Origin: Patescibacteria group bacterium
Lineage (GTDB): Bacteria; Patescibacteriota; Patescibacteriia; UBA9934; GWF2-40-263
Length of the DNA stretch: 64,000 bases
Assembly: GCA_041661745.1 (NCBI GenBank)
Contig: JBAZTR010000001.1
Coordinates: 186,471 to 250,470 of the forward strand
Reading direction: 5' to 3'
In this document: piece after piece, positions 1-64,000 of the stretch
How the letters are laid out: each line of letters begins with the position of its first letter
Numbering within the stretch: the first letter of the stretch is position 1
Position numbers and translations under genes: made by a program
The notes under the pieces: generated by a model
The model's database searches: none
Seen by the model: only the letters and a program-made list of their open reading frames with translations
Told to the model about the DNA's origin: nothing

Positions 1-65
1 CGCGGAGACGGCCGAATCAACGCCCCCGGAAAGTCCAACTAAAACCTTGGCTTTCTTTTTCATAA
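1..65 (-). CDS. N-terminal fragment of a PP-loop ATPase (MnmA-like tRNA 2-thiouridylase?), gene runs off the left edge
   Basis: The reverse complement of 1-65 translates MKKKAKVLVGLSGGVDSAVSA, which carries the SGGxDS PP-loop motif at the N-terminus. Only about 21 codons are visible. Confidence 0.4.
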
Positions 66-94
66 GTACCAAAGTCTAACTTAAATGACCCGGT

Positions 95-123
95 TTGACA
101 AATTAACGGATGACGAATAAATT
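95..123 (+). promoter_or_regulatory. candidate sigma70-type promoter (TTGACA, 17 nt spacer, TAAATT) upstream of the REC gene
   Basis: A TTGACA hexamer lies at about 95-100 and a TAAATT-like -10 at about 118-123. A GGAGG RBS lies 6 nt upstream of the GTG start at 150. Confidence 0.3.
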
Positions 124-149
124 ACTTTGGCCGGCACTGGAGGAATAAC

Positions 150-557
150 GTGAATGAAAGAAGACACTTCCACGTCCTTGTGGTCGAAGACGAAATTGCC
201 GTGAGACTGGTCATCGGTCGGTTCGTCCAGGCCGCGCTCAAGGGGCAAGTCAAGGTCAGCCTGGCCGACGGTTTAGTCGAGGCTGGGCGGCTTGACCTGA
301 AAGACGTCGACCTGATCATCTGCGACATGACCCTCGGCTACAACGAGAACGGTTTCGATCTGCTGCGCCACATGCGGGCCGCTGGCATCGAAACACCGTT
401 CATGCTCATGACCGGCTACTCACCGGAACGAGTGGCCGAAAACATGCGGCCCGGGGAGAAGTTCTCCAACTTCAACCTCATCTACAAGCCGCTCAAGAGC
501 ATCGCCGACTTCCGCGAGAAACTCGAAGCAGCTCTCGCCCTCACCGCGCTTTCCTAG
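150..557 (+). CDS. stand-alone response-regulator receiver (REC/CheY-like) protein, high-GC ORF
   Basis: The 135-aa product contains VLVVEDE...LIICDMTLGY...LMTGY and a K in YKPLK, matching the receiver fold. It has a GTG start after GGAGG. The ORF GC is well above flanking DNA. Confidence 0.65.
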   Translation: MNERRHFHVLVVEDEIAVRLVIGRFVQAALKGQVKVSLADGLVEAGRLDLKDVDLIICDMTLGYNENGFDLLRHMRAAGIETPFMLMTGYSPERVAENMRPGEKFSNFNLIYKPLKSIADFREKLEAALALTALS

Positions 558-582
558 TTCAGGGGCGCGCTTTTTTTATTTC

Positions 583-957
583 CTAAATACCAATAACATC
601 AATCTCGCCGGTAACCTTACTTATCTTTACACAAAAACTGTAATTATTTTTATTTTCTTTATCAGTATAAGTGGCCGCAAAATAAGCCGTATAGGTTTGA
701 GCGTTATCTTCTTCGTTTTCTAATTCTAAATCAGCCGACTGCTCCTTAAAAGTTTTAATTTTCTCCGTAAGAATCAGGGCTTTGACTATTTCCCGCGGCG
801 CTACGGCTAAAGGTAAAACCGCGAGGCCTAAATGTTTCATTTCTCCTTTACCGACAGTTATGGCATCAACTTGATTAATTTCTGAAAAATATCCTTCGGT
901 GTTGATAGTTGGTTTCTCCTCATGACTTTCAAGATGCATGGTTTCAAGAGCACTCAT
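583..957 (-). CDS. hypothetical protein
   Basis: The ORF is 583..1017. The start was moved to the Met of MSALETMHLE to avoid overlapping the uppP 3' end. No recognisable motif. Confidence 0.35.
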   Translation of the reverse strand: MSALETMHLESHEEKPTINTEGYFSEINQVDAITVGKGEMKHLGLAVLPLAVAPREIVKALILTEKIKTFKEQSADLELENEEDNAQTYTAYFAATYTDKENKNNYSFCVKISKVTGEIDVIGI

Positions 958-959
958 AA

Positions 960-1772
960 TTAAATAAATATTAAAATGATTATACCGGCCAAAATAATTC
1001 GATAAATGACAAACCATTTATAACTGGTGGCTTTCATTATTTTTAAAAGAAATTTGATGGCTAAAAAGCCGGAAAGAAACGCTGCAATGAAAGCAATAGC
1101 CAAAGACAACCAATCAAACGATTCCCCACCGGAAATAATTTTTAATAAAGAAAATCCGCCGGCCGCGGCGATTGAAGGAATTCCCACCAGAAAAGAAAAT
1201 CGGGCCGCTGCTTCGCGCGTCAATCCGCCGAACAGACCGGCAGTAATAGTGATACCTGAACGCGAAGAACCGGGAATAAAAGCAATGATTTGTGATAAGC
1301 CTATCGCCAGTGAACGTTTCCATCCGATCTTAACCAAATCGCCTCTTGCCACGCCGTAGCCCGGCGAAGGCGGGTCTGCATTCTTCCTGACCAAAGCATC
1401 GGCCACCCACAAAACCACGCCCCAAAAGGCCAGCGAGGCCGCTATGGCGAGCGGCGAACGGAAAGTGGCCTCCAACCAGTCGCTGGCGAAAAAACCAACT
1501 GCCAGGACCGGTACGGTCGCGGCGACAATGAACCAGCCGAGGCGACCATTTTCGTTTCGTTTAAAAACTCCGAGGGTGATTGCTTTGACATCTACCCATA
1601 AGGCAACAATCACCGCGGCTAGTGTTGCCAAGTGAATTGTGGCATCAAAAGCCAACCCCGGATCAGTCCAGCCAAATAATTTAGGAATTAAAACAAGATG
1701 TCCAGAGCTGGAAACCGGCAAGAACTCAGTTAGGCCCTGAACAAAACCGAGGATGATGGATTGAATTATCAT
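960..1772 (-). CDS. uppP: undecaprenyl-diphosphatase (BacA/UppP)
   Basis: The 270-aa multi-pass membrane protein has an N-terminus GFVQGLTEFLPVSSSGHL and a later PGSSRSGITI motif, both characteristic of UppP. Confidence 0.85.
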   Translation of the reverse strand: MIIQSIILGFVQGLTEFLPVSSSGHLVLIPKLFGWTDPGLAFDATIHLATLAAVIVALWVDVKAITLGVFKRNENGRLGWFIVAATVPVLAVGFFASDWLEATFRSPLAIAASLAFWGVVLWVADALVRKNADPPSPGYGVARGDLVKIGWKRSLAIGLSQIIAFIPGSSRSGITITAGLFGGLTREAAARFSFLVGIPSIAAAGGFSLLKIISGGESFDWLSLAIAFIAAFLSGFLAIKFLLKIMKATSYKWFVIYRIILAGIIILIFI

Positions 1773-1774
1773 AG

Positions 1775-1810
1775 GCTATAGTATGTAGTAGGTAGTATGT
1801 AGGCAAAAGT
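1775..1810. repeat. family-1 heptad repeat (TATGTAGTAGGTAGTATGTAGGCAAAAG), left TIR of the four-helix-bundle cassette
   Basis: GTAG-based 7-mers ending in GGCAAAAG, inverted relative to the copy at 2163-2200. Related copies lie at 3945-3975, 32958-33035 and 55258-55326. Confidence 0.7.
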
Positions 1811-1811
1811 T

Positions 1812-2162
1812 TTATTTTGTCATTGTGTTAAGAATCTTCATAATTTCATTTAAAATATTTTCCACGGCGTCATAATCAGCTGCTTCACCAAAACCCAATC
1901 TTTTGGAAATAAAGGTTTGTGTCTCTAACTCCGCTCCGGAGCCAAAAGCAATTCTAAGAAAATGTTGGAATTCAACCGAACGACCGCGTCTCCTACCCTC
2001 GGCTATATTAGATGGAATAGAAACCGAGCAACGTCTCATTTGACTTGTTAAACCATAAATTTCCGAGCGAGGAAACTTTTCGGTTAATTTATAAACGAGA
2101 ATAACCAGTTCAACTGACTTTTGCCAGACAATCAAATTTTTATAAGGAAAATTCTCCAACAT
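1812..2162 (-). CDS. four-helix-bundle protein (TIGR02436; formerly 23S rRNA intervening-sequence protein)
   Basis: The 116-aa product contains WQKS..L...Y..T..FP..E.YGLTSQ.RR...SI..NIAEG and a C-terminal part that matches the family. Confidence 0.8.
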   Translation of the reverse strand: MLENFPYKNLIVWQKSVELVILVYKLTEKFPRSEIYGLTSQMRRCSVSIPSNIAEGRRRGRSVEFQHFLRIAFGSGAELETQTFISKRLGFGEAADYDAVENILNEIMKILNTMTK

Positions 2163-2200
2163 AGTTTTTGCCTACCTACTACATACTACCTACTCAAACC
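2163..2200. repeat. family-1 heptad repeat, right TIR of the four-helix-bundle cassette
   Basis: TTTTTGCCTACCTACTACATACTACCTACTC is the inverted complement of the 1775-1810 copy. Confidence 0.7.
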
Positions 2201-3940
2201 TCAAGAAACTTCTTCAAAATATTTGTTAAAACAATCAATACAATAAACAGTTTTTTCCGGAAAAGTTTTGTTAATCGAAACGATCATCTCTTTACCGCAC
2301 TTGTCGCATTTTCGGTCGACAAAAACCGCGCTGTTCGTCTCTTGAATCATTTCAGCCATACGACGAATAAAATGTTTATTAGGTGGGGCAACACGAAGTT
2401 TCTTGTATAAAGCAATTTCCGGTTTTAAAAATGTAAAATAACGACCAGTTACTTCGTCCTTTATTGGTACACCGCACCAACTGTCATCAATCTCATCAAT
2501 GGAATCAGGAATATCATTAGACGATCTGGCTTTGTTAATATCAACGCGGGTTTCACCAATAGCGTCAGCCGAAGATGGATCATAAATGGCCGCGCCGAGT
2601 TGTTTGGCTTCCTTTTCCGTCGACAACCAGTACATGGCCGAAGCTGATTGTAAAAAGTAAATCGGCGAAAAAGACAATGGAAAAAACTTTCCGTATTCCC
2701 CACGTTCAAGCATGGTCACCTTTAATTCATCAACTCTCTTCCAATACTCTTCCTCGGAATACGGTTTATTGAAAATGTGAAATTTTTTGTGTTGCAAGCC
2801 AACACAACCAAAACAATTTTCGCAATTTTCACACTCAAAACTATATTCCATGTTTTGACACTTGTGCATGGAATAACAAAAACGACAATTATTTGTTTGC
2901 GACAAAAAGACGGAGCTGTAACAATTGGCAATCCCGCTGGCACTGGTAACAAAAGCGCTGTCCAAGGCCTCGTTAGCCGTAAAAGAAGTGTGAAAAAGGT
3001 TAATTGGTCGCTCCACACAAGCGTAACAATAATGACAGTCACGGGCCTTAACTAAATATTCACCAATGGAATTTTCGTCAGAAAAATTCATGTTTACCGG
3101 CCAAACGATTTCTTTCCTCAAAAAATTATAATATTTATTTTTCCACTCTTCGGCCGCCGAACGTTTCCCAAGATCGATCTTTAAAATTTTTTCTTTATAT
3201 TCATTTTCGGTTAACGGCTGATTAAAGAAAAGATTTTTCTTGTGTTTGCGAATGGCCACACCAAAACAATCAACACAGTCGGGAGCAATAAAAGCAAAAA
3301 CCGAATTCATGGTGCCACGAGTATCGGAAACATATTGCGAACGAAAAACATTAAAGGCATCGTTGACATGGTAACTTTCCACGGCCTGCAAAACATTATG
3401 AATTTCCACCGAGCGTTCGGTGTTGGCGGCAAAAAGACAAAACATTGATTCCCGTGTCTTTCCATCAATCACAAAATAACTGTCGATATCGCCGAACGAA
3501 CCCAAGGCCATTGATTTTTCCGGCTCAATCAAATTATTAGCCGCCTTTAAAGGAACTTGAACCTGCATTTCGCGGAACTGCTCAAAGAAAGATTTTTTGG
3601 CGTCGTATTCCCGGCCCTCACTGGAAAAATCTTTGGTCAACCACTCTTGATCGGGCAAAACCTTCAAGCCACTAGATGGGTGAACATACGACAAAACCGC
3701 AGCCCCGGTGGCCGGATGTTTTTGCCACCACCACTGGAAACCATTCATGAAACCGCCGATAATTCTTTTTCGAGATAACGGTGAAATGTCGGAAGGCGGC
3801 ACATTGAATTTTTTATACCAGCCGATCTCTTCGTCGGTCATCAGCCATTTCTCGCCAGTGAGCGCACAGGTATGCTCGCCCGGCACGAGGCCGTCGAGAA
3901 TAACTTTTATTTTAGCATCGTAATTTGGAGTTTTCGACAT
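2201..3940 (-). CDS. large Cys-rich protein (about 24 Cys; CxxCFG repeats) with a C-terminal CxxC..YCxxC zinc ribbon; paralog of 3982..5718
   Basis: The 579-aa product shares its N-terminus MSKTPNYDAKIKVILDGL with the next gene. It has repeated C.NC.NCFG...F.IFNK..EEY modules and a C-terminus KCDKCGKEMIV...VYCIDCF. No signal peptide and no family recognised. Confidence 0.6.
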   Translation of the reverse strand: MSKTPNYDAKIKVILDGLVPGEHTCALTGEKWLMTDEEIGWYKKFNVPPSDISPLSRKRIIGGFMNGFQWWWQKHPATGAAVLSYVHPSSGLKVLPDQEWLTKDFSSEGREYDAKKSFFEQFREMQVQVPLKAANNLIEPEKSMALGSFGDIDSYFVIDGKTRESMFCLFAANTERSVEIHNVLQAVESYHVNDAFNVFRSQYVSDTRGTMNSVFAFIAPDCVDCFGVAIRKHKKNLFFNQPLTENEYKEKILKIDLGKRSAAEEWKNKYYNFLRKEIVWPVNMNFSDENSIGEYLVKARDCHYCYACVERPINLFHTSFTANEALDSAFVTSASGIANCYSSVFLSQTNNCRFCYSMHKCQNMEYSFECENCENCFGCVGLQHKKFHIFNKPYSEEEYWKRVDELKVTMLERGEYGKFFPLSFSPIYFLQSASAMYWLSTEKEAKQLGAAIYDPSSADAIGETRVDINKARSSNDIPDSIDEIDDSWCGVPIKDEVTGRYFTFLKPEIALYKKLRVAPPNKHFIRRMAEMIQETNSAVFVDRKCDKCGKEMIVSINKTFPEKTVYCIDCFNKYFEEVS

Positions 3941-3944
3941 ATGT

Positions 3945-3975
3945 TTTTTGCCTACATACTACCTACTACTGGCCT
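3945..3975. repeat. family-1 heptad repeat, single copy upstream of the Cys-rich gene
   Basis: TTGCCTACATACTACCTACTACT. On the minus strand it reads ...GTAGTATGTAGGCAAAAAACATATG into the start codon. The 1812..2162 gene has the same start context. Confidence 0.65.
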
Positions 3976-3981
3976 ACCGGC

Positions 3982-5718
3982 CTAATTATTCTCTTCGAGA
4001 TACTTTAAATAACAGGATTGACAATAAATCTTACGGTTCGGATACTGAGGACATTTTGAGACCAAAACTTCTTTCTGACATTCGTAACACTGTTGTTTTT
4101 CTAGTGAACATATTTGTCCGCTGGCAGCCAAAGTATTAAGACGATGAATAAAATGTTCGGCTGGCGGAGCGATGCGTTTGGCCCGATAATAATCTAGTTC
4201 GGGTTTCAAAAAACTAAAAGTACGCTTAGCTTGTTCGTCATAAATCGGAACTCCTATCCAATCATCACCCAAGTCATCAATGGAATCAGGAATGTCTTTT
4301 AAACTTCTTGGTTCGTTTTTTAGACGTTCAGTGCCGGTTGCGCCTTCGGCATTAGGATCAAAAAACAAACCCCCGATCTTTTTTAGTTCTTCGTCAGTGG
4401 CTCCACAATAAATCGTGGCCCCGCCCTCGGGCACATAAGTCGAAGAAAGTTCCGGCGGTAAATAGTGTCCATACTCGCCACGTTCGAGCATAGCACACTT
4501 AAGTTCATCAAGGGTTTTCCAATATTCCTCTTCTTCGTACTGTTTATTTAAAATACAGAAACGCTTATTTTTCAAACCAATACAGCCAAAACAATCTCGA
4601 CAATCAGAAGACATGAGACAGTATTCGCAATTATCTAACCTGAAAGAACGATAACAAAATTTACTCTTGTTAGAATTTGGCGAGGAGACACACATGTAAA
4701 CCTCGGAATTATCGACCAGTCCCCAACCATAAGCGTTACCTTGATTATTACCGTATATCCAGGCGCTTCGCCAATTATCAACTGGATTATCACCGGAGGA
4801 AAAACATTCAGTACAACGAACAGCATTACTCAAATAATCGCCGGACGATTGCTCGGTTGAGACATTAAAATTTTCCGGCCAAATACCTTCGTTAAGCAAA
4901 AGCTCGTTAAATTTCTTTTGCCATTTTTCAACGACGCTTCTTTTGCCCAAATCAATTTCAGCTAAACGAGCCTCATATCCTTCTTTGGTCAGTTGTTTGT
5001 TAAAAAATAAGTATTCGGCGTTACGACGGTTAGTCGCACCAAAACAATTATTACAATTTCGACATTCAAACAAAAAGTTGGAATTTAAACAATCCAGCGA
5101 TTCGTGAACATAACGACAATTGTGGAGACGTTGGCTGTGAGTAATATGGTGTGAATCGGTGATGTTAAAAGCCAACCAGATCAACGAGGAATCGGCGATA
5201 CCAAAAGCCCCACCTGAAAAAAAAGATCTCTCCGACCTGCAGGCAAAAGTGAAATAACTGTCTTGGTCACCCATAGACATAAGCGCAATCGAATTTTTCG
5301 GCTCAACCCGATTAAAAGTCGCCAGAAGAGGCACGCGAAGTTCAAGTTTTCTTAATTGTTTAAAAAAGGGATCTGGAATTTCGAGGGTTTCAAAAATATT
5401 GGAAAAATCCTTGGTGTGCCACTCGACATCCGGCAAAACACGAATACCCGAAGCCGGATGATGAAAACTCAAGACCGGCTGACCGGTTTCAAAATGTTTG
5501 TTCCACCAAAACTGATAAGCACAATCATAATAAGCCATTTGTTTCCAAACAGTGTTAGGCGAAACATTGTGTGGTGGAACCATGAACTTTTTGTAAAGTT
5601 CGATTTCTTGAATCGGCATTTTCCATTTCTCGCCAGTCAAAACACAAGTCTGCTCGCCGGGGGTGAGTCCGTCGAGAATAACTTTTATTTTAGCGTCAAA
5701 ATTAGGAGTTTTACTCAT
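3982..5718 (-). CDS. large Cys-rich protein, tandem paralog of 2201..3940, with a C-terminal zinc ribbon
   Basis: The 578-aa product begins MSKTPNFDAKIKVILDGLTPGE, has C.NC.NCFG-type repeats and ends CYECQKEVLV...IYCQSCY. Confidence 0.6.
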   Translation of the reverse strand: MSKTPNFDAKIKVILDGLTPGEQTCVLTGEKWKMPIQEIELYKKFMVPPHNVSPNTVWKQMAYYDCAYQFWWNKHFETGQPVLSFHHPASGIRVLPDVEWHTKDFSNIFETLEIPDPFFKQLRKLELRVPLLATFNRVEPKNSIALMSMGDQDSYFTFACRSERSFFSGGAFGIADSSLIWLAFNITDSHHITHSQRLHNCRYVHESLDCLNSNFLFECRNCNNCFGATNRRNAEYLFFNKQLTKEGYEARLAEIDLGKRSVVEKWQKKFNELLLNEGIWPENFNVSTEQSSGDYLSNAVRCTECFSSGDNPVDNWRSAWIYGNNQGNAYGWGLVDNSEVYMCVSSPNSNKSKFCYRSFRLDNCEYCLMSSDCRDCFGCIGLKNKRFCILNKQYEEEEYWKTLDELKCAMLERGEYGHYLPPELSSTYVPEGGATIYCGATDEELKKIGGLFFDPNAEGATGTERLKNEPRSLKDIPDSIDDLGDDWIGVPIYDEQAKRTFSFLKPELDYYRAKRIAPPAEHFIHRLNTLAASGQICSLEKQQCYECQKEVLVSKCPQYPNRKIYCQSCYLKYLEENN

Positions 5719-5723
5719 ATCAA

Positions 5724-5748
5724 AAGGAGGCGCTTTTGGCGCCTCTTT
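5724..5748 (-). terminator. hairpin (AGGCGC TTTTG GCGCCT) between the ATPase gene and the Cys-rich gene
   Basis: An 8-bp GC stem lies directly downstream of the 5752 stop on the minus strand. The U-run is short (4), so this is a weak or partial terminator. Confidence 0.35.
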
Positions 5749-5751
5749 ACT

Positions 5752-7176
5752 TTATACGACTATTTCGCTTTCTTCCACCCTGGCCGCCGGGGCGTTGATT
5801 TCTTTATCGCCCTGCTCCAGCTCGGCCGTAACCTCGGCCCTGGTTTTGGCATAATTTTGCCGCGATTCCTCAACAATGTCTTGAGAAAAACTTTCGTGAT
5901 GCGACGGCGTGACCTCAAGAACATCAGCCGAGAACGGATCGAAACGTTTGCCATCAATGGTCATTTTAACATAAATCTCGCGCGCCCCGAGGTTAATGAT
6001 ATCGTGCATGTCAAAAATCGGGGCCAACTCATCTTTCAAAATCTTGGCATCATCGGCGCCAATTTGAAAAGTAATAACCGAAGCAACGTTACCAAAAAGC
6101 GAAGCTTTAAGACTATCGGAAAGCTGACTAAGATTTTGGTTGGCCACGGTCACGGCAATACCAAACTTACGCGATTCGGAAAGAAGATTTTCAAAAGTTT
6201 TAGTGGCAATATTTTGAAACTCATCAACATATAAATAAAACGGCTGACGCAGATGCTCTGGTAAACTAATACGTTTCATGGCCGACTGTTTTATTTTAGT
6301 AATAAGGGTGGCTCCGAAAAAAGCCGAAACATCATCACCAAGCAAACCCTTGGACAAATTAACCAAAACGATTTTGCGTTCCTGCATGAAATGATAAAAA
6401 TCGACTTTATTTTCTTTTTGGCCAAAAATGTTGCGCATCAACGGATCGGCCAGCAACTGCCCGAGTTTATTTAAAAGCGGCGAAACCGCTTCGGCATCAT
6501 ATCGTTGTGACCATTCAGGAAACTCGATCGCCCAAAAGCGACGAACCACACTGTCTTTTATAAACTCAATGACTTTACTGCGAAAGCGACCACTCGAAAG
6601 AAGCGAAACCATGCCGTTAATGGTACCGGCCGGATAATCAATCATGGCCAAGGTGGTCATGCGGAGCAGGTGCTCAACGCGTGGGGTCCAATCCGAACCG
6701 AATTGTTTTTTAAAAATTTCGATGAGCTCGTTGGTAACCGGAAAACGATCGGCTTCGACAACATTGGCAATTGGGTTAAAAGAAATGGGAAATTCGCGAT
6801 CACTGGGATTAATTAGCACCACATCATCAAGACGTTCTTCGGGAATAAAATCCATGATGCTTTGAACCAAATCACCGTGCGGATCAATAATACACACGCC
6901 GTGACCAAAAAAAACATCGGAACGAATCAACAGTTCCAACAATTTCGTTTTCCCCACCCCGCTTTTGCCAATAACGTACATGTGGCGGGTGCGATCTTTA
7001 CGTTTAATACCAAAAATCAAACGCTTGGCGGAAATTCCTTGACTAAAGTTGGATCGACCAAATAAAGAAATTTCTTCGGCCGGAGTATTATCTTTAGTTG
7101 GTAAAGCCGCCGGCGGTTCGTGCCGACGAGCAACAATTTGGTCTTCACCTTTCGGGTATTCCATATTAATTACCAC
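5752..7176 (-). CDS. P-loop NTPase of the TraG/TraD/VirD4 (type IV coupling-protein, DUF87-like) superfamily, copy 2, no TM segments
   Basis: The 474-aa product has Walker A GKSGVGKTKLLE, then IDPHGD, Walker B-like YLYVDEFQN and VTVANQNLSQL. It is paralogous to 7170..9077. Confidence 0.5.
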   Translation of the reverse strand: MVINMEYPKGEDQIVARRHEPPAALPTKDNTPAEEISLFGRSNFSQGISAKRLIFGIKRKDRTRHMYVIGKSGVGKTKLLELLIRSDVFFGHGVCIIDPHGDLVQSIMDFIPEERLDDVVLINPSDREFPISFNPIANVVEADRFPVTNELIEIFKKQFGSDWTPRVEHLLRMTTLAMIDYPAGTINGMVSLLSSGRFRSKVIEFIKDSVVRRFWAIEFPEWSQRYDAEAVSPLLNKLGQLLADPLMRNIFGQKENKVDFYHFMQERKIVLVNLSKGLLGDDVSAFFGATLITKIKQSAMKRISLPEHLRQPFYLYVDEFQNIATKTFENLLSESRKFGIAVTVANQNLSQLSDSLKASLFGNVASVITFQIGADDAKILKDELAPIFDMHDIINLGAREIYVKMTIDGKRFDPFSADVLEVTPSHHESFSQDIVEESRQNYAKTRAEVTAELEQGDKEINAPAARVEESEIVV

Positions 7177-9077
7177 GGGAAAATATCATCTTTTGATTTT
7201 GTTTGTGGGACAGGACGGCTTGGTTGATTTTGTTGCGGTTGACCGCCGCCGCCACTTGGCTTACGACGACGGCGACGTCTTTTTTGTCCTTCGCTGCTCG
7301 GCACGGCCAAGACAGGAGCAGCGGCTGGTTGAGTTTTCTTTAATTCTTGCGATAAAAAATCTCCCGGCATTTTAGGTAAGGCGGCCATTGGTTCAACCGA
7401 TGAACTTTCGTCATTTGTTTTTTCCTCTTTATTTTTTAACGAGGAAAGACTAACGGCTCCGGTTGTTTCTTTGGTAACTGGCGCGCCATCCTTAACCGCC
7501 GGCGGCAAGGCCGGTTTCCGATCATTAGCCCGTTCCTGACTGCGACCATTTCCCTTTTTTCGTTCTTCCCTAACCAACTCAATACAATCCTCACAATAAA
7601 TGGGACGTGATTTATCAAGTTCAACCGGCAAAATCATGTGTTTACCACACCGGGTACAATCGTATTCAAATAAAGGTTTCCCGCCAAATTTTTTGGCGGC
7701 CTTACGCACGGTTTCGGCATGCTCAAACTTTTCGACCACAGCTCCGGCCGCCACTGACGAGGTAACTTCCACCCCGCCACCTTCGGCCTCACTCCAACGC
7801 ATAATTTCGTCGGCCACAATGTCACGCGGCCGGGCGTAAAGAGCTCGAGAATTATCTATGACGATTTGTTCGGAATTGGTTTTTTGAACAATTGGCGGCA
7901 AAGTAACGGCGGAAAACGGTTCCGAAGCCACGCCGTCAATCATTAAACGAAGATAAATTTCAAATTTAGCCAAATTCACCAAATCTTCCGGAGTAAAACG
8001 GGGCATGAATTCAGTTTCCAGAAAAGCGGCATCCGGCGAACCGACTCGAAACATCATTATGGTTCCAACGTTGCCAAAAACCGCCGCTCGAACTTCTTCT
8101 GTTAACTGTTCAATGTACTGATGAGCCATGATTAAGGCCAAACGATATTTTCGAGCCTCAGACAAAATTGAAGCAAAACTTTCCGTGGCAAAGTTTTGGA
8201 ATTCGTCGATATACAGGTAAAAGTCACGACGCTCGATTTCCGGGGTGTCGACGCGTTCCATGGCGCAAAGCTGTAATTTGGTAATCAACATGCCGCCCAA
8301 AAGTTTCATGGCGTCTTCACCAATTCGCCCCTTGGAAAGGTTAACAATAAAAATCTTGCTGCTATCCATGATTTCTCGGGGCTTTATGGTCGAATCTACC
8401 TGAGCCACGATATTACGAATAACCGCGGTTGAAAGAAATTGTCCAACTTTGTTTTGAATAGGGGCAATCGCCTCAGTGCGGAACTTGGGCTCCCACTGTT
8501 CGAACTCGGTAATCCAATAAGATTTAACGACCGGGTCCTTAAGATTGGAAACCAGGCGCACCCGAAAGTCGCGATCAACCAACAAGCGATTGATGCCCAT
8601 TAAAGTATTGCCGGGATTTTCGAGCAAGGTCAAAATGCAGTTATTCAAAATATGCTCCATGCGCGGACTCCAAACATCAGGCCAGATTTTTTTAAAAACG
8701 CCCATGAGCCCCGAAGCAATAACGTGTCGGGTGTTAATATCGTGCGATTCCAAAATATTAAAACCCACAGGAAACTCAACATCGGACGGACAGAAATAAA
8801 CCACATCTTTCTGCCGCCATTCGGGGATATAATTGATAAGTTTTTCCGCGGTATCGCCGTGCGGATCAATATAAGCGCAACCATGCCCCAAATAAATGTC
8901 GGCCAAAATCATGTTTTCGAGCAAGGTTGTTTTACCCATGCCGGTTTTACCAATAACATAAGTATGCCGACGGCGATCGTCGGTTTTTATACCAAATTTC
9001 CGCATTTGATTGCGATAGTTGGTACGCGCGAAGTAAATTACATCGTGCTCGTGATCGTGATCTTCGTAAGCGGGCAT
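7170..9077 (-). CDS. P-loop NTPase of the TraG/TraD/VirD4-like superfamily, copy 1, with a C-terminal zinc ribbon and an Arg/Pro/Gln-rich tail
   Basis: The 635-aa product has GKTGMGKTTLLE, IDPHGD, YLYIDEFQN and MAHQYIEQL. Its C-terminus is CTRCGKHMILPVELDKSRPIYCEDC followed by ...KRRRRRRKPSGGGGQPQQ. It overlaps the next gene by 7 nt, which indicates an operon. Confidence 0.5.
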   Translation of the reverse strand: MPAYEDHDHEHDVIYFARTNYRNQMRKFGIKTDDRRRHTYVIGKTGMGKTTLLENMILADIYLGHGCAYIDPHGDTAEKLINYIPEWRQKDVVYFCPSDVEFPVGFNILESHDINTRHVIASGLMGVFKKIWPDVWSPRMEHILNNCILTLLENPGNTLMGINRLLVDRDFRVRLVSNLKDPVVKSYWITEFEQWEPKFRTEAIAPIQNKVGQFLSTAVIRNIVAQVDSTIKPREIMDSSKIFIVNLSKGRIGEDAMKLLGGMLITKLQLCAMERVDTPEIERRDFYLYIDEFQNFATESFASILSEARKYRLALIMAHQYIEQLTEEVRAAVFGNVGTIMMFRVGSPDAAFLETEFMPRFTPEDLVNLAKFEIYLRLMIDGVASEPFSAVTLPPIVQKTNSEQIVIDNSRALYARPRDIVADEIMRWSEAEGGGVEVTSSVAAGAVVEKFEHAETVRKAAKKFGGKPLFEYDCTRCGKHMILPVELDKSRPIYCEDCIELVREERKKGNGRSQERANDRKPALPPAVKDGAPVTKETTGAVSLSSLKNKEEKTNDESSSVEPMAALPKMPGDFLSQELKKTQPAAAPVLAVPSSEGQKRRRRRRKPSGGGGQPQQNQPSRPVPQTKSKDDIFPW

Positions 9078-9086
9078 AAGGTGAGG

Positions 9087-10733
9087 TTATAACGGAAGAT
9101 TCGGCGGAATAATTTTATCTTCCTCTTCCATTCCTTCCGTTGCTTCGTTGGGGGCTGGCGGAAGTTTTACATCTTCAAGCTCAACGCCCGGTTCAAACAA
9201 AACTCGCATAACATCGGGAACATTTTTTTGAACATTAGACGCAACGGCCGTGGGCTGAGATTTAGTCTTTTGAATTCTGTTTGGTTCAATCGGCGCGGCA
9301 AAAGAAATTTCCGGCTCTAAAGTCGGCGACGTGGCCAAACCAATCGGCGGCGCTTCTTTTTTAGTTGGAGTAACCGGTGGCGTGCGATAAAGCGGAACAT
9401 CCTCCCCGGCAATCGGCAAAGAAACCGGTGGTTCAGCGCGACGCGATTCGGTTTTCTTAATTAACGGCGCTTTTATGGTGATGGTTGGGAAATGCCAAAT
9501 AGTTGCCAGTTCTTCAGTACACAAAATTTTAGGGGCGGCTCCCAAACTAAAACTGCGCTTTTTAAATGCTTGGGCAACCCGGGACTGACGATGGGTGTAA
9601 GTCCACCTTTGCCAAAAATAATCGTTTTTTGGAATTTGCGGGCTATACATGCCGAATTCCTGAGAACCATGATTATTAAACGGCGAAAGAAAACCCTTAA
9701 TCATGGGAACGCGTTGCCCCTTGCTATAAACGCCTTTTTTAGCAAAATAAGCAATTCTGATTTTAGTTTCAAAACCGAGGTGGGAAATCTTGTTCAAAAC
9801 CCCCTCAACTTGGGCTTTTTCTTCCAAAGTAATTTTAAAAGCCCGCCAAGGATCTTCCGGCTTATCAGAAGCTCCGCCTTCTAGGCCAAACATGGCGTTA
9901 ACATCAACCCCGGTGACTTCGTTGACAAAACCGCCCGGCCAAGACATCAGCTGATCCAAAAAACCATTTCCCTTGGCATCATCTTTAAGGCCGTAAGTTT
10001 TTTTAATAAACTTTCGCCCCTGCTCTTTCCATTTTTTTTGTTCAGATAAACCAAGAAGTATTTGAAAAAAGAAACATTCCCCCGGCCGCATACGACTCAT
10101 TTGTTCCAAAAGAGCGGACAACGGATCTTTTAACTCTTGTGATAGACCATGTTCAAACATTGGCCAAGTGCGTACAGGAAGATACTGATCTTTTTTTAAA
10201 ACAAACTCCGTTCCCCACATATCCCATTCAGGATCAGGGTACCTGCCCGGCACAATTTGGGCATAATCTTCAACTTCGGCGATTTGCGCGTCGGGATACT
10301 GGGCATAAATAGCGGCTTCGACCAAATCACGAAAACGCTCTTCACAACGAACGTAATACTGAATATAGCCATCAATGGAGGCAATCTCAAAACTAAACCG
10401 TGGCTGCATTTTGCCCATGAACCAAATTTCTTTCCAAAGCAGAGTGGAAAAAGTACCCTGAAGCGTGACAAAAATATTCTCCACGGCTTTTGGACTTTGC
10501 TCGGTCATTTTAGGCACGTCAATCGCTAAAACAATATACTGCAGGCGACCTTGAAAAATACCTTGCCGATAATCCTTCCAAATTTCCATTAATCCTTCGA
10601 GTAAAATGGCGGCAATGGGAATCCAACCGACTAATAAAATAACTTCCAAAAGAGCAACATCGATTGGTTGATTAAGAAAGGCGTGTAGATACGCTTCGGG
10701 CTTCGAGGTAATGGCAATGGCGAAGAGGAACAT
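9087..10733 (-). CDS. membrane protein (two N-terminal TM helices, large soluble domain, Pro-rich C-terminus), first gene of the ATPase cluster
   Basis: The 548-aa product has hydrophobic segments in the first 50 aa (AIAITS..., LLVGWIPIAAILL). It lies 10 nt upstream of the ATPase gene. No family recognised. Confidence 0.5.
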   Translation of the reverse strand: MFLFAIAITSKPEAYLHAFLNQPIDVALLEVILLVGWIPIAAILLEGLMEIWKDYRQGIFQGRLQYIVLAIDVPKMTEQSPKAVENIFVTLQGTFSTLLWKEIWFMGKMQPRFSFEIASIDGYIQYYVRCEERFRDLVEAAIYAQYPDAQIAEVEDYAQIVPGRYPDPEWDMWGTEFVLKKDQYLPVRTWPMFEHGLSQELKDPLSALLEQMSRMRPGECFFFQILLGLSEQKKWKEQGRKFIKKTYGLKDDAKGNGFLDQLMSWPGGFVNEVTGVDVNAMFGLEGGASDKPEDPWRAFKITLEEKAQVEGVLNKISHLGFETKIRIAYFAKKGVYSKGQRVPMIKGFLSPFNNHGSQEFGMYSPQIPKNDYFWQRWTYTHRQSRVAQAFKKRSFSLGAAPKILCTEELATIWHFPTITIKAPLIKKTESRRAEPPVSLPIAGEDVPLYRTPPVTPTKKEAPPIGLATSPTLEPEISFAAPIEPNRIQKTKSQPTAVASNVQKNVPDVMRVLFEPGVELEDVKLPPAPNEATEGMEEEDKIIPPNLPL

Positions 10734-10850
10734 ATCGTTGTCTATTATAGCACAAAAGGGCTTTAAAGGGTCGAGAAGAGCCTTGAAGGGTTGGGAAGAG
10801 TTGTGGAAAACAAAAACTCGAGCCAGTAGACTCGAGTTTTTAAAAACATT

Positions 10851-11750
10851 TTAAGCGCGGCGACGATGATTCCATTCTTCCCAAGCCACAAGTAAGGGGC
10901 TGGCAATAAAGATCGAGGAATAAGTTCCAATACCAATACCAACAAACAAAGCCAAAGCAAATGGTCGAGTTGTTTCCCCGCCCCAAACAAAGATAGCCAC
11001 AAGTGCCAACATGGTGGTAAGACTTGAATAGACTGAGCGGAATAAAGTTTGCTGAATACTTTTATCAACAGTGTCGCCAAAGTGTTCGTCACCAAAACGA
11101 CCCAAGTTTTCACGAGTACGATCAAAAACGACAATTGTATCGTTAATAGAATAACCAAGAATGGTCAAAGCCGCGGCCACGAAAGCTGTATCAATTTGCC
11201 AGCCAAAGAAATGACCGAGAATGGCAAACAAACCAAGCGGAACTATGACATCGTGAAAACCAGCAAAAACAGTGATTAAGGCGTATTTCCAAGATTTAAC
11301 TGGATCAGACACCTTGCGGAAAGACCAAGCAATAAACAATCCGATTAAAAGCAGGGTGACAATAACACCGGTGGTGGTTTTTTTACGCAACTCTGAACCG
11401 ACTGAAGGACCGAATGAATTAAACTGTAATTCGGTAACGCCTGGATCTTTGACCTCAAAAGCGCTAAGAACGGCCTGGTGGGCGGTTTCATCAAGAGCTT
11501 CAAGGCGAATAATCATTTCTGTTTCACCGCTCGGTTGAATCACCGAATGGTCATATCCTGCGGCTGATAAAATCGTTTGGGTCTCTTCGACACTCGGACG
11601 ATTTTGGAAATTAAGCTCGATAATGCTGCCGCCGGTAAAATCAATTCCGAAATTGAAACCAAAGATCGCAATCGCCGCAATACTGCCGACGATTAAAATC
11701 CCCGACAAAACGAACCAAATTTTTCGATGTTTAACAAATGAGAAGGTCAT
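10851..11750 (-). CDS. secF: protein translocase subunit SecF
   Basis: The 299-aa product contains the SecF-type segments GIDFTGG, AAALTILGYSINDTIVVFDR and a C-terminal TM. Confidence 0.85.
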   Translation of the reverse strand: MTFSFVKHRKIWFVLSGILIVGSIAAIAIFGFNFGIDFTGGSIIELNFQNRPSVEETQTILSAAGYDHSVIQPSGETEMIIRLEALDETAHQAVLSAFEVKDPGVTELQFNSFGPSVGSELRKKTTTGVIVTLLLIGLFIAWSFRKVSDPVKSWKYALITVFAGFHDVIVPLGLFAILGHFFGWQIDTAFVAAALTILGYSINDTIVVFDRTRENLGRFGDEHFGDTVDKSIQQTLFRSVYSSLTTMLALVAIFVWGGETTRPFALALFVGIGIGTYSSIFIASPLLVAWEEWNHRRRA

Positions 11751-11753
11751 AGA

Positions 11754-13796
11754 TTATTTTTGTTCAGGAATATGTCGGGCGTAATGTTTAATTTTATTCA
11801 TCCATTTAACTTTCTGTGAAGCCAACAAGTAGGTATGGGTCACGGTCACGGCCGTAAACATGCTGAATAAAACACCAATCGACAAGGTTAAAGCAAAACC
11901 TTTAATAAAGCTGGAACTAAAAGTATACAAGACCACGGCAGCAATAAGCGTGGTCAAGTGACCATCGCGAATAGCCGGCCAGGCGCGGTGGTGTCCTTCA
12001 TCAATAGCCGAACGTAAGTCACGCCCAGCTCGCAATTCTTCTTTTACACGTTCAAAAATAAGCACGTTGGCGTCCACCGCCATACCAATAGACAGAACTA
12101 AACCAGCAATACCAGAAAGTGAAATAGTTACGCCGAAAATACGGTAAGTCAGTAAGTTAAGGGCAACATAAAACAACAAGGCCACAACTGCAACAAAACC
12201 CGGCACTTGATACATGACAAGCATGAATAAACCAACCAGACCGAAACCGGCCAAAGCCGCCGTAATACTGCGATCAAGTGAGGTTTGGCCAAGCATTGGG
12301 CCGACAGTTTGTTGTGAAAGTAAACTAACCGGCACTGGTAAAGCCCCGGCGTTTAAGCGTTGAGCCAAGGTTTTAGCTTCGTCCAAAGTAAAGCTGCCAG
12401 TAATAACTGCCTGTCCTCCAGCAATTTGATCTTGGACGGTCGGAACGGAAATCGGTGAACCATCTAAGAAAATAGCTACTTGTTGGCCGATGTTGCGTCC
12501 AGTAATTTCGGCAAACATATCAGCGCCTTCGGCGTTAAACTGCAGGGCTACGTGAGGTGAACCGGTAGTTTGATCGAATTCAACTGTGGCTGTTTTTAAC
12601 TGTTGACCGGTTAACCCAGTGGATTTCCATTGTTCATCAACCTGAGCAATGTCGTTCAAGGTAGTTAGTTTAAGAGCAATGTCTTCCAAATGATAAACCG
12701 TAATCGGCTCTTGAGCTTTTTTGTAAATAATGTGGTAACCAAATTCAGTTTCCACTACTTCAGAAATTCCACCAACCGGCGTATTCAACGCCGCCAGTTC
12801 AAAAGCCGCGACGGTTTGGCCTGGTTCGATCCAACCCAAATATCCGCCATCAGAAGCGCTACCCAGGTCAGTTGAAAACTCTTTAGCCTTTTCAGAAAAA
12901 TTTTCCGCTGTCAAACCATCTTTCAAGGCAATTAATTTTTGGTTGGCTTCGATAGCCGGAATCGGATTAGCACAACTGGTTTTACCTTCAAAACAAATTA
13001 AAATGTGGGAAAGCTGCATTTTTTGCGAATCCTTTTTTTCATCGTAACGAACAATATTCAACATTCCGTTGGTTTCGATAACACGAGAAACAACCGAACC
13101 TGGCTTGGTCCGGAAATTAAGCGCCTCCTGAACCAAATAACCGAAGTCTGTATTGTCGGCGCTGATCCAACCAAGATCATTGCCGTTTAATTCAGTTGAA
13201 AGAGCCACCCAATCTTCGCTTTTAGCCCGAGCCAAAACTTCACTGGCTTTTTGGCGTTCGGTTATATTAGCCGCATCGATTTGTGCCTGTTCTTCGGCTG
13301 TCGCGGCTCGACCAACTTCGGTGTTGGCTTCTTTAAATTCCAAAATAGGCGTTTCGCCAATTTGTTTAATAGCTTCGGTAACATCAAGTACACCAGCCAA
13401 ATCAACAATAATGCGGTTACCTTGAGCTGTGGTGACTAACGGTTCAGATACGCCGAAGGCATTAACACGACGTTCAATAACATCACGTACGCCTTCCAAA
13501 GCTGCTCCTTGTTCGGTTCCCTCAACCTTTGACATGTCGGCTTGGTACACCAGGTGTGTGCCGCCTTGCAGGTCAAGACCGAAGCGATAAGCTGATTCGT
13601 CCAGCTTTATGGCGTCGGTGCTGAAACCGGTTAAACCGCCAACCCACGTAACCCCTTTATTCCAATAGCCTGGAAAGTCGTAAGCCGCGGCCGCCAAGGT
13701 GGCAATTAAAAAGAAGGCGGTTAGGCCCGGAATTAGCCATTTTTTTCGCATTCCGGAAGCGCCCCCTTTTGGATAGTTTCTTTTCCAATTTTGCAT
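11754..13796 (-). CDS. secD: protein translocase subunit SecD with an inserted PpiC/parvulin-type PPIase domain
   Basis: The 680-aa product has a SecD N-terminus and the C-terminal TM core LSIGMAVDANVLIFERV. An internal segment LSHILICF...GGYLGWIEPGQTV...TEFGYHIIYK matches the rotamase signature. Confidence 0.8.
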   Translation of the reverse strand: MQNWKRNYPKGGASGMRKKWLIPGLTAFFLIATLAAAAYDFPGYWNKGVTWVGGLTGFSTDAIKLDESAYRFGLDLQGGTHLVYQADMSKVEGTEQGAALEGVRDVIERRVNAFGVSEPLVTTAQGNRIIVDLAGVLDVTEAIKQIGETPILEFKEANTEVGRAATAEEQAQIDAANITERQKASEVLARAKSEDWVALSTELNGNDLGWISADNTDFGYLVQEALNFRTKPGSVVSRVIETNGMLNIVRYDEKKDSQKMQLSHILICFEGKTSCANPIPAIEANQKLIALKDGLTAENFSEKAKEFSTDLGSASDGGYLGWIEPGQTVAAFELAALNTPVGGISEVVETEFGYHIIYKKAQEPITVYHLEDIALKLTTLNDIAQVDEQWKSTGLTGQQLKTATVEFDQTTGSPHVALQFNAEGADMFAEITGRNIGQQVAIFLDGSPISVPTVQDQIAGGQAVITGSFTLDEAKTLAQRLNAGALPVPVSLLSQQTVGPMLGQTSLDRSITAALAGFGLVGLFMLVMYQVPGFVAVVALLFYVALNLLTYRIFGVTISLSGIAGLVLSIGMAVDANVLIFERVKEELRAGRDLRSAIDEGHHRAWPAIRDGHLTTLIAAVVLYTFSSSFIKGFALTLSIGVLFSMFTAVTVTHTYLLASQKVKWMNKIKHYARHIPEQK

Positions 13797-13882
13797 AATA
13801 AAATCAAATAAAAGCGGCGTAATTGTATGACAAACGCCGTTTTTTTACAAGTTTTAAGGTGGAAAACCCAATTATCAAACTT

Positions 13883-15019
13883 TTAAATCCAAGCTAATAA
13901 TCCAGCCAAAACAATCACCACGATTGTGTGTGCAATGATTGTATGATGCTGAATTTCAAATTTAATCAAGATACTGGCGAGGAGAATGGCCGACAAAACA
14001 GCCATAGTTAATAAGAATAACTGTCGAACTGTATCTTCGATTCCGTTAATGTGTAAAAAACCGAGCAGGGTTAATTGTCGATTACCACCTTCGGCATAAA
14101 AAACATCGCGACTATCTGAGCTGCCAGCTACCCAACCGGCCTTTTGTATTTCACTTTCGCCGTCTTTCTTGGCTTGCACAAAAACATCGGCACCATCAGT
14201 ATCCGGAACTTCAGAAATAGTTGAAACCGTGCCCGTCCAAATATCCGTTCTTTCGTCTTTAACTAACTCAACACTGTTTTCGTTTAACGAAACTTCAACT
14301 TCATCAGCGGTTGGCGCGGTCACGGCAACCTCAACCCCCGTTGTTGTTAAAACAACATTGGTTATCGTAGCCAGCTTGGTTTCAGGTTCAGTTTCTTGCG
14401 CTAAAATTTCACTTGGTTTATTCCTTGGTTTACCAAACATTTGAACAACAACGATAGAATTCTCAAAATTATTAAAATTTCCACGAGCCACCCCAACACC
14501 AATATCGGCAAAACGTTCGTCCATTATGTTGGCGCGGTGAGTGGGGCTAGCCAACCAACCAGCCAGCGTGTCCTCGGCTTGAGTGTAATAAACCGCCAAA
14601 TTCTCCCCAGCCAATTCATAAGCGTAACCGTTGGAAAGAATCCACTGCCACGGCGTGACATTGGCGGGACTAGTGTGAGCGAAATACTGATTTAAAATCA
14701 TGTCTTCGGCCTTGGCTTGAGCCGCGGCATCAAGTTTGGTGTTATCGACCAGCTCCGTTAGCCCGGCCGAACGACGGCTGGCGTTGGTCAAATCAATAAT
14801 ATTTTCACGCGTCACCGCACTGGAATAAAGGCTGGCCGATGGTAAAAAAAGCTGGGCGCTAATTAGGGCCAATTTTATTATTATCAAAAAAAAGCTGTAC
14901 GCAAACAAGGCTTGATGACGAATTGCCTTAGGTTTGTGGTCATTCCCCTCGTGCGGAACAAAATAATCTTTAGAAATTCTTTTTGAGGCGTGAAAGAAAC
15001 GCGACAAGTGCTGTTTCAT
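13883..15019 (-). CDS. membrane-anchored CAP/SCP (cysteine-rich secretory protein-like) domain protein
   Basis: The segment NQYFAHTSP...LAGENLAVYY...WLASPTHRANIMDERFADIGVGVA matches CAP. It has an N-terminal TM. The start was moved to MKQHLSR to avoid overlapping the sortase gene. Confidence 0.6.
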   Translation of the reverse strand: MKQHLSRFFHASKRISKDYFVPHEGNDHKPKAIRHQALFAYSFFLIIIKLALISAQLFLPSASLYSSAVTRENIIDLTNASRRSAGLTELVDNTKLDAAAQAKAEDMILNQYFAHTSPANVTPWQWILSNGYAYELAGENLAVYYTQAEDTLAGWLASPTHRANIMDERFADIGVGVARGNFNNFENSIVVVQMFGKPRNKPSEILAQETEPETKLATITNVVLTTTGVEVAVTAPTADEVEVSLNENSVELVKDERTDIWTGTVSTISEVPDTDGADVFVQAKKDGESEIQKAGWVAGSSDSRDVFYAEGGNRQLTLLGFLHINGIEDTVRQLFLLTMAVLSAILLASILIKFEIQHHTIIAHTIVVIVLAGLLAWI

Positions 15020-15044
15020 AGATAAGTATATGATAGCAAGAACT

Positions 15045-15683
15045 TTACAGCTCGACCAATTCGGCCACCACAATAAAACGTGCCAGGGCTGTGCCAAATG
15101 GATAAGAAGTCTGAAGAGTCAAAACAATTTTACCATCAGTTTCTTGATTCAAGACTCTAAGATCAGAAGGAGAAATAACGAAGGTTTCTTTGACCTGAAA
15201 ATGAAAGAGGTGGCCAGCCTGATTGGTCGCGTAAATATCATCACCTAATTTAATATTCGGTAAAAGGGCAAAAATGTATCGATAAGAATTATCAACCCAA
15301 GTAAAATCACTAGAGTGACCAAAAATATAAGCATTGCCGACTGCTCCGACTTCGGCTGTGTCAGGATAATGAACGACCCCCTGTCTTAACAGTTCTTGGA
15401 AAACATCTTCGTCCACAGTTTCGGTAAAAAGAATAGGCGTACGAATATTAAGGGCAGGTATAGCCAATTCGTTAGCCGCCAATTCAGGCGGCCCGGTTGG
15501 TTCTGATGGTGCTTCGGAGGTAATTATTTGAGTTATTTGTGCTGTTTTGTATTTAGTTAAAATGGCAATGTAACCAAAATTCAAAATAAAATAAAAACCA
15601 AAGGCTACAAGCAAAATAAGCCCGGCTTTTTTCCAGTCAAAAAAATATTTAGTTTTGTGTATCGGCTTTTTTTTCTCCCCCAT
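15045..15683 (-). CDS. sortase-family transpeptidase homolog with Ser in place of the catalytic Cys (TLQTS instead of TLxTC)
   Basis: The 212-aa product has an N-terminal TM. It contains GNAYIFGHSS...GDDIY...ISPSDLRVL...DGKIVLTLQTSYP...ALARFIVVAELV, which aligns with the sortase core (His, TLxTC, Arg). It has no Cys at all. Confidence 0.7.
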   Translation of the reverse strand: MGEKKKPIHKTKYFFDWKKAGLILLVAFGFYFILNFGYIAILTKYKTAQITQIITSEAPSEPTGPPELAANELAIPALNIRTPILFTETVDEDVFQELLRQGVVHYPDTAEVGAVGNAYIFGHSSDFTWVDNSYRYIFALLPNIKLGDDIYATNQAGHLFHFQVKETFVISPSDLRVLNQETDGKIVLTLQTSYPFGTALARFIVVAELVEL

Positions 15684-15736
15684 AGAACACTCCTACTCAA
15701 AAACGCCAGCTCTGTTTAAGGCTGGCGTTTCATTCA

Positions 15737-18244
15737 TTAAGCTTTTTTCCTTCGACGAAACGCGAGTATAAATAAACTTGCAAAAGGCAACAGGAAAGAA
15801 ACCGGCAAGCCAGTACGCGGCAATTCATCAGTCGCCCCAAGAACCATTGGCTCCGGAGTAACAACGGCCGGATCAGCCACGACCTCGGCTTCGTCGGTTA
15901 CACCAAGAACCATTGGTTCTGGCGCAGTGACGGCCGGATCAGCTATATCTTCTTCGTCAGCTTCGTCGGTTACACCAAGGACTGTTGGTGTAGGGGTTGA
16001 GGAACCACTGGACGATGTTCCCCCATGACCGCCACCAGTGCCGATTTGGTGATCTTCGATCAGAATTGTAACTTCATAATTTTGATTGGCTGCCATAGTC
16101 ACCACACCAACATTATTACAATCACCACTTATGACAACACTATATCCATCTTCAGCCGAAGCCATAACCAAAGAATCGTCAATCACTGGTTCTTCTGAAC
16201 CTTCGTGACCGTCAAAAATTTCATAAATTTTATATTCGCCAGGAGAAAAATCAGTTTTTACATCTTGTGAAACCACGGTTTCCCCAGCGTATAAAGTGAA
16301 ATCGTAAGGTGTAAAATTATGTCCGTCGTTATTACTAATCTCAAGATGAACGGTTAAATGTCCGTTTCCATCAGAATCGTCACCCATAACATCTTCTAAA
16401 CCACCTGAATCAATTTCACCACCTGACTCGTCGCCACCCTCTCCACCCTCTCCACCCTCTCCACCCTCTCCACCCTCTCCACCCTCTCCAAAATCACCAT
16501 CAATACCACCGATTTCACCTTCAGAATCATCACCTGTTTCTTCTTCCTCTTCGGTTTCTTCGTCGCCACTCCCGTCATCTTCTATAATTTCATCATCACC
16601 CAATTCCTCATCTCCGGTTTCGTCGTCGCCTGTCTCGTCAACAATTTCATCACCGGATTCGTCGCCACCCTCTCCGCCCTCTCCAAAATCACCATCAATA
16701 CCACCGATTTCACCTCCAGAATCATCACCTGTTTCTTCTTCCTCTTCAGATTCATCATCGCCGGTTTCATCATCGACCTCTTCACCTGATTCGTCTTCGC
16801 CTTCACCGCCTTCGCCACCCTCTCCGCCCTCTCCAAAATCACCATCAATACCACCGATTTCACCTTCAGAATCATCACCTGTATCGCCGGTTTCTTCTTC
16901 TTGAGCAATATCATCGTTTATAATCGTACATTTTTTTTCATCACCAGGGCCAAGAGTAATCGAACCGTCGGCAGCACAATCACCATTAATTGTGGTTGTA
17001 TAAAGGCTTGATCCACCTTCAGAAACGGTATAAGTACCAAGAGCAAACTCGGTGGCCACATCATTGCTGACCGACACACCATCAACGAAAAGTGGAAAAT
17101 TTTCAGCAGTCATCGTTCCGCCATTGTCGTTGATAACTGTTTCAGTAACAGTTAATGTTGGCAAAATAGCACTATTTGTAAAACTACAAGTAGCATTAAC
17201 AGGTTCTGTCCCGGCTTCAACCGTGGTTTGGGCCGTCTCTCCATCGAATTCACAATTATCACCGCCCCAGGCAGTTAAAGAATAACCAGAAGGACCAGAT
17301 TCAACGATAGTATAAGTTCCGGCTGGGACATCTGTAATTATTACCGAGGACGAACCGTCTTCAATATCAAAAGTTGTTTGATCGTTAATGGCCGGCGAAA
17401 CAACAAATGACCATTCATCAGCCGAATCCGGCCCACTGGCCACAGTCTTCATTAAAGTTAAGGTTGGCAAAACTGTAGTTTCGTCTTCTTCAGCATCTAC
17501 TGGATTAATGGAAATTGTTTCTTTGGCAGTATCCAATTTGACACTCAAAGACGAACCAGGAAATTCGCTTGCTTCTGATCCAAGACGAGCACAAAGATAG
17601 ACATAAGCGGTTTGATTTCCTGGAATATCTTCAAGAGCAATATTGTAATATCTTTGTGCATCGGTTGATGTGGTTGAATCACCATCATCACTGGAAAATG
17701 GTCCGGTAACAACGGCCGAAACCGAACTCCCATCGCTAACCGGAAAAGTCATGGAAGAAAACGAGGTAGCCGGATATAAAAAATCACTCAAATCATCGGC
17801 ATCGTGTGGCGCGGTAAGCGAGGTGGAAATTCCTTCGAAATCTGTAATACCTAAATAGCCGCTTTTATAATAATCAAAAGAGAGACCAAATGTTACGTCA
17901 TCTGTTGAAGCGATTTTGTTCTCAACATCCACAAGAATAGGGACACAGGAGCCTTCGGGATAATTGGAAACATTTCCGTTATTAAAAGAACCGGATCCAC
18001 TTTGTCCAGAGCTAGAAATCGACACGGAGTCAGCATCAAAAACATACATGGATTCAGTTTTAACTGCCGCTCCGGCCAATGGAACAAGAAATGTTTGAGC
18101 GACAAGAAAGCACGAAAGGATGCAAAAGCTTAAAGAAGATTTTACAGAGGACGACCGAACTTTCGATATCCAAGATCGTCCTTTCTTAACCTTTTTCATA
18201 TCAAAAATATTAACTTTTTGATTAAAAATAATAATTTTCTCCAC
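15737..18244 (-). CDS. LPxTG-type cell-surface protein (LPRTG sorting signal) with acidic Gly/Glu low-complexity repeats
   Basis: The 835-aa product has an N-terminal signal/TM and a C-terminus ...ATDELPRTGLPVSFLLPFASLFILAFRRRKKA. The middle is GEGGEGGEG/DESGEE repeats. Confidence 0.75.
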   Translation of the reverse strand: MEKIIIFNQKVNIFDMKKVKKGRSWISKVRSSSVKSSLSFCILSCFLVAQTFLVPLAGAAVKTESMYVFDADSVSISSSGQSGSGSFNNGNVSNYPEGSCVPILVDVENKIASTDDVTFGLSFDYYKSGYLGITDFEGISTSLTAPHDADDLSDFLYPATSFSSMTFPVSDGSSVSAVVTGPFSSDDGDSTTSTDAQRYYNIALEDIPGNQTAYVYLCARLGSEASEFPGSSLSVKLDTAKETISINPVDAEEDETTVLPTLTLMKTVASGPDSADEWSFVVSPAINDQTTFDIEDGSSSVIITDVPAGTYTIVESGPSGYSLTAWGGDNCEFDGETAQTTVEAGTEPVNATCSFTNSAILPTLTVTETVINDNGGTMTAENFPLFVDGVSVSNDVATEFALGTYTVSEGGSSLYTTTINGDCAADGSITLGPGDEKKCTIINDDIAQEEETGDTGDDSEGEIGGIDGDFGEGGEGGEGGEGEDESGEEVDDETGDDESEEEEETGDDSGGEIGGIDGDFGEGGEGGDESGDEIVDETGDDETGDEELGDDEIIEDDGSGDEETEEEEETGDDSEGEIGGIDGDFGEGGEGGEGGEGGEGGEGGDESGGEIDSGGLEDVMGDDSDGNGHLTVHLEISNNDGHNFTPYDFTLYAGETVVSQDVKTDFSPGEYKIYEIFDGHEGSEEPVIDDSLVMASAEDGYSVVISGDCNNVGVVTMAANQNYEVTILIEDHQIGTGGGHGGTSSSGSSTPTPTVLGVTDEADEEDIADPAVTAPEPMVLGVTDEAEVVADPAVVTPEPMVLGATDELPRTGLPVSFLLPFASLFILAFRRRKKA
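16395..16905. repeat. tandem coding repeats (9-bp CCACCCTCT units and about 150-bp units x3) inside the LPRTG protein gene
   Basis: Visible direct repeats ccaccctctccaccctctcc... and three copies of ...tctccaaaatcaccatcaataccaccgatttcacc... Confidence 0.7.
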
Positions 18245-18265
18245 TTTAACCTATTTCTTTCAGTT

Positions 18266-18679
18266 TTACAAGTCCTTTTCGGTTAAAACATTAATATTGT
18301 TCTCTTTAAAAAGCTTAGTGGTCACGCCATCACTATCAATTAAATTTCCAGAAAAAGTGCCGTCAAAAACCTTACCACAACCGCAAGACGGCGATTTTGA
18401 TTTTAAAATCGCCTCCTTGCAATTAAACAGCTGGGCAATTTCCAAAGCCGCTTGCGCCCCTTTTTTAAATTGTTCAGTTACTTCTTGACCGTCTTTGGTA
18501 AAAACCCTGTCGCCTTTTTGTTCGGACGGCAGACGAGGAGTAGGTAAACCTCCTAATTGCTCGGGGCAAACCGGTATGGCTTTCCCTTCCCTAACCATTT
18601 CAACAATCTTGGGGCACGATTTATCATCACCATCACAACGACAATTTAGTCCAGCCAAACAAGCGCTGACGATTTTCAT
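18266..18679 (-). CDS. DUF523 domain protein
   Basis: The 137-aa product has the N-terminus MKIVSACLAGLNCRCDG and a later CPE..GGLPTPR motif characteristic of DUF523. Confidence 0.6.
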   Translation of the reverse strand: MKIVSACLAGLNCRCDGDDKSCPKIVEMVREGKAIPVCPEQLGGLPTPRLPSEQKGDRVFTKDGQEVTEQFKKGAQAALEIAQLFNCKEAILKSKSPSCGCGKVFDGTFSGNLIDSDGVTTKLFKENNINVLTEKDL

Positions 18680-18680
18680 A

Positions 18681-19139
18681 TTAAAGAATACCCGCTTCTC
18701 TGACTGCTTTAAAATGATTTAGGAATTGCGAATGGACTGGTTCTGGCATTTGATCAAAAGCGAACCAACCAAGCTCGTCGATTTTGTTTGGCTCGCCGTT
18801 TATAACTTGTGTCGGATCAACTTGCGCCACAAAAAGAAAAGCAATCCAATGGGTTGGCGTGCCATTATTATCGCGCAAAACATTTTTAACAGTGGCAAAT
18901 TTTAAATCGATCGTTTCAACACCGTATTCCTCACGAATTTCTCGTCGCACGGCGTCTTCGGGGGTTTCGCCGAATTCCATTGATCCACCACCGCAATCCC
19001 AATGACCTTGCTCGTCACGACAATTGCAACTTCGCTTGTGAAGAAGAAGGTTGCCCTTACCATCGTGACAATAGAAAACACAAGTTACGCCAATATAATC
19101 AACGCCGCGTTTTAAATCTTTTTGAATGTAGTCAGACAT
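18681..19139 (-). CDS. NUDIX hydrolase
   Basis: The Nudix box GGGSMEFGETPEDAVRREIREEYGVE is present. Confidence 0.8.
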   Translation of the reverse strand: MSDYIQKDLKRGVDYIGVTCVFYCHDGKGNLLLHKRSCNCRDEQGHWDCGGGSMEFGETPEDAVRREIREEYGVETIDLKFATVKNVLRDNNGTPTHWIAFLFVAQVDPTQVINGEPNKIDELGWFAFDQMPEPVHSQFLNHFKAVREAGIL

Positions 19140-19142
19140 AAA

Positions 19143-19667
19143 TTAAAGAAGTTTTAAATAATCCAAACCAAGGTAACCAGCTTCGACATCAGTCATTTCG
19201 CCTTGGCGAAGAATATTTCTAAATTCGTCTAGCGAAACTTCCATCACTTCACCATTTTCGTTTTCATTGTGTTGCGGCTCACAAACCTTTTTACAATCTC
19301 GCGCCACAAAACAGTAACGGTGCATGTCGGTATAGGCACAATCCCAACAGCGAGTAACAAATTCTATCTCACCTTTGTATCCTGTTTCTTCCAATAACTC
19401 CCTGGCGATTGCTTGTTCCGGAGTTTCATTCTTTTCCATCATACCACCAGGCATTTCCGCCAGAAGGCAGCCGGGGCCGGGACGAAATTGTTTAAACAAG
19501 ATGACTTTATTTTCCGAGGTTAGGGCAAGAACAACCACCGGGTGGCCGTCGCGACGCAAATAAAAATCAACCTGCCGACCGTCGGGCATTTCCAACATCA
19601 CCTTATCAATAGCCCGTCCGTATTTTTTAAAGACTTCCTCGCGAGAAATTTCTTTTGGCAAGTTCAT
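19143..19667 (-). CDS. NUDIX hydrolase (second copy)
   Basis: The Nudix box MPGGMMEKNETPEQAIARELLEETGY is present. Confidence 0.75.
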   Translation of the reverse strand: MNLPKEISREEVFKKYGRAIDKVMLEMPDGRQVDFYLRRDGHPVVVLALTSENKVILFKQFRPGPGCLLAEMPGGMMEKNETPEQAIARELLEETGYKGEIEFVTRCWDCAYTDMHRYCFVARDCKKVCEPQHNENENGEVMEVSLDEFRNILRQGEMTDVEAGYLGLDYLKLL

Positions 19668-19672
19668 AATCT

Positions 19673-20167
19673 TTAATCAACCTGTGCGAACAGAACAACG
19701 TAATTCTTTCCATACGCTTTGGCGCACTTCGGACAAGTGGTATAGGAAAAATACATTTTCTTAATTTCTTTTCCCTGCCCCTTCACGTAAGTTTCCATTT
19801 CCTTGGCCCACTTGCCAGCATCTTGATACGGTCCTTCAAAAACTTTTGTTAAAAATGTGCCGAAAATTTTGGCCATTTCCGCACCCGGAACATCTTTCGT
19901 CACATCAATGTAAATATCAGAACCCCAAAGTGATTTCTCATCGGTTAGCATGAGTTGATAAGGTGCCTTGGCCCCGGCTTTTTCAATCAAAGCCATGTTC
20001 TTGATGACTTTCTTTCCAAAATTAAGAGGAATATGAAGAAAGCTGGCGACATGATCTTTGACAAAAGTTTTGTCAGTCCAGACGATTTCTTTTTCTTGCC
20101 ACGGAGCTGGATCAAAAATATCGCAACAACCGGTTGGGGTTATTTGTTCGGACATAAAATTATTCAA
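19673..20167 (-). CDS. hypothetical protein
   Basis: 164-aa ORF, compact with its neighbours, no motif recognised. Confidence 0.4.
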   Translation of the reverse strand: MNNFMSEQITPTGCCDIFDPAPWQEKEIVWTDKTFVKDHVASFLHIPLNFGKKVIKNMALIEKAGAKAPYQLMLTDEKSLWGSDIYIDVTKDVPGAEMAKIFGTFLTKVFEGPYQDAGKWAKEMETYVKGQGKEIKKMYFSYTTCPKCAKAYGKNYVVLFAQVD

Positions 20168-20684
20168 ATTTTAAAGTTCCGAAAATATGCATGATTTCGG
20201 CTTCCTGGAAACCATCTTCGTCAGTAAAATAGGTCTTAAAGCCAACAAATCTTGTTCCGTTTTGTTTTACGTATTCAGTAACATCAAAATGTTCCTTCAT
20301 TCTCATCTTCCAGATTATTTCTTCGTCAATATGAATTCGTTCTATTTCAAAACCTTCTTGATCATCAGGCCACTCGGAAACTTTTGTATCAAACTCTTCT
20401 TCCAAAAATTCTTGAGCCGTGCCATTAAAAGTCGCGTTAACAAAAGCAATGTCAGGCAAAGTGGCAGTATCAGAACCGACCGGTGGGTTTAAAGACATTT
20501 CATATCGGTCGCTTTCCCACAAACCTTTTTCGCTAGCTGTGTATTCAGCCGGATATTCAAAAGAAAAATCAGAGCCACGATAGATTTTTACGGTATCACT
20601 ACCCGAAAAAGATCGGGCGACCCAGACAAGAATAATGAAAACTGCGACGATTGCTAGAATAGCAATGGGATATTTTAATTTCAT
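20160..20684 (-). CDS. hypothetical membrane-anchored protein
   Basis: 174-aa product with an N-terminal TM (IAILAIVAVFIILVWV). Confidence 0.4.
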   Translation of the reverse strand: MKLKYPIAILAIVAVFIILVWVARSFSGSDTVKIYRGSDFSFEYPAEYTASEKGLWESDRYEMSLNPPVGSDTATLPDIAFVNATFNGTAQEFLEEEFDTKVSEWPDDQEGFEIERIHIDEEIIWKMRMKEHFDVTEYVKQNGTRFVGFKTYFTDEDGFQEAEIMHIFGTLKFE

Positions 20685-20702
20685 AAAAAATTGGATTATT
20701 TT

Positions 20703-21191
20703 TTAAATTATGTGTTTATATTCGTATGATAAAAGGTTAAATTCGGCTGCCAGGTATTCGGCTATTCCCTCCTCGTGCCACAAAACGAATTTTTCAATCC
20801 CGACATCCAAAACCATGCGACTGCACACCGTGCACAACGGCTGACCGGATTTTTCCACTCCACCATTTTCATCAACTCGAGAAAAATAAATCGTTGCCCC
20901 TTTAACATCTTTTGAATTCCTTCTTAAGGCATCAAAAACCGCCCGCCATTCCGCATGTACACAACAGGTACGATCGTATTTTGGTTTGCCTGGCGGAAAA
21001 TCTTTTCCACAGACGCGATTTTCTTCTTTATCCAAAGGTGGGGCGGTATACCCTTCACCGATAATCTTACCTTCTTTAACAATAACCGCGCCACATTTTG
21101 CTTTTAAACAAAGAGCCTTCTTAGCGACTTCGGTAGCTTTCAACAGCCACCCCTTCGCTTCTTCTTCCCGCTGGCCTTTTAAAAATTCCAT
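20703..21191 (-). CDS. CMP/dCMP deaminase family zinc-binding protein
   Basis: The product has the C(V)HAE...PCxxC zinc signature (CCVHAEWRAV ... PLCTVCSRMV). The start was moved to MEFLKG. Confidence 0.7.
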   Translation of the reverse strand: MEFLKGQREEEAKGWLLKATEVAKKALCLKAKCGAVIVKEGKIIGEGYTAPPLDKEENRVCGKDFPPGKPKYDRTCCVHAEWRAVFDALRRNSKDVKGATIYFSRVDENGGVEKSGQPLCTVCSRMVLDVGIEKFVLWHEEGIAEYLAAEFNLLSYEYKHII

Positions 21192-21202
21192 AAATTCTGA
21201 AA

Positions 21203-21544
21203 TTACTCCACTTCTTTGTACTGCTCCGGATTCCAGGCTGGGGCACACGGCACAAACAAAGTTAAATTACCGTCCCAAAAATATTTTTCTCCCGGTTGAA
21301 TTAATATCAAATCACCTTCTTTGAGATTAGTCTCTTTGTCGTCAACCGCAACTTTCCCGGAGCCTTTAATCACATAAGCTAATTCTTTACACTTCAAATT
21401 TACCACTCTTCCTTTTTCCGGATACCTGCCGGTCAATTCAATAATAGCACCATTTAAATCTTTGTCCTCCATGGAATATTCAAGTGCCGCACAAAATTTA
21501 CCGTTATTAAATTTCTCTGCTTGGTCTTTGTAAACGACTTTCAT
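21203..21544 (-). CDS. cupin-domain protein
   Basis: The beta-barrel cupin segment G..E.H.H....E..YVIKG.G.V.V is recognisable. The ORF is 21203..21688. The start was moved to MKVVYKD to remove the 136-nt overlap. Confidence 0.5.
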   Translation of the reverse strand: MKVVYKDQAEKFNNGKFCAALEYSMEDKDLNGAIIELTGRYPEKGRVVNLKCKELAYVIKGSGKVAVDDKETNLKEGDLILIQPGEKYFWDGNLTLFVPCAPAWNPEQYKEVE

Positions 21545-21551
21545 ACTTTTT

Positions 21552-21980
21552 TTATACTTCTCGAAAAAGTTCGACTTCGCTATTAAGAACGATCGGCTTA
21601 AAAGAAGCCACCTCATGTGCCCATCTGTGGACATTAGGATCAGGATGAGGATACATGAGATAAATCTTTTTACCGAGATAATAGGCAAGCCCCATTTCCA
21701 TTAACGAAGAGGTTCCGATATATCCTTCAATTCCGTTTTTTGGCAGGTTGAGAAAAACTACAGCATCGCTTCCAGCAAGAAGATCAAAACATTTTTTTAT
21801 AATATTATTTTCAATCAGATGCTGACGATCGTTATCTAAATCGTCAATGAGGTCGGGTTTTCCTACATGCAATTCGGCATCACACGGCACAGCTACGTCG
21901 TGTCCAAAACCTCTCAGTTGGTTTTGAAGTTCAACCATTTCTTTTGCGAAACTCATACTGCCACAAATCATGATTTTCAT
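21552..21980 (-). CDS. nucleoside 2-deoxyribosyltransferase-like (Rcl/DNPH1-like) protein
   Basis: 142-aa product MKIMICGSMSF...VVFLNLP...GTSSLMEMGLAYYLGKKIY. The resemblance to the family is by eye only. Confidence 0.4.
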   Translation of the reverse strand: MKIMICGSMSFAKEMVELQNQLRGFGHDVAVPCDAELHVGKPDLIDDLDNDRQHLIENNIIKKCFDLLAGSDAVVFLNLPKNGIEGYIGTSSLMEMGLAYYLGKKIYLMYPHPDPNVHRWAHEVASFKPIVLNSEVELFREV

Positions 21981-22426
21981 ACTTGCAAAAATTTTTCTAT
22001 AATTTCAATGTCCTTCAGGTCTTTTTCTCGCCCCTTCATTCTCTTCCATTCAAGCACGGTTTCCAATCTTACGAAAGGAAGACCATCGATTGTTTCCGCC
22101 TCTTCGATTAATTGTTTAAGATCCCATTGTCCCGGTTTCCAATTTTTCCACAATTCAATTTCACCATTACAAAGATAAGGACTGCCATCAGGCATTGTCT
22201 TTATCTCCCAATTTTTGTCTTTGTATTCGTTCCACAAATCTTCCGTTACAATTATATCCACATCGTGACAATCCCTCAGTTTTCTTATTCCCAAAGGAGC
22301 GCTTCCAAATAAAGCGTATTTACCTACTGGTAATTTCAGTTCTCTTACTTTTTGGAACAAATCTTCGTTGCTCATATTATTTTCGTAACACTTTTTACAC
22401 TTCTTTTTTTCCAATGATTCGTATTT
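21977..22426 (-). CDS. putative minimal nucleotidyltransferase-fold protein
   Basis: The segment FGSAPLGIRKLRDCHDVDIIV fits the GS...D.D NTase motif. Assignment is weak. Confidence 0.35.
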   Translation of the reverse strand, partial: KYESLEKKKCKKCYENNMSNEDLFQKVRELKLPVGKYALFGSAPLGIRKLRDCHDVDIIVTEDLWNEYKDKNWEIKTMPDGSPYLCNGEIELWKNWKPGQWDLKQLIEEAETIDGLPFVRLETVLEWKRMKGREKDLKDIEIIEKFLQV

Positions 22427-22973
22427 CATCCCCTTCAACAAGAATTGCCTGATTGTCTGTTAACTTAACAACCTCGTCTTTATTCGAACCGCTTTCACAA
22501 TGGACATCGATAATCAGATCAACCAGTCCCATCCCCGAATAATCCGTCATATTTATCTCGTTCAAATCGGCCCCTTCAGCGAATTTGATACTGCGGCCCG
22601 CGACAAGTGTTCCGGCGCTAACCCCAATATATCTTCCGCCATTGTTCAAGAATTCCCGAAGCGCCTTTTCGAAGCCACTTTTTCTAATCGCATCAATAAG
22701 ATAAAAAGTGTTACCACCCTGAACATATACGACGTCAATATTTTTCAAAAGGTTTCGTAAATCTTCTTCGTTTTTACCATCGAGATCGATATCGGTAACT
22801 TGCCACTCCAGTTCTTTCATCACTTTTATATCATCGCGCACAAAGTCGATAACCTTCTCACGCTTGGCGGCCGTTAACACATGCAAAACACGCACAGGAG
22901 GTTTAACTTCCGAAACAAATTCTTCGATCTCTTTTCTTAAATGCATTCCGGCGGAGGTTAGGAGAAGTTTCAT
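22395..22973 (-). CDS. peptidase S51 (peptidase E/cyanophycinase-like, class-I glutamine amidotransferase-like fold)
   Basis: MKLLLTSAG...VYVQGGNTFYL...GVSAGTLVAG matches the S51 Ser-His-Glu family. Confidence 0.6.
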   Translation of the reverse strand: MKLLLTSAGMHLRKEIEEFVSEVKPPVRVLHVLTAAKREKVIDFVRDDIKVMKELEWQVTDIDLDGKNEEDLRNLLKNIDVVYVQGGNTFYLIDAIRKSGFEKALREFLNNGGRYIGVSAGTLVAGRSIKFAEGADLNEINMTDYSGMGLVDLIIDVHCESGSNKDEVVKLTDNQAILVEGDEIRIIGKKEV

Positions 22974-22975
22974 AT

Positions 22976-23329
22976 TTAAGCCCCGTGGCACTTTTTAAAC
23001 TTTTTACCACTGCCGCAAAAACAATTCGAAAGTTCGCGTTCTAACAAATAGATCTCGCCCGGCACGCCGGACATGGTTGACGCCTCTCGCAACTGTGCCA
23101 AGCGATGATACTTTCCTTCTTCTGTGCCAGATTTCGTTATCTCCCTACTTTCATCTAAGATTTTCTTCCAATCTTCTTGCGACAACAACGGGTCGTCCAA
23201 TCTTCTCTCCCATTCAGCACGACGCTCAATAATCTCTTTTGGAATTTCAACAGGGTGAGTTTTAAGCCATTCTTCCATGGCGTCAAAAGATTTCTCTAAA
23301 GATTCCGCTGAAGATGATTGTTCGGGCAT
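22976..23329 (-). CDS. small SEC-C motif (CxCGSGKK..KCHG) protein
   Basis: The C-terminus is CFCGSGKKFKKCHGA. It lies immediately downstream of secA, whose own C-terminus is CPCGSGKKYKKCHGK. Confidence 0.55.
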   Translation of the reverse strand: MPEQSSSAESLEKSFDAMEEWLKTHPVEIPKEIIERRAEWERRLDDPLLSQEDWKKILDESREITKSGTEEGKYHRLAQLREASTMSGVPGEIYLLERELSNCFCGSGKKFKKCHGA

Positions 23330-23337
23330 ATTAAAAA

Positions 23338-26079
23338 TTATTTTCCATGACACTTTTTGTATTTTTTTCCACTTCCACAAGGACATGGCTCGTTGCGACC
23401 AACTTGTTTTTGAGCAACCCCGGGGGCGCCCCCGGAAGTTGCGATCGCGGCCGCGGCGCCGGGTTTGCTGGAAGCAAGAACCGCACCGGCACGTTCGAAC
23501 AAAGTTCGGCCGCCTAAAGTAGCCTGGCGAACTTGAACGGCATGCACAGCAACTTTGAAGAAAGAGTTGGCAATTTCAATATTAACCCCACCAAGCAAAC
23601 GATTGAACATGCCGAAAGCTTCTTTTTTGTATTCAACCAACGGATCCATTTGTCCGTAACCGCGGAGGCCGATGCCGGTGCGCAGTTGCGTCATGGCCGA
23701 AAGGTGGTCTATCCACAAGCGATCGATCGAACGTAAAATAACATTACGCTCAAGCTCCTTAAGTTTATTTCGGTCGCCCATTTTTTCCTCAACCGTCTTG
23801 TAAGCTTCGCGAGCCGCTTCGACAATAGTTTCGATAATTTTGGTTCGGCCAGTGGCCAAAACTAATTTCTCTTTACCTTCGCCAAGTGTGCAAGCCTCAA
23901 GTTTTTTCCGCGCTTCAGCGGAAAGCGGAATCATGGTTTGCACCACTTCGATAATTTCTTTGGGATTAAAATCACCGGGTTTCTTTTCCACTGTCTCGCC
24001 AGTGTGAAACATAACCACCTGCTCAATTTCGTCTTCAACAATTTCTAAAATTTTATTTTTAAGAGCTTCGGGGTCATCTTTTTCAAAAGCTTCGACGATT
24101 TCACGGCGACGGGAGTACATGAGCTCGCGGTGTTTATTTAAAACGTCATCGTAATCAATTAAATGTTTACGAATGTCAAAGTGATGGCCCTCAACGCGAT
24201 GTTGGGCTTTTTCAATAGACGAAGTGACCATACCGTTTTCGATTGGCTGATCGTCGGGAATGCCAAGTTTATCCATCATGCCTTTAACTCTATCGGAACC
24301 GAAAATGCGCATGAGATCATCTTCCATGGAAACATAGAACTGTGTCGCCCCCGGATCGCCCTGACGACCGGCGCGACCACGAAGCTGATTATCAATGCGG
24401 CGCGATTCATGGCGCTCGGTACCAATAACAATAAGACCACCAAGAGCTTTAACCTTCTCGGCTTCTTCTTTATCTGGCGGATTACCACCAAGCACAATGT
24501 CAACGCCGCGACCGGCCATGTTAGTGGCCAAAGTTACTCCACCGGTTCGACCGGCTTGGGCGATAATTTCGGCTTCACGCTCGTGGTTTTTAGCGTTCAA
24601 AATGTTGTGCGGCACGCCTTCACGAGTAAGAAGCTGACTTAACATTTCATTTTTTTCAATCGAAATGGTGCCAAGCAAAACCGGCTGGCCTTTTTCGTGA
24701 AGTTTTTTAACTTCACGGGCCACGGCTGTAAACTTACCGACTTCGTTTTTGTAAACACGATCGGTTAAATCATCTCTTTGCGAAATTTTATTGGGTGGAA
24801 TAGTGGTAACTTCCAAACTGTAAATCTTACCGAATTCTTCGGCTTCGGTGGCGGCCGTACCAGTCATACCAGCCAGCTTGTCGTACATGCGGAAATAATT
24901 TTGGAAAGTAATGGTGGCCAAGGTTTCACTTTCGTTTTGAACCTTAACACCTTCTTTCGCCTCAATGGCTTGGTGCAGACCTTCGGAATAGCGACGGCCT
25001 TCCATTAAACGACCAGTGAATTCGTCGACAATAATCACTTCGTTGTTTTTAACCACGTAATCTTTGTCGAGTTTATATAAAGCGTGAGCTCGCAAAGCTT
25101 CTTCGGCATGATGAGCTTCGGCCCCGGTGCCGGCGTAAATATTTTCGATGCTTAACGCTTTTTCGAGTTTAGCAATGCCCTCAGCGGTTAAAGCCGCGGA
25201 ACGCATCTTTTCGTCGATGTTGTAATCTTCGCCTTCTTTCAAAAACTTAACAGCTGCAGCGAAACGCGTGTACATGTCAGTCGATTCCTCGGCTGGCGCG
25301 GAAATGATAAGCGGCGTGCGAGCTTCGTCGATTAAAATCGAGTCAACTTCGTCGACAATGGCGTAATGAAGCGGCCGCTGAGCCATTTGTTTGGTGGTGT
25401 AAACCATGTTGTCACGCAAAAAGTCGAAACCGTATTCATTATTTGTGCCGTAAGTAATATCGGCTTCGTAGGCTTCACGACGCGAGCATGGACGCAAATA
25501 ATCCGTATGGACGCGGAACGAGCCGGTTGAGTCGCGCTCTTTATCGTGTTCGCCCTCGGTCTCTTCGGTATGTTTAAAAGTTGGATCGTAAATAAAAGCC
25601 TGGTCGTGTTGAATACAACCAACCGTAAGACCAAGAGCGTGATAAACCTGACCCATCCACACCGAATCGCGCTTGGCCAGATAATCGTTGACCGTAACCA
25701 AGTGACAACCCTTCCCTTCCAAAGCGTTTAAATAAAGTGGTGCGGTTGCGGTAAGAGTTTTACCTTCACCGGTTCTCATTTCAGCAATGTTGCCTTCGTG
25801 CAAAACAATGCCACCCATAAGCTGGACATCGTAATAGCGCTGACCCAAAACACGCTTGGAGGTTTCGCGAGCCACAGCAAAAGCTTCGGGCAATAAATCA
25901 TCAAGAGTGGTACCGTTTTTTAAACGTTCACGAAACTCAACAGTTTTGTTTTTGAGTTGCTCGTCGGAAAGCGAAATAAGGCTTGGTTCAAACGAGTTGA
26001 TTTGATCAACTTGTTTATGGAGCTTAGCCAAAACCTTTTTATTAGGATCGCCGAAAATAAGATTAACAAAGTTAGACAT
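23338..26079 (-). CDS. secA: preprotein translocase ATPase SecA
   Basis: The 913-aa product has a DEAD-like motor (MRTGEGKTLTATAP, VDEVDSILIDEARTPLIIS) and a C-terminal SEC-C zinc motif. Confidence 0.95.
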   Translation of the reverse strand: MSNFVNLIFGDPNKKVLAKLHKQVDQINSFEPSLISLSDEQLKNKTVEFRERLKNGTTLDDLLPEAFAVARETSKRVLGQRYYDVQLMGGIVLHEGNIAEMRTGEGKTLTATAPLYLNALEGKGCHLVTVNDYLAKRDSVWMGQVYHALGLTVGCIQHDQAFIYDPTFKHTEETEGEHDKERDSTGSFRVHTDYLRPCSRREAYEADITYGTNNEYGFDFLRDNMVYTTKQMAQRPLHYAIVDEVDSILIDEARTPLIISAPAEESTDMYTRFAAAVKFLKEGEDYNIDEKMRSAALTAEGIAKLEKALSIENIYAGTGAEAHHAEEALRAHALYKLDKDYVVKNNEVIIVDEFTGRLMEGRRYSEGLHQAIEAKEGVKVQNESETLATITFQNYFRMYDKLAGMTGTAATEAEEFGKIYSLEVTTIPPNKISQRDDLTDRVYKNEVGKFTAVAREVKKLHEKGQPVLLGTISIEKNEMLSQLLTREGVPHNILNAKNHEREAEIIAQAGRTGGVTLATNMAGRGVDIVLGGNPPDKEEAEKVKALGGLIVIGTERHESRRIDNQLRGRAGRQGDPGATQFYVSMEDDLMRIFGSDRVKGMMDKLGIPDDQPIENGMVTSSIEKAQHRVEGHHFDIRKHLIDYDDVLNKHRELMYSRRREIVEAFEKDDPEALKNKILEIVEDEIEQVVMFHTGETVEKKPGDFNPKEIIEVVQTMIPLSAEARKKLEACTLGEGKEKLVLATGRTKIIETIVEAAREAYKTVEEKMGDRNKLKELERNVILRSIDRLWIDHLSAMTQLRTGIGLRGYGQMDPLVEYKKEAFGMFNRLLGGVNIEIANSFFKVAVHAVQVRQATLGGRTLFERAGAVLASSKPGAAAAIATSGGAPGVAQKQVGRNEPCPCGSGKKYKKCHGK

Positions 26080-26617
26080 AACGCACCTATTATGGAGTTT
26101 TGTGAAGAAAAAAGCAAGAATCGTTTCTTTCCTCTTCCCCTCTATCCCCCTCTCCAGAGGAGAGGGGGAAGTTTCGCCCCGTGTCTCCGCTCCTCGGACA
26201 GCTAACCGCCTTCAGCGGCCTGGCTCGCTAACTCGCTGGCCAACTGCGCCGAGTAAGTGGCACTCACCCCTCGGCTTGTTGGCTGCACTCGAACAGAGGC
26301 TCGCCTTCCGACCTACGGAACCGGCCGCTTCAGCCGGGCTGTCCTCCGGGGCTCGACGCGGGGCGGTCTTTTTTGAAACACCTAACCCACCCTTTAGTTC
26401 GCGCATGAGACCGTTGTTAGTAAACACGAAAAGGTAGCCGATTGCTTTATCTTCTTGAAGTATCGTGCAAAGGCGATGTTTAAGAGAACCACCAAGAGGA
26501 GAAAAGAAAAGCTTGGGCGACGAACAAAGGGTGGTTTAAAAAAGCCCTTTCTTTTCCCACTTTTCTTTGGGCTAGCAAAGAAAAGTGGAAGAGGAAGAAG
26601 ATTAAAGAGAATCTAAA

Positions 26618-26652
26618 AAACAGTTGAGTTTTAATTCAACTGTTTTCCTTCT
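26618..26652 (-). terminator. rho-independent terminator after hpf (bidirectional hairpin AAAACAGTTGA..TCAACTGTTTT)
   Basis: An 11-bp inverted repeat with flanking A/T runs lies 10 nt downstream of the hpf stop. Confidence 0.6.
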
Positions 26653-26660
26653 CAGACAAA

Positions 26661-27005
26661 TTATACCTTATCTGGTCGTGGTTCGTGTTTTCCATCAACT
26701 AATCTATCTTTGAAATCCACCACCTGCCGACGCAAATCATCTTTCATCAAATCAACAGCTTCATATAAATCTTCGGCTTCAGTACGGGCGCGAAGAACCA
26801 CACCTGGCACGGTCAAATTGGCTTCAGCAAAAAAGAATGGACCTTTAGCATGATGCTCGGAAGTTTTACCAATTTCAAGCGACACTTCCGGTTCCGGTCG
26901 AAAATCAACGGTTAGTTTTTCCAAAGACAGCAACTTTTCTTCAACGTAGCTCTTAATAGCCTCGGTCATTTCCATATTGGTCGCCTTGTTCGAAACGATT
27001 CTCAT
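26661..27005 (-). CDS. hpf: ribosome hibernation-promoting factor (HPF/RaiA, short form)
   Basis: The 114-aa product has the N-terminus MEMTEAIKSYVEEKL typical of HPF/YfiA. Its position upstream of secA matches the conserved hpf-secA pairing. Confidence 0.75.
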   Translation of the reverse strand: MRIVSNKATNMEMTEAIKSYVEEKLLSLEKLTVDFRPEPEVSLEIGKTSEHHAKGPFFFAEANLTVPGVVLRARTEAEDLYEAVDLMKDDLRRQVVDFKDRLVDGKHEPRPDKV

Positions 27006-27129
27006 ATAGTAAAAATTAGTTCTTCTAATAATAGTTTATTAAAAAATTCGGTTCTTGACAAATGGGCTAAAAAGAGGTAATTAATTCACACCCCCTTCTA
27101 CCCAAATGACTTTCGTTCGAGGAGACGTA

Positions 27130-27381
27130 ATGGAAGTCGGGAACGTTCAGCGACAGGTTGCCAGAATTCTATGTCTTGTTACAGGAGTAGAGGAAAACAG
27201 GATCCTTGGTGACCTCGGACAACACCTGATCGACGATTTCAATGCCGACAGTTTTGATTTCGTCAATCTAGTTATCAAGTTAGAAAGCCGGTTCGATTTA
27301 GAGATTCCCGACGAGATCGTGGAGGAGAGGTTCACGACCGTGGGGAGCATTGTTGAATACATTACGGCCCGTCTCGCTTAA
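27130..27381 (+). CDS. acpP: acyl carrier protein
   Basis: DSFDFVNLVIKLESRF...IPDE matches the ACP phosphopantetheine-attachment motif DSL(D/F). GGAG lies 8 nt upstream of the ATG at 27130. The ORF track starts at 27106. Confidence 0.6.
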   Translation: MEVGNVQRQVARILCLVTGVEENRILGDLGQHLIDDFNADSFDFVNLVIKLESRFDLEIPDEIVEERFTTVGSIVEYITARLA

Positions 27382-27418
27382 AAAGAGGAGAGCACTCACC
27401 GTCGATAACACGACGGTT

Positions 27419-28381
27419 TTAAAAACCCAAATATTCAACTTCTTCTTCCAATTGAATCCCGAAACGATCGCGGGCGTTCATTTTGACAATGGAAATAAGT
27501 TGCATTACGTCATCAGCCCTGGCATCACCAGTGTTAACAATAAAATTTCCGTGTTCTTCACTAATTTTTGCTCCATCAATTTGTTTGCCTTTCAAATCCA
27601 TTTGTTCAATTAGCCAACCGGCAGAAATTTGCCCCTTAGCCAACATCTCCGGCGGAATATCAGCGTCTTGTTTAATACGATCGATTTCGCCATCCCTTAT
27701 TTTATAATTTTTAAAGACACAACCAGCCGAACCACCGTAAAAGGGTTGTGAGGCTTTGCGCTTGGCAATAAGTTCTTCTATTTTGGTTTTAAGAACAATT
27801 GGATCACCGGGCTTTAGTTCAAGTGTTACTGAAATGACAATGTCTCTGGAATGTTTAATGGCTGAATCGCGATAGCCAAAATTCATTTCATGATTATTTA
27901 AAGTAACCGGTTTACCATCGCGCAATACCGCCACCTCTTTTATAGTATCTTTCATTTCTCCCCCGAAACACCCAGCGTTACCACGAACTGCACCACCAAT
28001 GGTACCCGGCAAAGTCACCGCCCATTCAAAACCAGCCAAGCCGGCTTCGGCCGTGGCCCGAGCCAAAGCACCAGTCGGCACCCCGGCTTCGGCCATAACC
28101 GTTGTTCCCTCAATTTTATAATTACGCATGGCCAATTGAACCACCAAACCATCGAAGCCGGTGTCGCTGGCTAAAGTATTCGAACCGCCGCCCATGACAA
28201 ACCATTTGATACCGCTTTGTCCAGCCAATTGAATAGCTTTAAAAACCTCGTCGCTATTTTTTGCTTCGATAAACCAACGCGCCGGCCCGCCAATACGAAA
28301 ATTAGTGTGTTTGGATAAAAGCTCGTTTTCTTTTAAACGCTCTTGAAAAAGATTTTTTAATTCATCTGAAAAGTTGTTCAT
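27419..28381 (-). CDS. murB: UDP-N-acetylenolpyruvoylglucosamine reductase MurB
   Basis: The 320-aa product has the FAD-binding and MurB C-terminal pattern (GGGSNTL, RNYKIEG, SAGCVFKN). Confidence 0.85.
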   Translation of the reverse strand: MNNFSDELKNLFQERLKENELLSKHTNFRIGGPARWFIEAKNSDEVFKAIQLAGQSGIKWFVMGGGSNTLASDTGFDGLVVQLAMRNYKIEGTTVMAEAGVPTGALARATAEAGLAGFEWAVTLPGTIGGAVRGNAGCFGGEMKDTIKEVAVLRDGKPVTLNNHEMNFGYRDSAIKHSRDIVISVTLELKPGDPIVLKTKIEELIAKRKASQPFYGGSAGCVFKNYKIRDGEIDRIKQDADIPPEMLAKGQISAGWLIEQMDLKGKQIDGAKISEEHGNFIVNTGDARADDVMQLISIVKMNARDRFGIQLEEEVEYLGF

Positions 28382-29757
28382 AAAACAATTCTTCTGGCTA
28401 AGTTATCAATATCACCGGCCCCTTGAATAATTAGGACATCATTTTCTTGAATAATTGTTTTTAACAAAAGTTCGGTGGCTGATAAATCAGAAGTAAACAT
28501 AACTTCTTTGGCAGGATATTTTTCTTTAATCGCGGCCACCAAGTCGCGTGAGGAAATGTTCATATCCTCGGTCCGGCCGGCCACTTCGAAAATTTCCGGT
28601 AAAATCAGGACGTCAGCACCGTCAAACGAATCGACAAACTCATTAAACAAACTTTTTGTTCGTTCGTGTTGATGTGGTTGGAAGCACAAGACAATGCGAC
28701 GACCGGGAAAAAATTCACGGGCGGCCTCAAGGGTTCCTTTGATGGCCGTGGGGTGGTGACCATAATCAGAGAAAACGTCAGCCCCTTGAAAATTTCCAAC
28801 TCGTTCAAAACGTCGCCAAACACCAAAAAACTTTTCTAAACCTGCTTGCACCGCGCCAAATGGGACACCGACGGCTAAAGCGGCTGTAGCCGCGGCCATG
28901 GCGTTCATGACATTAAAATTACCAGGCACTTGCAAGACAATATTGCCAAGATTGTTGTTATCAAGCCAAAATTCAAAAGTTTGTTGGCCTAAACCGGAAA
29001 TACGATTGGCCGCTCGATACTCGCCATTGTTTTCGCCAAACGAGACACTGTTTTTATAAGTTAGTGAATGACAAGTGATATCATCGGCATTAAAAACAAC
29101 TTGGCCAATTTCCGGCACCTTATCAACAAACTTCTGAAAGGCTTCGCGAATATGATCAAGATCACGATAATAATCCAAATGGTCCTCTTCAATATTCGTA
29201 ATCACGGCAAACTCGGGATTAAGATTTAAAAAGTGTTCACGGTACTCGCAAGCTTCAACAACTAACCAAGAGCCACTTTTACCAACACGTAAATTACCGT
29301 GCTTAAAAGTTGGAACTTTGGTGCCGACAATAACCGTTGGGTCAAAACCGGCTTCTTCCAAAATAAGTCCAAGCATGGCCGTGGTAGTACTTTTACCGTT
29401 AGTGCCAGCCACGGCAATGGTGCGAAACTCTTTAGTCAATTCGCCCAAAGCTTCGGGGTACGACATTTCGGGAATGCCCAGCTCACGAGCAGCCGCCCGT
29501 TCAGGATTGGTTGGCAAAACCGCCGGAGAATAAATAATAAGATCACAGTCTTCGGGCAAGTTAGCAGAATCGTGTCCGATAAAAACGCGGCGGCCATCAA
29601 ACTCAAGATCTTTGGTAACACTTGATTCCAACAAATCCGAGCCGCTGACTACGGCCCCACGGCGCGCCAAAAGTTTGGCCAAGGCTGAAACGCCAATGCC
29701 GCCGATGCCAATAATATGAATTTTTTTAGCAGTTTGAAGCATATTGGTATTCATCAT
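28378..29757 (-). CDS. murC: UDP-N-acetylmuramate--L-alanine ligase MurC
   Basis: The 459-aa product has the Mur ligase motifs GIGGIGVSALA and VAGTNGKSTTTAM. It overlaps murB by 4 nt. Confidence 0.85.
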   Translation of the reverse strand: MMNTNMLQTAKKIHIIGIGGIGVSALAKLLARRGAVVSGSDLLESSVTKDLEFDGRRVFIGHDSANLPEDCDLIIYSPAVLPTNPERAAARELGIPEMSYPEALGELTKEFRTIAVAGTNGKSTTTAMLGLILEEAGFDPTVIVGTKVPTFKHGNLRVGKSGSWLVVEACEYREHFLNLNPEFAVITNIEEDHLDYYRDLDHIREAFQKFVDKVPEIGQVVFNADDITCHSLTYKNSVSFGENNGEYRAANRISGLGQQTFEFWLDNNNLGNIVLQVPGNFNVMNAMAAATAALAVGVPFGAVQAGLEKFFGVWRRFERVGNFQGADVFSDYGHHPTAIKGTLEAAREFFPGRRIVLCFQPHQHERTKSLFNEFVDSFDGADVLILPEIFEVAGRTEDMNISSRDLVAAIKEKYPAKEVMFTSDLSATELLLKTIIQENDVLIIQGAGDIDNLARRIVL

Positions 29758-29829
29758 TTAAGCTATCATGTTTTTTGGTTTTAAGCCACATTTGTCAATC
29801 TTCGCCAACTCCAATACAATATCAATATT

Positions 29830-31074
29830 ATGTCTATCTTAAACAACTACGATCCGGACATTGCTGCGGCCTTACAAAAGGAACTGATTCGCCAGCGCGA
29901 AGGACTGGAAATGATTCCGTCGGAAAACTTTGTTTCCCCAGCCGTGCTTGAGGCCCTGGGCAGTGTGGCCACCAATAAGTATTCCGAGGGCTACCCGGGC
30001 AAGCGCTATTATGGCGGTTGTGAAAACATCGATACTATCGAAACACTTTGCATTGAACGCGCCAAACAACTTTTCGGGGCAGAACACGTTAACGTCCAAC
30101 CGCTTTCCGGAGCCCCGGCTAACATGGCGGTTTATTCAGCCTTGCTTAAACCTGGCGACACGGTGCTTGGTATGGACTTGTCGCATGGCGGACATTTAAC
30201 CCATGGTCACCCGGTAACTTTCATGGCCAAAATTTATAATTTCGTTCGCTACAAAACCGATGCCGCCGGAAAAATTGATCTTGATAATTTGCGAGCCATG
30301 GCCCAGGAGCATAAACCAAAAATGATTTTGGTTGGCTACAGTGCCTATTCCCGAGAAATCGAATACGAAAAAATTAAAGCGATTGCCGATGAGGTCGGTG
30401 CCATCACCATGGCCGACGTTGCTCATATTGCCGGCCTGATCGCCGGCGGGGTCATGAACAACCCTGTCCCATACTTTGACGTGGTCACCACCACCACTCA
30501 CAAAACCTTGCGCGGACCTCGCGGTGGCATGATCATGTGCAAGGAAAAATTTGCCAAGGATATTGATAAAGCAGTTTTCCCGGGCATGCAGGGCGGCCCA
30601 CACGAAAACAATATTGCCGCCAAAGCCGTGGCTTTTAAAGAAGCTCTTGAACCAGCTTTCAAAGAGTACGTCACGCAAATTCTTAAAAACGCCAAAATCC
30701 TGGAAACCGAGCTCACGGCTCGCGGTTACAAGCTCTGTTTTGGTGGAACCGATAACCATCTTTTGCTCATCGACCTAACCAACAAAAACATTTCCGGCAA
30801 AGAAGCACAGATTGCCCTCGATAAAGCCGGTATCACTGTTAACAAAAACATGATTCCCGATGATCCACGTTCACCAATGGATCCTTCGGGTATTCGCCTC
30901 GGCACACCAGCCCTAACCACCCGCGGCATGAAAGATGAGGAAATGAAAACTATTGCCGGTTGGATTGACGAAGCAATTATGTCAAAAGACGACGAGGCTA
31001 AACTGGCCGATATTCGCCGAAGGGTAAAAGAATTAACCGATCGCTTTCCGCTTTACCAAGACCTGTCCTATTAA
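29830..31074 (+). CDS. glyA: serine hydroxymethyltransferase
   Basis: The 414-aa product contains the PLP site ...[14 protein letters not shown] and the [12 protein letters not shown] motifs. Confidence 0.95.
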
Positions 31075-31083
31075 ACAACAAAA

Positions 31084-31115
31084 AATCACGGAAATTATTC
31101 CGTGATTTTTATTTT
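31084..31115. terminator. bidirectional hairpin terminator between glyA and the TatD gene (ATCACGGAA..TTCCGTGAT plus T-run)
   Basis: A 9-bp perfect inverted repeat is followed by TTTTTATTTT. Confidence 0.55.
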
Positions 31116-31964
31116 GAAAAAATTTTCGGCGTTCCTTGTGGTCATCTCTATTACCTCTTCCAAGCTTTTTCCGTGAAGCTCGGCCAACTTTCGTGCCACT
31201 TCGATGACATATCTCGGCTCATTGCGCTTGCCACGGTAAGGTGGCGGCGCCAAATACGGCGCATCGGTTTCAATTAAAACCTTTTCCAGTGGCACAGCTT
31301 TGGCCACCCGCTGTACATTCGAGAGTTCGCCTTCACTTTTTTTTGGTGGAAAGGTAACAATACCGGTAAAAGAAATCAAAAAACCAAGATTAAAATAATC
31401 ATTGGCTTGGTCCAAAGTGCCGGAAAAACAATGAACCACACCACGTCGGGACAGCTTCCCTGCCTCGACATATTCGCGTAAAAGAGCGACTTGCTCTTCG
31501 TGAGCATTGCGTGAATGAATAACCAACGGCAAATTTAATTCATCAGCCAAATCGAACTGGGCCCGCAACGCAGTCTTCTGTTTTTCTTTTACCTCGTCGA
31601 TGGAGATATCTTCCGGTAAATGATAAAAATCCAAACCGCATTCACCAATGGCTATAACTTTTTTACTTTTAGCGAGCTCACGATAAAAAGCCGGATCAAA
31701 TTCTTCGCTTCTGGTTTTAATTGTAGCTGTCGGGATTTCATCATCGTCCTCAAACGACTGCTTGGAAGTGTGCGAAGGATGTAAACCGATGGTAGCCCAA
31801 ACCCCATCGTATTTTTCGGCCACCTCCACCCCGCGGCGTGAGGTATCTTGTTGTGTTCCAACAGTAATCATAAAGACGTTCTCGGAAAGAGAACGTTTTA
31901 TAACTTCATCCATGTCTTCTTTGTAAGCGTTGAAATGGATGTGACAGTGGGTGTCGATCAACAT
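31095..31964 (-). CDS. TatD-family metal-dependent hydrolase
   Basis: MLIDTHCHIH at the N-terminus and later HCFSG/ETDAPYL motifs match TatD. The start was moved to MLIDTH. The upstream 14 codons of the ORF track lie inside the repeat element. Confidence 0.8.
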   Translation of the reverse strand: MLIDTHCHIHFNAYKEDMDEVIKRSLSENVFMITVGTQQDTSRRGVEVAEKYDGVWATIGLHPSHTSKQSFEDDDEIPTATIKTRSEEFDPAFYRELAKSKKVIAIGECGLDFYHLPEDISIDEVKEKQKTALRAQFDLADELNLPLVIHSRNAHEEQVALLREYVEAGKLSRRGVVHCFSGTLDQANDYFNLGFLISFTGIVTFPPKKSEGELSNVQRVAKAVPLEKVLIETDAPYLAPPPYRGKRNEPRYVIEVARKLAELHGKSLEEVIEMTTRNAENFFKIKITE

Positions 31965-31967
31965 AAA

Positions 31968-32462
31968 GCCCTCACCCCCTTTCCCCCTCCCCCGTATACA
32001 AAACAAAAGATTATACGAAGGAGGGGGAGTAAAACTATTTAATTAATTTTTTTATTTTTTCTAGAACTAAATTCAAATCTTCAAAAATTTCTTTATTAGT
32101 AAATCTAACCACCTTATACCCAAATCCTTCTAATCGTTCTGTTCTCTCGGCGTCGCCTTCTTTCGAAACGGTCTCGTTATGGATTTCGCCATCTATTTCT
32201 ATTATCAGTCTTTTAGTTCGACAGCAGAAATCGGCGATATAATTTTCGATTCCGTATTGCCTGGAAAATTTTATTCCGAGATTATTGTCTCGCAAGTGTT
32301 CCCATAAAATTTTTTCAGTCTCAGTTTGATTAACTCTAAGAAACTGTCGGGTATTTTTTTGTTTAACTTTATTAACCAAACATTTATTCCGCATAATTCT
32401 TTCCCCTCCTTCGTATGCTTATTGCCTTCCGGCATACGGGGGAGGGGTTAGGGGTGAGGGCC
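31968..32462. mobile_element. MITE-like cassette: DUF559 gene bounded by roughly 65-bp G-rich imperfect terminal inverted repeats
   Basis: The left end is GCCCTCACCCCCTTTCCCCCTCCCCCGTATAC...TATACGAAGGAGGGGGAG. The right end reverse-complements to GGCCCTCACCCCTAACCCCTCCCCCGTATGC...CATACGAAGGAGGGGA. The element exactly fills the tatD-cvpA spacer. Confidence 0.6.
32035..32394 (-). CDS. DUF559 (Vsr/restriction-endonuclease-like fold) protein
   Basis: The 119-aa product has ...ILW..LR.NNLGIKFSRQYGIENYIADFCCRTKRLIIEIDGEIH...R...L...GYKVVRF, typical of DUF559. It is paralogous to 35257..35640. Confidence 0.75.
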   Translation of the reverse strand: MRNKCLVNKVKQKNTRQFLRVNQTETEKILWEHLRDNNLGIKFSRQYGIENYIADFCCRTKRLIIEIDGEIHNETVSKEGDAERTERLEGFGYKVVRFTNKEIFEDLNLVLEKIKKLIK

Positions 32463-32948
32463 TTAAATCCAAGGAATCATCGTCTGGATCGCTGAAGTGA
32501 CAGAATTTATATAAGAAACAACTTGTGAACCGCTAAACCAACCACCGATCAAAGTTGGAAACATGAGTTGTGCAAAATAAACGGCCGCTCCCACCAAAAC
32601 CAAACCTTCAATCAAACCCAAAATTCCACCAAGTAATTTATTTACAAAACCAACAAACGGCAGCCAACGCAGAAAACCAAATAATCTGTCGACAATCCAA
32701 AAAACAAAACCAACCAAACGCTGAGTGACAATAAGAATAAGAATGAAAAGGACAATTCCGGCCACGGTTGTATTGTTGGCAAATAAGAAACCTAGATAAT
32801 CAATCGCTAGCCCGGTATATTGACTGGCAACGATTGCTCCAACAATAAGGCCGACCCCATTACCAAGGATTCGGATAAAACCGAACCACAAGCCGTAAAA
32901 GGCAAAGGCTCCGACAAGGACGAGAAGGATTATGTCGACAAGAGACAT
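32463..32948 (-). CDS. CvpA-family (colicin V production-like) membrane protein
   Basis: 161-aa product with four TM helices. The N-terminus DIILLVLVGAFAFYGLWFGFIR is typical of CvpA. Confidence 0.65.
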   Translation of the reverse strand: MSLVDIILLVLVGAFAFYGLWFGFIRILGNGVGLIVGAIVASQYTGLAIDYLGFLFANNTTVAGIVLFILILIVTQRLVGFVFWIVDRLFGFLRWLPFVGFVNKLLGGILGLIEGLVLVGAAVYFAQLMFPTLIGGWFSGSQVVSYINSVTSAIQTMIPWI

Positions 32949-32957
32949 ATTTTAGGC

Positions 32958-33035
32958 TCAAGTATGTAGTGGGTAGTATGTAGGCAAAAGTTCTAATTAG
33001 AACTCCTGCCTACCTACTACATACTACCTACTAAA
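32958..33035. repeat. family-1 heptad repeats as an inverted pair without cargo (about 75-nt hairpin) between cvpA and metG
   Basis: AGTATGTAGTGGGTAGTATGTAGGCAAAAG, then a palindromic spacer GTTCTAATTAGAAC, then CTCCTGCCTACCTACTACATACTACCTACT. Confidence 0.7.
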
Positions 33036-33037
33036 AG

Positions 33038-34546
33038 CTAATTATTTTTAGGAAAAAGCGGCTCGCCTTTGGCGATTTTGTGGCCCGGAGTCAGTTCACC
33101 CCACACCCAAGCTGATTCAAACGATTGATTAAATTCTTTCGGGGCTTCAAGACCGAGTTGAACAAAAAGTTTCTCGGCTGTCTCGGGCATAAATGGAACC
33201 AACATCCAAGCAATGTGGCGCAGGGTTTCGAGCAAAACGTAAAGGGTGTCGTTCAACATTTTCTTTTCCTCCATTTTGGCCAACTGCCACGGTTGTTGTT
33301 GCTCAACAAATTGATTGGCTTGACGAATCAAATTCCAAATAATATCCAAGGCATCACTCAAACGATTTTCTTCAAGAGCTAAATGGTAGGCTTGCCATGC
33401 CCCGGCAAGAAACCCGTCAGCTTTTTCCGGAACAACACCGTCGGTGTATTTCTCAGTCATGGCCAGAACGCGATTTACCAAGTTGCCAAATTCGTTGGCT
33501 AACTCGTTATCATAACGGGCCACCAAACGGCTTTCCGAAAAATCACCATCCCCACCAAACGGAATTTCACGAAAAAGAAAATAACGAAGGACGTCGTTGC
33601 CGTATTTTTGGGTCATTTCAATTGGGTCAACAACATTACCAATGGACTTAGACATTTTTTGTCCATCAATAGTGAAAAAACCATGAGCAAAAACCTGCTT
33701 GGGCAATGGTAAACCGGCTGACATTAACATGGCCGGCCACAAGGCACAGTGAAATTTAATAATATCTTTACCAACCAAATGCAAATCAACCGGCCACCAT
33801 TTTTCAAAAGCCGTCGGATCATCAGCATAACCCACGCCGGAAAGATAATTGATCAGGGCATCGAACCAAACGTAAATGCGATGTTTTTCATCGCCAGGCA
33901 CGGAAATGCCCCACTCCACGGTTTCGCGAGAAATGGAAATATCCGTCATGAAGTTACGAATATAACTCAAGACTTCGTTCCGTTTGGCCTCGGGCTGAAT
34001 AAAATCAGGATGTTCACCAATGTAAGCCAACAAATCATCACGATATTTTGTTAAACGGAAAAAATAATTATTTTCTTTCAGAGCTGTTGGAGCTTTTTGA
34101 TGATCGGGACACAAACCGTTAACCAAATCAGTTTCATTTTTAAAAGCCTCACAGCCTTGGCAATACAAACCTTCATAAGAACCAAGATAAATATCACCTT
34201 TGGCTTCGACGGCTTTCCAAAACTTTTCCACGGACTGGTGATGAACTTTTTCCGTGGTGCGGATAAAACGATTATGCGTTAAACCCAACGAATCAAAAGT
34301 TCGCTCCCACAACGCCGCCATTTCGTCCAAATAACCTTGAACATCGGCGGCGCGACCAACCTTGGCCGCGGCCTCAACGTTTTTTTGGCTGTTTTCATCA
34401 GTGCCGGTTTGAAACATTACTTCCTCGCCCAGCATGCGGTGATAACGGGCCAAAATATCCGCGGCAATTGCCGTGTAAGCGTGGCCAATCGACGGCTTAC
34501 CGTTGATGTAATAAATCGGGGTGGTTATGTAAAACTTTTTGGGCAT
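33038..34546 (-). CDS. metG: methionine--tRNA ligase
   Basis: The 502-aa product has the HIGH motif PSIGHAYT, KMSKS, and the zinc knuckle CPDH...CQGC. Confidence 0.95.
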   Translation of the reverse strand: MPKKFYITTPIYYINGKPSIGHAYTAIAADILARYHRMLGEEVMFQTGTDENSQKNVEAAAKVGRAADVQGYLDEMAALWERTFDSLGLTHNRFIRTTEKVHHQSVEKFWKAVEAKGDIYLGSYEGLYCQGCEAFKNETDLVNGLCPDHQKAPTALKENNYFFRLTKYRDDLLAYIGEHPDFIQPEAKRNEVLSYIRNFMTDISISRETVEWGISVPGDEKHRIYVWFDALINYLSGVGYADDPTAFEKWWPVDLHLVGKDIIKFHCALWPAMLMSAGLPLPKQVFAHGFFTIDGQKMSKSIGNVVDPIEMTQKYGNDVLRYFLFREIPFGGDGDFSESRLVARYDNELANEFGNLVNRVLAMTEKYTDGVVPEKADGFLAGAWQAYHLALEENRLSDALDIIWNLIRQANQFVEQQQPWQLAKMEEKKMLNDTLYVLLETLRHIAWMLVPFMPETAEKLFVQLGLEAPKEFNQSFESAWVWGELTPGHKIAKGEPLFPKNN

Positions 34547-35205
34547 ACGACAATTACAAATTCGCCTTTTATACTACCTTCTTTTAATCGTTTTGTCACC
34601 TCGGAGGATGTGCCGCGATAAATGGTTTCGTGAAGTTTAGTCAGCTCGCGACCGACAACCAGTTTTCGCTCGCCGATAAGGTCCCCAAGTTCTTCCAAAG
34701 TTTTTAAGATGCGGTGCGTTGATTCGTAAAAACAAACGGTTTCTTCGGTCGCGGCGATTTTGGCAAAATACGCTTTGCGACCATTTTTGTGTGGTGGAAA
34801 GCCAAGAAACAAAAATTTGTCGGCCGGCCAACCGGAAATCGACAAAGCAGCAATGGCCGCGCACGCTCCCGGAATCGGAATAATTTGCAGTTCATCGCCT
34901 AAAGCTTTAATAGCGGCTTCAACAAACTTACCACCCGGATCAGAAATCGCCGGTGTGCCGGCATCAGTCGTTAAAGCCAACGACTTCCCTTCCTTCAACA
35001 TTTTTAATGCCTCGGCAATTCTTGCTTCGCTGGCATGTTGATTAATGGCAATCATGGGCTTTTTAATTCCCAAATGTTGGAGAATTTTTCCAGTCACCCG
35101 AGTGTCTTCACAGACAATCGCATCAACGGTTCCAAGGGTCTCGGCCGCACGGGTCGTTAAATCGGATAAGTTTCCAATTGGCGTGGCGACGATAAATAGT
35201 TTCAT
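34525..35205 (-). CDS. rsmI: 16S rRNA (cytidine1402-2'-O)-methyltransferase RsmI
   Basis: The 226-aa product has the tetrapyrrole-methylase-fold N-terminus LFIVATPIGNLSDLT...VDAIVCEDTR typical of RsmI. Confidence 0.85.
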   Translation of the reverse strand: MKLFIVATPIGNLSDLTTRAAETLGTVDAIVCEDTRVTGKILQHLGIKKPMIAINQHASEARIAEALKMLKEGKSLALTTDAGTPAISDPGGKFVEAAIKALGDELQIIPIPGACAAIAALSISGWPADKFLFLGFPPHKNGRKAYFAKIAATEETVCFYESTHRILKTLEELGDLIGERKLVVGRELTKLHETIYRGTSSEVTKRLKEGSIKGEFVIVVCPKSFT

Positions 35206-35725
35206 AGATTCCCTCTCCCCTTACCCTCCCCCGTCGTGGCAACGAGGGAGGGAGAATTATTTAAGATAAGTTTTAATTTTAATTAAAATTTTCTGCGGAT
35301 CTTCCAATACTTCTTGGTTTTTAAACCTAATAATCTTGTAGCCAAGTCTTTCTAAATTTTCTGTTCTCTCTCGATCACTTACTTTTGCTTCATAGCAATT
35401 GTGGATGTCTCCGTCTATCTCAATGATTAACTTCTTACTCCGGCAACAGAAATCGGCTATATAATTTTCTATTCCGTGCTGCCTAACAAATCTTATTCCA
35501 AGTTCGTTTCTTCGCAAATGTTGCCATAATACTGTTTCGGCATCAGTTTGGTTTTTCCGTAAAAACTGTCTGGTTACTTTTTGTTTTAGTTTATTGACTA
35601 AATGTTTTTCGAACATAACAAATAGTTCTTCCTCCCTCACTGCCGCAGTGGGGGAGGATTACCCGCCTTCGCCAAGGCTACGGCGGGTCCTCCGTAGCTT
35701 TAGCGAAGGAGGAGAGGAGAGGGCC
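35206..35725. mobile_element. second MITE-like DUF559 cassette with G-rich terminal inverted repeats
   Basis: The left end CCCTCTCCCCTTACCCTCCCCCGTCGTGGCAACGAGGGAGGGAG and the right end ...GGGGGAGG...GAAGGAGGAGAGGAGAGGGCC match the ends of the 31968-32462 element. It exactly fills the rsmI-DUF3179 spacer. Confidence 0.55.
35257..35640 (-). CDS. DUF559 (Vsr-like endonuclease fold) protein, second copy
   Basis: The 127-aa product has ...VLWQHLRRNELGIRFVRQHGIENYIADFCCRSKKLIIEIDGDIH...LGYKIIRF. Confidence 0.75.
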   Translation of the reverse strand: MREEELFVMFEKHLVNKLKQKVTRQFLRKNQTDAETVLWQHLRRNELGIRFVRQHGIENYIADFCCRSKKLIIEIDGDIHNCYEAKVSDRERTENLERLGYKIIRFKNQEVLEDPQKILIKIKTYLK

Positions 35726-36610
35726 TCAATGATTAGCCGCCCAACAAAACCAATAAGCCGTGGTCAGGGCCACTTCGTTTTCGTTCTTGTCATATCCTTT
35801 CACAGTTTCCAATTCCTCATCCCAAACAAAATCAACTTCCGTGCCACTAATAGTTTTGGCACTTTTAATATTATCTAGCGGAAAAACCTCCGAACCGTAA
35901 CTGTAGACAATGGTTTTGGCCGGATAACTCGAATCGTATTTATTCAACGGATACCAAACCGCCGGCGTGGCTGCGTAATTGCCGTATGGATTATGCGAAT
36001 AATCGCGAGCTGAACCGGTTTCGCGCGACAACACATAACCATTGGGAAAATTTTCTTTGAACGATTGCCAGGTCATGACATAAGAAGGAATGGCCGAAAG
36101 GTTATCGCCGGTCTCGGGAAGAGTTTGACCGTCAAACGAACGCCAAAGTAAATCTGTTTCTTCGGCCGTAAACAACATGGAGTTGTTATAAATTTTTCCG
36201 GAATTTTTAAAAAGCCTTTCGCTTTCGAAAACGGCCGCACTGCCACACAACGGATCATAAGAAACTAAAATCGACGAACCGTTCCAAACATCATTAACCA
36301 AATTGTGCCAAACCAAAATCTGAAAAGGATAAAACCTCGCCTGTCCCCTGCCCCCTATCCCCTCCAAAACAAGACCAAGCCCTTCATTTAACAAATAAGT
36401 GTCGGCCAACGGAACTGATTCGAAATCAGAATCATTAAGAGCAGGACGCGAGTCGTTGTCTGAACCTGTATCTATTATCGAATCTTCCAATCCTGGCTGA
36501 ACCAGATTTCGTGGCGGCAAGTGATTAAAATACTCAAAAACAAAAAAGCCGACAAAAATCGCTAAAATAACAAAAATGATCAATTTTCTCTTGTTTAAGA
36601 ATTCCTTCAC
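35726..36610 (-). CDS. hypothetical protein (DUF3179-like?), N-terminal TM
   Basis: 294-aa product. The family assignment is by vague recollection only. An internal G-tract encodes GIGGRGQARF. Confidence 0.4.
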   Translation of the reverse strand: MKEFLNKRKLIIFVILAIFVGFFVFEYFNHLPPRNLVQPGLEDSIIDTGSDNDSRPALNDSDFESVPLADTYLLNEGLGLVLEGIGGRGQARFYPFQILVWHNLVNDVWNGSSILVSYDPLCGSAAVFESERLFKNSGKIYNNSMLFTAEETDLLWRSFDGQTLPETGDNLSAIPSYVMTWQSFKENFPNGYVLSRETGSARDYSHNPYGNYAATPAVWYPLNKYDSSYPAKTIVYSYGSEVFPLDNIKSAKTISGTEVDFVWDEELETVKGYDKNENEVALTTAYWFCWAANH

Positions 36611-36617
36611 ACAAAAA

Positions 36618-36671
36618 TAGAATATCAGAAAAAAATAATACCGGCCACCTGGGGTTGAACCAGATGGCCGG
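36618..36671 (-). terminator. rho-independent terminator of the high-GC IPT/TIG gene
   Basis: On the minus strand CCGGCCATCTGGTTCAACCCCAGGTGGCCGG forms a hairpin, followed by TATTATTTTTTTTCT. Confidence 0.65.
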
Positions 36672-36680
36672 AGAGGTGCC

Positions 36681-37757
36681 CTAGCGGTGGCCGGGGGCGG
36701 CGACGATCCCGTTGATCGGAGCGGGCGGAGCGAGTCCCTCCTCGATCGAGTTGGCCACCATAGTAAGTCTGCCGGCGATCAAGGCAGCAGCCAGGAGGAT
36801 CGCCAGGACCACGCTCCCGATGACCGCCGGAACCACCCACGGCTTCATGGGGGCCGGCGGGACGGCCGGGGCAGGAGGCTCGGGCGGCGGGGGCGGCTTG
36901 GCCATGTGCGGCGTCAGCTGGTCGACCACCTCCTTAACGGCCTTGCCGACCATCTCGCCATTCCGGATCATCAGGTCGCCGACGATCTTCGGATCAACGC
37001 CGGGCGGGATCGCGATGACCGGAGCGGCGACTCGCGAGGCCGAGCCCGCGGGCGGGGTCGAGCTGCGCGGAGGAGGCGACGGCGGCGGGGCGGCGACCTT
37101 GGTCTTGAACGTGAAGGCGTCCGCCAGGAAGACGGACTCGCCACCGTTGTTCTTGACCTCGACGCTCGCCACTCCGACCGGGAAGGCGGGAGTCTTGGCC
37201 AGGATCTTGGTGTCGGACACGAACCGGATGTCCGTGCCGACGACCTTGGTCGCGGGCGTGAAGAAGAACACCTGGCAGTCGGCCGTGAAGCCGCTGCCGG
37301 TCACCTCGACCTCGAGGCCACCAGTCTCCTCGCCCTCGGTGGGCGTGATGGAGGTGACGGCGAGAACGGGAGGCGGTGGGGGCGGAGGCGGCGGTGGGCT
37401 GCTGATCGCGACGACCCAGCCGACCGCTCGGGCGTGGGCGAGCGCCCGATCCTTGAAGTCGGGCCGCCAGTCCCGGATGGCCTCGAGCTCGGTCATGATC
37501 TCGGCCTCGGAGCGGTTGGCCGAAGCCACGACCAGCTCCTCGACCTTGCAGATGATGTCGATGACCGTGGTGTCATCGTTGCCCAGCGCGGCCGCTTTCG
37601 TGAACTTGTCCGCGACATCGACCGAGACGTTGTCCCACTCGGTGAACTTCCAGGCCATGAGCGAGCTGAAGTCGCCGGCCGGGCTGGGGGCAGACCAGAT
37701 GGCCACGGCCGCATGGAACGCGGCCTGCTGTTCTGGGGTGAGGGTAGTGATGTCCAT
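36681..37757 (-). CDS. high-GC surface-type protein with an IPT/TIG-like Ig domain, poly-Pro linkers and a C-terminal TM anchor
   Basis: The 358-aa product has PPPPPPPPPP; an Ig-like segment VTSITPTEGEETGGLEVEVTGSGF...VFFF...IRFVSDTKILAKTP...VEVKNNGG..SV..D.FTF; and a C-terminal hydrophobic stretch AVIGSVVLAILLAAALIAG. GGAGA lies before the ATG. The long + strand ORFs here are Arg-rich antisense artefacts. Confidence 0.6.
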   Translation of the reverse strand: MDITTLTPEQQAAFHAAVAIWSAPSPAGDFSSLMAWKFTEWDNVSVDVADKFTKAAALGNDDTTVIDIICKVEELVVASANRSEAEIMTELEAIRDWRPDFKDRALAHARAVGWVVAISSPPPPPPPPPPVLAVTSITPTEGEETGGLEVEVTGSGFTADCQVFFFTPATKVVGTDIRFVSDTKILAKTPAFPVGVASVEVKNNGGESVFLADAFTFKTKVAAPPPSPPPRSSTPPAGSASRVAAPVIAIPPGVDPKIVGDLMIRNGEMVGKAVKEVVDQLTPHMAKPPPPPEPPAPAVPPAPMKPWVVPAVIGSVVLAILLAAALIAGRLTMVANSIEEGLAPPAPINGIVAAPGHR

Positions 37758-37908
37758 GGTATCTCCGGGGTCAGGGAGGGTGGGAGAAGGTGCATCAAAC
37801 AGCCGAAAAACCGGCCGAATGAACAGAGAAAAATATCACATTTTCCAAAAAAAGTCAAGAATCTTATCAAAAACAAAAATTTATCAAAAAAAGAATTTCC
37901 TTCTAATC

Positions 37909-37938
37909 TTGACAAAAACCAAAAAATGGGCTATTTTA
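37909..37938 (+). promoter_or_regulatory. sigma70-like promoter (TTGACA, 17 nt spacer, TATTTT) in the AT-rich divergent spacer, driving the 38065 gene
   Basis: cTTGACAaaaaccaaaaaatgggcTATTTTact. A strong SD GGGAGGA lies 6 nt before the ATG at 38065. Confidence 0.45.
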
Positions 37939-38064
37939 CTTAGCTCGAATTGAGCACAAGGTAGTTAGCTCCCTAAACAATTCACCCAATTCGTTCGTAA
38001 GTTTTTTTGTCGTAATTCTTCGCCAGAACGCTGAACACACCCGAACCCCGAAAGGGAGGACAAA

Positions 38065-39222
38065 ATGAGCGAGATCAACATCCTGGATCTCTGGGCAGCA
38101 ACCGGCATCATGGAGGCGCTCCTGCCCCTGATCCGAGAGGTCGACAAAAGGTTCGTCCCCGAGGACCACAACCTGACCTACAACCAGGTCGAGTGGAGCC
38201 GTCACGGCGACGGATGCATCGGAAGCATCATGCTCGTCGACGAGGACGGCAAGGATCAGGAGATCGCCTGCTACCCGATCTCGACCAGGTGGAACGTGGA
38301 CATCACCACCCCCCACATGGTACTGGCCTTCCAGGTCACCAGAAGCAACAACGAACCCGAAACCGAGGACGACCTGAGCGACGGTCGCTGGTACGCCATT
38401 CCGGTCGGTCTGGCACCAACCTCGATCCGGACCAAAGTCGAGAGGGCCTTCCAGGAAGTCGGCCTCCTCAACGGTCGTCTCCCCGGCCTCAAGCCGCACG
38501 AGTGGGACGACTCTCCGGAACGCCGGTTCAACCTGGTCTTCCAGCGCCGGCGCGGCGACATGATCGCCTGGTACCAGGGGAAGGTCTGCGTCCTGGTCGA
38601 AGGTTCGCCAATCCCCAAGCCCGGCAAGGAGGTCATCTGCGAAGTGGTGACCGAGCGCCTGAGCAAGGTCGTCGTCCGCTGGACGGGCATGACCGTCGAG
38701 CAGGCCAGGAAGAGGATCGACGAACAGCGACGCCTGGCCGGTCTCCGAAGCAGCATCCGCCGGGCCGCGCGCGTGGAGCGACCCGAGCTCAAGGATCCCG
38801 TGGCCGCCATGGGGCTCGAGCCGGACAAGCTGAGCGGCGGACGCCTCAACAGCGCCTACCGCCGGCTGCGCCAGCAGGTCCCGACGACCGAGGAGGAGGC
38901 CGGCGCCAACCCGCTGGCCAAGGCCATGGTCGAAGTCGGCCTGCCCTTCCAGGCCGACAACCTAGACTGGCCGGTGTTCTACGCCGAGTACCTCGACCGG
39001 GCCGACCGGGCCGCGGTCCAGGTCCTCAAGGACAAGCGCACGAAGGAGCGCGAGGAGGCCGAACGCACGGCCACCCCGCCGCCCGTCGAGCCCGCCACCG
39101 AAGGCGAGGGCCACGAGGAAGCGGTCGCCGACCTCGACACCGCCGACGAAGACCTCCTGGTCGAGGAGTCGACCGACGACGGCTCCGCCCAGCCCCGCGA
39201 GGAGGGCGCGAACGCGAAGTAG
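38065..39222 (+). CDS. high-GC hypothetical protein (385 aa, acidic C-terminal tail)
   Basis: A long ORF with a strong RBS and its own promoter and terminator. No motif recognised. The C-terminus is Glu/Asp-rich. Confidence 0.55.
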   Translation: MSEINILDLWAATGIMEALLPLIREVDKRFVPEDHNLTYNQVEWSRHGDGCIGSIMLVDEDGKDQEIACYPISTRWNVDITTPHMVLAFQVTRSNNEPETEDDLSDGRWYAIPVGLAPTSIRTKVERAFQEVGLLNGRLPGLKPHEWDDSPERRFNLVFQRRRGDMIAWYQGKVCVLVEGSPIPKPGKEVICEVVTERLSKVVVRWTGMTVEQARKRIDEQRRLAGLRSSIRRAARVERPELKDPVAAMGLEPDKLSGGRLNSAYRRLRQQVPTTEEEAGANPLAKAMVEVGLPFQADNLDWPVFYAEYLDRADRAAVQVLKDKRTKEREEAERTATPPPVEPATEGEGHEEAVADLDTADEDLLVEESTDDGSAQPREEGANAK

Positions 39223-39254
39223 ACGGACTTCCCCGTCAACTTCACGTCCCACAC

Positions 39255-39293
39255 GGCCGCTGTGCACCTAGTGCATGGCGGCCTTTTTCTTTT
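39255..39293 (+). terminator. rho-independent terminator (GGCCGC..GCGGCC hairpin plus TTTTTCTTTT)
   Basis: A GC hairpin lies 33 nt after the 39222 stop, followed by a T-run. Confidence 0.6.
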
Positions 39294-39363
39294 ACAAAAA
39301 TTTATGACTATCGACCGTGACTGTGGTATAATATTTAAAACAAAAGAAAATAAAAAAACTTTT

Positions 39364-40143
39364 ATGTCTATTTATCCAAATTGGAAAGGCGAAAGAGTGT
39401 ACGCTATCGCCGTTTTCGTACTCATTGTGAGCGCGATTATTTATCTCGGCGTAAAAATTGACAACATTGTCCGACAATCAAAAGAAGTCGGTCAACCCAC
39501 GCCCTATGAACATACAATCATGATTGAAGGCGAAGGCACGGTTACTGGTAAGCCAGATATTGCCACTTTTGTCATGGGCACGGAAAGCCATGGGGTCGAT
39601 GCGGCCGCGGCACAAACCGCCAATAGCACCATCATGAATAAAATTATTGAAGATACTAAGGGCTTAGGAATTTCTGAAGACGATATTCAAACTTCCGGCT
39701 ACAATATTTACGAAGATCTTCAATGGAATTCGGACACTGGTGATTATGATTCAAAAGGATGGATCGTTTCCAACTATGTCACGGTTAAAGTCCGCGATGT
39801 TTCCAAACTTTCAACCGTCTTAGCTATGGCCGGTCAAAATGGCATTACTGATATTTCCGGTCCAACTTTCACAATTGATGACACCACTAATTTAAAGGCC
39901 GAGGCCAGAACCGAAGCTATTCAACAAGCGCAAACCAAAGCGCAAGCTATTGCCACAGCCCTTGGTATGAGAATTGAAAAAGTTGTTGGTTACAGCGAAT
40001 GGTCCCCTTCGATTTATGACTACTCATATGCTTATGGTATGGGTGGGTCAGACGAAAAATTAAGTTCAGCCATGCCATCTATCGAGGCCGGTTCAACCGA
40101 AGTTTCACTAACCGTTTCCATCACTTACAAATTGGCCGAATAA
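39364..40143 (+). CDS. SIMPL/DUF541 domain protein (26 kDa periplasmic immunogenic protein-like)
   Basis: The product has an N-terminal TM, then IEGEGTVTGKPDIATF...GWIVSNYVTVKV...GPTF.IDD....AR.EAI..A..KA in the SIMPL pattern. The start was moved to MSIYPNW. The ORF track's earlier start lies in the high-GC terminator. Confidence 0.65.
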   Translation: MSIYPNWKGERVYAIAVFVLIVSAIIYLGVKIDNIVRQSKEVGQPTPYEHTIMIEGEGTVTGKPDIATFVMGTESHGVDAAAAQTANSTIMNKIIEDTKGLGISEDDIQTSGYNIYEDLQWNSDTGDYDSKGWIVSNYVTVKVRDVSKLSTVLAMAGQNGITDISGPTFTIDDTTNLKAEARTEAIQQAQTKAQAIATALGMRIEKVVGYSEWSPSIYDYSYAYGMGGSDEKLSSAMPSIEAGSTEVSLTVSITYKLAE

Positions 40144-40184
40144 TTACAAAAATAAAAATCGCCCTGTTCAACAGAGCGATTTTT

Positions 40185-41402
40185 TTATTTTTTCTTTAAT
40201 ACATCGACAATCAGTTTTGCCACCCCCAGGGCGGTACCATCAAAAACTATTTGCGAACGAATCGGAACACCAGAAATCTTTTGCTGCTCTTCAATAATTA
40301 TTCCATCACGAGTCACCCCACCATCGACAATAATCAGTTTTGGTTTATTTGGTAATTTTTTGATAAGAATATCAACTTTCTTGGCAATACCAGTCAGAAC
40401 CTGTCGCAACTTTTTTGGATCTTTCAAAACCGGTTCAACCGCCGCGGCACAGTTTTCCACTTTAGCTTCAAAACAGAAGATCGGTTTTCCACCAACAGTC
40501 GGAAGAAGCGTGGTAAAAAAATCCGCATGAAGTTTAAATTTATTACCAAGCGATTGATCAACAAAAGCCCCAGTTCCGTAGGTCACTTTGGTTGCGCCGA
40601 CTTTTGTTCCGGCCGCATAGGCACTGGCTTGCTGATCACCGGCCACAGCCAAAACTGGAAGTTTGGCTCCGATAATCTCTTTCTTTAAAAAACCAAACTT
40701 AGCTCCGGAAGAAAAAACATCAGGCAGTATTTCCCGCGGCACTCCGAAAAGCTCCAATAGCTCTTCGTCCCAATCTTTTTTCTTTAAATTAAACAATAAT
40801 GTCCTAGACGCATTTGTTTCATCAGTCAGAAAAGGTTCGTCTTCACACAAATTCCAAAGAAACCAAGTATCAACCGTGCCAACCAAAAGTCTTTCAGCCG
40901 CCAAAAGTTGGCGGGCTTTTGGAACATTCTCCAAAATCCATTGAATCTTAGTCGCGGAAAAATACGGATCAAGTCGAAGGCCGGTTTTTTCTGATATCAA
41001 GCCCTCACAAAAACCCTTAGTGCCCTTTAATGCCTTAACGCCCTTTAGCGTCCTTTTATCTTCCCAAACAATCGCCGGATAAATAGGCTGACCGGTTATA
41101 CGATCCCAAGCGATAACTGTTTCGCGTTGATTGGTTAAACCAAAACCGGAAAAATGATTAAGTTTAACTCGACTGGCTCGAACCGCCTCTTTTAAAACTT
41201 GCTTGGCGGCTGACAAAATTTCCAAAGGATCTTGTTCAACCCAATCTTTTTTAAGGCGGCGTTTTTTAACCGGTCGATTGACTCGCGCCTCAATTTTAAA
41301 TTCCGCATTAAAAACAAAAGCTTTAATGCCAGTGGTTCCAACATCCAAAACCAGTGTGTGATCAACCTTGTTGTAGGTATTTTTCGAAAAGTTTTTTAGC
41401 AT
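40185..41402 (-). CDS. FGGY-family carbohydrate kinase (glycerol-kinase-like)
   Basis: The segment HTLVLDVGTTGIKAFVF...TNQRETVIAWD...IVWEDKRT resembles GlpK (AIDQGTTSSRAV...TNQRETTIVW...AIVWQDRRT). Confidence 0.7.
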   Translation of the reverse strand: MLKNFSKNTYNKVDHTLVLDVGTTGIKAFVFNAEFKIEARVNRPVKKRRLKKDWVEQDPLEILSAAKQVLKEAVRASRVKLNHFSGFGLTNQRETVIAWDRITGQPIYPAIVWEDKRTLKGVKALKGTKGFCEGLISEKTGLRLDPYFSATKIQWILENVPKARQLLAAERLLVGTVDTWFLWNLCEDEPFLTDETNASRTLLFNLKKKDWDEELLELFGVPREILPDVFSSGAKFGFLKKEIIGAKLPVLAVAGDQQASAYAAGTKVGATKVTYGTGAFVDQSLGNKFKLHADFFTTLLPTVGGKPIFCFEAKVENCAAAVEPVLKDPKKLRQVLTGIAKKVDILIKKLPNKPKLIIVDGGVTRDGIIIEEQQKISGVPIRSQIVFDGTALGVAKLIVDVLKKK

Positions 41403-42258
41403 TCTTTTTACTGATTAAAATATTTTGTAAAATTACCAGAAGCGGATAATTTTTTGTTGAGGGACCGAGACGTTTCCAAACCGCCGGAAAAGAAATCACA
41501 CCTTCACCGACAACAGAAAATTTACCCGTTTTGGCAATGGCCACGCCAGTAGCCCGATTTTTAGAATAAGAACTAAAACCAGTGGCAATAAAATCACTCA
41601 AACCGGCGGTGTAACAAACGGTTTCCGTTTTTCCACCAAGCTTAACGGTAATTTTTTCCATTTCCGACAAACTCTGGCTAACCAACCACGCCTCGGCGTT
41701 TGCTCCCCAACCAAGCTCATCAACCAGTCCCAGGGCAACAGCATAAATATTCTTTAAAACACCGGCCGCGGCTACGCCAATTAAATCATTAGTCGTTTCA
41801 AAACGAATGGCGCTACCGGAACACAAACTGACAAGTTTTTTAAAAGCCGCTGAATTTTTTGTGGCCAAAACTGAAACTCCCGGTTTGCCCTGCATTATTT
41901 CTTCGGCCAGCATTGGCCCGCCGCAAAGAGCAAAAGGCTGTCCGACCGGCAAAATTTCCGACAAAACCTCGGACATGAATTTATTCGTTTTTAATTCAAC
42001 ACCTTTTGACAAACAAACGAGACCGGTTTTCTTTTTCAAAAAAGGAAGAATAGCATTAACAGCCGGCCGCACGGCTTGTGATGGAACACAAAGAAATAAA
42101 TAATCGGCTTTCGGCACAGTTAACTCTAGTGACTTTTGTTTGGGCACACGCGACAAATCTCTGTCCCACAATTCAATGTGTGCGCCTTGTTTTTTTAAAA
42201 CAAAAGCCAGAGCCTGGCCGATTTCTCCAGCACCGATGATAACGATATTAAGAGGCAT
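41362..42258 (-). CDS. gpsA: NAD(P)H-dependent glycerol-3-phosphate dehydrogenase
   Basis: The 298-aa product has the Rossmann N-terminus IVIIGAGEIGQALA and the GpsA C-terminal domain. Confidence 0.8.
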   Translation of the reverse strand: MPLNIVIIGAGEIGQALAFVLKKQGAHIELWDRDLSRVPKQKSLELTVPKADYLFLCVPSQAVRPAVNAILPFLKKKTGLVCLSKGVELKTNKFMSEVLSEILPVGQPFALCGGPMLAEEIMQGKPGVSVLATKNSAAFKKLVSLCSGSAIRFETTNDLIGVAAAGVLKNIYAVALGLVDELGWGANAEAWLVSQSLSEMEKITVKLGGKTETVCYTAGLSDFIATGFSSYSKNRATGVAIAKTGKFSVVGEGVISFPAVWKRLGPSTKNYPLLVILQNILISKKNAKKLFEKYLQQG

Positions 42259-42838
42259 AAGGGGTCGAAGGGGTTAAAAGGGTTAAAGGGGACAAAGGGT
42301 TTTTTCGCTCAATTGTTTGAAAGTAGCTTCTCCCAAAATTTCTGAACCATCGACAAACTGCCAGGTGGGATAACCCTTAATGCCGGCTGTAGCACAAACC
42401 TCGGCTTGGCCGGATTCGTTATCAGCGGCGCATTCAATGTAATTAATATACTGAACGCTTTCACCAAAAGCTTTCTTTTGCTTTTGGCAGTGCGGACACC
42501 AAGAAGCACCGTATAAAGCCGCTCCCTTTTCGGTTAGACATTTGGCAAAAGCATCCATGTCCGTTGGAGCAGTTGGTTCGGAAGGAACCGAAACGTCGGA
42601 AGCGGAATTTGTGGTAGCCGATTCATTAGCATCGGTTTTTGCTTCGCTTTTATTATTGATAAAGACAAAACCACAGACAATAATTAAGACAAAAATTCCA
42701 AATATCACCAAAAGAATTGGGTGAGTTTTATGCAGATTAAATTTCATAGCTGTTTTATTGTAGCAAAAAAAGACTAAAAGGCCAAAACCCTTTAGTCCCC
42801 TTAACGCCCCATAATGCCCTTTAAGGCCCGAACGCCGC
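42259..42838. repeat. family-4 G-tract inverted repeats (TTAAAGGGGACAAAGGGTTTT) bracketing the thioredoxin-like gene
   Basis: 42259-42300 reads AAGGGGTCGAAGGGGTTAAAAGGGTTAAAGGGGACAAAGGGTTTTTT. The reverse complement of 42788-42838 reads ...GGGCGTTAAGGGGACTAAAGGGTTTTGG. The element fills the gpsA-typA spacer exactly. Confidence 0.5.
42283..42747 (-). CDS. membrane-anchored thioredoxin-fold protein (WCPHC active site)
   Basis: The product has an N-terminal TM and ...LYGASWCPHCQKQK.... The start was moved to MKFNLHK. Confidence 0.6.
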   Translation of the reverse strand: MKFNLHKTHPILLVIFGIFVLIIVCGFVFINNKSEAKTDANESATTNSASDVSVPSEPTAPTDMDAFAKCLTEKGAALYGASWCPHCQKQKKAFGESVQYINYIECAADNESGQAEVCATAGIKGYPTWQFVDGSEILGEATFKQLSEKTLCPL

Positions 42839-44665
42839 TTACAAACCCAAACGTTTGGCCTGATCCCGATGACGCGCATTCAAATCAAGGATTGTCTTTC
42901 TAATACGTAAATTTTTTGGAGTGACTTCCAACAGCTCATCATCGCCCAAATATTCGAGGCAAGCTTCCAAAGTCATAATTCGTGGAGCTTCCAAGGCCGC
43001 GCTAACACCGTCACCTTTACTGCGCATGTTGGAAAGACGTTTTTCTTTACAAGGATTAACTTCCACATCCTCAGTGCGAGAATACTGACCAACGACCATA
43101 CCGGCGTAAACCTCGACCCCGGTATCGACGAACAACGTGCCACGCAGCTGTAAGTTGCGTAAAGCGTAACCAACGGTCTCGCCGTTTTCCATGGAAACGA
43201 GCGAACCGTGAGCCCCGGCGGACATTTCACCGGCAAAGGGCCGATAACCCAAAAGTAAGCTGTTGATAATACCCTGCCCTTTAGTATCAGTTAAAAACTC
43301 GCTGCGATAACCAATAAGACCGCGGGTTGGAATCTCAAATTCAAGAAATGAAGTTCCGTTTTCAACTTTCATGTCCTTCATTTCACCGCGACGCTGACCC
43401 ATTTTTTCAATAACAATACCACCGAAACTTTCCGGACATTCTAAAAAGACGGATTCGTAAGGCTCGGTTCTGACCCCGTTTTCCTCGTGGAAAATAACCT
43501 GCGGGCGCGAGACTTCCATTTCATAACCCTCACGACGCATTTTTTCAATCAAAATAGCCAAGTGCAATTCACCACGACCGGAAACCACAAAACCGCTGTC
43601 ATTTTCGCCTTGTTCAACTCGCAAAGCCACGTCGTTCAAAAGTTCACGATCCAAACGTTCTTTCAAATTACGGGAGGTGGAATAAATTCCCTCATTACCG
43701 GCAAAAGGCGAGGTGTTAACGGCAAAAGTCATTTTAACTGTCGGCTCTTCGATTTTTGTTACCGGCAACGCAATAGGATTAGCTGTATCAGCAATAGTTT
43801 CACCAATCTGAACATCTTCCACACCGGAAACAGCGACAATTTCACCGGCGGGAATTTCATCAGCTTCAACACGGCTCAAGCCATCAAAAATTTGAACGCT
43901 GGTTAATCTAACTTGTTTGGAAACACCATCACGATTGATATGAGTAACCATTTGGCCATTACGAACCACGCCACCAATAACTCGGCCAATAGCAATGCGA
44001 CCCTTGTAGTTGTCGTACTGAAGGTTAACCACGGAAATCTGTAACGGTTTTGTAGCATCACCAGTTGGCGCAGGAATTTTTTCCACAATCACATCAAGCA
44101 AAGCGGAAACATCTTTCATGGAAGACAAATCCGGTTCAACGCCAGCCACGCCATTAACCGCCGAAGCGTAGATAACTGGGAAATCAGTCTGCTCATCGGT
44201 CGCCCCGAGCTCCACAAACAAATCAAAAGTCTTATTCAACACCCAATCTGGCCGTGCATCCTTTTTGTCGATCTTATTGATGACAACAATAATCTTGTGT
44301 CCGGCCTCCAAGGCCTTGCGAAGAACGAAACGAGTCTGTGGCATGGGACCTTCCTTGGCATCAACAAGCAAAAGACAGCCATCGACAAGATTCATGATGC
44401 GCTCCACCTCACCGCCAAAGTCCGCGTGTCCCGGAGTATCGACAATATTGATTTTAATACCCTTCCATTTAATGGAAGCGTTTTTGGAAAAAATAGTAAT
44501 ACCACGTTCACGTTCAAGCTCGTTTGAGTCCATGATGGTGGTGCCCATGGCCGCGGCATCACGGAAGGTATTTGACTGTTTCAAAAGCGCGTCGACCAAA
44601 GTGGTTTTACCATGGTCAACGTGGGCAATAATGGCAACGTTTCGGATTTGGTCAGGGGAAATCAT
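42839..44665 (-). CDS. typA: translational GTPase TypA/BipA
   Basis: The product has [32 protein letters not shown] and the EF-G-like domains. The ORF track start is 44704. The likely start is MISPDQ. Confidence 0.9.
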
Positions 44666-44822
44666 AAGCGCGGTGATGATAACTGGTTTTTGGCTAATTG
44701 TCAATAATTTATTTTACGAGAAGAGCCTTTAAACGTCTTTTACGGTTGACATTTGTTCTTTTTCATAGTATCGTTATGGGCCGTCAAAATGACGAAGTTC
44801 CTTCAATCCCCTTTCTTATCGA

Positions 44823-46027
44823 TGGAGAAACCCATGCCCACGGAACGTATCGAACAAGCCCTGGCCTATTGGGAAGACATCTGCGTGCTGGAACGTCATC
44901 TGGCCATGCTAGAGGCCTTGCGTAAAAAGAAAAAATTCGAGCCCAAAGGGCCACTCAAGTACCTCGGATTCAGACAGGTCCTTGAAGAAGGCCTGGGGTG
45001 GAGCTTCGAATTCCTCTACGAGGGTGACCGAAAATCGTTGCAGGCAATGAAGCTGCTTCCGTTGATGATCTACGCCTGGATGTACTCATCCAAACGTGTC
45101 TTCCGAATGTCGTCTAAAACGATCGACGAACTGCTTCGCGAAGACCATCGACCGCCACCGTGCACCTGGGGAGAATTCCCCTGGCCGTTCGAGGCCTTCG
45201 TCGTGTCGTTCGAAACACCGCTACACCTACGACCAGAAGCCGATGGGTCTTACGACACCCTGATTGTCGTGAGTATCGTGCGCGATGGACACATGACTCT
45301 GTTGCTGCAGTGGTTGCCGGTTTTTCTCACCGAGTATCAACCGCTGACAGGCAAGGAGACGAGCGAAATGCTCATCGATCTTGGCGAAGAGGTTCGCCGA
45401 GGTCGCGAAGAGGTTCGCCAGGCCGGCGATGCAATCTTGGCCAAACTGCCCCGCAAAGTGCGTCGCCTACTAAAACGACAAAACCTGACGGCCGCCGCCG
45501 AGAAAACGGTCGGGTATACGGACGAAGAAATCGATCAATTGATAAACAACGACAAAGAGTACCTCCATTTGATCAGCTTTCCGGCCTTCCTGATTGATCG
45601 GGGCCTCTTCAGCGTAATCGGAGATCTGAACGAAAAGATAAGCGAAGGACCGCTTATGCGGCTCATCTATTCCTTCTGCAATCTCATCGCCAACGGAACA
45701 CGCGTAACTGAGGTTGTCGGAAGATCGAAACATCCAAAGACCGGCTCGTCGCGTAGCAACGACTTCACCGACGGGGCAAATATCTTCGAAGTCGGCTCGC
45801 AAACTGAATTCGCAAGTGGTGTGCGAACCAGGCATGCCTCCGACGAGCCGTCGGGTCGTACGGTGCGTCCGCACCCGCGACGCGGCTTTTACCGTCGCCC
45901 GCACGGCAGTGACCTCGAAGCGCCCAAGTCTGAGTGGGTAAACTCCACGTGGATCCACAGAGACGAAGCCACAAACAGGGGTCTACTCCCTGTATGCGAA
46001 ATCGTCGTGGATACGTCCAAGACTTGA
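44823..46027 (+). CDS. high-GC hypothetical protein (about 400 aa)
   Basis: A long ORF in a 60%+ GC segment that begins abruptly about 70 nt after typA. The precise start is uncertain. No motif recognised. Confidence 0.5.
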
Positions 46028-46037
46028 CCCTACCCTA

Positions 46038-46100
46038 CCCAGTCCGCCAAGACTGGGATTTTTTTATAAACAAAAAACAACCCTCCACGAAGGAAAGTTA
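46038..46100 (+). repeat. direct repeat A: terminator module CCCAGTC-CGCCAA-GACTGGG plus T7, then AAACAAAAAACAACCCTCCACGAAGGA(A/G)AGTT
   Basis: The 62 nt are identical to 47139-47201 except 1 nt. The first hairpin with its U-run looks like an intrinsic terminator. Confidence 0.75.
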
Positions 46101-46188
46101 TCTTTGATGACTCAATTGACGGTTTGTTTTAAAACATTTATACTCGATCAGCCGTAGAATTAAACGGCAAACAAAGAGAGGCTCCTTC

Positions 46189-46443
46189 ATGAAGATCAAA
46201 CGGTTCTTGTTGGGAGGGCTCGTCTTCCTCTGCATCCCCTTCCTCGCGGGCATCGACTGCAAGAAGCGGCTCGACTGCGCCGAAGAACACGTGGCCTGCG
46301 ACCAGCGCTGTGCCGAGGCGGCCAGCACCACCGGTCAGAACATCGTCACCACCTACTTCTACTGCAACGAGTTCACCGGCGATGTCGTCTGCGAGTGCGG
46401 GCTCGGCCTGGACTACGGCAGCTTCGAAACCTGTGAAGGCTAG
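46189..46443 (+). CDS. small secreted cysteine-rich peptide (signal peptide plus 8 Cys), high GC
   Basis: MKIKRFLLGGLVFLCIPFLAGIDC... has a lipobox-like LAGIDC. The mature part has 8 Cys in about 60 aa. AGAGAGG lies before the ATG. Confidence 0.55.
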   Translation: MKIKRFLLGGLVFLCIPFLAGIDCKKRLDCAEEHVACDQRCAEAASTTGQNIVTTYFYCNEFTGDVVCECGLGLDYGSFETCEG

Positions 46444-46457
46444 GAGGAAGAACCACC

Positions 46458-47087
46458 ATGCTCATGCTTCTCGCCATCACCATCAGTGCCCTCGCGGGTA
46501 CCTACCACGTGAACTTCCCGATCGTCAGCGGAGCTCCGACCAATCCGCTCGATGACGTCTTCGTCCTCACGGTCTCGGCGTGGGACCTCGACCAGAACCA
46601 GCAGAACGGGATCTACGACTCGAGCTGGCGCTTCATCAAGTGCGAGGCCAAGGACGGCGACCTCTACGTCCACTTCACCGGGAAGAAGACGGACTGGCCG
46701 ACCAGCTGGCCCCAGCAGGTCACCTGCTCGGGCTATGGCAACACCCTGGTCGTACACCCGGTGTCTCCGAGTGTGTACGAGCCGAGCATGATCGAGATCA
46801 CCGGCGACGACGAGATCTACTTCACGATGGCCACGGGGATCACCAAGCTCCGGACCATCAAGATCCCGGACGGCGACTACGACGTCGAGAGCTGCTTCGC
46901 GGCCCACGACGACAACGACGATCTGTGGAGCGGCGTCACCTGTGACCCGATCGCGAGCGACGACGACAACTTCGTGCGCGTCTACATCACCGGCGATGCG
47001 GCCGCGGGAACCGGAACCTGCGTCATCCCGGGGTTCAACAACACCCCGGACCTGACCATCACCATCAACCTCGACGGGCGTCCCTAG
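46458..47087 (+). CDS. secreted hypothetical protein, high GC, immediately after the Cys-rich peptide
   Basis: The 209-aa product has an N-terminal hydrophobic signal MLMLLAITISALAG. It starts 14 nt after the previous gene behind GGAGGA. No motif recognised. Confidence 0.5.
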   Translation: MLMLLAITISALAGTYHVNFPIVSGAPTNPLDDVFVLTVSAWDLDQNQQNGIYDSSWRFIKCEAKDGDLYVHFTGKKTDWPTSWPQQVTCSGYGNTLVVHPVSPSVYEPSMIEITGDDEIYFTMATGITKLRTIKIPDGDYDVESCFAAHDDNDDLWSGVTCDPIASDDDNFVRVYITGDAAAGTGTCVIPGFNNTPDLTITINLDGRP

Positions 47088-47138
47088 GTAGCCCCTCACC
47101 TCCTCACGCTACACATCGCAAGACGGTGTAGCGCTGAG

Positions 47139-47201
47139 CCCCCAGTCCGCCAAGACTGGGATTTTTTTATAAACAAAAAACAACCCTCCACGAAGGAGAG
47201 T
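47139..47201 (+). repeat. direct repeat B (copy of the terminator module at 46038-46100)
   Basis: See repeat A. Further hairpins follow (GCCAGTTTAACTGGC, AGAAAAAGCTTAGCTTTTTCT) and a 12-bp inverted repeat CACCAAGCTGAG/CTCAGCTTGGTG ends at the tRNA. Confidence 0.75.
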
Positions 47202-47320
47202 TGTTTTTAGTGAGCCAGTTTAACTGGCTTCACCAAGCTGAGTCTGAATTTTATTCTAGGTGCACCAGAGAAAAAGCTTAGCTTTTTCTCTTACAACAGA
47301 ATAAGAAACCAAGCTCAGCT

Positions 47321-47395
47321 TGGTGACCCCACCGGGAATCGAACCCGGATTTGCGCCGTGAGAGGGCGCCGTCCTAACCGTTAGACGATAGGGCC
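47321..47395 (-). tRNA. tRNA-Glu (anticodon CUC), CCA encoded
   Basis: The minus strand reads GGCCCTA-TC-GTCT-AACGGTTA-GGAC-G-GCGCC-CTCTCAC-GGCGC-AAAT-CCGGG-TTCGATT-CCCGG-TGGGGTC-A-CCA. The cloverleaf is complete, with U33, A37 and a canonical T-loop. Confidence 0.85.
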
Positions 47396-47638
47396 ATTAT
47401 AATTGCCATCTTTTAATTGTTTACGAATGAACCCTGAATTTTTTATTTGTTTTTCCCTTTGCAAAGCCTCTGTTTTACTCTGAAATTCCTCAGTATAAAT
47501 TAACTTATAAGGTCGATATGGTTTTGTTGATTTTGTTTTTCCACTATTGTGTTGTTTCAATCTTTTGTCAAGGTCAGCAGATGAACCTATATATAATCGT
47601 TCATCTTTTTCACTTTGTAAAACATAGACAAAATACAT
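47381..47638 (-). CDS. GIY-YIG nuclease (small UPF0213-type, homing-endonuclease-like), 3' end overlaps the tRNA 5' end
   Basis: The product MYFVYVLQSEKDERLYIGSSADLDKRLKQHNSG...PYKLIYTEEF.SKTEALQREKQIK is the classic GIY-YIG module. Its last 5 codons (GPIV plus stop) are encoded by tRNA positions 1-15. Confidence 0.8.
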   Translation of the reverse strand: MYFVYVLQSEKDERLYIGSSADLDKRLKQHNSGKTKSTKPYRPYKLIYTEEFQSKTEALQREKQIKNSGFIRKQLKDGNYNGPIV

Positions 47639-47648
47639 AGTTTTCAAA

Positions 47649-47709
47649 GGCGCCGTCCTAACCGCCCGGCGGAGCCGGGTCCGGCTTCGCCGGATTAGAC
47701 GATAGGGCC
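47649..47709 (-). pseudogene. duplicated tRNA-Glu 5' half (acceptor/D-arm/anticodon-stem 5' strand) with a 30-nt GC-rich hairpin insertion in the D-loop
   Basis: The minus strand reads GGCCCTATCGTCTAA[TCCGGCGAAGCCGGACCCGGCTCCGCCGGG]CGGTTAGGACGGCGCC. This equals positions 1-31 of the downstream tRNA and stops at the anticodon stem, directly abutting the GIY-YIG start. Confidence 0.6.
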
Positions 47710-47824
47710 GTTTTGACGCTGACTAAGATAACACAAAAAAAGTTTTTTGTCGAGGATTGACACAAAGCCAATTTTGTTATATTTTCATTTGTCGACACTT
47801 TTCCTCTCCAACCTGGAGGTATCG

Positions 47825-48100
47825 ATGAATCGCCACAAGTTTCTGGTCACAAGTGCACTCTTGGGGTCTCTGGCCGGCATCTCGTGGTTCGCGATGCTGG
47901 TCACAGCACCCGTGTCCATAGTTCTGCTCGTCTCCTCCACTCAGCTCATCGAGAAGTACCTGGGCGAGTGGTGGTCCTGCACCATCCTGCCCTTCGCCCT
48001 CGTGTACCTCGCGTACAACATCGTGATCGGGGGAACGGCCGCCTTCTGCTACCGGCGCTACATGCGACACACCCGCAGTGCCAATGCGGTCGCCTCCTAG
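47825..48100 (+). CDS. small high-GC membrane protein (two or three TM helices)
   Basis: MNRHKFLVTSALLGSLAGISWFAMLVTAPVSIVLLV... follows GGAGGT 6 nt upstream. The ORF track starts at 47747. Confidence 0.5.
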   Translation: MNRHKFLVTSALLGSLAGISWFAMLVTAPVSIVLLVSSTQLIEKYLGEWWSCTILPFALVYLAYNIVIGGTAAFCYRRYMRHTRSANAVAS

Positions 48101-48254
48101 CCTCCCGCACACCCGCTCGGTTGAGCCAACCATTGGCTCCCGACGGGTGCGCTTTTGTTTTAATTTGGTTTATTGACTTTTTTACTTTCTTACTCTATAA
48201 TTTTTTGTCCGATGTTCCTTCACATCATAGCCTCACAGATTAACCGAGGTCCAC

Positions 48255-49676
48255 TTGTCACAAAAGCACATCCTCACGCCATGGAATGTGCTGGTGGCAA
48301 TCATCGGTTCATTCCTTGGGTCAATCGCGTTGGTAAGCATTAACTCCGACATCGGATCTGATGCGGAAAAAATTGGCAGCTCGGCCTGGTTCATCATGCA
48401 AGGCATGCTGCCATACAAGGAGATCATCGAAGTTAACCAGCCCGGAACACTTTTATACCTGATGGGGCTCAAGTCGATTAGCCAATCAGACATGTGTTTC
48501 CGTCTGGCAGATCTGCTGATGCTTGCGATAATTGTAGGTCTACTGTGGCGTCTCGGCAAAACAACTGGGACCTTCGCCGCCGCGCCGGCCGTGTTCTATT
48601 CCGGGTTTCATCTAATCATGCTCGGACACAACGGCACTGTGCAGCGCGATGCAGTTATTACCGCGTTTGTGCTTGGTGCTGCAGTACTGGTCGTACAATG
48701 GGAAAAAGAACACCAGGACTGGCAACTCGCCGTGGCTGGGTTACTTATTGGCTGTGCCTCGACCATCAAGGTTGACGCTGTCCTGTTTGCTATACCCCTC
48801 GGCACCCTCGTACTGAAAAACGAGTGGCGTAAGCTGTCCCTTCCAATCGACGGCGCAATTCTACCGTTGATGGCCGTTGTTTTCTGGGTGGACTACTACG
48901 ATGCTCTCCCGGATCTGTGGTGGGTCATGACAACATTGATCCCCATAGCTAACGGCCCGGAGACGTACGGCCTCATGCCACAAATCCCCATCTGGATGCG
49001 CTTCGTGGTGACGATCGTCGCGGTGGTAATTTCCAGTGCCGCCGTCTATCGAAACCCGGGTCGTAATCTCATGTGGGCAATGACCATTATGGGTGCCCTG
49101 CACTTGATTGTGCAAAATAAGGGTTTCTGGTACCACTTCCTGCCAATCTTGGCTTTCGGCAGTGTGGCCATCATGCAGATGAAAAAACCAACGCGTTACC
49201 CTGTTGCCGTCGCGCTGGTTTGCACGTGGCCACTCATGTGGTTCATTCCGGACGATCAACAGAGCACGACGCATTCGGACGTTATTCCTGTCGAAACCGC
49301 GCTTCGGAACCTACCAACCGAGGCAAGAATACAACCTCTCACCTACGTGGACTCGGTGTCAGGCGCCATGGTCAAGGCTGGGCGACTGCCGGCAACTGGC
49401 ATGGTGTACGACCTGTTCCTTTTCATGGGGAAAGATACCCCGGCAAGGAACGAAATACGTCACCGTTTCCTCACGGATGTACAAAACGATCCGCCAGACT
49501 ACTTTGTCACAAGTCGCGACAGCGACCCAAGGGGCTTTGACAAACTGTTGGCCTGGCCGGAATTCAAGACTTGGCTTGAACAAAACTACATCATCGAAAT
49601 CGACAACGGCGTCTATCGGATCTACTGTTACAAATTCGCCAACAACCTAGTTTCTTCACGTACTTCCACCCCCTGA
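48255..49676 (+). CDS. high-GC polytopic membrane protein, possibly a GT-C-fold glycosyltransferase (DUF2029/PMT-like)
   Basis: The 473-aa product has 10 or more hydrophobic helices. The family call is a guess from overall architecture only. Confidence 0.4.
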   Translation: MSQKHILTPWNVLVAIIGSFLGSIALVSINSDIGSDAEKIGSSAWFIMQGMLPYKEIIEVNQPGTLLYLMGLKSISQSDMCFRLADLLMLAIIVGLLWRLGKTTGTFAAAPAVFYSGFHLIMLGHNGTVQRDAVITAFVLGAAVLVVQWEKEHQDWQLAVAGLLIGCASTIKVDAVLFAIPLGTLVLKNEWRKLSLPIDGAILPLMAVVFWVDYYDALPDLWWVMTTLIPIANGPETYGLMPQIPIWMRFVVTIVAVVISSAAVYRNPGRNLMWAMTIMGALHLIVQNKGFWYHFLPILAFGSVAIMQMKKPTRYPVAVALVCTWPLMWFIPDDQQSTTHSDVIPVETALRNLPTEARIQPLTYVDSVSGAMVKAGRLPATGMVYDLFLFMGKDTPARNEIRHRFLTDVQNDPPDYFVTSRDSDPRGFDKLLAWPEFKTWLEQNYIIEIDNGVYRIYCYKFANNLVSSRTSTP

Positions 49677-49753
49677 CTGGTAACACCAGACAGTGTGGTG
49701 GATTTTTTTATTAAAAAAATCGCGGCTGAACGCGATTACGAGAGTGAGCAAAA

Positions 49754-50140
49754 CTATTTCGTAAAGTAACCGGCATTTACTCGTTTGCCGGCTTCGGTGA
49801 GGGAAAACGTGAAGAAAAAGGAACTATCTTTTTTATAAGGCGGATGGCCGATGATCCCGACGTTCTCGATCAGCCCATCATCGATCATCTTCCCAATCCA
49901 AAACTTGAACGGAATGACCCAGTGGAAACGGTCGGCGTCAGCGGCCATCATCTGCTGAATGGTCATGGGCTTATCGGCAGCTTCCAGAATACCGAGGATG
50001 ATCGACCTAGCCCAGCGGTAACGCCACAGTGTCCAGTAGTAGGCACAGTGGAAAAGGACGAAGACCGTAACGACCACGGACACGCAACCGCACAAAAAAA
50101 CCACAAACGTGCTGGATAAATCCATGAGTACCTCCGACAA
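49754..50140 (-). CDS. hypothetical small membrane protein
   Basis: 128-aa product with an N-terminal TM FVVFLCGCVSVVVTVFVLF. Confidence 0.35.
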   Translation of the reverse strand: MSEVLMDLSSTFVVFLCGCVSVVVTVFVLFHCAYYWTLWRYRWARSIILGILEAADKPMTIQQMMAADADRFHWVIPFKFWIGKMIDDGLIENVGIIGHPPYKKDSSFFFTFSLTEAGKRVNAGYFTK

Positions 50141-50225
50141 AAAATTTAACCGAAAAACCCAAAAAAGTCAAGATAAAACCATCGAATAAATCGATGGTTT
50201 TCTTGAACAAAAACTTTAATAAATC

Positions 50226-52606
<2,381 letters not shown>

Positions 52607-52716
52607 TTAAACCAAAACCCTCGGGATTTCCAGAGGGTTTGGGTATTTCGTTTTATTTTGGTCTTTTCATAACGTTCGCTCAAGGCGAGCCCAGAACAAA
52701 CGTTTGTTCGGTTAAG

Positions 52717-53070
52717 TTAGCGATTCATGGAAACTGTGGACGGTGAGCCGGAAATGTACTGCGGGGTCGTCGCTTGAACCATGCCAAGCATTGGCACTTT
52801 GGCGGCGATATTTTCCATGGAACGAGTTTCGGCGATTTTTACCTGCATGGCTTGATTATCAAGCTCGAGTTGGTTGATAGCAGTTTCTAATTCGCGAATT
52901 TGATAGCCTTTGGTGGCTGAACCATTAACTTGAACAACGAAGGTCAAGGCAGTGGCAGCGGTTATAACAAAGACGATCAGATTCACGGCCGAAAGGTGAC
53001 GCGACAGAAAGGCCATGAAGCTGCGAGTTTTTCTGACGGATGTAAAGATAGTTTGGCTGAAGCGGGACAT
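52717..53070 (-). CDS. ftsL: cell-division protein FtsL-like (septum-formation initiator family)
   Basis: 117-aa single-TM protein with a coiled-coil segment. It lies directly downstream of rsmH in the mra cluster. Confidence 0.55.
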   Translation of the reverse strand: MSRFSQTIFTSVRKTRSFMAFLSRHLSAVNLIVFVITAATALTFVVQVNGSATKGYQIRELETAINQLELDNQAMQVKIAETRSMENIAAKVPMLGMVQATTPQYISGSPSTVSMNR

Positions 53071-53072
53071 AA

Positions 53073-53954
53073 TCAGATTTTTTCGGCCACCCGGAGTTTG
53101 GCGCTCCTTGAGCGCGGATTGCTTTCCATTTCCTCCTCCGATGGAACGATCACGTGTTTATTTATTATGTTTAAGGTTTTTTTATCGTTTCTTTTAAAGA
53201 AAGTTTTGACGATGCGGTCTTCCAAAGAATGGAAGGAGATAATCGCCAAGCGGCCGCCCGGTTTCATGATCTCGATAATTTTCGGCAGAGCTCGTTCCAA
53301 TTCACCCAACTCGTCATTTACAGTAATGCGCAGGGCTTGGAAAACTTTGGTGGCCGGATGGACCTTGCCGTGACGCGGCACAACCGTGGCAATCAGTTCG
53401 GCTAATTCAGTGGTTGTTGTAAACTTTTTTTCTCGACGGGCTTCGCGAATTGCTCGAGCAATCTTTTTGGCATTCCTATCTTCCCCGTAAACCAGAAAGA
53501 TGCGAGCTAATTCTTCTTCCGACCAAGTGTTGACTATTGTGTCTGCGGTCAATTCACCGGCCGGATCGTATCTCATATCAAGTGGTCCTTCAGTCTGGAA
53601 AGAAAATCCGCGTTCGGGATTATCAACGTGTACTGAACTGTAACCCAGGTCCAGAAGCACGGCAGCAGGAGAAACAAATCCTTGAGCATAGGCGTGTTGT
53701 GCCAGGTTGGCGTAGGAATCGTTAATGAATGTGATGTGGGCGACGTCTTTAGCCAAGTTGGCGCGAGACGCTTCGATTTGGCGCGGGTCGCGATCGAGAG
53801 CTAAAAGCAGACCAGATGGAGAAATCTTCTCCAGGATAGCTTTAGCGTGTCCGCCCAGACCAACCGTGCCATCAATGGCTTGGTCGCCCGGCCGGAGATT
53901 GAGGAGCTCGATCGTCTCCTTCAGCAAAACCGGAATGTGCTGAGTCGGTGCCAT
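53073..53954 (-). CDS. rsmH: 16S rRNA (cytosine1402-N4)-methyltransferase RsmH (MraW)
   Basis: The product has HIPVLL.E....L......DGT.G.GGH and D.GYSS. The start was moved to MAPTQHIPVLL. Confidence 0.85.
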   Translation of the reverse strand: MAPTQHIPVLLKETIELLNLRPGDQAIDGTVGLGGHAKAILEKISPSGLLLALDRDPRQIEASRANLAKDVAHITFINDSYANLAQHAYAQGFVSPAAVLLDLGYSSVHVDNPERGFSFQTEGPLDMRYDPAGELTADTIVNTWSEEELARIFLVYGEDRNAKKIARAIREARREKKFTTTTELAELIATVVPRHGKVHPATKVFQALRITVNDELGELERALPKIIEIMKPGGRLAIISFHSLEDRIVKTFFKRNDKKTLNIINKHVIVPSEEEMESNPRSRSAKLRVAEKI

Positions 53955-53955
53955 A

Positions 53956-54387
53956 CTAGACTCCGAGCTCCCCCAGCTGTTCGGCGATGCGCGAAGCATC
54001 GGCTTCGGTGGATTTTTTATATTCTTCCCACTTACCCGCGTCCCAAATTTCCATTCTGGTGTACAAACCGGCAACCACTACACTTTTCCCAAGTGCCGCG
54101 TACTGCCGGAGGTATTCCGGCAAAATCACCCTTCCCTGTTTGTCCAACTCCACGTCCATGGCACCAGCAAGCATGAGTCTGGCGAAGGCCCGAGAATTAG
54201 ACTGCCCCAGGGGCAAACCGGCCAACTTTGTGGCCAGCTTATCCCACTCCTCCTTGGGGAACAGGAAAAGAGAAGAATCAAGTCCGCGTGTAACCACTGC
54301 GCCTTGGGCTAATTCAGAACGAAATTTAACTGGCACGGCCAGTCGTCCTTTTTCATCGATAGTGTGATGATACTCGCCTATGAACAT
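53956..54387 (-). CDS. mraZ: transcriptional regulator MraZ
   Basis: MFIGEYHHTIDEKGRLAVP..FR and a second DKQGRVILP repeat match MraZ. The start was moved to MFIGEY. Confidence 0.85.
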   Translation of the reverse strand: MFIGEYHHTIDEKGRLAVPVKFRSELAQGAVVTRGLDSSLFLFPKEEWDKLATKLAGLPLGQSNSRAFARLMLAGAMDVELDKQGRVILPEYLRQYAALGKSVVVAGLYTRMEIWDAGKWEEYKKSTEADASRIAEQLGELGV

Positions 54388-54741
54388 AATAGTTAACACT
54401 TGGGAAGTCTCCCGAAGAGAAGGGGGCAAGTGCCCCCTGAACGAAGTCGAGCTGAGCTCGACGAAGTTCTTGTTAGTGGTGCCCTTTTTTGCTAAATAAA
54501 ATGTGAGCATCGGACATTTCAATCCAATCCCCACTTTTTTCCACCTGCACCCATTTTATTCCACTTTGATATTAGCGTCAAGAAAAACTTATCAACAAAA
54601 AAACCCTTTTTTCATTAAGGATTTTTTCACTTTTTAAATTTTCTGTGGATAACCCCGATTCCCCACTTTCACAAAAACCAAAACCCCACTAATTAATTTA
54701 ATCAGCAGGGTTGGTTGGTCTCGGTTAGAACCCTTAGGCTG

Positions 54742-54817
54742 TGGTGGACCCGACGGGAATCAAACCCGTATCTCTGGGTACCAAGCTCAGCGAGGTTATC
54801 GTTACCTCCACGGGCCC
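54742..54817 (-). tRNA. tRNA-like gene, probably tRNA-Pro (UGG), with atypical D- and T-loops; CCA encoded
   Basis: The minus strand reads GGGCCCG-TG-GAGG-TAACGATAA-CCTC-G-CTGAG-CTTGGTA-CCCAG-AGAT-ACGGG-TTTGATT-CCCGT-CGGGTCC-A-CCA. The acceptor and T stems are good. The D-loop lacks GG. The T-loop is TTTGATT. There is one A-C mismatch in the anticodon stem and U at 37. Confidence 0.45.
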
Positions 54818-55003
54818 AAATTAACCGAGGTCTTATAAAACAAAACAACTCCCAAAAACCGCTTGCGCGATTTATTAGGGGAGCTGTTATGTTGGCACCC
54901 AGAGACAAGATCCTTTTCAGAACCTCGCTGAGATATTTTTATTCCACCATAAAATCGACATTTTGTCAATCCTGGTATTGTGGAAAACAATCATTTTTTA
55001 AAA

Positions 55004-55246
55004 TTAAAAAACAAAACTCAAAATCGCAAAGATGGCGATAGCTGCCCAAACGACATTCAGAACAGTAAATGGATAATCTTTACGCCAAGCGGACTCGATA
55101 ATCAAACAAAGCGCACCGAAACCGTTCATTAACTGATAAGAAAGATCATGTACGGCCAAACGATCGAAAGAAACCAGCCCATAACCGCCAAGAACCAGAG
55201 CCACGCCGACCCAACCGAAAATGTTGATGATTAATTTTTTGTTCAT
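55004..55246 (-). CDS. small membrane protein
   Basis: 80-aa product with two hydrophobic helices. Confidence 0.35.
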   Translation of the reverse strand: MNKKLIINIFGWVGVALVLGGYGLVSFDRLAVHDLSYQLMNGFGALCLIIESAWRKDYPFTVLNVVWAAIAIFAILSFVF

Positions 55247-55257
55247 ATTTATTTTAG

Positions 55258-55326
55258 GTTAGTAGTATGTAGTATGTAGTGGGTAGGCAATAGATTTAAT
55301 CGGGAACTTTTGCCTACATACTACCT
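55258..55326. repeat. family-1 heptad repeats as an inverted pair without cargo
   Basis: AGTAGTATGTAGTATGTAGTGGGTAGGCAA, then a spacer, then TTGCCTACATACTACCTACTAC. Confidence 0.7.
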
Positions 55327-55327
55327 A

Positions 55328-56668
55328 CTACAAACTCGAACCAATCAATCCTCGGCCACGAACCACACGATGATATTTTACCGCAAAACGATGGGCTTCG
55401 TCACGGGCTCGTTGAAAAACCTCTTTACCCATGGCTGCCAGGCGTGCCAGTTCGCGATCATTAACATTATAAACCAACCGATCTTGTTTGCGATCAAAAC
55501 CCTTGGCAATACCGATCAGTGGTGTTTTCACCCCGGCCTCGCGCAAAACGCGAGCCACGCGATTTATCTGTCCTTCCCCACCGTCGATAATAAAGACTTC
55601 CGGCAAGGGCCATTCAGTATGTTTAAGACGACGACGCAGCACTTCCTCCAACATTGCCACGTCATTGGCACCTTTAACGCTTTTAATTTTAAATTTGCGA
55701 TAAAGATTCTTGGCCGGCTCGCCTGATTCAAAAACCACCATCGAGCCAACGGACGAAGTGCCGGAAATATTGCTGATATCGTAGGCCTCAAGGCGACCCA
55801 TCAAATCCAACCCTTCCTTTTCTGTTTTGGTTAGCGGCAAGGCAAAATCTTCGCGGGAAATCACGGCTACATCCTGAATGTGTTCCAGAGCGAAAATTTT
55901 GTTGCGTAATTTGGCAGCCGCCTCAAATTTCATTTCCTTGGACAACTGCTTCATGTCTTTTTTCATTTGGCTGACCAGACGCGATTTTTTCCCTTCAAAA
56001 AACAAAATCAACTGTTTAACGATGTTGTGATAATCTTTTTTAGAAATAGCCCCGGAACAAACGCCCGGACAACGGCCGATATGAACGTTAAAGCATGGTT
56101 TACTTCGACCAGTAACGGCTGGCGGCTGGCAATCGCTCCACTGAATAATTTTGCGAATCAAATCAAGGGCCTTGCGTAATGAAGCGCCGCTGGTGTACGG
56201 ACCAAAAACCGCCAAAAATTGTTTTTTGGCTTTTGGTGAAAGGGTGCGGCTAAACGGATTGATACCAAAACGTTCCAGTTCCAAACCACGATACAAAATC
56301 GGCCTGGGAAAATCTTCGTTGGTAATAGTAAGGTAAAGAAAACTTTTGTCATCGCGCTCCAAAATATTGTATTTGGGCCGGCGGGCTTTAATTTGGTTGG
56401 CTTCCAAAACCAGAGCTTCGATTACTGTTGGTGTCTCCGAATAATCAATTCTGGCGATTTGCGCCACCATTTCGGCAATCCGACGATCATGGGCTTTTGT
56501 AAAATACGAGCCAACGCGCTTTTTAAGCGAGGTGGCCTTGCCAACGTACATCAAAACTCCGGCCGTGTTGTAAAAGAAGTACACGCCCGGCGAATCAGGC
56601 AGCGCCTTGTTTTTAATTTTAATTTTTTTCGGGATCATATCTTTATTTGATTCTTCCACGCTTGACAA
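55328..56668 (-). CDS. uvrC: excinuclease ABC subunit C (short form)
   Basis: The product has the N-terminal GIY-YIG PGVYFFYN...LMYVGKATSLKKRV, a UvrBC-interaction region, and a C-terminal RNase-H-like/HhH domain. Confidence 0.85.
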   Translation of the reverse strand: MSSVEESNKDMIPKKIKIKNKALPDSPGVYFFYNTAGVLMYVGKATSLKKRVGSYFTKAHDRRIAEMVAQIARIDYSETPTVIEALVLEANQIKARRPKYNILERDDKSFLYLTITNEDFPRPILYRGLELERFGINPFSRTLSPKAKKQFLAVFGPYTSGASLRKALDLIRKIIQWSDCQPPAVTGRSKPCFNVHIGRCPGVCSGAISKKDYHNIVKQLILFFEGKKSRLVSQMKKDMKQLSKEMKFEAAAKLRNKIFALEHIQDVAVISREDFALPLTKTEKEGLDLMGRLEAYDISNISGTSSVGSMVVFESGEPAKNLYRKFKIKSVKGANDVAMLEEVLRRRLKHTEWPLPEVFIIDGGEGQINRVARVLREAGVKTPLIGIAKGFDRKQDRLVYNVNDRELARLAAMGKEVFQRARDEAHRFAVKYHRVVRGRGLIGSSL

Positions 56669-56726
56669 AAACCTTAAAAAATTTTAGTTTAATAGACCAC
56701 ACGTTCCTTCCAAGGGAGAACGAGAC

Positions 56727-57440
56727 ATGGCCAATGGCCTTGAAAAGGAAAAAGCTCTCATTGCTGCACTACGTCGGTACCTGGACATCCTCACTAATGA
56801 TGTTTGGGACCAAAGGCACTGCATCGATGGTGTGGTGCAATGGCCGCGTGAAGACTTGATCGGCACGCCGTTTTTTCGAAGACCAATCGCCCTCCAGATC
56901 ACATGGAACCGCGACAACTGGGATAAACGCACTGGAGCTATTGAAAAAGTCTCCCAGATTGCGAACAACTTGACTCTCTTGGAGATTAACTCCGAGGAAG
57001 TCACGCCACTGATTGTTTTCGGAGTTTTCACGGCTCTCTCGAGTCTCTGGCTCAACTCGGACTCTCCGGATTTTGTCCTGATCGAAGTCACGGCTGATGG
57101 AAACTATCGCATCAGTGATTTGTTGGAACGTTGGGAATCTTTCACAAGGAGAATCAAGACCAGTCTCCTTGGTCGAGAATTCCGCGGCCGCCTGGTCTGC
57201 TGGAACGGCACACATGGTTTCATTGACGCTGACATCCCAACGGAAAGCGGCAGTGGATCGGAACTCTTTACTTTCTTCTGTAGTGATCGTCATGTCGAAT
57301 CGGTAATCGTCGAACGTTTTGCTGGAGCCGGCCACATCGACGAGGCAAGGCAACCAACAGTCGCCTTTATCAACAATGGCCTCGGTTTCAACAAATTTCG
57401 AGGCCAGGCCACCAGAGTCCGACTCCTGTCAAACCCTTAG
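56727..57440 (+). CDS. hypothetical protein, moderately GC-enriched, on the opposite strand between uvrC and uvrA
   Basis: 237-aa ORF followed by CCCGGGC plus a T9 terminator-like run. No motif recognised. Confidence 0.45.
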   Translation: MANGLEKEKALIAALRRYLDILTNDVWDQRHCIDGVVQWPREDLIGTPFFRRPIALQITWNRDNWDKRTGAIEKVSQIANNLTLLEINSEEVTPLIVFGVFTALSSLWLNSDSPDFVLIEVTADGNYRISDLLERWESFTRRIKTSLLGREFRGRLVCWNGTHGFIDADIPTESGSGSELFTFFCSDRHVESVIVERFAGAGHIDEARQPTVAFINNGLGFNKFRGQATRVRLLSNP

Positions 57441-57463
57441 CCCCTACCCGGGCTTCTTTTTTT

Positions 57464-59983
57464 TTATTTTAACACTTTCCTCAAATACTCCCCGGTATAA
57501 CTTCCTTTATGTCGAGCCACCTCTTCCGGCGTGCCGACGCAAACAATTTCCCCACCTTTATCTCCGCCTTCCGGACCAAGATCAATAATCCAATCAGCTG
57601 TTTTAATCACATCAAGATTATGTTCAATCACCACCACAGTATTACCTTTATCAACAAGAGCATGAAGAACTTTCAAAAGTTGTTCAACATCGGCAAAATG
57701 AAGACCAGTCGTTGGTTCGTCAAAAAGATAAAGAGTCTTGCCAGTGGCCCGCTTGGCCAGCTCGGCCGAGAGTTTGACGCGTTGGGCTTCACCACCGGAA
57801 AGAGTCGGGGCCGGTTGACCAACTTTTAAATAGCCTAAACCGACTTGGCACAACGTTTCCAATTTGTCCGAAACAAACGGAACGTCTTTAAAGAACACGG
57901 CTGCTTCTTCCACGGTCATTTCCAAAATATCAAAAACATTTTTGTCTTTAAAAGTAATCTCCAATGTTTCGCGATCAAAGCGGCGGCCTTTGCAAACATC
58001 ACAAGTCACATAAACCGTTGGTAGGAAATGCATTTCAATGGCCAAAGTACCGTGCCCTTCACAATGTTCACAACGACCACCCGGAACATTAAAACTAAAG
58101 CGACCGGGTTTGTAACCACGAAAGCGCGCTTCAGCCGTGGCCGCGAAAAGATCGCGAATCGGACCCCAAGCACCGGTGTAAGTAGCCGGATTAGAGCGCG
58201 GGGTGCGACCAATGGGTGACTGGTCAATCAAAATAGCCTTATCAATGTATTCGGTGCCAAGAAGGGCCTTGTGGGCCCCAGGTGTGGCCGAGGAATGGTA
58301 AAGTCGGCGCGACAATTCTTTATACATGGTGTCATAGGCCAAAGTTGATTTACCAGAGCCGGAAACCCCGGTAACACAAACAAAACGACGCAGGGGAATT
58401 TCAACATCAATATTTTTTAAATTGTTTTCGTGTGCTCCCTTAATTTTTATTTTATCAAGACCGACCGTGCGACGACTGGCCGGAACGGGGATCTTTTTGT
58501 CACCGCGAAGATAAGCCGCGGTTAAAGAATTTTTATCATTAAAAACTTCCGGCACCGGGCCTTGGGCTACAACGTAACCTCCATGTACTCCGGCCCCCGG
58601 ACCAACCTCGACCATGTAGTCGGAAGCACGAATGGTTTCCTCGTCATGTTCGACCACCAAAACCGTGTTGCCAAGATCACGCAAGTCACAAAGGGTTTTG
58701 ATAAGACGTTCGTTATCACGCTGATGAAGGCCGATGGTCGGTTCGTCGAGAACGTACAAAGCGCCGACCAAACGCGAACCAACTTGGCTGGCCAAACGAA
58801 TACGTTGGGCTTCCCCGCCCGAGAGTGTGCCGGCGATACGATTCAGTGTTAAATAATGAAGACCGACATCGAGCATGAATTGCAAACGATTCAAAATTTC
58901 CCGCATGGCCGTGCCGGCAATTTCATTTTCTTTTTCCGTCCAAGCCAGATTCAAAAAATAATCGCGAGCTTCTTCGATCGACATTTTGGTAACATCAACG
59001 ATCGACTTTTTGCCGGGCAAGTAAACATACAACGCTTCATCGCGCAAACGATTACCATGACAAGTGGCGCAAATTTCTTCGCTAAACAAATCAGCCGTGC
59101 CCAAACCATGACAAGCCTGGCAGGCGCCGTAAGGTGAGTTAAAAGAAAATAAACGCGGCTCAATTTCCGGAAAGGAAAAACCATCGTCAGGACAACTGAA
59201 CTTGGCTGAAAGAGTTTGTTCGGTTTTATCAGGATAAATAATTGTCGCCGTGTCATTACCTTTTTGCACGGCGATTTCCAAAGCATCGGCCAAACGCGCT
59301 CGCGCTCCTTTTTCGTCGGACAACAACGAAACCGCCGGCACCGCGTCGATAACCACTTCAATCGTGTGTTGCTGATAACGGCTAAGTTTAATTTGCTGGC
59401 TTAAATCGTATTCTTTTCCATCAATCCGCACCCGAGCAAAACCGGAATTGTACAAATCATAAAGCAACTGGTAGTACTCGCCTTTTCGACCGAGAACAAC
59501 CGGGGCCAAAATTTTGACCGATCCGTGTACGGGCACAAAATTTTGTGCCCCTACGGTTCGGACAACCACATCCACCATCTCCTCATTCGTTAACTTCTGA
59601 ATCTCTTTCCCACACTTGGGACAATGCGGCCGGCCGACACGGGCAAAAATAACTCGAAGATAATCATAAATTTCCGTAATTGTGGCCACAGTGGAGCGCG
59701 GATTAGAAGAATGGGCTTTTTGATCAATGGAAATAGCTGGTGATAACCCTTCGATTTCATCCACATCCGGTTTTTCCATTTGCCCCAAAAATTGTCGAGC
59801 GTAAGCTGACAATGATTCAATATAACGGCGCTGCCCTTCGGCAAAAATTGTGTCGAATGCCAAAGACGACTTGCCCGAGCCGGAAACCCCGGTTAAGCAA
59901 ACCAATTTATTGCGCGGCAACTCGAGGTTGATATTTTTCAAGTTGTGCTCGCGCGCGCCTTTTATTTTGATGTAGTCGGGCAT
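57464..59983 (-). CDS. uvrA: excinuclease ABC subunit A
   Basis: The product has two ABC modules ([22 protein letters not shown] twice), and zinc fingers C..C/C..C. Confidence 0.95.
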
Positions 59984-59992
59984 ATGGGTTTA

Positions 59993-60077
59993 TAGGACAC
60001 TAGGAGGGTAGGAGACTAGGAAGCTAGGCAGATGTAAGTTCAAGACTAGTTTCCTAGCCTCCTAGTTTCCTAGCCTC
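59993..60077. repeat. family-2 heptad repeats (CTAGGAGG/CTAGGAAACTAG) as an inverted pair; the right arm encodes the last 7 codons of uvrB
   Basis: CTAGGAGGGTAGGAGACTAGGAAGCTAGGCAG ... ACTAGTTTCCTAGCCTCCTAGTTTCCTAGCCTCC. The UvrB C-terminus KEARKLGG is read from the repeat. Confidence 0.65.
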
Positions 60078-62045
60078 CTTTAACTGTTTCTTTAACAACA
60101 CAATTTCATCACGAACAATCGCCGCGGTTTCAAAATCTAAATCAAAAGCTGCCTGGCGCATTTCTTTTTCTTTTTCGCGAATCACTTCTTCGATTTCGTG
60201 TGGCTCGGCCGTTAATTCCAATTTCAGAATATCTTTTACTTCCTGTTCTTGTTCGCCGAACATGGCGCGGATGTCACCAATCTTTTTATGAATGGTTTGC
60301 GGAGTAATGCCGTGCTTTTCGTTGTAAGCCAATTGAATGGCCCGACGGCGATTAGTTTCTTTCATGGCACGCTCGAGTGAACCGGTCACTTCATCAGCGT
60401 ACAAAATAACTTTTCCTTCGACATTGCGAGCCGCCCGACCAATAGTTTGAATAAGCGAAGTTTCGGAACGCAAGAAACCTTCCTTATCAGCATCAAGGAT
60501 GGCAACCAAGGTCACTTCAGGCAGATCAAGACCTTCGCGGAGCAAGTTCACGCCAACCAAAACATCATAATTACCTTTACGAAAATCAGTCAGGGTGGTG
60601 ATGCGATCAAGCGTTTCCACATCGGAGTGAAGATATTGCGTCTTAATTCCCTTTTCTGTTAAAAATTCTGAAAGATCTTCGGCCATCTTTTTGGTTAAGG
60701 TCGTTACCAAAACCCGCTCATGTTTTTCAGCGCGGACAACTATTTCTTTCATCAAGTCGTCAATCTGACCGGTGATGGCGCGAATTTCTACCTCTGGATC
60801 AATCAAACCAGTCGGACGGATGATTTGCTCAACCACCTGCGTACTGTGAGCGTTTTCAAACTTACCGGGGGTGGCACTAGTGAAAACAACTTGACCAATC
60901 TTTTTTTCAAATTCATCAAACTTCAACGGGCGATTGTCCTTGGCCGAAGGCAAACGGAAACCATGCTCAACCAAAATATTCTTGCGGGCACGGTCGCCTT
61001 CAAACATCCCGCCAATTTGCGGCACGGCCACATGTGATTCGTCGATAATCAACAAAAAATCTTTTGGAAAATAATCAAGCAAAGTATATGGTGGTTCGCC
61101 AGGCGAGCGACCGTCAAAATGACGCGAATAGTTTTCAATGCCGTTGCAATAACCAACTTCCTCAATCATTTCCAAATCATAGCGCGTGCGACGCGACAAA
61201 CGTTCAACTTCCAAAGGTTTTCCTTCTTTTTCCAATTCGGCCAAACGATCAGCCAATTCTTTTTTAATTTGTTTCAAAGCTGTTTCCTTTCCTTCGGGCG
61301 AAACCACATAGTGCTTGGCCGGAAAAAGCCAAACTTCTTTTGATTCTTCCAAAAGTCGGCGGGTAACATGATCCAAAATTTCGATTCCGGTCAAAGTTTC
61401 GTCATCACCAAAATGAAGACGATAAATTTTTTCCTCATTAATCGGCATGATCTCCACCACATTGCCACGGGCCCGAAAGGAACCGCGAGTTAAATCGGAA
61501 TTGGTCCGCTCAAACTGCATATCGATCAGATGGCGCAACAATTCATCACGACCGGTATTTTTTCCAACCACCACGTGCAAAACCGTCTTTTTATATTCCA
61601 CCGGCGAACCCAAACCATAAATACAAGAAACCGAGGAGACAACAATCACATCTTGTCGCGAAAGCAACGACTGCGTGGCCGCATGGCGCAAACGATCAAT
61701 CTCTTGGTTAATCATGGCTTCTTTTTCAATATAAGTATCAGTACGCGGCAAATACGCTTCCGGCTGATAGTAATCGTAGTAGCTGACAAAATATTCCACG
61801 GCATTTTCCGGAAAAAATTCGCGGAACTCGTTGCACAGCTGGGCAGCCAGGGTTTTGTTTGGCGCAATAATCAAAGTCGGCTTCTGAACCTTTTGAATAA
61901 CATTGGCCATGGTAAAAGTTTTACCCGAACCAGTGACGCCAAGGAGGGTTTGAAACTTTTCGCCATTTTCAAGACCGGCGATTAATTTCTTAATCGCCTC
62001 GGGCTGGTCGCCGGCGGGTTGGTATGGCGCTTTGAGTTTAAACAT
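60054..62045 (-). CDS. uvrB: excinuclease ABC subunit B
   Basis: The product has [18 protein letters not shown], the helicase motifs [10 protein letters not shown] and DESH, and a C-terminal UVR domain. The start was moved to the ATG at 62045. The ORF track's TTG at 62081 lies in a hairpin repeat. Confidence 0.95.
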
Positions 62046-62050
62046 ATTTT

Positions 62051-62160
62051 TAGTATCTCCCCCTATCCCCCTCTTTAGCAAAGAGGGGGCAAAACTATTT
62101 CTCCCTCCCTTTACTAAAGGGAGGGGTGGGGAGAGATTTTAAATTAACACACAAATCCCC
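62051..62160. repeat. pair of G/C-rich hairpins (CCCCCTC-TTTAGCAAAG-AGGGGG; CTCCCTCCC-TTTACTAAAG-GGAGGGG) of the family-3 type
   Basis: They have the same CCCCTC/GAGGGG flavour as the DUF559-element TIRs and the hairpin at 26137-26175. Confidence 0.55.
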
Positions 62161-62308
62161 CACAAGAGCGGTCACTCTAGGGGGTAATAAGATAAGTTGT
62201 GATTAGAATTTAACAGAAAACACGGCAATTGGCAAGATTATTGACTTTTGGGAAATGCTGGGCTAAATTAATCGGTCCGCGAATACCTCGCGGCTTCTGG
62301 AGGCTCCC

Positions 62309-62602
62309 GTGTCCGAGACTCGTCCGTATCACGAAACCCTTCCGGGGTTGATCCGTTCCGTTGAAACGAGCGACTCCGCCATCTCGCTCGCGGCGTTCAT
62401 CGTCGAGACCACCCTCCCCGGCAACTTCGACAAGGTGGCCGAAGCCTGGCGCAATCTCATGACCAGCCTGGACTTCAAGGACGTCAACGAGTTCGGCGTC
62501 CTCGACTTCGTCGAGGAGCAGCGGAAGGTGGCCGAGGAGAAGGCCAAGAACCCCGAGCGCCTGCGCGAGATCTTCGACGTCGGCTCTGGACACGGGTGCT
62601 AA
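62309..62602 (+). CDS. high-GC small protein, paralog A (97 aa), GTG start
   Basis: MSETRPYHETLPGLI... It has a GGAGG RBS, a conserved upstream hairpin CCGCGAATACCTCGCGG and a weak terminator. It is homologous to the N-terminal 95 aa of the next gene. Confidence 0.55.
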   Translation: MSETRPYHETLPGLIRSVETSDSAISLAAFIVETTLPGNFDKVAEAWRNLMTSLDFKDVNEFGVLDFVEEQRKVAEEKAKNPERLREIFDVGSGHGC

Positions 62603-62749
62603 CTACCCTTCTCGCTTCGACTTTCACCACAAGGTGGAGGTCTTTTTTTATTTAGGAATTAAAACATTTTTAAAACCATTGACGCCTAATTTCAAAAGTG
62701 TTAACTTGTTCTGTCCGCAAATACCTTGCGGCTTCCAGAGGAGGCTTCC

Positions 62750-63238
62750 ATGCTCGAGACCCGCCCGTACCACAAATCCCTTCCCTGGCTGATCCAGTAT
62801 TCCGAAGGGACGATCGACTCCACCGTCTCGCTCGGAACGTTCATCCGCCACACCACCCTGCCCGACAACTTCGACGAGGTGGCCGAGGCCTGGAGCAACC
62901 GCCTGCGCGACCAAGGTCTCGACGACACCGAGTTCGGAGTCCTCGCCTTCATCGAGGAGCAGCGGAAGGTGGCCGAGGACAAGAAGAGGCAGCAGCTCCT
63001 GGACACCAAGCTCGAGGACCTCCACAAGTCGCCGGTCCTCAGCACGAGCCACCGGGTCGACCTCGGAATCAAGACCTTGGGTGGCATCGTGGCGAGGACC
63101 GAAGCCGAACTCCTCGAGATCTACGGCCGGGAGTCCTTCGACATGATCATGGACGAGCTCCGCTCGCTCGGCCTCGAGCCGCGCAAGCCCGAGCGCCGGC
63201 GCGAGCTCTTCGACACCGAGTTCGCCCACGACTCCTAG
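62750..63238 (+). CDS. high-GC small protein, paralog B (163 aa) with a C-terminal RNAP alpha-CTD-like helix-hairpin-helix
   Basis: MLETRPYHKSLPWLI... It has a GAGGAGG RBS. The C-terminus LSTSHRVDLGIKTLGGIVARTEAELLEIYGRESFDMIMDELRSLGL resembles the RpoA alpha-CTD. The terminator has a UUCG tetraloop hairpin plus T-run (63266-63295). Confidence 0.55.
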   Translation: MLETRPYHKSLPWLIQYSEGTIDSTVSLGTFIRHTTLPDNFDEVAEAWSNRLRDQGLDDTEFGVLAFIEEQRKVAEDKKRQQLLDTKLEDLHKSPVLSTSHRVDLGIKTLGGIVARTEAELLEIYGRESFDMIMDELRSLGLEPRKPERRRELFDTEFAHDS

Positions 63239-63339
63239 CCGCCCCTCGCGGCAACGTCACGACCCCCACTTCGGTGGAGGTCTTTTTAAATCAAAACCCC
63301 GCCTGCCATGCATATAAAATGCACTGAGCGGCGGGGTAT

Positions 63340-63385
63340 TATATTTTCTGCCTACCCTCCTAGCCTCCTAGTTTCCTAGTCTCCT
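63340..63385. repeat. family-2 heptad repeat, single arm
   Basis: CTGCCTACCCTCCTAGCCTCCTAGTTTCCTAGTCTCC lies just downstream of the ABC ATPase gene. Confidence 0.6.
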
Positions 63386-64000
63386 TCACTCCCCAATAAA
63401 CCCACCAGCCTGAATATGCCAAAGCTTTTGATAAATTCCCTCTTCTTCCAACAAATCATTGTGCGTACCAGAAGCCACAACACGACCCTTGTCCATTACC
63501 ACAATTCTATCCATCATCATAATAGTTGAAAGACGATGAGCAATGACGATAACTGTCTTATCAAGCATAAGCTCGCGCAAAGCGGCTTGAATAAACTGCT
63601 CGGACTCGGAATCCAAACTGGAAGTGGCCTCATCAAGAACAAGAATCGGCGCGTTTTTTAGAATAGCTCGAGCAATGGCCACACGCTGGCGCTCGCCGCC
63701 GGAAAGTTTAATGCCACGTTCACCAACATAAGTATTGTAACCATTTGGCAAGTTTTCGATAAACTCATGACAATAGGCTTTCTTGGCGGCCTCGATAACC
63801 TCTTCATCGGTAGCACCACGTCGACCGTAACGAATGTTATCCATGATGGTGCGGTGAAACAAAACCGATTCCTGCGGCACCAGGGAAATAGCCTCACGTA
63901 AACTTTCTTGCGTTGCTTTGGAAATGTCATGACCATCGATCAAGATACGACCGCCTTTAATGTCAAACAAACGAAGCAAAAGTTTTGTAACCGTCGTCTT
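63386..64000 (-). CDS. ABC transporter ATP-binding domain (exporter-type), partial, runs off the right edge
   Basis: [16 protein letters not shown], Walker [13 protein letters not shown] and the H-loop IVIAHRLST are present. The N-terminal part lies beyond the window. Confidence 0.8.

Follow-up and report, generated by a model that had tools for sequence, protein, structure and literature searches.

The closest known counterparts of the locus presented here are the intervening sequences (IVSs) of 23S rRNA genes from Leptospira, Coxiella burnetii, Xanthomonas and other bacteria, in which terminal inverted repeats of ~28-36 bp pair into a stem whose loop contains a gene of the S23p family (PF05635). 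In Coxiella the 28-bp terminal stem is cut by RNase III, and two to three tandem GACAGAT heptamers, their number varying by strain, are found directly before the S23p ORF; RNase III is known to excise the IVSs of Coxiella, Leptospira and Salmonella, and the origin and function of IVSs were still called unclear in 2016 (PMC4990558). ORF-less forms exist as well, as in the Salmonella-type IVS, and ORF-less rRNA insertions are known from CPR (PMC11270868). Genes of the same family (23S_rRNA_IVP) have also been described as ‘cas-associated’, being wedged in operons (cmr2/cmr3, cas6/cas4), and were read as functionally associated with CRISPR-Cas (PMC3936711). The family motif is given as GxxRxxxSxxxNxxE (PMC3936711; Lin et al. 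on XCC0516).

Tandem 7-nt intergenic units with a lineage-specific sequence are found in the cyanobacterial STRRs, which are described as cyanobacterial, whereas the host of the present locus is a Patescibacteria MAG, probably of Ca. Uhrbacteria. Mazel et al. reportedly defined these elements in 1990 as short tandemly repeated repetitive heptanucleotides, and to our knowledge they have been linked neither to PF05635 genes nor to a fixed chirality. REP/BIME, REPINs, ERIC and Correia/nemis elements resemble the locus in being short multi-copy intergenic palindromes that are co-transcribed with flanking genes, but they have a conserved sequence without tandem heptads and no gene in the loop. Correia/nemis stems of Neisseria are RNase III substrates in mRNA. 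REPINs, for which family evolution within genomes has been described (PMC3116915), require a RAYT transposase, and insertion of Correia elements duplicates a TA target; neither feature was seen for the cassette described below. Our full-text literature search turned up no paper that connects PF05635 genes in general with flanking heptad repeats; a prior description in Elhai et al. 2008, on small cyanobacterial repeats, is possible.

In the window (the whole stretch of 64,000 nt that was analysed), the first-pass annotation had noticed a four-helix-bundle (FHB) gene between inverted repeat copies and had placed its product in the protein family of the rRNA IVSs, and both statements were borne out. 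The gene, the only FHB gene in the window, matches PF05635 23S_rRNA_IVP with an E-value of 2.2e-36 and 124.7 bits (cut-off 33.8) and TIGR02436 with 114.9 bits (cut-off 24), and at the sequence level its product matches the pentameric four-helix bundle XCC0516 (PDB 2GSC, E 1.6e-25, residues 6-105). The motif RxxxSxxxNxxE is present as R44-x3-S48-x3-N52-x2-E55 in ...QMRRCSVSIPSNIAEG..., these four positions being invariant or nearly so in the family protein alignment, and the position of the leading G is taken by Q41. With its reading frame intact, the gene evolves under strong purifying selection (dN/dS of 0.04-0.10 versus syntenic orthologues, with dS saturated), unlike the ORF of the Coxiella IVS, which is decaying and probably untranslated. 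The inverted repeat extends over 1773-1808 and 2166-2201, 36 nt each with 83% complementarity and 357 nt in between, so that the FHB gene lies in the loop of the stem, and the unit of the arms is a GTAGTRK heptad. On the coding strand the 5’ arm reads AGGTTTGA GTAGGTA GTATGTA GTAGGTA GGCAAAAAC with the ATG next, the three heptads thus being located immediately 5’ of the start codon as in Coxiella, whose GACAGAT heptamer shares with the units of the window the AG core and an excess of G over C. The 3’ arm reads AACTTTTGCC TACATAC TACCTAC TACATAC TATAGCCT. The 5’ arm occupies the entire spacer from the stop of the Cys-rich protein gene (2201) to the FHB start (2162), and the ATG of uppP/BacA (1772) directly adjoins the end of the 3’ arm. 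In the MFE fold of the whole cassette (coding strand) the two arms close on each other with a z-score of -3.6. IVSs sit in the rRNA gene, where they replace the tip of helix 9, 25 or 45, whereas this cassette is located between protein-coding genes, and an Rfam scan of the window yielded two tRNAs and no rRNA.

Table 1. Positions of the cassettes, hairpins, arrays and associated genes in the 64-kb window.
Feature	Position	Strand	Remarks
FHB gene	1812-2162	-	116 aa, PF05635/TIGR02436, ‘S23p’ or rRNA-IVS protein family
FHB cassette, 5’ arm	2163-2201	-	inverted repeat with heptad array 2169-2189(-)
FHB cassette, 3’ arm	1773-1811	-	inverted repeat; closing stem in MFE fold
Cys-rich gene	2201-3940	-	between half hairpin 3945-3975 and FHB cassette
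Half hairpin, 5’ arm only, GTAG family	3945-3975	-	between two Cys-rich paralogues, directly before start codon 3940
Seven (GTAGNNN) arrays	1785-1805(+), 2169-2189(-), 3949-3969(-), 32966-32986(+), 33007-33027(-), 55262-55289(+), 55311-55331(-)		
ORF-less GTAG-heptad hairpin	32952-33041	-	fills spacer from MetRS stop (33038) to CvpA-family start (32948)
ORF-less GTAG-heptad hairpin	55258-55335	-	between UvrC-like gene and 80-aa membrane protein
ORF-less hairpin, second family	59993-60072	-	GGAGGCTAGGAAACTAG units; from unbiased hairpin scan; directly before UvrA-like start
Second cargo cassette	31964-32465	-	DUF559 gene 32035-32394 between G/C-tract heptad arms
Possible third cassette	42259-42829	-	thioredoxin-like gene 42283-42747, AAGGG-type 9-10-nt repeat arms

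The arms also occur elsewhere in the window without cargo, as had been noted before. Seven copies of the motif GTAGTATGTAGGCAAAAG (≤3 mismatches) were found versus 0.04 expected from shuffles, and none of 100 shuffles reached seven. A regular-expression census of (GTAGNNN) with at least 2 units likewise gave exactly seven arrays (Table 1), each of them ending in GTAGGCA and all of them intergenic, which belong to the FHB cassette, to a pair of ORF-less hairpins and to a single hairpin that is half deleted. The common start-codon context that the first-pass annotation had pointed out for two copies is real: the FHB gene is preceded by GTAGGCAAAAACTATG and the Cys-rich gene by GTAGGCAAAAAACATATG. 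The copy at 3945-3975, which it took for a singleton upstream of a Cys-rich gene, is indeed present, but is best read as a hairpin that lacks its loop and 3’ arm, since one relative (L004) has complete GTAG hairpins in the equivalent spacers; this accounts for the arm next to the start codon better than a promoter or RBS role would. Of the two ORF-less GTAG hairpins, the one downstream of MetRS folds at -44 kcal/mol (z -7.8) and the one downstream of the UvrC-like gene at -29.4 kcal/mol (z -6.1); in the latter the UvrC-like stop codon (55328-55330) is the first TAG of the 5’ arm. The hairpin of the second family has a TAG core and a G-rich 5’ arm and is the same class of element as the GTAG hairpins.

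Heptad or near-heptad families in the window comprise GTAG, CTAGGAGG at 59993-60072, a G-tract family around the DUF559 gene and an AAGGG type around the thioredoxin-like gene. The product of the DUF559 gene (Vsr-like endonuclease fold) matches PF04480 with 116 bits, and the gene is enclosed by inner arms ACGAAGGAGGGG / CCCCCTCCTTCGT and outer arms at 32434-32465 / 31964-31997. For the thioredoxin-like gene (PF00085, 25.2 bits), where the 5’ arm (42784-42829) is G-rich and the 3’ arm (42259-42305) C-rich, a cassette is possible but the assignment is less certain. The earlier proposal that heptad families package accessory genes therefore holds as far as the existence of several families is concerned, while ‘packaging’ is too strong a word, as most copies are ORF-less and occupy ordinary spacers between housekeeping genes (metG-like, uvrC-like, uvrA-like, uppP). 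No U run follows the heptad hairpins, whose 3’ sequences are ...GAGCCUAAAAUAUG and ...CUAACCUAAAAUAAAUAUG. A terminator scan of positions 900-6000 listed none of the arms and found a canonical U-tract terminator at 5745-5727(-), and a promoter/terminator consensus scan gave nothing specific at the arms.

Comparison with relatives showed gain and loss, cargo differences and one-at-a-time replacement of arms in orthologous spacers. Between the Cys-rich gene and uppP, L004 carries an FHB gene (86% identity) in GTAG arms with a heptad number different from that of the window, L115 an FHB gene with GAGGC-type arms on both sides, and L005 an FHB gene with a hybrid arrangement in which the 5’ arm is of the GAGGC type and the 3’ arm of the CTAC type; the spacer of L116 is ORF-less and holds only a 95-nt hairpin of TACGGAT heptads, and that of L114 is empty (8 nt). 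The MetRS-to-CvpA spacer contains an ORF-less hairpin in the window but an FHB gene in 9-mer arms in L120, and ORF-less hairpins of other families in L118 and L117. Downstream of CvpA the DUF559 cassette of the window is replaced in L118 by an FHB gene in GGGGnTA arms. The complete GTAG hairpins between the Cys-rich paralogues of L004 are located at 405-540 and 2248-2362. Sub-terminal arm bases are ACTTTTGCCTAC in the window and ATTTCTGCCTAC in L004. Hybrid, non-complementary arms are found in the L005 cassette and at L004 4085-4212, and their persistence implies that the stem is not strictly needed to keep the gene. The first-pass annotation had named repeats fixed at the same orthologous positions in all relatives, without cargo variation, as the finding that would speak against mobility; the orthologous sites instead differ in cargo, arm family and presence or absence. 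In three population samples of the host species (L001-L003, two of whose contigs end inside the 3’ arm) the arms are identical, which gives no sign of ongoing movement. No target-site duplication was visible when filled and empty sites were compared, and no direct repeat brackets the element.

The association was examined in other bacteria with 80 metagenome loci, which were retrieved using a profile built on Patescibacteria-type FHB proteins and do not sample the family at random. Flanking inverted repeats with a score of ≥14 were found for 36 of 67 FHB genes (54%) but only for 7 of 288 other ORFs on the same contigs (2.4%; Fisher p 7e-24). Self-identity of the FHB flanks was highest at lag 7 (0.46 vs 0.36), and among 77 arms with a clear period the unit measured 7 nt in 57, 8 nt in 16 and 9 nt in 4. 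While the repeat unit is specific to each locus, the arms have a common (T)AG core: AG is enriched 1.73-fold with a modal AG-to-AG spacing of 7, whereas TG and GA are depleted (0.61 and 0.59), and the motif is therefore TAG-specific rather than a generic stop signal. Stop codons in all three frames were considered as the reason for the TAG core and rejected, as they occur in only 24 of 53 5’ arms. Of 53 cassettes scored one was a tie, and in 48 of the 52 informative ones the 5’ arm contains more G than C (p 1e-10); the same bias is seen in periodic ORF-less hairpins (38:5 with a G-rich 5’ arm) as opposed to non-periodic hairpins (89:66). Moreover, in 9 of 16 cases a periodic ORF-less hairpin belongs to the same heptad family as the FHB cassette of its contig, compared with 18 of 816 across contigs (p 9e-11). 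In the sampled loci, inverted 7-nt arrays built on a (T)AG core, their G-rich arm lying on the 5’ side, are thus generally associated with the FHB family. In some FHB loci a complete hairpin is present on each side instead of a single stem enclosing the gene. The seven non-FHB ORFs with ‘flanking inverted repeats’ were rejected as cassettes, being either ordinary genes or the antisense strand of an FHB gene; the ordinary genes among them (a response regulator, a CheB-like gene and others) sit between complete hairpins of one family, and housekeeping genes on other contigs appear ‘flanked’ because every spacer holds such a hairpin. Co-orientation with neighbors, examined as a sign of dependence on host transcription, was not significantly more frequent for FHB genes than for other gene pairs (82% vs 73%, p 0.22).

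Stem mismatches in the 53 cassettes comprise 50 G:U and 56 A:C pairs (p 0.63). As a G:U excess is absent, selection for pairing at the RNA level gains no independent support, and copying at the DNA level could by itself maintain the complementarity. Most mismatches are transversions (167), because heptad variants are out of register. On finished plasmids of Nostoc edaphicum, Anabaena sp. 90, Picosynechococcus PCC 7003, Geminocystis, Leptolyngbya and Stanieria we found FHB genes in heptamer inverted repeats; arrays such as (GGGAGTA)n and (AGGTGAC)n flank the FHB genes of cyanobacterial plasmids in the same inverted orientation as in the window. Heptad inverted repeats also surround the cas-associated FHB copies of Anabaena sp. 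90 and Picosynechococcus, which suggests that these are the same kind of intra-operon cassette as the one in the window. A scan of the genome collection for GTAGTRKGTAGTRKGTAGGC yielded 27 loci from many phyla; in just one of them, L027 (Omnitrophota), does the loop contain an FHB gene, with a profile HMM included in the search, so heptad hairpins have a wider distribution than the gene.

Several other explanations have to be weighed against the data. The hairpins might be fixed regulatory elements of the host (terminators, attenuators or mRNA-stabilizing stems, comparable to REP/BIME), with the FHB gene an ordinary resident between half-sites and nothing selfish or mobile about it. The location of every copy exactly between the stop and the next start of co-directional genes is in line with this, as are the strong purifying selection on an FHB gene that is syntenic in four genomes, the identical arms of the population samples and the many spacers with one-family hairpins on some contigs. 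However, the hairpins are dispensable, as close relatives have these spacers without them (8 nt or 17 nt). In addition, orthologous spacers differ in cargo (FHB vs DUF559) or carry unrelated heptad families, the U tract is absent although a canonical terminator exists nearby, and a local role would not explain a gene-in-loop architecture found across phyla and in rRNA; we consider this reading unlikely, while giving it some weight. Mobilization in trans by a hairpin-recognizing enzyme (RAYT, a Y1 transposase of the IS200/IS605 type or another nuclease) would make the arms TIRs and the ORF-less copies MITE- or REPIN-like. Inverted termini and multiple dispersed copies are indeed found (seven arms in 64 kb), arm sequences are genome-specific down to the sub-terminal bases, heptad families are shared within contigs, presence varies among orthologous sites, and a nuclease-fold gene (DUF559) occurs as alternative cargo. 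A reading as TIR or MITE in the transposon sense, terms used in the first-pass annotation, is nevertheless not supported: besides the lack of target-site duplications, no transposase or integrase was called within ±10 kb of the cassette, arm length varies by whole heptads with a locus-specific unit, which is unlike conserved TIRs, and hybrid arms favor conversion over cut-and-paste. A DNA transposon is thus quite improbable. Integron attC cassettes share with the locus single promoterless genes, imperfect hairpin-folding palindromes and variable cargo at one site, but besides the lack of an integrase call within ±10 kb no RYYYAAC/GTTRRRY core sites were seen reading the arms, the palindrome halves flank the gene on both sides instead of following it, and the neighbors are housekeeping genes.

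The inverted symmetry, the short fixed period and the locus- or genome-specific unit would follow by construction if the arms were built in place, i.e. if at a break or hairpin tip a templated or slippage-prone polymerase or a reverse transcriptase extended both 3’ ends with a G-rich unit before rejoining them directly or around a captured gene, with the Avd-like FHB protein as cofactor. Such synthesis would also explain why, on either strand, it is the G-rich sequence that points inward in the 5’-to-3’ direction (48:4 and 38:5), which is otherwise unexplained, it agrees with the absence of a G:U bias, and the FHB protein is homologous to Avd, the cofactor of the reverse transcriptase of diversity-generating retroelements (DGRs). 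On the other hand, no reverse transcriptase or unusual polymerase was called within ±10 kb of the cassette, the score with the Avd model is far under the cut-off, an FHB gene is missing near most GTAG-type arrays of other phyla, and the chirality has other possible causes, for example avoidance of an unpaired C-rich 5’ arm in RNA. As we also know of no bacterial precedent, in-place synthesis is very unlikely. An Avd component or remnant of a DGR is itself suggested by the homologous four-helix-bundle fold of Avd, which is small and basic and binds nucleic acid and reverse transcriptase, and by a weak similarity to bAvd (PF22296, E 7e-4); yet the protein reaches 21 bits with NF033474, whose cut-off is 80, repeat scans gave only the heptad arms and short low-complexity pairs, the protein strongly matches the non-DGR family TIGR02436, and with no reverse transcriptase called within ±10 kb a DGR can practically be discounted. 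In Haemophilus influenzae heptanucleotide repeats upstream of hmw1A and hmw2A tune expression by their copy number. Contingency (phase-variation) repeats that act on the FHB or a downstream gene would accord with the differing heptad numbers of the window and L004 and among Coxiella strains, with arrays that adjoin start codons, and with an RNase III-targeted 5’-UTR element that is reportedly involved in SSR-dependent phase variation of H. influenzae (PMC12721329). Phase variation is highly improbable in view of the identical arms in three independent samples of the host species, the complementary pairing of the arrays, which it does not require, and the presence of arrays beside housekeeping genes. 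CRISPR was dropped because no repeat-spacer array was seen. TIGR-Tas arrays have 36-nt units and a Nop-domain protein and were dropped on these grounds.

We therefore read 1773-2201 as an IVS-type palindromic cassette outside of rRNA, with the FHB gene in the loop of a stem of roughly 30 bp, and as belonging to a family of heptad palindromes specific to the genome, and assign this interpretation a probability of about 0.6. The cassette would be co-transcribed with the surrounding co-directional genes, and its arms would pair in RNA to a long duplex that RNase III cuts. By analogy with the 23S rRNA IVSs, where RNase III excision has been demonstrated, RNase III probably acts on the cassette RNA within the operon transcript. 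Through this cut the FHB message would be freed or insulated and the cistrons on either side separated from each other, and ORF-less copies would serve as the same sort of intercistronic processing or insulating stem. Arrays may lengthen or shorten by slippage, with copies being homogenized or swapped by ectopic conversion, and the ORF-less hairpins may be related to the FHB cassette as versions that have lost their cargo or are non-autonomous. That the FHB protein binds to the arms is a reasonable guess, because it is homologous to the nucleic-acid-binding protein Avd. A wider interpretation, which we put forward tentatively and regard as rather unlikely, is that heptad palindromes with a (T)AG core and fixed chirality form one self-propagating or self-renewing class across many bacterial phyla with the PF05635 protein as its element-encoded factor; this class would be the common source of rRNA IVSs with and without ORF, of STRR arrays and of ‘cas-associated’ FHB genes, and its arms would arise by a dedicated mechanism at the DNA level (repeat addition or conversion guided by the periodic TAG) instead of by selection for RNA pairing.

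The cassette and the comparisons tie together three hitherto separate puzzles, the origin of rRNA IVSs and S23p, the heptamers of cyanobacterial STRRs and the role of the very abundant TIGR02436 proteins. The same gene family and heptad-stem architecture is found in Coxiella rRNA, in spacers within operons of an ultra-small Patescibacterium and, among cultured cyanobacteria, in cas and RNR operons, with genome-specific heptad families that are common to gene-bearing and gene-less copies. This calls for caution in taking FHB genes within cas operons for functional CRISPR components. The elements turn over at orthologous sites and follow rules that are simple and can be tested (period 7, a TAG core and a G-rich arm on the 5’ side), and the question can be approached by experiment in hosts that can be grown, among them Anabaena sp. 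90, Picosynechococcus PCC 7003 and Nostoc.

Throughout the part of the window that holds the cassette the minus strand is the coding strand, and the four-helix-bundle (FHB) gene is located there between a Cys-rich gene and uppP/BacA, with one heptad arm in each spacer. The FHB ORF matches PF05635 with 124.7 bits (cut-off 33.8) and TIGR02436 'four helix bundle protein' with 114.9 bits (cut-off 24), and is homologous to XCC0516 (2GSC, E 1.6e-25), the structure of which has been solved and is pentameric. The two spacers form an inverted repeat (IR) of 36 nt with 83% complementarity, and when all 446 nt of the region are folded, the arms close on each other in the minimum-energy structure (z -3.6). 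Over the 64 kb there are 7 occurrences of the arm motif, compared to 0.04 expected, and a pattern census found exactly seven (GTAGNNN)n arrays in the window, every one terminated by GTAGGCA. All GTAG copies lie in spacers of co-directional genes and extend from no more than a few bases off the upstream stop to at most about 12 bases off the next start. The stop codon of the UvrC-like ORF (55328-56668, minus strand) is the first TAG of a heptad arm (55328-55335), so that here the element supplies the stop codon of a host gene. The first-pass annotation had described the gene, its arms, a lone copy and two hairpins without cargo, and this was borne out in every particular. No rRNA was found in the window by Rfam, and two tRNAs were identified. 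Database entries identical to the FHB, BacA and CvpA proteins are assigned to a 'Patescibacteria group bacterium' MAG, and the closest named relatives of BacA and CvpA belong to Candidatus Uhrbacteria.

Heptad-repeat elements of the window and the genes next to them
Feature	Position	Strand	Details
Cys-rich gene, 579 aa, stop TGA	ends 2201	-	read from the sequence
5' arm of cassette	between Cys-rich stop and FHB ATG	-	coding-strand reading AGGTTTGA GTAGGTA GTATGTA GTAGGTA GGCAAAAAC
FHB ORF, 116 aa, stop TAA	ATG at 2162	-	matches to PF05635 and TIGR02436
3' arm of cassette	between FHB TAA and uppP ATG	-	coding-strand reading AACTTTTGCC TACATAC TACCTAC TACATAC TATAGCCT
uppP/BacA start ATG	1772	-	read from the sequence
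Lone arm, GTAG family	3945-3975		one of the seven arrays
Tight GTAG hairpin	32952-33041		-44 kcal/mol, z -7.8
Tight GTAG hairpin	55258-55335		-29.4 kcal/mol, z -6.1
DUF559 gene	32035-32394	-	PF04480, Vsr-like endonuclease fold, 116 bits; located between CvpA and TatD; G/C-tract heptad hairpins on both sides (31964-32465)
Second-family hairpin, GGAGGCTAGGAAACTAG units	59993-60072		directly 5' of a UvrA-like start codon; TAG core and G-rich 5' arm, as in the GTAG family

After FHB, DUF559 may be a second gene that heptad palindromes carry habitually. AAGGG-type arms of 9-10-nt repeats (42259-42829) flank a thioredoxin-like gene (42283-42747, minus strand), the stop codon of which is within the 3' arm; this locus may be a genuine cassette or a pair of decayed hairpins. 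A glycerol-kinase-like ORF (40185-41402) contains a sequence resembling the AAGGG arms at 41009-41045, encoding LKGVKALKGTKGF, which could be a chance likeness or a former arm that has become part of the ORF. At 36000-40000 the G+C content rises to 56-57%, compared to about 44% for the genome; this block encodes an IPT/TIG-domain protein (36681-37757, minus strand) and has DUF3179 and SIMPL genes as well as long ORFs on both strands that overlap.

Orthologous loci of relatives were obtained via BacA and CvpA homologues, and the spacer between the Cys-rich gene and uppP was found in five states among them. L004 carries an FHB gene (86% identical) in GTAG arms with a heptad number different from that of the window, and L115 an FHB gene with a GAGGC-type unit in both arms; the latter locus also has a DUF559 gene (301-744) inside GGGAGGA arrays. 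In L005 the 5' arm of the FHB gene is of the GAGGC type and its 3' arm of the CTAC type, two arms for which pairing is impossible. In L116 a gene is absent and the site is taken up by a 95-nt hairpin built from TACGGAT heptads, and in L114 the site is empty, with a spacer of 8 nt. Similarly, the spacer between MetRS and CvpA holds an ORF-less GTAG hairpin in the window and an FHB gene of 126 aa in 9-mer AAAGGCAnn arms in L120. ORF-less hairpins of other families are located directly after MetRS in L117 and directly 5' of CvpA in L118, where further genes separate MetRS and CvpA. Downstream of CvpA we found the DUF559 gene in G/C-tract arms in the window, an FHB gene in GGGGnTA arms in L118 and a 17-nt spacer in L119. 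The same repeats at the same positions without cargo variation, named beforehand as the pattern that would count against mobility, are clearly not what the relatives show: cargo, arms and presence all vary. Complete GTAG hairpins are present in L004 in the spacers between tandem Cys-rich paralogues, and the lone arm of the window is accordingly best seen as such a hairpin minus its loop and 3' arm. The Cys-rich protein itself (about 578 aa, no Pfam or NCBIfam match) forms tandem paralogues in the window (2201-5718, 2 copies) and in L004 (1-5938), with up to 4 copies in relatives, TraG/VirD4-like ATPase genes upstream and GTAG hairpins between the copies.

For four syntenic FHB orthologues dN/dS was 0.04-0.10 with saturated synonymous sites (dS 1.1 to above 2.5), and the gene is functional and old at the Cys-rich-to-uppP site, unlike the S23p ORF of the Coxiella intervening sequence (IVS), which is decaying (PMC4990558). 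At this saturated divergence the arms are still recognisably GTAG in two lineages and have been replaced wholesale in others, which speaks for upkeep through copying from element to element and against gradual drift by point mutation. The sub-terminal bases differ between genomes, and within one genome cassette and ORF-less copies have them in common (ACTTTTGCCTAC for the window, ATTTCTGCCTAC for L004). Two hybrid elements (L005 2640-3100 and L004 4085-4212), each with arms from two different heptad families that are unable to pair, point directly to replacement of the arms one by one.

A profile from 28 FHB proteins yielded 80 metagenome loci with 46-64% identity, a biased sample of the family. 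Flanking IRs with a score of at least 14 were found for 36 of the 67 FHB genes with enough flank and for 7 of 288 other ORFs on the same contigs, a control set with crude gene calls (Fisher p 7e-24). Self-identity of the flanks has a sharp peak at lag 7 (0.46 vs 0.36), with values of about 0.30 at other lags, and the arm period is 7 in 57 cases, 8 in 16 and 9 in four. The unit differs from locus to locus (AGTTCGT, TAGTGGT, CAGTGGT, TAGCTTn, ATAGGGA, AGGCACA and others), with both arms of one locus matching, and the sole common sequence feature is one AG per unit, usually as TAG. AG is enriched 1.73-fold in the arms with a modal AG-to-AG spacing of 7 (201 cases), a T precedes it in 56% of units, and TG and GA are depleted. 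The heptad family of the cassette is used by 9 of 16 ORF-less periodic hairpins on the same contig, compared to 18 of 816 cross-contig pairs (p 9e-11).

To rule out assembly artefacts, finished plasmids of cultured cyanobacteria were examined. The FHB gene is located in inverted (GGGAGTA)n between two ribonucleotide-reductase subunit genes in Nostoc edaphicum (L127), in (AGGTGAC)n between cas6 and cas4 in Anabaena sp. 90 (L128), in GGAGATA-type arms between cmr2 and cmr3 in Picosynechococcus PCC 7003 (L130) and in comparable arms on plasmids of Geminocystis, Leptolyngbya and Stanieria. Two cases are informative exceptions to the inverted pattern. Plasmids alpha and gamma of Nostoc PCC 7120 (L121, L122) encode the same FHB protein, WP_010994075.1; on gamma an ISL3 transposase gene lies immediately 5' of the gene, a CTGCCCT heptad arm is retained downstream, and a matching 5' arm sought on the upstream side was not found. 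In Pseudanabaena galeata pPg_01 (L124, 45877-46997) the FHB gene is again located between cas6 and cas4, and the arrays are direct, with (AAAAGCT)x14 upstream and (AAAAGCC)x9 downstream. An earlier study took FHB genes within cas operons to be cas-associated (PMC3936711); heptad arms around these copies point to cassettes within operons instead, and the published association may reflect intra-operon insertion (cas6|cas4, cmr2|cmr3). When 185,579 species genomes were scanned, the exact GTAG motif was present at 27 loci from many phyla, often in hairpins, and only one of these (L027, Omnitrophota) has an FHB gene in the loop. Heptad palindromes are therefore a broader phenomenon, with which FHB genes are strongly associated. 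Among these loci (L006-L032) long pure arrays were often located at contig ends, such as (GTAGTGG)x15 (L019, Planctomycetaceae) and (GTAGTAG)x12 (L020); since assemblies seem to break at such arrays, counts of them from MAGs are probably too low.

Regarding the base composition of the arms, the 5' arm is G-rich and C-poor in 48 of 52 informative FHB cassettes (53 scored, one tie; p 1e-10). An unbiased hairpin scan of all sequence in the analysis, with loops up to 80 nt, gave a G-rich 5' arm in a ratio of 38:5 for period-7/8 hairpins vs 89:66 for non-periodic ones (Fisher p 1e-4). Because an IR reads alike on both strands, this bias is not due to the direction of gene, transcription or replication. 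Chirality belongs to the element itself, in which the G-rich arm with the TAG precedes the other arm on either strand, in folding and in transcription alike. There are three candidate causes: an unpaired C-rich arm at the leading end of an RNA would load Rho and might be avoided for this reason, a protein might recognise the regularly spaced TAG, or the arms might arise when a break is extended with a G-rich unit at each of its 3' ends. In the DUF559 cassette of the window the outer arms are a local exception and the inner arms conform.

Among known systems, the cassette has every architectural feature of ORF-bearing IVSs except the defining one, location in rRNA, and we therefore label it 'IVS-like' rather than IVS. 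Insertions in rRNA genes that encode 23S_rRNA_IVP are also known from CPR bacteria (PMC11270868). The Coxiella 23S IVS carries two or three GACAGAT heptamers, depending on strain, before the S23p start, and its terminal stem of 28 bp is cut by RNase III (PMC4990558). The arms of the cassette are of the type of the short tandemly repeated repetitive (STRR) heptanucleotides of cyanobacteria. Identity of the FHB protein as Avd was rejected, since it scores 21 bits (cut-off 80) and no RT is among the genes called within +/-10 kb; the protein is a genuine member of TIGR02436 instead. A canonical MITE was dismissed, with no target duplication and no transposase nearby, as were an intrinsic terminator, since the arms have no U tract, and an attC cassette, TIGR array or CRISPR array. 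The FHB family, rRNA IVSs, Coxiella heptamers and STRRs are each already known separately. A full-text literature search, which was not exhaustive and is not proof of novelty, gave no account of FHB genes generally in inverted heptad arrays, including outside rRNA, of the TAG core and chirality, of heptad-family sharing between gene-bearing and gene-less copies, or of site-level turnover of the elements.

RNase III acts on long perfect or near-perfect RNA duplexes. Excision by this enzyme has been shown for rRNA IVSs, which are architecturally identical to the cassette (PMC4990558 and references therein). This precedent, the position of the arms in a co-directional gene array, their lack of a U tract and an ordinary U-tract terminator elsewhere in the same genome (5745-5727, minus strand) make the following model the most economical: the cassette would be co-transcribed with its neighbours, the arms would pair into a stem in the RNA, and RNase III cleavage would then free the FHB message and split the cistrons on its two sides from one another. 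A wobble test of the cassette stems (G:U 50 vs A:C 56) gave no support for selection on RNA pairing; together with the survival of hybrid-armed cassettes this means that complementarity may be a by-product of generating or copying the arms at the DNA level. The anatomy, the turnover of elements at orthologous sites, selection acting on the FHB gene, the general association and the sequence rules are demonstrated. The explanation is well supported in its structural and evolutionary aspects, and the proposed RNase III cleavage step in the cassette is plausible. With 5 nt between the stem and the FHB start, and with the uppP start directly adjoining the stem, translation of both genes should respond to cleavage or melting of the stem.

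Follow-up and report, generated by a model that had tools for sequence, protein, structure and literature searches.

The five genes described here, from an ultra-small bacterium (Patescibacteria/Uhrbacteria), fall into two parts that differ in their distribution. The membrane protein M548 and the ATPase A635 are a widespread core pair that maintains conserved synteny with SecD/SecF and BacA in many Patescibacteria. A second ATPase (A474) and 1 to at least 9 Cys-rich genes are a lineage-specific accessory block. A preliminary description of the window (the whole 64,000-nucleotide stretch of DNA that was analysed) had treated these genes as a fixed five-gene system. This is no longer tenable, since the M548 and A635 pair occurs without A474 or any Cys-rich gene. 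The Cys-rich proteins are most likely clients of the ATPase pair, acting either as substrates or as interchangeable adaptors. We tentatively favor an explanation in which a chromosomally fixed, T4SS-derived membrane ATPase module is combined with a lineage-specific client module whose likeliest clients would be substrates.

All five open reading frames were located on the minus strand and are co-directional and tightly packed, as first described. M548 (9087-10733) is followed by A635 (7170-9077), A474 (5752-7176), C578 (3982-5718) and C579 (2201-3940), with successive spacers of 9, -7 (an overlap), 33 and 41 nt. Pfam matches identified the upstream synteny partners SecF (10851-11750) and SecD (11754-13796), and BacA/UppP (960-1772) forms a downstream block boundary that is kept in related genomes; these three minus-strand genes are given here as context. 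The 33-nt spacer between A474 and C578 contains a G+C-rich minus-strand hairpin (5745-5727; 7 bp, 6 of them G-C) followed by the T-run CTTTTGAT, an arrangement resembling a terminator or attenuator. Both Cys-rich genes had been thought to be preceded by a family-1 repeat. This is true of C579, which follows the GTAGGTAGTATGTAGG repeat, and not of C578, which is preceded by the hairpin instead. The GTAGGTAGTATGTAGG repeat is an intergenic, genome-wide element (12 matches versus 0.06 expected) that also occurs at 1781-1803, 32969-33031 and 55258-55328.

M548 spans the membrane once, and the fold of its soluble domain is that of the VirB4 N-terminal domain. Two transmembrane spans had been proposed, and analysis of the protein revealed a single clear hydrophobic span at about residues 25-51. 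The VirB4-N-terminal-domain-like fold occupies the globular domain (about residues 60-440), and the disordered, proline-rich tail has a conserved PPNLP at its end. Assignment of M548 to DUF8128 rests on precomputed annotation because the local Pfam copy gave it no family: a precomputed PF26449.1 match is recorded for P0121, which is identical to M548, and for nearly all of 120 listed homologs. The earlier view that the system could not be named holds for the Cys-rich family, which matches nothing characterised, and no longer for the membrane protein. The type VII secretion protein EccE was considered as a candidate and rejected, as the combination of EccE homology and co-occurrence with EccB, EccC and EccD was not found. 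On the phrog_5156 profile (824 positions), M548 aligns to 68-359 and both ATPases align to 400-824. A 748-aa Gracilibacteria protein fuses DUF8128 to T4SS-DNA_transf and adjoins a Cys-rich family member, and the N-terminal 320 aa of an Embleya T4SS-locus T4CP (812 aa) are collinear with DUF8128 (E 6e-4). Fused forms resembling M548-A635 were found in Gracilibacteria, in Bacillus phages and on an actinomycete T4SS plasmid. Since a single polypeptide is found in these other lineages, M548 and A635 together look like a split 'long' coupling protein.

The two ATPases, A635 ('L-type') and A474 ('S-type'), share 39% identity (E 8e-117). Each contains one occurrence of GK[TS]G.GKT (GKTGMGKT and GKSGVGKT), IDPHGD and DEFQN. 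PF10412, PF02534 and PF12696 match the ATPases above their gathering thresholds, with PF10412 scoring 32.7 and 45.2 bits against a cut-off of 20.5 and covering residues 59-371 of A474; NCBIfam TraD and CD1115 also match. The matches of A635 comprise TrwB_AAD_bind, TraG-D_C and zf_Tbcl_2 in Pfam and TraD and TIGR04272 in NCBIfam, and A474 matches the TrwB structure 1e9r in the PDB (E 2.4e-8). Neither ATPase contains a transmembrane-like hydrophobic 19-aa window. The Pfam, NCBIfam and PDB matches, together with this result, confirm the proposed identification as soluble P-loop ATPases of the VirD4/TraG (TrwB) type. A635 is the ortholog of the core ATPase that follows the DUF8128 gene in other Patescibacteria and is 59% identical to the sole ATPase of loci L064 and L066. 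A474, a second copy of the ATPase, lacks the zinc-ribbon tail, and its N-terminal peptide RRHEPPAALP resembles the end of the DUF8128 domain. Among 25 window proteins scanned (largest non-overlapping ORFs included), none matched VirB4, VirB6, VirB8 or a relaxase, and the matches obtained were to housekeeping proteins.

Comparison of related loci established how these components are distributed. Five of the six loci picked through DUF8128 contain M548- and L-type genes only, with no Cys-rich gene, and the sixth contains M, L, S, two Cys-rich genes and BacA in an order identical to that of the window. In 12 Uhrbacteria loci, M-L-S precedes arrays that comprise as many as 9 Cys-rich genes. Of 29 metagenomic loci that were selected by their S-type ATPase and extend at least 4 kb to either side, 27 carry Cys-rich genes; 127 of the 132 Cys-rich genes in S-type loci are co-directional, at a median distance of 222 bp. 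These S-type loci and the Uhrbacteria arrays demonstrate that the Cys-rich family is linked to the ATPases in other genomes. Gene orders in the S-type loci vary (MSc, LcS, cLcS), which makes a mere insertion hot-spot unlikely. Some Cys-rich genes stand alone, and some arrays lack an ATPase within 8-10 kb. One Cys-rich array contains ArsR/SmtB-type HTH_5 regulators, and HicAB toxin-antitoxin genes are interspersed in one (L152).

C578 and C579 are paralogs with 41% identity over their full length (E 4e-169). About 24 cysteines had been attributed to each; the counts are 26 and 20. Their family comprises 3,452 clusters at 50% identity, almost all of 545-585 aa. A match to a characterised family had been set beforehand as a refutation test, and searches found neither a Pfam or NCBIfam family model nor a solved structure that matches. 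In the predicted structure of C578 (pLDDT 92), an N-terminal domain precedes two beta-solenoid modules, each closed off by a CxxCxxCFG cap; a C-terminal domain and, at the C-terminus, a zinc ribbon follow. Conserved cysteines form three groups of four, which are probably Cys4 metal sites. No transmembrane-like hydrophobic window that could act as an export signal was detected in the Cys-rich proteins, and no recognised DNA- or RNA-binding domain was found beyond the small ribbon. The family has a median pI of 5.8, and its solenoid-2 and C-terminal regions are net negative. All paralogs have the same rigid architecture and the same length, and many of their residues are invariant. For 92% of 170 Cys-rich proteins, a different genome supplies a nearer relative (median 62%) than the protein's own genome does (median 46%). 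Individual paralogs are ancient and have been conserved from genome to genome, and array size differs between relatives. The largest arrays contain at least 9 tandem copies, and a single MAG carries at least 19, which corresponds to about 3% of an assumed ~1-Mb genome. The closest orthologs of C579 are the last array members before BacA (L013, L014, L017 and L036, where flank was available). A search of viral contigs found no relatives. Left-handed beta-helix (hexapeptide) transferases and gamma-carbonic anhydrases were considered and rejected, as the combination of the hexapeptide-repeat sequence family and a trimeric LbH fold with an active site was not found.

A zinc ribbon is common to A635 and both Cys-rich proteins, each of which yielded one match to the ribbon pattern. 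In A635 it is the CxxC-x17-CxxC element CTRCGKHMILPVELDKSRPIYCEDC (7584-7658, minus strand; residues 474-498), with a spacing of exactly x2-x17-x2; C578 (residues 544-569, nt 4012-4089) and C579 (residues 545-570, nt 2231-2308) have x18. The A635 ribbon had been placed at the very end of the protein, and is in fact followed by a 137-aa low-complexity basic tail (net charge +10) that includes a KRRRRRRK run. Among 69 Cys-rich family members the ribbon cysteines are occupied at 100% (C544), 99% (C547), 100% (C566) and 78% (C569), and a CxxC in the ribbon-bearing C-terminal region is kept in 43 of 45 full-length A635-type proteins. Profile-profile comparison (hhalign) of the A635-type and Cys-rich ribbons gave a probability of 96% (E 4e-9). 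The proposal of a shared ribbon conserved in orthologs is therefore upheld. The A635 ribbon matches TIGR04272 (E 8e-5; 22.3 against a cut-off of 36) and PF23477 (E 1.4e-4; 21.9 against 27), both under the curated cut-offs, with C579 scoring 14.5 and the relative P0264 scoring 26.2 in this CxxC-x17-CxxC comparison. A Gracilibacteria member carries the name 'CxxC-x17-CxxC domain-containing protein' in its source. A635-type proteins carry the ribbon where loci show no Cys-rich gene, which suggests that the ribbon is older than the Cys-rich family.

Under the explanation we favor, M548 would tether A635 and/or A474 rings at the membrane, much as a VirB4 N-terminal domain or a T4CP transmembrane domain does, and the Cys-rich proteins would be substrates handed to the A474-type ATPase. 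ATP-driven translocation might then move them out of the cell or into a host cell, by analogy with the Bep effectors behind virD4 in Bartonella and the substrate arrays of EssC/EccC. Target specificity could come from the variable faces of the solenoid (residues ~160-200 and 300-360), and the shared zinc ribbon could be a common docking or nucleic-acid-binding element. Several results weaken the client and substrate reading. The Cys-rich C-termini are not positively charged like classical T4SS signals, no VirB6, VirB8 or VirB4 channel components were found among the window proteins examined, the terminator-like hairpin parts the ATPase genes from the Cys-rich genes, and Cys-rich genes also stand apart from any ATPase. 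In the one species tested genetically, epibiotic growth did not require the T4CP homolog (PMC12102498). Given the rigid architecture and length and the many invariant residues, subunits or enzymes fit at least as well as effectors, and three inferred Cys4 sites suggest stable folded metalloproteins, which would be awkward cargo for a narrow T4CP channel.

An alternative that we consider rather unlikely is that the Cys-rich proteins stay inside the cell as cytoplasmic adaptors, serving as interchangeable specificity subunits for the A474/A635 motors. With their ribbons and solenoid faces they would capture nucleic acid (host RNA or DNA that the epibiont takes up) or other cargo and deliver it to the motors, which would pump nucleic acid for import, export or segregation instead of exporting protein. 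The CxxC-x17-CxxC ribbons and the KRRRRRRK tail of A635 look like nucleic-acid-binding features, and in phages and plasmids the relatives of this ATPase lineage have 'replication-relaxation' DNA-processing proteins as partners where the Cys-rich genes stand here. Stable subunits would be consistent with the uniform length, the many invariant residues and the ancient, separately conserved paralogs, and Patescibacteria reportedly take up RNA from their hosts through an unknown route (bioRxiv 10.64898/2026.06.21.733656). Adaptors of this kind are, however, difficult to reconcile with the mildly acidic nature of the family and with a small ribbon as its one recognised nucleic-acid-binding candidate, and the need for up to 19 paralogs is left unexplained.

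Two further alternatives appear far less probable. A defence system, an option raised in the preliminary description, would use the ATPase pair and diversified Cys-rich sensors against phages or mobile genetic elements, each paralog recognizing another invader; the diversified arrays, the HicAB genes within L152 and PADLOC matches of both ATPases to mad8 of MADS (E 1e-18 and 1e-15), with weaker matches to HerA and DndH, are consistent with it. However, every PADLOC match falls on the two ATPases and is to an ATPase-type protein (mad8, HerA, DndH, PtuA, PDC-M01A), with none on M548 or the Cys-rich proteins, so that no MADS or HerA partner component was found among these. Nuclease and other effector domains were not detected, no relatives were found in viral contigs, the paralogs are ancient orthogroups and not fast-turnover cassettes, and the block resides in vertically conserved housekeeping synteny (SecA...SecDF...BacA) and not in a variable island, leaving defence with no specific support. 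It is similarly improbable that the components have no functional link and that the region from the T4CP-like gene to BacA is a permissive site for unrelated expanding Cys-rich metalloproteins, such as metal-buffering or storage proteins. Such a site could account for the Cys-rich genes found away from ATPases, the hairpin between A474 and C578 and the ArsR/SmtB-type regulators inside one array. Yet the linkage survives both rearrangement, with Cys-rich genes lying before, between or after the two ATPases depending on lineage, and the membrane-ATPase gene fusion of Gracilibacteria. The high frequency of Cys-rich genes in S-type loci (27/29), the joint presence or absence of the S-type ATPase and Cys-rich genes in DUF8128-picked loci and the zinc-ribbon type held in common with A635 likewise argue for a functional connection.

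Patescibacteria (CPR) account for a large share of bacterial diversity, have genomes of roughly 1 Mb and live on other cells, and the locus bears on the question of how they exchange macromolecules with their hosts. A 2025 survey reported 5,713 VirD4-like T4CPs in 2,918 Patescibacteria genomes, about two orphans per genome at a distance from any T4SS; only 148 are near virB4, and the authors state that exaptation of the orphan T4CPs 'cannot be ruled out' (PMC12102498). The present locus provides a first concrete partner for these orphan ATPases, placing them beside a VirB4-N-domain-like DUF8128 membrane protein in fixed SecDF synteny and, in several CPR classes, with a specific second ATPase and a huge uncharacterised Cys-rich family. 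Their role thereby becomes testable through interaction, localisation and metal content. The locus also defines a new protein family and possibly an architecture intermediate between VirB4 and T4CPs. It is conceivable, albeit doubtful, that Patescibacteria possess a hitherto unrecognised T4SS-derived but T4SS-independent translocation pathway, with a DUF8128 membrane anchor, one or two coupling-protein-like ATPase rings by SecDF and, as dedicated cargo, the Cys-rich beta-solenoid family with its three putative metal sites, which is sent to the surface or host cell or is used to capture and import host nucleic acid. Such a pathway, if real, would form a new class of secretion or uptake system confined to ultra-small episymbionts.

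Each component resembles known systems in part. Comparison of C578 with beta-solenoids (curli CsgA, Tenebrio antifreeze and left-handed beta-helix enzymes) aligned only 80-127 of its 578 residues; the N- and C-terminal domains, CxxCxxCFG caps and ribbon have no counterpart in those proteins, and the Cys-rich proteins gave no Hexapep or curlin Pfam match and no Foldseek PDB match at E<=0.001. Tandem bep effector genes are encoded behind virD4 in the Bartonella VirB/VirD4 system, substrate arrays lie behind EssC/EccC in type VII loci, and Xanthomonas X-Tfe effectors carry XVIPCD. Neither in sequence nor in fold are the Cys-rich proteins related to Bep, X-Tfe, WXG or LXG proteins; their paralogs share one common architecture and do not bear varied toxin domains, and their secretion is putative. 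M548 shares the N-terminal domain fold of VirB4/TrwK, but the ATPase domains are nearer to T4CPs (TIGR00929 VirB4_CagE at 19.2 and 13.9 bits against a cut-off of 643), the N-terminal domain and ATPase are encoded by separate genes, and no VirB3, VirB6 or VirB8 is nearby. A635 and A474 have in common with VirD4/TrwB/TraG T4CPs a RecA-like P-loop domain with Walker A and B, and close plasmid relatives carry the NCBI name 'type IV secretion system DNA-binding domain-containing protein'. Unlike T4CPs, the window ATPases have no N-terminal transmembrane domain, the sole transmembrane span being in the upstream M548, a separate protein with a VirB4-NTD-like fold; the ATPase is duplicated, with one copy bearing a zinc ribbon, and the module is in fixed chromosomal synteny with SecDF. 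The ATPase lineage is shared, at 22-31% identity and with phrog_5156 at E 1e-51 to 1e-58, with Firmicute phages (SPO1-like, phage G) and actinomycete plasmids, whose long T4CPs also share the N-terminal DUF8128-like domain. In those pairs a 'replication-relaxation' gene (putative relaxase) lies directly downstream, where Patescibacteria have Cys-rich genes, and the pairs reside on mobile elements, that of Embleya within a full T4SS locus, whereas the Patescibacteria locus is chromosomal and vertically conserved.

Our analysis shows that the locus encodes a split VirB4-NTD/T4CP-like membrane ATPase and a second, paralogous ATPase that co-occurs with a cysteine-rich (Cys-rich) protein family. 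All five open reading frames lie on the minus strand: the DUF8128 membrane protein M548 (9087-10733, 548 aa), the ATPases A635 (7170-9077, 635 aa) and A474 (5752-7176, 474 aa), and the Cys-rich paralogs C578 (3982-5718, 578 aa) and C579 (2201-3940, 579 aa). Spacers of 9, -7, 33 and 41 nt, from M548 to C579, confirm the packed, co-directional arrangement proposed in the preliminary description, and none of the five genes has another copy in the window. The 33-nt spacer between A474 and C578 holds a terminator-like hairpin, with a 7-bp stem that is G-C at 6 positions and a T-run after it, and an Rfam scan of positions 1-12000 gave no ncRNA or riboswitch match as its source. Proteins on record that are identical to those of the window are annotated as hypothetical and derive from a MAG labelled 'Patescibacteria group bacterium'; close relatives belong to Candidatus Uhrbacteria. 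M548 is the only one of the five with a TM-like hydrophobic span, and it has one such span (residues ~25-51) rather than the two originally described.

A635 and A474 share 39% identity and both contain the GK[TS]G.GKT, IDPHGD and DEFQN motifs, in agreement with their initial recognition as P-loop ATPases. The Pfam families TrwB_AAD_bind and TraG-D_C match both proteins, T4SS-DNA_transf exceeds its threshold for A474 only, and the TraD and VirD4-like models of NCBIfam match both, with the NCBIfam VirB4 models scoring far lower. A sequence search of the PDB returned TrwB (E 2.4e-8), the much weaker 'AAA ATPase' 8bns (E 0.0027) and no other solved structure. A635 shares 59% identity, over a length that takes in ribbon and tail, with the lone ATPase following DUF8128 in two other Patescibacteria genomes, whereas A474 reaches only 41% with those lone ATPases; on these identities A635 is assigned as the core (L-type) ATPase and A474 as an additional S-type paralog.

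PF26449 (DUF8128) is present on nearly all of the 120 M548 homologs listed, and relatives of M548 number more than 1,300 among the top 8,000 candidates scored. The assignment to PF26449 comes from the precomputed annotation of an identical protein; a scan of our Pfam-A copy with M548 at E<=0.1 returned no family, and this copy probably does not include the PF26449 model. The AlphaFold model of M548, generated with 48 homologs, has a pLDDT >90 for most of residues 50-420. Positions 68-359 of phrog_5156 (824 positions) cover M548, and positions ~400-824 cover both ATPases. A 748-aa Gracilibacteria protein carries PF26449, T4SS-DNA_transf and DUF87 on one chain, SPO1-like Bacillus phages encode a 906-aa long form with a replication-relaxation gene directly after it, and an Embleya plasmid (L149, 6861-10379) encodes an 812-aa T4CP within a real T4SS locus that also has PrgI, a VirB4-like ATPase, a replication-relaxation protein and NlpC/P60. 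The N-terminal ~320 aa of the Embleya protein are collinear with the DUF8128 profile (E 6e-4, probability 28%), in an alignment that includes an ELATLWHFP / ELAALAHLP motif. From the phrog_5156 coverage and these fused forms we conclude that M548 and A635 correspond to a 'long' coupling protein that is split in two here, its N-terminal half being VirB4-NTD-like. A pair of mirrored peptides fits this reading. The RRAEPPVSLP junction of M548 (residues 431-440, window 9414-9443) closes the DUF8128 domain, and is mirrored by the RRHEPPxxLP / APPPPELP-type start peptide of A474 (residues 16-26, window 7100-7176), which is shared by S-type ATPases (loci L072-L135) and occurs in 0 of 54 L-type ATPases. 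This suggests that the S-type either derived from a fused DUF8128-ATPase or docks where the M548 junction does. The Embleya gene, like its SPO1-like phage counterpart, has the replication-relaxation gene directly downstream, and in the Bacillus phage CampHawk (L154, 2747-6284) a ParM-like gene lies upstream of the 906-aa fused protein.

The window is ordinary chromosome, running through SecA, sortase, a CAP-domain protein, SecD, SecF, the five genes, 23S_rRNA_IVP and BacA, with Mur ligases, SHMT, MetRS, BipA, TGT and UvrABC further along; VirB4, VirB6, VirB8 and relaxase were not detected in it. Loci picked through DUF8128 on long contigs have the common order SecD-SecF-DUF8128-L-type ATPase-(hydrolase)-BacA, and five of the six contain neither S-type ATPase nor Cys-rich genes. 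The sixth has an arrangement identical to that of the window: DUF8128, L-type and S-type genes, two ~578-aa genes, a small gene and BacA. Because the order is shared and five of six loci lack the remaining genes, the M548-A635 pair is a vertically conserved core, beside which the S-type ATPase and Cys-rich genes were inserted as an accessory block.

Several other features of the window were recorded. Upstream of SecDF (13883-18244) lie the CAP-domain (cysteine-rich secretory protein family) protein, the sortase and a protein of 835 aa whose GE/DE-rich repeats are highly acidic and whose C-terminus is LPRTG plus a hydrophobic tail, a probable sortase-anchored surface protein. Positions 36000-40000 comprise ~4 kb at a G+C of 0.56-0.57 (~0.44 elsewhere) with long ORFs overlapping on both strands, features typical of an rRNA operon or foreign DNA. 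Inverted 36-nt repeats containing GTAGGTAGTATGTAGG (1773-1808 / 2166-2201, 83% complementary) flank the 23S_rRNA_IVP gene (1812-2162, minus strand), which encodes a four-helix bundle. This repeat has 12 matches against 0.06 expected, occurs also at 3946-3969, 32969-33031 and 55258-55328, and resembles either a small cassette or an intergenic element spread through the genome (promoter-like or REP-like). It had been described as preceding the Cys-rich genes, an association that is not specific given its other intergenic sites, and we rejected it as a part of the system.

Linkage between the Cys-rich genes and the ATPases in other genomes was borne out from both directions. Among 63 genome loci picked through the Cys-rich family, 12 have the DUF8128, L-type and S-type genes followed directly by up to nine co-directional Cys-rich genes, and four distant loci (~30% identity) have Cys-rich genes interleaved with ATPases. 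In the reverse test, 80 metagenomic loci were picked through an S-type ATPase with 50-56% identity to A474; Cys-rich genes were present in 57/79 of these, and in 27/29 of those flanked by 4 kb or more on each side. In these loci the ATPase and 127 of 132 Cys-rich genes run in the same direction, at a median nearest distance of 222 bp, and the gene orders differ (with M, L, S and c for the DUF8128, L-type, S-type and Cys-rich genes: MSc, LcS, cLcS, MScL and others). The linkage is retained in Gracilibacteria, where a Cys-rich member adjoins the fused DUF8128-ATPase gene. Exceptions are solitary copies amid housekeeping genes and a seven-gene Peregrinibacteria array with no ATPase within 8 kb upstream.

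Cys-rich copies reach at least 19 per MAG, and array size differs sharply among close relatives, from the minimal two genes of the window genome to at least seven copies over two contigs in DOJV01 (A474 91% identical). For 92% of 170 proteins the nearest relative lies in another genome (median 62% identity) rather than among own-genome paralogs (median 46%), and clusters at 55% identity hold about one protein from each genome. Recent amplification or gene conversion was rejected on the grounds that the paralogs predate species splits; judged from these identities, they are ancient and individually conserved. In L013, L014, L017 and L036, the loci with an available downstream flank, the final gene ahead of BacA is the closest C579 ortholog. 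Some arrays contain frameshifted or truncated copies, apparently pseudogenes (L014 2626-4546; L034 12853-15938). A Peregrinibacteria array (L152, 11674-12131 and 15584-16031) has HicA/HicB-like toxin-antitoxin pairs scattered through it, and an Uhrbacteria array (L151, 5920-6165 and 10456-10716) has small ArsR/SmtB-type HTH_5 genes and a Peptidase_S51 gene among its members, where such metal-sensor-type regulators could hint at metal-dependent control of the Cys-rich genes.

C578 and C579 are indeed paralogs (41% identity end to end), with 26 and 20 cysteines rather than about 24 each, and neither contains a TM-like hydrophobic segment. Searches against Pfam, NCBIfam, PADLOC and PHROGs gave only matches that were weak or under curated cut-offs, mainly to zinc-ribbon models, with a weak AhpD-domain match and a weak HNH-endonuclease PHROG on C579. 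PDB sequence-profile searches returned noise (E>0.4), and Foldseek of the C578 model against the PDB gave zero matches at E<=0.001. In these searches the Cys-rich proteins fall into no known family, and they constitute a new one. A suspected degenerate zf-trcl (PF13451) domain at N-terminal residues ~20-60 and at ~490-530 was dropped after hmmscan of the segments at E<=10 gave no support; PF13451 is a weak precomputed match on one Gracilibacteria member only. A Pfam scan of distant members found the ribbon alone, except for one with an N-terminal GNAT domain. A 69-sequence profile retrieved 3,452 clusters at 50% identity from 1.84 billion representatives (1,314 at E<=1e-30); nearly all members listed are 545-585 aa long, and those named come from Uhrbacteria, Peregrinibacteria, Gracilibacteria and unclassified Patescibacteria. 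A search of IMG/VR turned up no Cys-rich relatives and a phage origin was rejected; the ATPase has distant phage relatives. The AlphaFold model of C578 (pLDDT 92, pTM 0.90) comprises an N-terminal domain (1-130), two beta-solenoid modules (~140-240 and ~290-390), a C-terminal domain of helical/mixed character and, at the very end, a zinc ribbon; by sequence motif each solenoid module closes with a CxxCxxCFG segment and a helix. Conserved cysteines (210/219/222/225, 370/373/376/379, 544/547/566/569, plus C25) include three groups that we infer to be Cys4 metal sites. The most variable residues (161-200, 261-280, 301-360) fall largely inside the modelled solenoid modules. The idea of a DNA mimic was set aside, as the proteins are just mildly acidic and their charge is not informative.

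The zinc ribbon said to end A635 and both Cys-rich proteins is common to all three, but in A635 (CxxC-x17-CxxC, residues 474-498) it is followed by a 137-aa low-complexity tail with a net charge of +10 and a KRRRRRRK run. The L-type profile (consensus CxxCgKxxxVPFkPxxgRPVYCkdC) and the Cys-rich profile (consensus CxxCxKxLxVAxNxxYPxRKIYCxxC) align by hhalign over 32 columns (probability 96%, E 4e-9), and both ribbons score just below the TIGR04272 and PF23477 cut-offs. The motif is conserved in orthologs: alongside the family-wide Cys-rich consensus, CxxC is kept in the C-terminal ribbon region of 43/45 full-length L-type ATPases, including those of L064 and L066, loci that show no Cys-rich gene. 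The ribbon partner is therefore probably something universal (nucleic acid, DUF8128 or the ATPase ring) and not the Cys-rich family.

In the mechanism we tentatively favor, at somewhat less than an even chance, M548 would hold the ATPase rings at the membrane and the Cys-rich proteins would serve the S-type ATPase as clients, translocation substrates being the likeliest kind. Precedents exist in the bep arrays that follow virD4 in Bartonella, in XVIPCD effectors and in the substrate arrays that follow EssC/EccC. Against a client or substrate role stand the rigid, uniform architecture of the paralogs, their inferred structural metal sites, the terminator-like hairpin between ATPase and Cys-rich genes, and the failure to find channel genes nearby. 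The main rival, unlikely yet well ahead of the others, makes the Cys-rich proteins cytoplasmic adaptors of a nucleic-acid motor; it fits the ribbons, the basic tail of A635, the relaxase-like neighbors of related ATPases in the Embleya plasmid and SPO1-like phage, and the report that Patescibacteria import host RNA by an unexplained mechanism (bioRxiv 10.64898/2026.06.21.733656). A defence system is poorly supported and highly improbable, and we give the same very low standing to a coincidental placement of the Cys-rich genes beside the ATPases.

A literature search found no paper describing DUF8128 and none tying Uhrbacteria to cysteine-rich proteins, and the linkage of DUF8128 with the Cys-rich family appears unreported in the literature searched. 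Orphan T4CP homologs have been counted in Patescibacteria (5,713 in 2,918 genomes, only 148 of them near virB4), and their exaptation 'cannot be ruled out' according to the authors (PMC12102498). Canonical T4CPs carry a TM domain in the same chain and stand in a T4SS/relaxase context, whereas the window ATPases show neither, and the VirB4 sequence test places them outside VirB4. Because of these differences we file the ATPase part of the locus as a variant of a T4SS-derived ATPase module, neither T4CP nor VirB4.

Follow-up and report, generated by a model that had tools for sequence, protein, structure and literature searches.

Sortases normally use a cysteine to attach proteins to the cell wall, and it is as cysteine transpeptidases that they are defined, placed in MEROPS (clan CL, family C60), and pursued as drug targets. 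Penicillin-binding proteins, which are serine D,D-transpeptidases, carry out extracellular transpeptidation onto peptidoglycan via a serine oxy-ester acyl-enzyme, and for this reason the serine chemistry proposed below is feasible; the comparison is a functional analogy only, with an unrelated fold and substrate and no homology to the proteins described here. Among solved structures, the best relative by sequence of the protein that we describe is CpSrtD, the Clostridium perfringens class D sortase (PDB 4D70; E 3.4e-9), whose catalytic His, Arg, and TLxT motif align with it and whose nucleophile is Cys. In Staphylococcus aureus SrtA, the nucleophile substitution described here has been made at the same triad position in the laboratory: the activity of the C184S mutant is reported as "dramatically decreased" (PMC4827206), and the mutant serves as a "cys-less" scaffold (PMC5578623). 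That mutant carries a lone substitution in a thiolate-tuned site, whereas the natural proteins have extra fixed changes beside the His and the Ser. We found no description of a serine-nucleophile sortase variant in the literature, although subscription-only papers were not covered.

Here, we describe a locus in a 64,000-nucleotide stretch of Patescibacteria DNA (the window) that encodes a 212-aa sortase homolog with serine in place of the catalytic cysteine. There are no biochemical data, and we give a probability of roughly 65% to the following reading: the protein is anchored in the membrane, lies outside the cell, and works as an active sortase with a serine nucleophile, whose dedicated substrate is the surface protein encoded directly upstream. 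The protein looks like a working serine sortase because Ser is also found in its relatives, which come from hundreds of species of ultra-small CPR bacteria and each usually lie beside an LPRTG protein of their own.

A sortase fold without cysteine

The sequence-only reading had proposed that the protein is a sortase homolog over its whole core, and profile and structure comparisons bear this out. The Pfam Sortase domain PF04203 matches along its full length (profile positions 1 to 125 of 125; E 1.4e-22; 80.2 bits against a cutoff of 26.6), and TIGR01076 sortase_fam gives 41.1 bits against a cutoff of 39.35. The AF2 model has a pLDDT of 90.9; all 50 PDB matches listed for it by Foldseek are sortases at probability 1.00, with TM to target of up to 0.8 among those listed, and CpSrtD is among the top fold matches (TM to target 0.71, 25% identity). 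On the Pfam match, the model, and the fold matches together, this is a true sortase-fold protein.

Assignment to a described class fails. Scores of 43 and 41 bits with the NCBIfam class D models lie far under the cutoffs of 140 and 165, so the protein is not a class D member, and those with the models for classes E (40 bits, cutoff 160), C (35, cutoff 160), F (21, cutoff 166), and GN (31, cutoff 158) likewise leave it, as judged by profile scores, meeting no curated cutoff of any of these five. One relative (P0004) is nonetheless labelled "class E sortase" by NCBI. The product itself exactly matches an entry named "MAG: sortase [Patescibacteria group bacterium]" (P0001); automated annotation labels the Ser-type proteins plain "sortase," which hides the Ser/Cys difference.

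The protein had also been read as lacking cysteine altogether, with Ser at the catalytic Cys position; it indeed contains 0 Cys, and phmmer alignment places Ser193 (TCT) at that position. In the alignments to solved sortases 4d70, 8t28, and 24rr, "GHR" is matched by "GHSS" in the query, "TxxTC" by "LTLQTS," and the catalytic Arg falls in "ALARF." The His and Arg of the His-Cys-Arg triad are present as His123 and Arg202. The TLxTC signature with its nucleophilic Cys is not met, the protein having TLQTS. Coordinates are collected in Table 1.

Table 1. Features of the serine-type sortase locus (positions within the window)
Feature	Position	Strand	Remarks
CAP/YkwD-domain protein gene	13883..15019	(-)	downstream of sortase; C-terminal membrane segment
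Ser-type sortase gene	15045..15683	(-)	212 aa, 0 Cys; NCBI protein MFA6131638.1
Arg202 codon CGT	15078..15080	(-)	catalytic Arg, aligned to solved sortases
Gln191-Thr192-Ser193-Tyr194 (CAG ACT TCT TAT)	15102..15113	(-)	replaces Cys-type [I/M]-T-C-T
Ser193 codon TCT	15105..15107	(-)	at catalytic Cys position
Asp126 codon GAT	15306..15308	(-)	His+3; specific to Ser clade
His123 codon CAC	15315..15317	(-)	catalytic His in GHSS motif, aligned to solved sortases
Sortase N-terminal membrane anchor (inferred)	15555..15623	(-)	residues about 21-43, hydrophobic helix
Spacer between substrate and sortase genes	15684..15736	(-)	53 nt: stable hairpin, then U-run, then AGGAG ribosome-binding site
LPRTG-anchored surface protein gene	15737..18244	(-)	835 aa from GTG start
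Cell-wall sorting signal	15737..15823	(-)	LPRTG (15809-15823), hydrophobic stretch, RRRKKA, stop codon
Three 66-72-nt repeats	15819..15989	(-)	encode P-x-VLG[V/A]TDE units
9-bp tandem repeat	16434..16490	(-)	6.3 copies, encodes GEG
Three copies of 113-nt coding repeat	16467..16924	(-)	acidic stalk; spaced 195 and 150 nt

Near the N terminus, residues 23 to 41 form the most hydrophobic 19-mer of the sortase (Kyte-Doolittle mean 2.18); they are preceded by Lys-rich residues and lie within a helix at residues 17 to 54 of the AF2 model. The inferred topology is an N-terminal membrane anchor with the catalytic domain, at residues of about 60 to 212, outside the cytoplasm.

A serine clade and its cysteine sisters

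The nucleophile position is Ser in 228 of 228 Ser-type relatives. The catalytic His is kept in all of these and in 148/148 Cys-type relatives, the catalytic Arg in each of the 227 Ser-type sequences covering that position, and this invariance of His, Ser, and Arg extends across Ser-type proteins just 35 to 55% identical. All six Ser codons are used for the nucleophile across the clade (TCT 26, TCG 20, TCC 19, TCA 15, AGC 1, AGT 1), with saturation at synonymous positions and two switches of codon family. Such codon usage suggests that selection acts on the nucleophile Ser itself.

A trivial explanation for the serine could be that TGT (Cys) became TCT (Ser) in this one genome, through an error of sequencing or assembly or through a recent mutation that inactivated the protein, given that a single base separates the two codons. 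This explanation has already been refuted and retains next to no credence. Three other independent assemblies or runs (ERZ27249449, SRR6484324, and SRR18595301) contain the identical 212-aa protein, and, together with the invariant Ser and its varied codons, this rules out an error that would restore Cys on correction, which the sequence-only reading had named as a possible refutation. Moreover, a relative of the protein is encoded by 311 stretches in a collection that represents each species by one genome.

Cysteine-bearing relatives do exist. An exhaustive HMMER search ranked Ser-type proteins first: they made up all of about the top 100 cluster representatives, and Cys-type relatives came only after them, from an E value of about 5e-29 onward. 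The latter are a sister family of Cys-type sortases in the Patescibacteria (CPR) (e.g., P0213, P0227, and P0272), a few members of which have the source name "sortase [Candidatus Saccharibacteria / Saccharimonadales]." In a neighbor-joining tree of 116 Ser-type and 32 Cys-type representatives, each family is monophyletic with respect to the other, and on this tree the Ser-type sortases appear to have a single origin in one Patescibacteria clade.

The sisters have the same fold, an N-terminal anchor, and the invariant His and Arg; they are 35 to 50% identical to the Ser clade over the catalytic domain and share with it nearly all conserved motifs (GVVHY.GTA, GN.[YF]IFGHSS, TL.T., P.GT, and R[FL]IV). 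Most listed members are longer, at 350 to 450 aa. Around the active site, the two families part. Where the sisters have [I/M]-T-C-T, the Ser clade has Q-T-S-Y/W, and where they have Asn at His+3 and Ser at nucleophile+6, it has Asp and Ala. Four changes thus accompany the nucleophile: N to D126 (His+3), I/M to Q191 (nucleophile−2), T to Y/W194 (+1), and S to A199 (+6). Position 191 is Gln in 227/228 Ser-type proteins and position 194 is Tyr or Trp in all 228; at His+3, Asp is found in 216 of 228 Ser-type and Asn in 124 of 148 Cys-type proteins. An acidic residue there might orient the general-base His, as in a Ser-His-Asp serine hydrolase reached by convergence, but any role of Asp126 in catalysis is inferred only, with no model distances to support it.

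Residues next to the catalytic positions are thus fixed in a new state, and the active site, on this pattern of conservation and without activity data, is remodelled rather than decayed. A pseudoenzyme would be expected to have lost or drifting catalytic residues under relaxed constraint. That pattern is not seen: of the triad, only the nucleophile has changed, and its new state, Ser, is fixed, activity being inferred.

Pairing with an LPRTG surface protein

The gene upstream had been described from the sequence as encoding an 835-aa LPRTG protein with a hydrophobic stretch and a basic tail, and it does: the product ends ...ELPRTG-LPVSFLLPFASLFILAF-RRRKKA and then stops. The gene adjoining the sortase accordingly meets the tripartite criterion (LPXTG, hydrophobic segment, basic tail) for a sortase substrate. 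An alternative ATG start is possible at codon 16 (18199). The protein has a signal peptide, two SpaA_2 prealbumin-like domains, and an acidic stalk of G/E/D-rich repeats. A pilin substrate for a class C-like polymerizing sortase was considered and rejected, as the 835-aa protein has no YPK pilin motif and there is a single substrate gene. Between the two genes, direct folding of the spacer detected the hairpin (−18 kcal/mol, z −3.1), and a scan for consensus terminators did not pick it up.

Repeats of about 150 bp and of 9 bp, claimed to be prone to length variation, were likewise found. The longer ones resolve into three 113-nt units at 195- and 150-nt spacing. The length of the 9-bp repeat differs between assemblies: a 27-bp (3-unit) deletion in it is all that distinguishes ERZ27249449 across 6.6 kb. 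Two Logan contigs end inside the repeat, at about 16463. Nearer the C terminus, the last P-x-VLG[V/A]TDE unit continues into LPRTG, and the unit fits a family-wide pre-motif, P-x-V-L-G-A-x-T/D-E.

The pairing is conserved. For 65 of 82 Ser-sortase genes, a gene encoding LP[R/V]TG, a transmembrane segment, and a basic tail lies immediately upstream on the same strand. Within these 65 sorting motifs L, P, and G are invariant, T is present in 63, and the X residue is R in 56 and V in 6. Three proteins, P0124, P0133, and P0141, are in-frame fusions with the order substrate-LPRTG-TM-basic-TM-sortase, an arrangement consistent in membrane topology. On the other side of the sortase gene, the CAP/YkwD product is supported by Pfam CAP (E 1.1e-17) and an NCBIfam YkwD match, and gene calls in other assemblies give it 378 aa; a homolog occurs in 20 of 80 related loci, mostly directly adjoining the Ser-sortase gene.

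By comparison, in the two Cys-type sister loci examined the neighbors are genes for MurA, MreB, and glycosyltransferases, and none of the adjacent genes encodes an LPXTG protein. The context of P0213 is uninformative because its contig is just 2 kb.

Is the serine protein the enzyme?

The sequence-only reading had left two options, a serine-nucleophile variant or a dead sortase retained as a partner. That pair of options is supported, and the evidence leans to the active branch, which is favored because the clade is conserved, its active site appears remodelled and not decayed, and the LPRTG pairing is conserved. The second option is the main rival: the Ser protein would be inert, dedicated to binding, holding, or presenting its LPRTG neighbor, and a Cys sortase encoded elsewhere would cleave and anchor the substrate. 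We consider this unlikely, though not negligible. Binding-only pseudoenzymes can conserve pocket residues too. A protein that only binds, however, has no obvious need for a general-base His or for Ser specifically, and the invariance of His, Ser, and Arg over 228 divergent sequences, with saturated synonymous turnover at the Ser codon, speaks against inertness, as do the directional and fixed character of the neighboring substitutions and the occurrence of substrate-sortase fusions.

The search for the Cys sortase that this rival needs was less decisive. No second sortase was found in the window by tblastn with the Ser protein or with a clade HMM (--max, E<=1, ORFs >=80 aa), which is sensitive enough, since it detects Cys sisters at E values of about 1e-25 elsewhere. 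Within about 10 kb of the 80 related loci there was no Cys sortase either, but this is weak evidence and the sample is too small to decide; in the ~1.4 Mb of flanks, we estimate that ~1.4 would be expected by chance, assuming one per genome placed at random, and the absence is not significant. Equally weak is the finding that Ser-type and Cys-type proteins never share a longest contig among the 120 matches listed of each. The rest of the source genome lay outside the data analyzed, and a Cys-type sortase encoded at a distance could still be doing the chemistry: Patescibacteria do have such enzymes, in the sister family, and at the two loci examined these sit among cell-wall genes as housekeeping enzymes would. 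The near inactivity reported for SrtA C184S (PMC4827206) also counts against the active reading, for which there are no biochemical data.

If the serine protein is the enzyme, its course of action can be outlined by inference. It would recognize an extended signal, P-x-VLG-A-x-T/D-E-LPRTG, on a membrane-retained precursor; the stretches proposed as substrate peptides are VLGATDELPRTG and ...PMVLGATDELPRTGLP... His123 would activate Ser193 for attack on the Thr-Gly bond, with Arg202 holding the oxyanion and substrate and possible help from Asp126, Gln191, and Tyr194, which are specific to the clade. The acyl-enzyme formed on Ser193 would be an oxy-ester and not a thio-ester, and an amine of a cell-wall precursor would resolve it, anchoring the adhesin-like protein. 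Catalytic competence and transpeptidation, the roles of the three clade-specific residues, and the acceptor are all inferred.

The last step admits a further alternative, that the protein is an active serine protease and not a transpeptidase, cutting LPRTG and releasing the product by hydrolysis or passing it to a non-peptidoglycan acceptor. A point of general chemistry in its favor is that an acyl-enzyme undergoes aminolysis less readily as an oxy-ester than as a thio-ester. Also in its favor, the structure of the CPR cell envelope is poorly known (PMC5220378). Set against this are the serine acyl-enzymes of penicillin-binding proteins, which do transpeptidate, and the conservation of the sorting signal with all three of its parts, which holds the precursor back for transpeptidation. 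Present evidence does not separate hydrolysis from transfer, and we regard this alternative as improbable, more so than the inert-partner explanation.

Returning to the active serine sortase, a fuller version of it is one that we favor only slightly over its denial. They would be the first sortases in nature with a serine nucleophile and would make up a Patescibacteria clade that is both ancient and monophyletic and whose triad was rebuilt as Ser-His-Arg with co-evolved Asp126, Gln191, and Tyr194; the enzymes would be thiol-free and oxidation-insensitive, each would serve one dedicated adhesin through a VLGAxxE-LPRTG signal, and in some lineages enzyme and substrate would form a fused, self-processing polypeptide. 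Were the protein inert instead, it would represent a pseudo-sortase, conserved and with its own dedicated client, and that too is undescribed. If it is active, the sortase fold supports serine chemistry, and the clade offers a natural experiment on how a Cys nucleophile is converted to Ser, in which compensating residues can be identified, as well as a thiol-free scaffold for protein ligation ("sortagging") that would resist oxidation and alkylation. For the organisms themselves, it would identify a dedicated surface-anchoring system and its adhesin in widespread, uncultivated, and probably episymbiotic bacteria.

A sortase homolog without cysteine

CPR bacteria commonly encode sortases and LPXTG proteins (PMC6744442; PMC3812714). 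A full-text literature search turned up nothing on Ser-for-Cys sortases or a TLQTS/LQTSYP motif, and neither Pfam nor NCBIfam contains a dedicated model for a Ser-type sortase. The sequence-only reading had proposed that the window encodes a sortase-like protein that lacks cysteine and has serine at the catalytic cysteine position, and translation, alignment, and structural modeling bear out each part. The protein matched the entire Pfam Sortase profile (E value of 1.4e-22; 80 bits versus a cutoff of 26.6), and phmmer alignment to the solved sortases 4d70, 8t28, and 24rr placed its FGHSS over the catalytic His motif, LTLQTS over TxxTC, and ALARF over the catalytic Arg. A confident AlphaFold2 model (46 homologs; pLDDT, 90.9; pTM, 0.82) comprises an N-terminal helix (residues 17 to 54, membrane anchor) followed by a β-barrel, for which the top Foldseek matches in the PDB were all sortases of classes A, C, D, and E (probability, 1.00). 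NCBI lists the protein as MFA6131638.1, "MAG: sortase [Patescibacteria group bacterium]." It passed the generic NCBIfam sortase model (41.1 versus 39.35 bits) and did not reach the class C, D, E, F, and GN models (21 to 43 bits versus cutoffs of 140 to 166). Because the defining nucleophile and all class-specific models failed, the protein is, judged by sequence, a sortase superfamily homolog outside every existing class.

Features of the window discussed in the text
Feature	Coordinates	Strand	Description
ORF	7170-9077	-	Weak similarity to TrwB/TraG-D_C coupling proteins of type IV secretion and to HerA-like ATPase domains
Adjoining ORF	9087-10733		548 aa, unannotated
CAP/YkwD-domain gene	13883-15019	-	C-terminal membrane segment
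Ser-type sortase gene	15045-15683	-	212 aa, zero cysteine; PF04203
Arg202 codon CGT	15078-15080	-	Catalytic Arg
Ser193 codon TCT	15105-15107	-	Nucleophile position
His123 codon CAC	15315-15317	-	Catalytic His
Spacer	15684-15736	-	53 nt, substrate stop to sortase start codon
LPRTG surface-protein (substrate) gene	15737-18244	-	835 aa from GTG; translation could plausibly start at the codon 16 ATG instead
Three 66-72-nt units	15819-15989	-	In substrate gene
9-bp repeat	16434-16490	-	6.3 copies, in substrate gene
Three 113-nt units	16467-16924	-	In substrate gene
GC-rich island	36000-40200		GC 0.56-0.57 versus ~0.44 elsewhere
IPT/TIG-domain gene	36681-37757	-	In island
SIMPL/DUF541 gene	39262-40143	+	In island

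Elsewhere in the window, long overlapping ORFs occupy both strands of the GC-rich island, which lacks rRNA and may be horizontally acquired DNA.

Conservation of serine and apparent remodeling of the active site

A trivial explanation for the serine could be a sequencing or assembly error. We attach almost no weight to it, since the identical protein was found in three independent data sets (ERZ27249449, SRR6484324, and SRR18595301) and all 228 Ser-type sequences carry Ser, encoded by six codons across 82 genes. In a word-seeded search, LQTS[Y/W]P and invariant His and Arg were present in 120 of the 120 best matches (40 to 60% identity). Because that search was possibly biased to the word LQTSY, we searched 1.84 billion cluster representatives exhaustively with HMMER and obtained 4649 matches at E values of ≤1e-3 and 93 at ≤1e-30. 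Approximately the top 100 representatives were entirely Ser type; Cys-type relatives, with the motif FGHSS...TL[M/I]TC[T/V/W]P.GT...R[F/L]IV, began at an E value of ~5e-29.

Scanning one genome per GTDB species revealed 311 stretches encoding a relative, the best 80 nearly all from Patescibacteria MAGs (Doudnabacteria, Uhrbacteria, Yanofskybacteria, Parcubacteria, and Paceibacter; some automatic taxon labels are unreliable). In the 81 Ser-sortase genes of these 80 loci plus the window gene, the Ser codons were TCT (26), TCG (20), TCC (19), TCA (15), AGC (1), and AGT (1), a spread over TCN and AGY indicating that synonymous sites are saturated while the amino acid is constant. Two lineages (L042 and L068) crossed between the codon families; such a crossing takes two substitutions, and the codon in between could have read Thr or Cys, a hint of occasional passage through Cys. 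Two otherwise typical Ser-sortases (L043 and L050) carry the variant LQASYP, with Ala in place of the Thr just before the Ser.

All retrieved proteins were pooled for comparison. Position 193 is Ser throughout the Ser type (228/228) and Cys throughout its Cys-type sisters (148/148). The two groups were reciprocally monophyletic in a neighbor-joining tree of 148 representatives, a pattern that fits a single origin. Cysteine is absent from the catalytic domain of 86% of Ser-type proteins; 99% of Cys-type proteins have exactly one there. From these alignments, the active site of the Ser clade seems to have been rebuilt, not to have decayed.

Residues at and beside the active site other than the nucleophile (window numbering)
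Position	Ser-type	Cys-type
His123	228/228	148/148
Arg202	227/227 covering position	148/148
126 (His+3)	Asp 216/228	Asn 124/148
191 (nucleophile-2)	Gln 227/228	Ile or Met 145/148
194 (nucleophile+1)	Tyr or Trp 228/228	Thr 130/148
199 (nucleophile+6)	Ala 205/228	Ser 113/148

Proposed catalysis

We favor, with a probability of about 0.65, the interpretation that the window protein is an active Ser sortase, its catalysis being inferred. The membrane-anchored, extracellular enzyme would use His123 to deprotonate Ser193 for attack on the Thr-Gly bond of the membrane-retained precursor. Arg202 would have its canonical sortase role, stabilizing the oxyanion or positioning the substrate, and a cell-wall amine would resolve the oxy-ester acyl-enzyme. 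Transpeptidation via a serine acyl-enzyme is well precedented in penicillin-binding proteins. By inference only, three clade-specific residues might compensate for the poorer nucleophile: Asp126 by orienting or polarizing the His, and Gln191 and Tyr194 by donating hydrogen bonds in the vicinity of the nucleophile.

The activity of engineered Staphylococcus aureus SrtA C184S was reported to be dramatically decreased (PMC4827206), and such near inactivity weakens the proposal of an active Ser sortase. The Ser protein could instead be an inert, noncatalytic partner, which we consider unlikely without dismissing it. No Cys-type sortase was found in the 64-kb window and 80 related loci (~1.4 Mb in total), an uninformative absence because chance alone predicts only about one; among the matches listed, no Ser-type and Cys-type proteins had longest contigs of equal length, which is weak evidence. 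An enzyme capable only of hydrolysis is more doubtful still.

Pairing with an LPXTG surface protein

The upstream protein had been read as having an LPRTG motif, a hydrophobic stretch, and an RRRKK tail, and its C terminus is indeed a canonical sorting signal (ELPRTG-LPVSFLLPFASLFILAF-RRRKKA, then stop). It also has a signal-peptide-like N terminus, two SpaA_2 prealbumin-like domains, and an extremely acidic Gly/Glu/Asp-rich repeat region. A sorting-signal gene lies directly upstream on the same strand for 65 of 82 Ser-sortase genes, and several of the other loci are truncated by contig ends. In contrast, no LPXTG gene adjoins the Cys-type sortase at the only two such loci examined (L082 and L084), where it lies among MurA, MreB, Wzy, and glycosyltransferase genes in what looks like a housekeeping context; the few source-named Cys-type members are Saccharibacteria or Saccharimonadales sortases.

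Within the 65 upstream motifs, L, P, and G are invariant, T occurs in 63, and X is R (56), V (6), D, T, or M (1 each). Family-wide, LPRTG directly follows a premotif, P-x-V-L-G-A-x-(T/D)-E, that may be an extra recognition element; the window substrate has three copies (TVLGVTDEA, PMVLGVTDEA, and PMVLGATDE), only the last followed by LPRTG. Three cluster representatives (P0124, P0133, and P0141) are in-frame substrate-LPRTG-TM-basic loop-TM-sortase fusions whose topology would put sorting motif and catalytic domain both outside the cell. Seen at the protein level only, each is a self-contained substrate-enzyme polypeptide unless a stop codon has been lost; as Rosetta-stone-type fusions, they support a direct functional link.

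The spacer contains a 12-bp hairpin (one-nucleotide bulge; -18 kcal/mol; z, -3.1) leading into a U-tract, followed by an AGGAG ribosome-binding site. A consensus terminator scan missed this hairpin. By partly terminating or attenuating transcription, it could set a high substrate-to-sortase expression ratio. CAP/YkwD homologs occur in 20 of the 80 loci, mostly directly adjoining the Ser-sortase gene on either strand, and form a three-gene cassette with adhesin and sortase in the closest relatives. At one locus (L023), both the Ser-type sortase gene and the LPRTG-protein gene are present twice, suggesting local duplication of the pair.

The sequence-only reading had also described tandem coding repeats prone to length variation in the substrate gene. 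They are present, with one further set (the 66-72-nt units), and the length of the 9-bp array varies: over 6.6 kb, an independent 203-kb contig (ERZ27249449) differs from the window only by a 27-bp deletion of three units (GEGGEGGEG), and two Logan contigs (L086 and L087) end within the array at ~16463. A short-read assembly artifact is not excluded.

Because the window substrate has no YPK pilin motif, the predicted role of the Ser-sortase system is more likely wall anchoring of a single adhesin than pilus polymerization.
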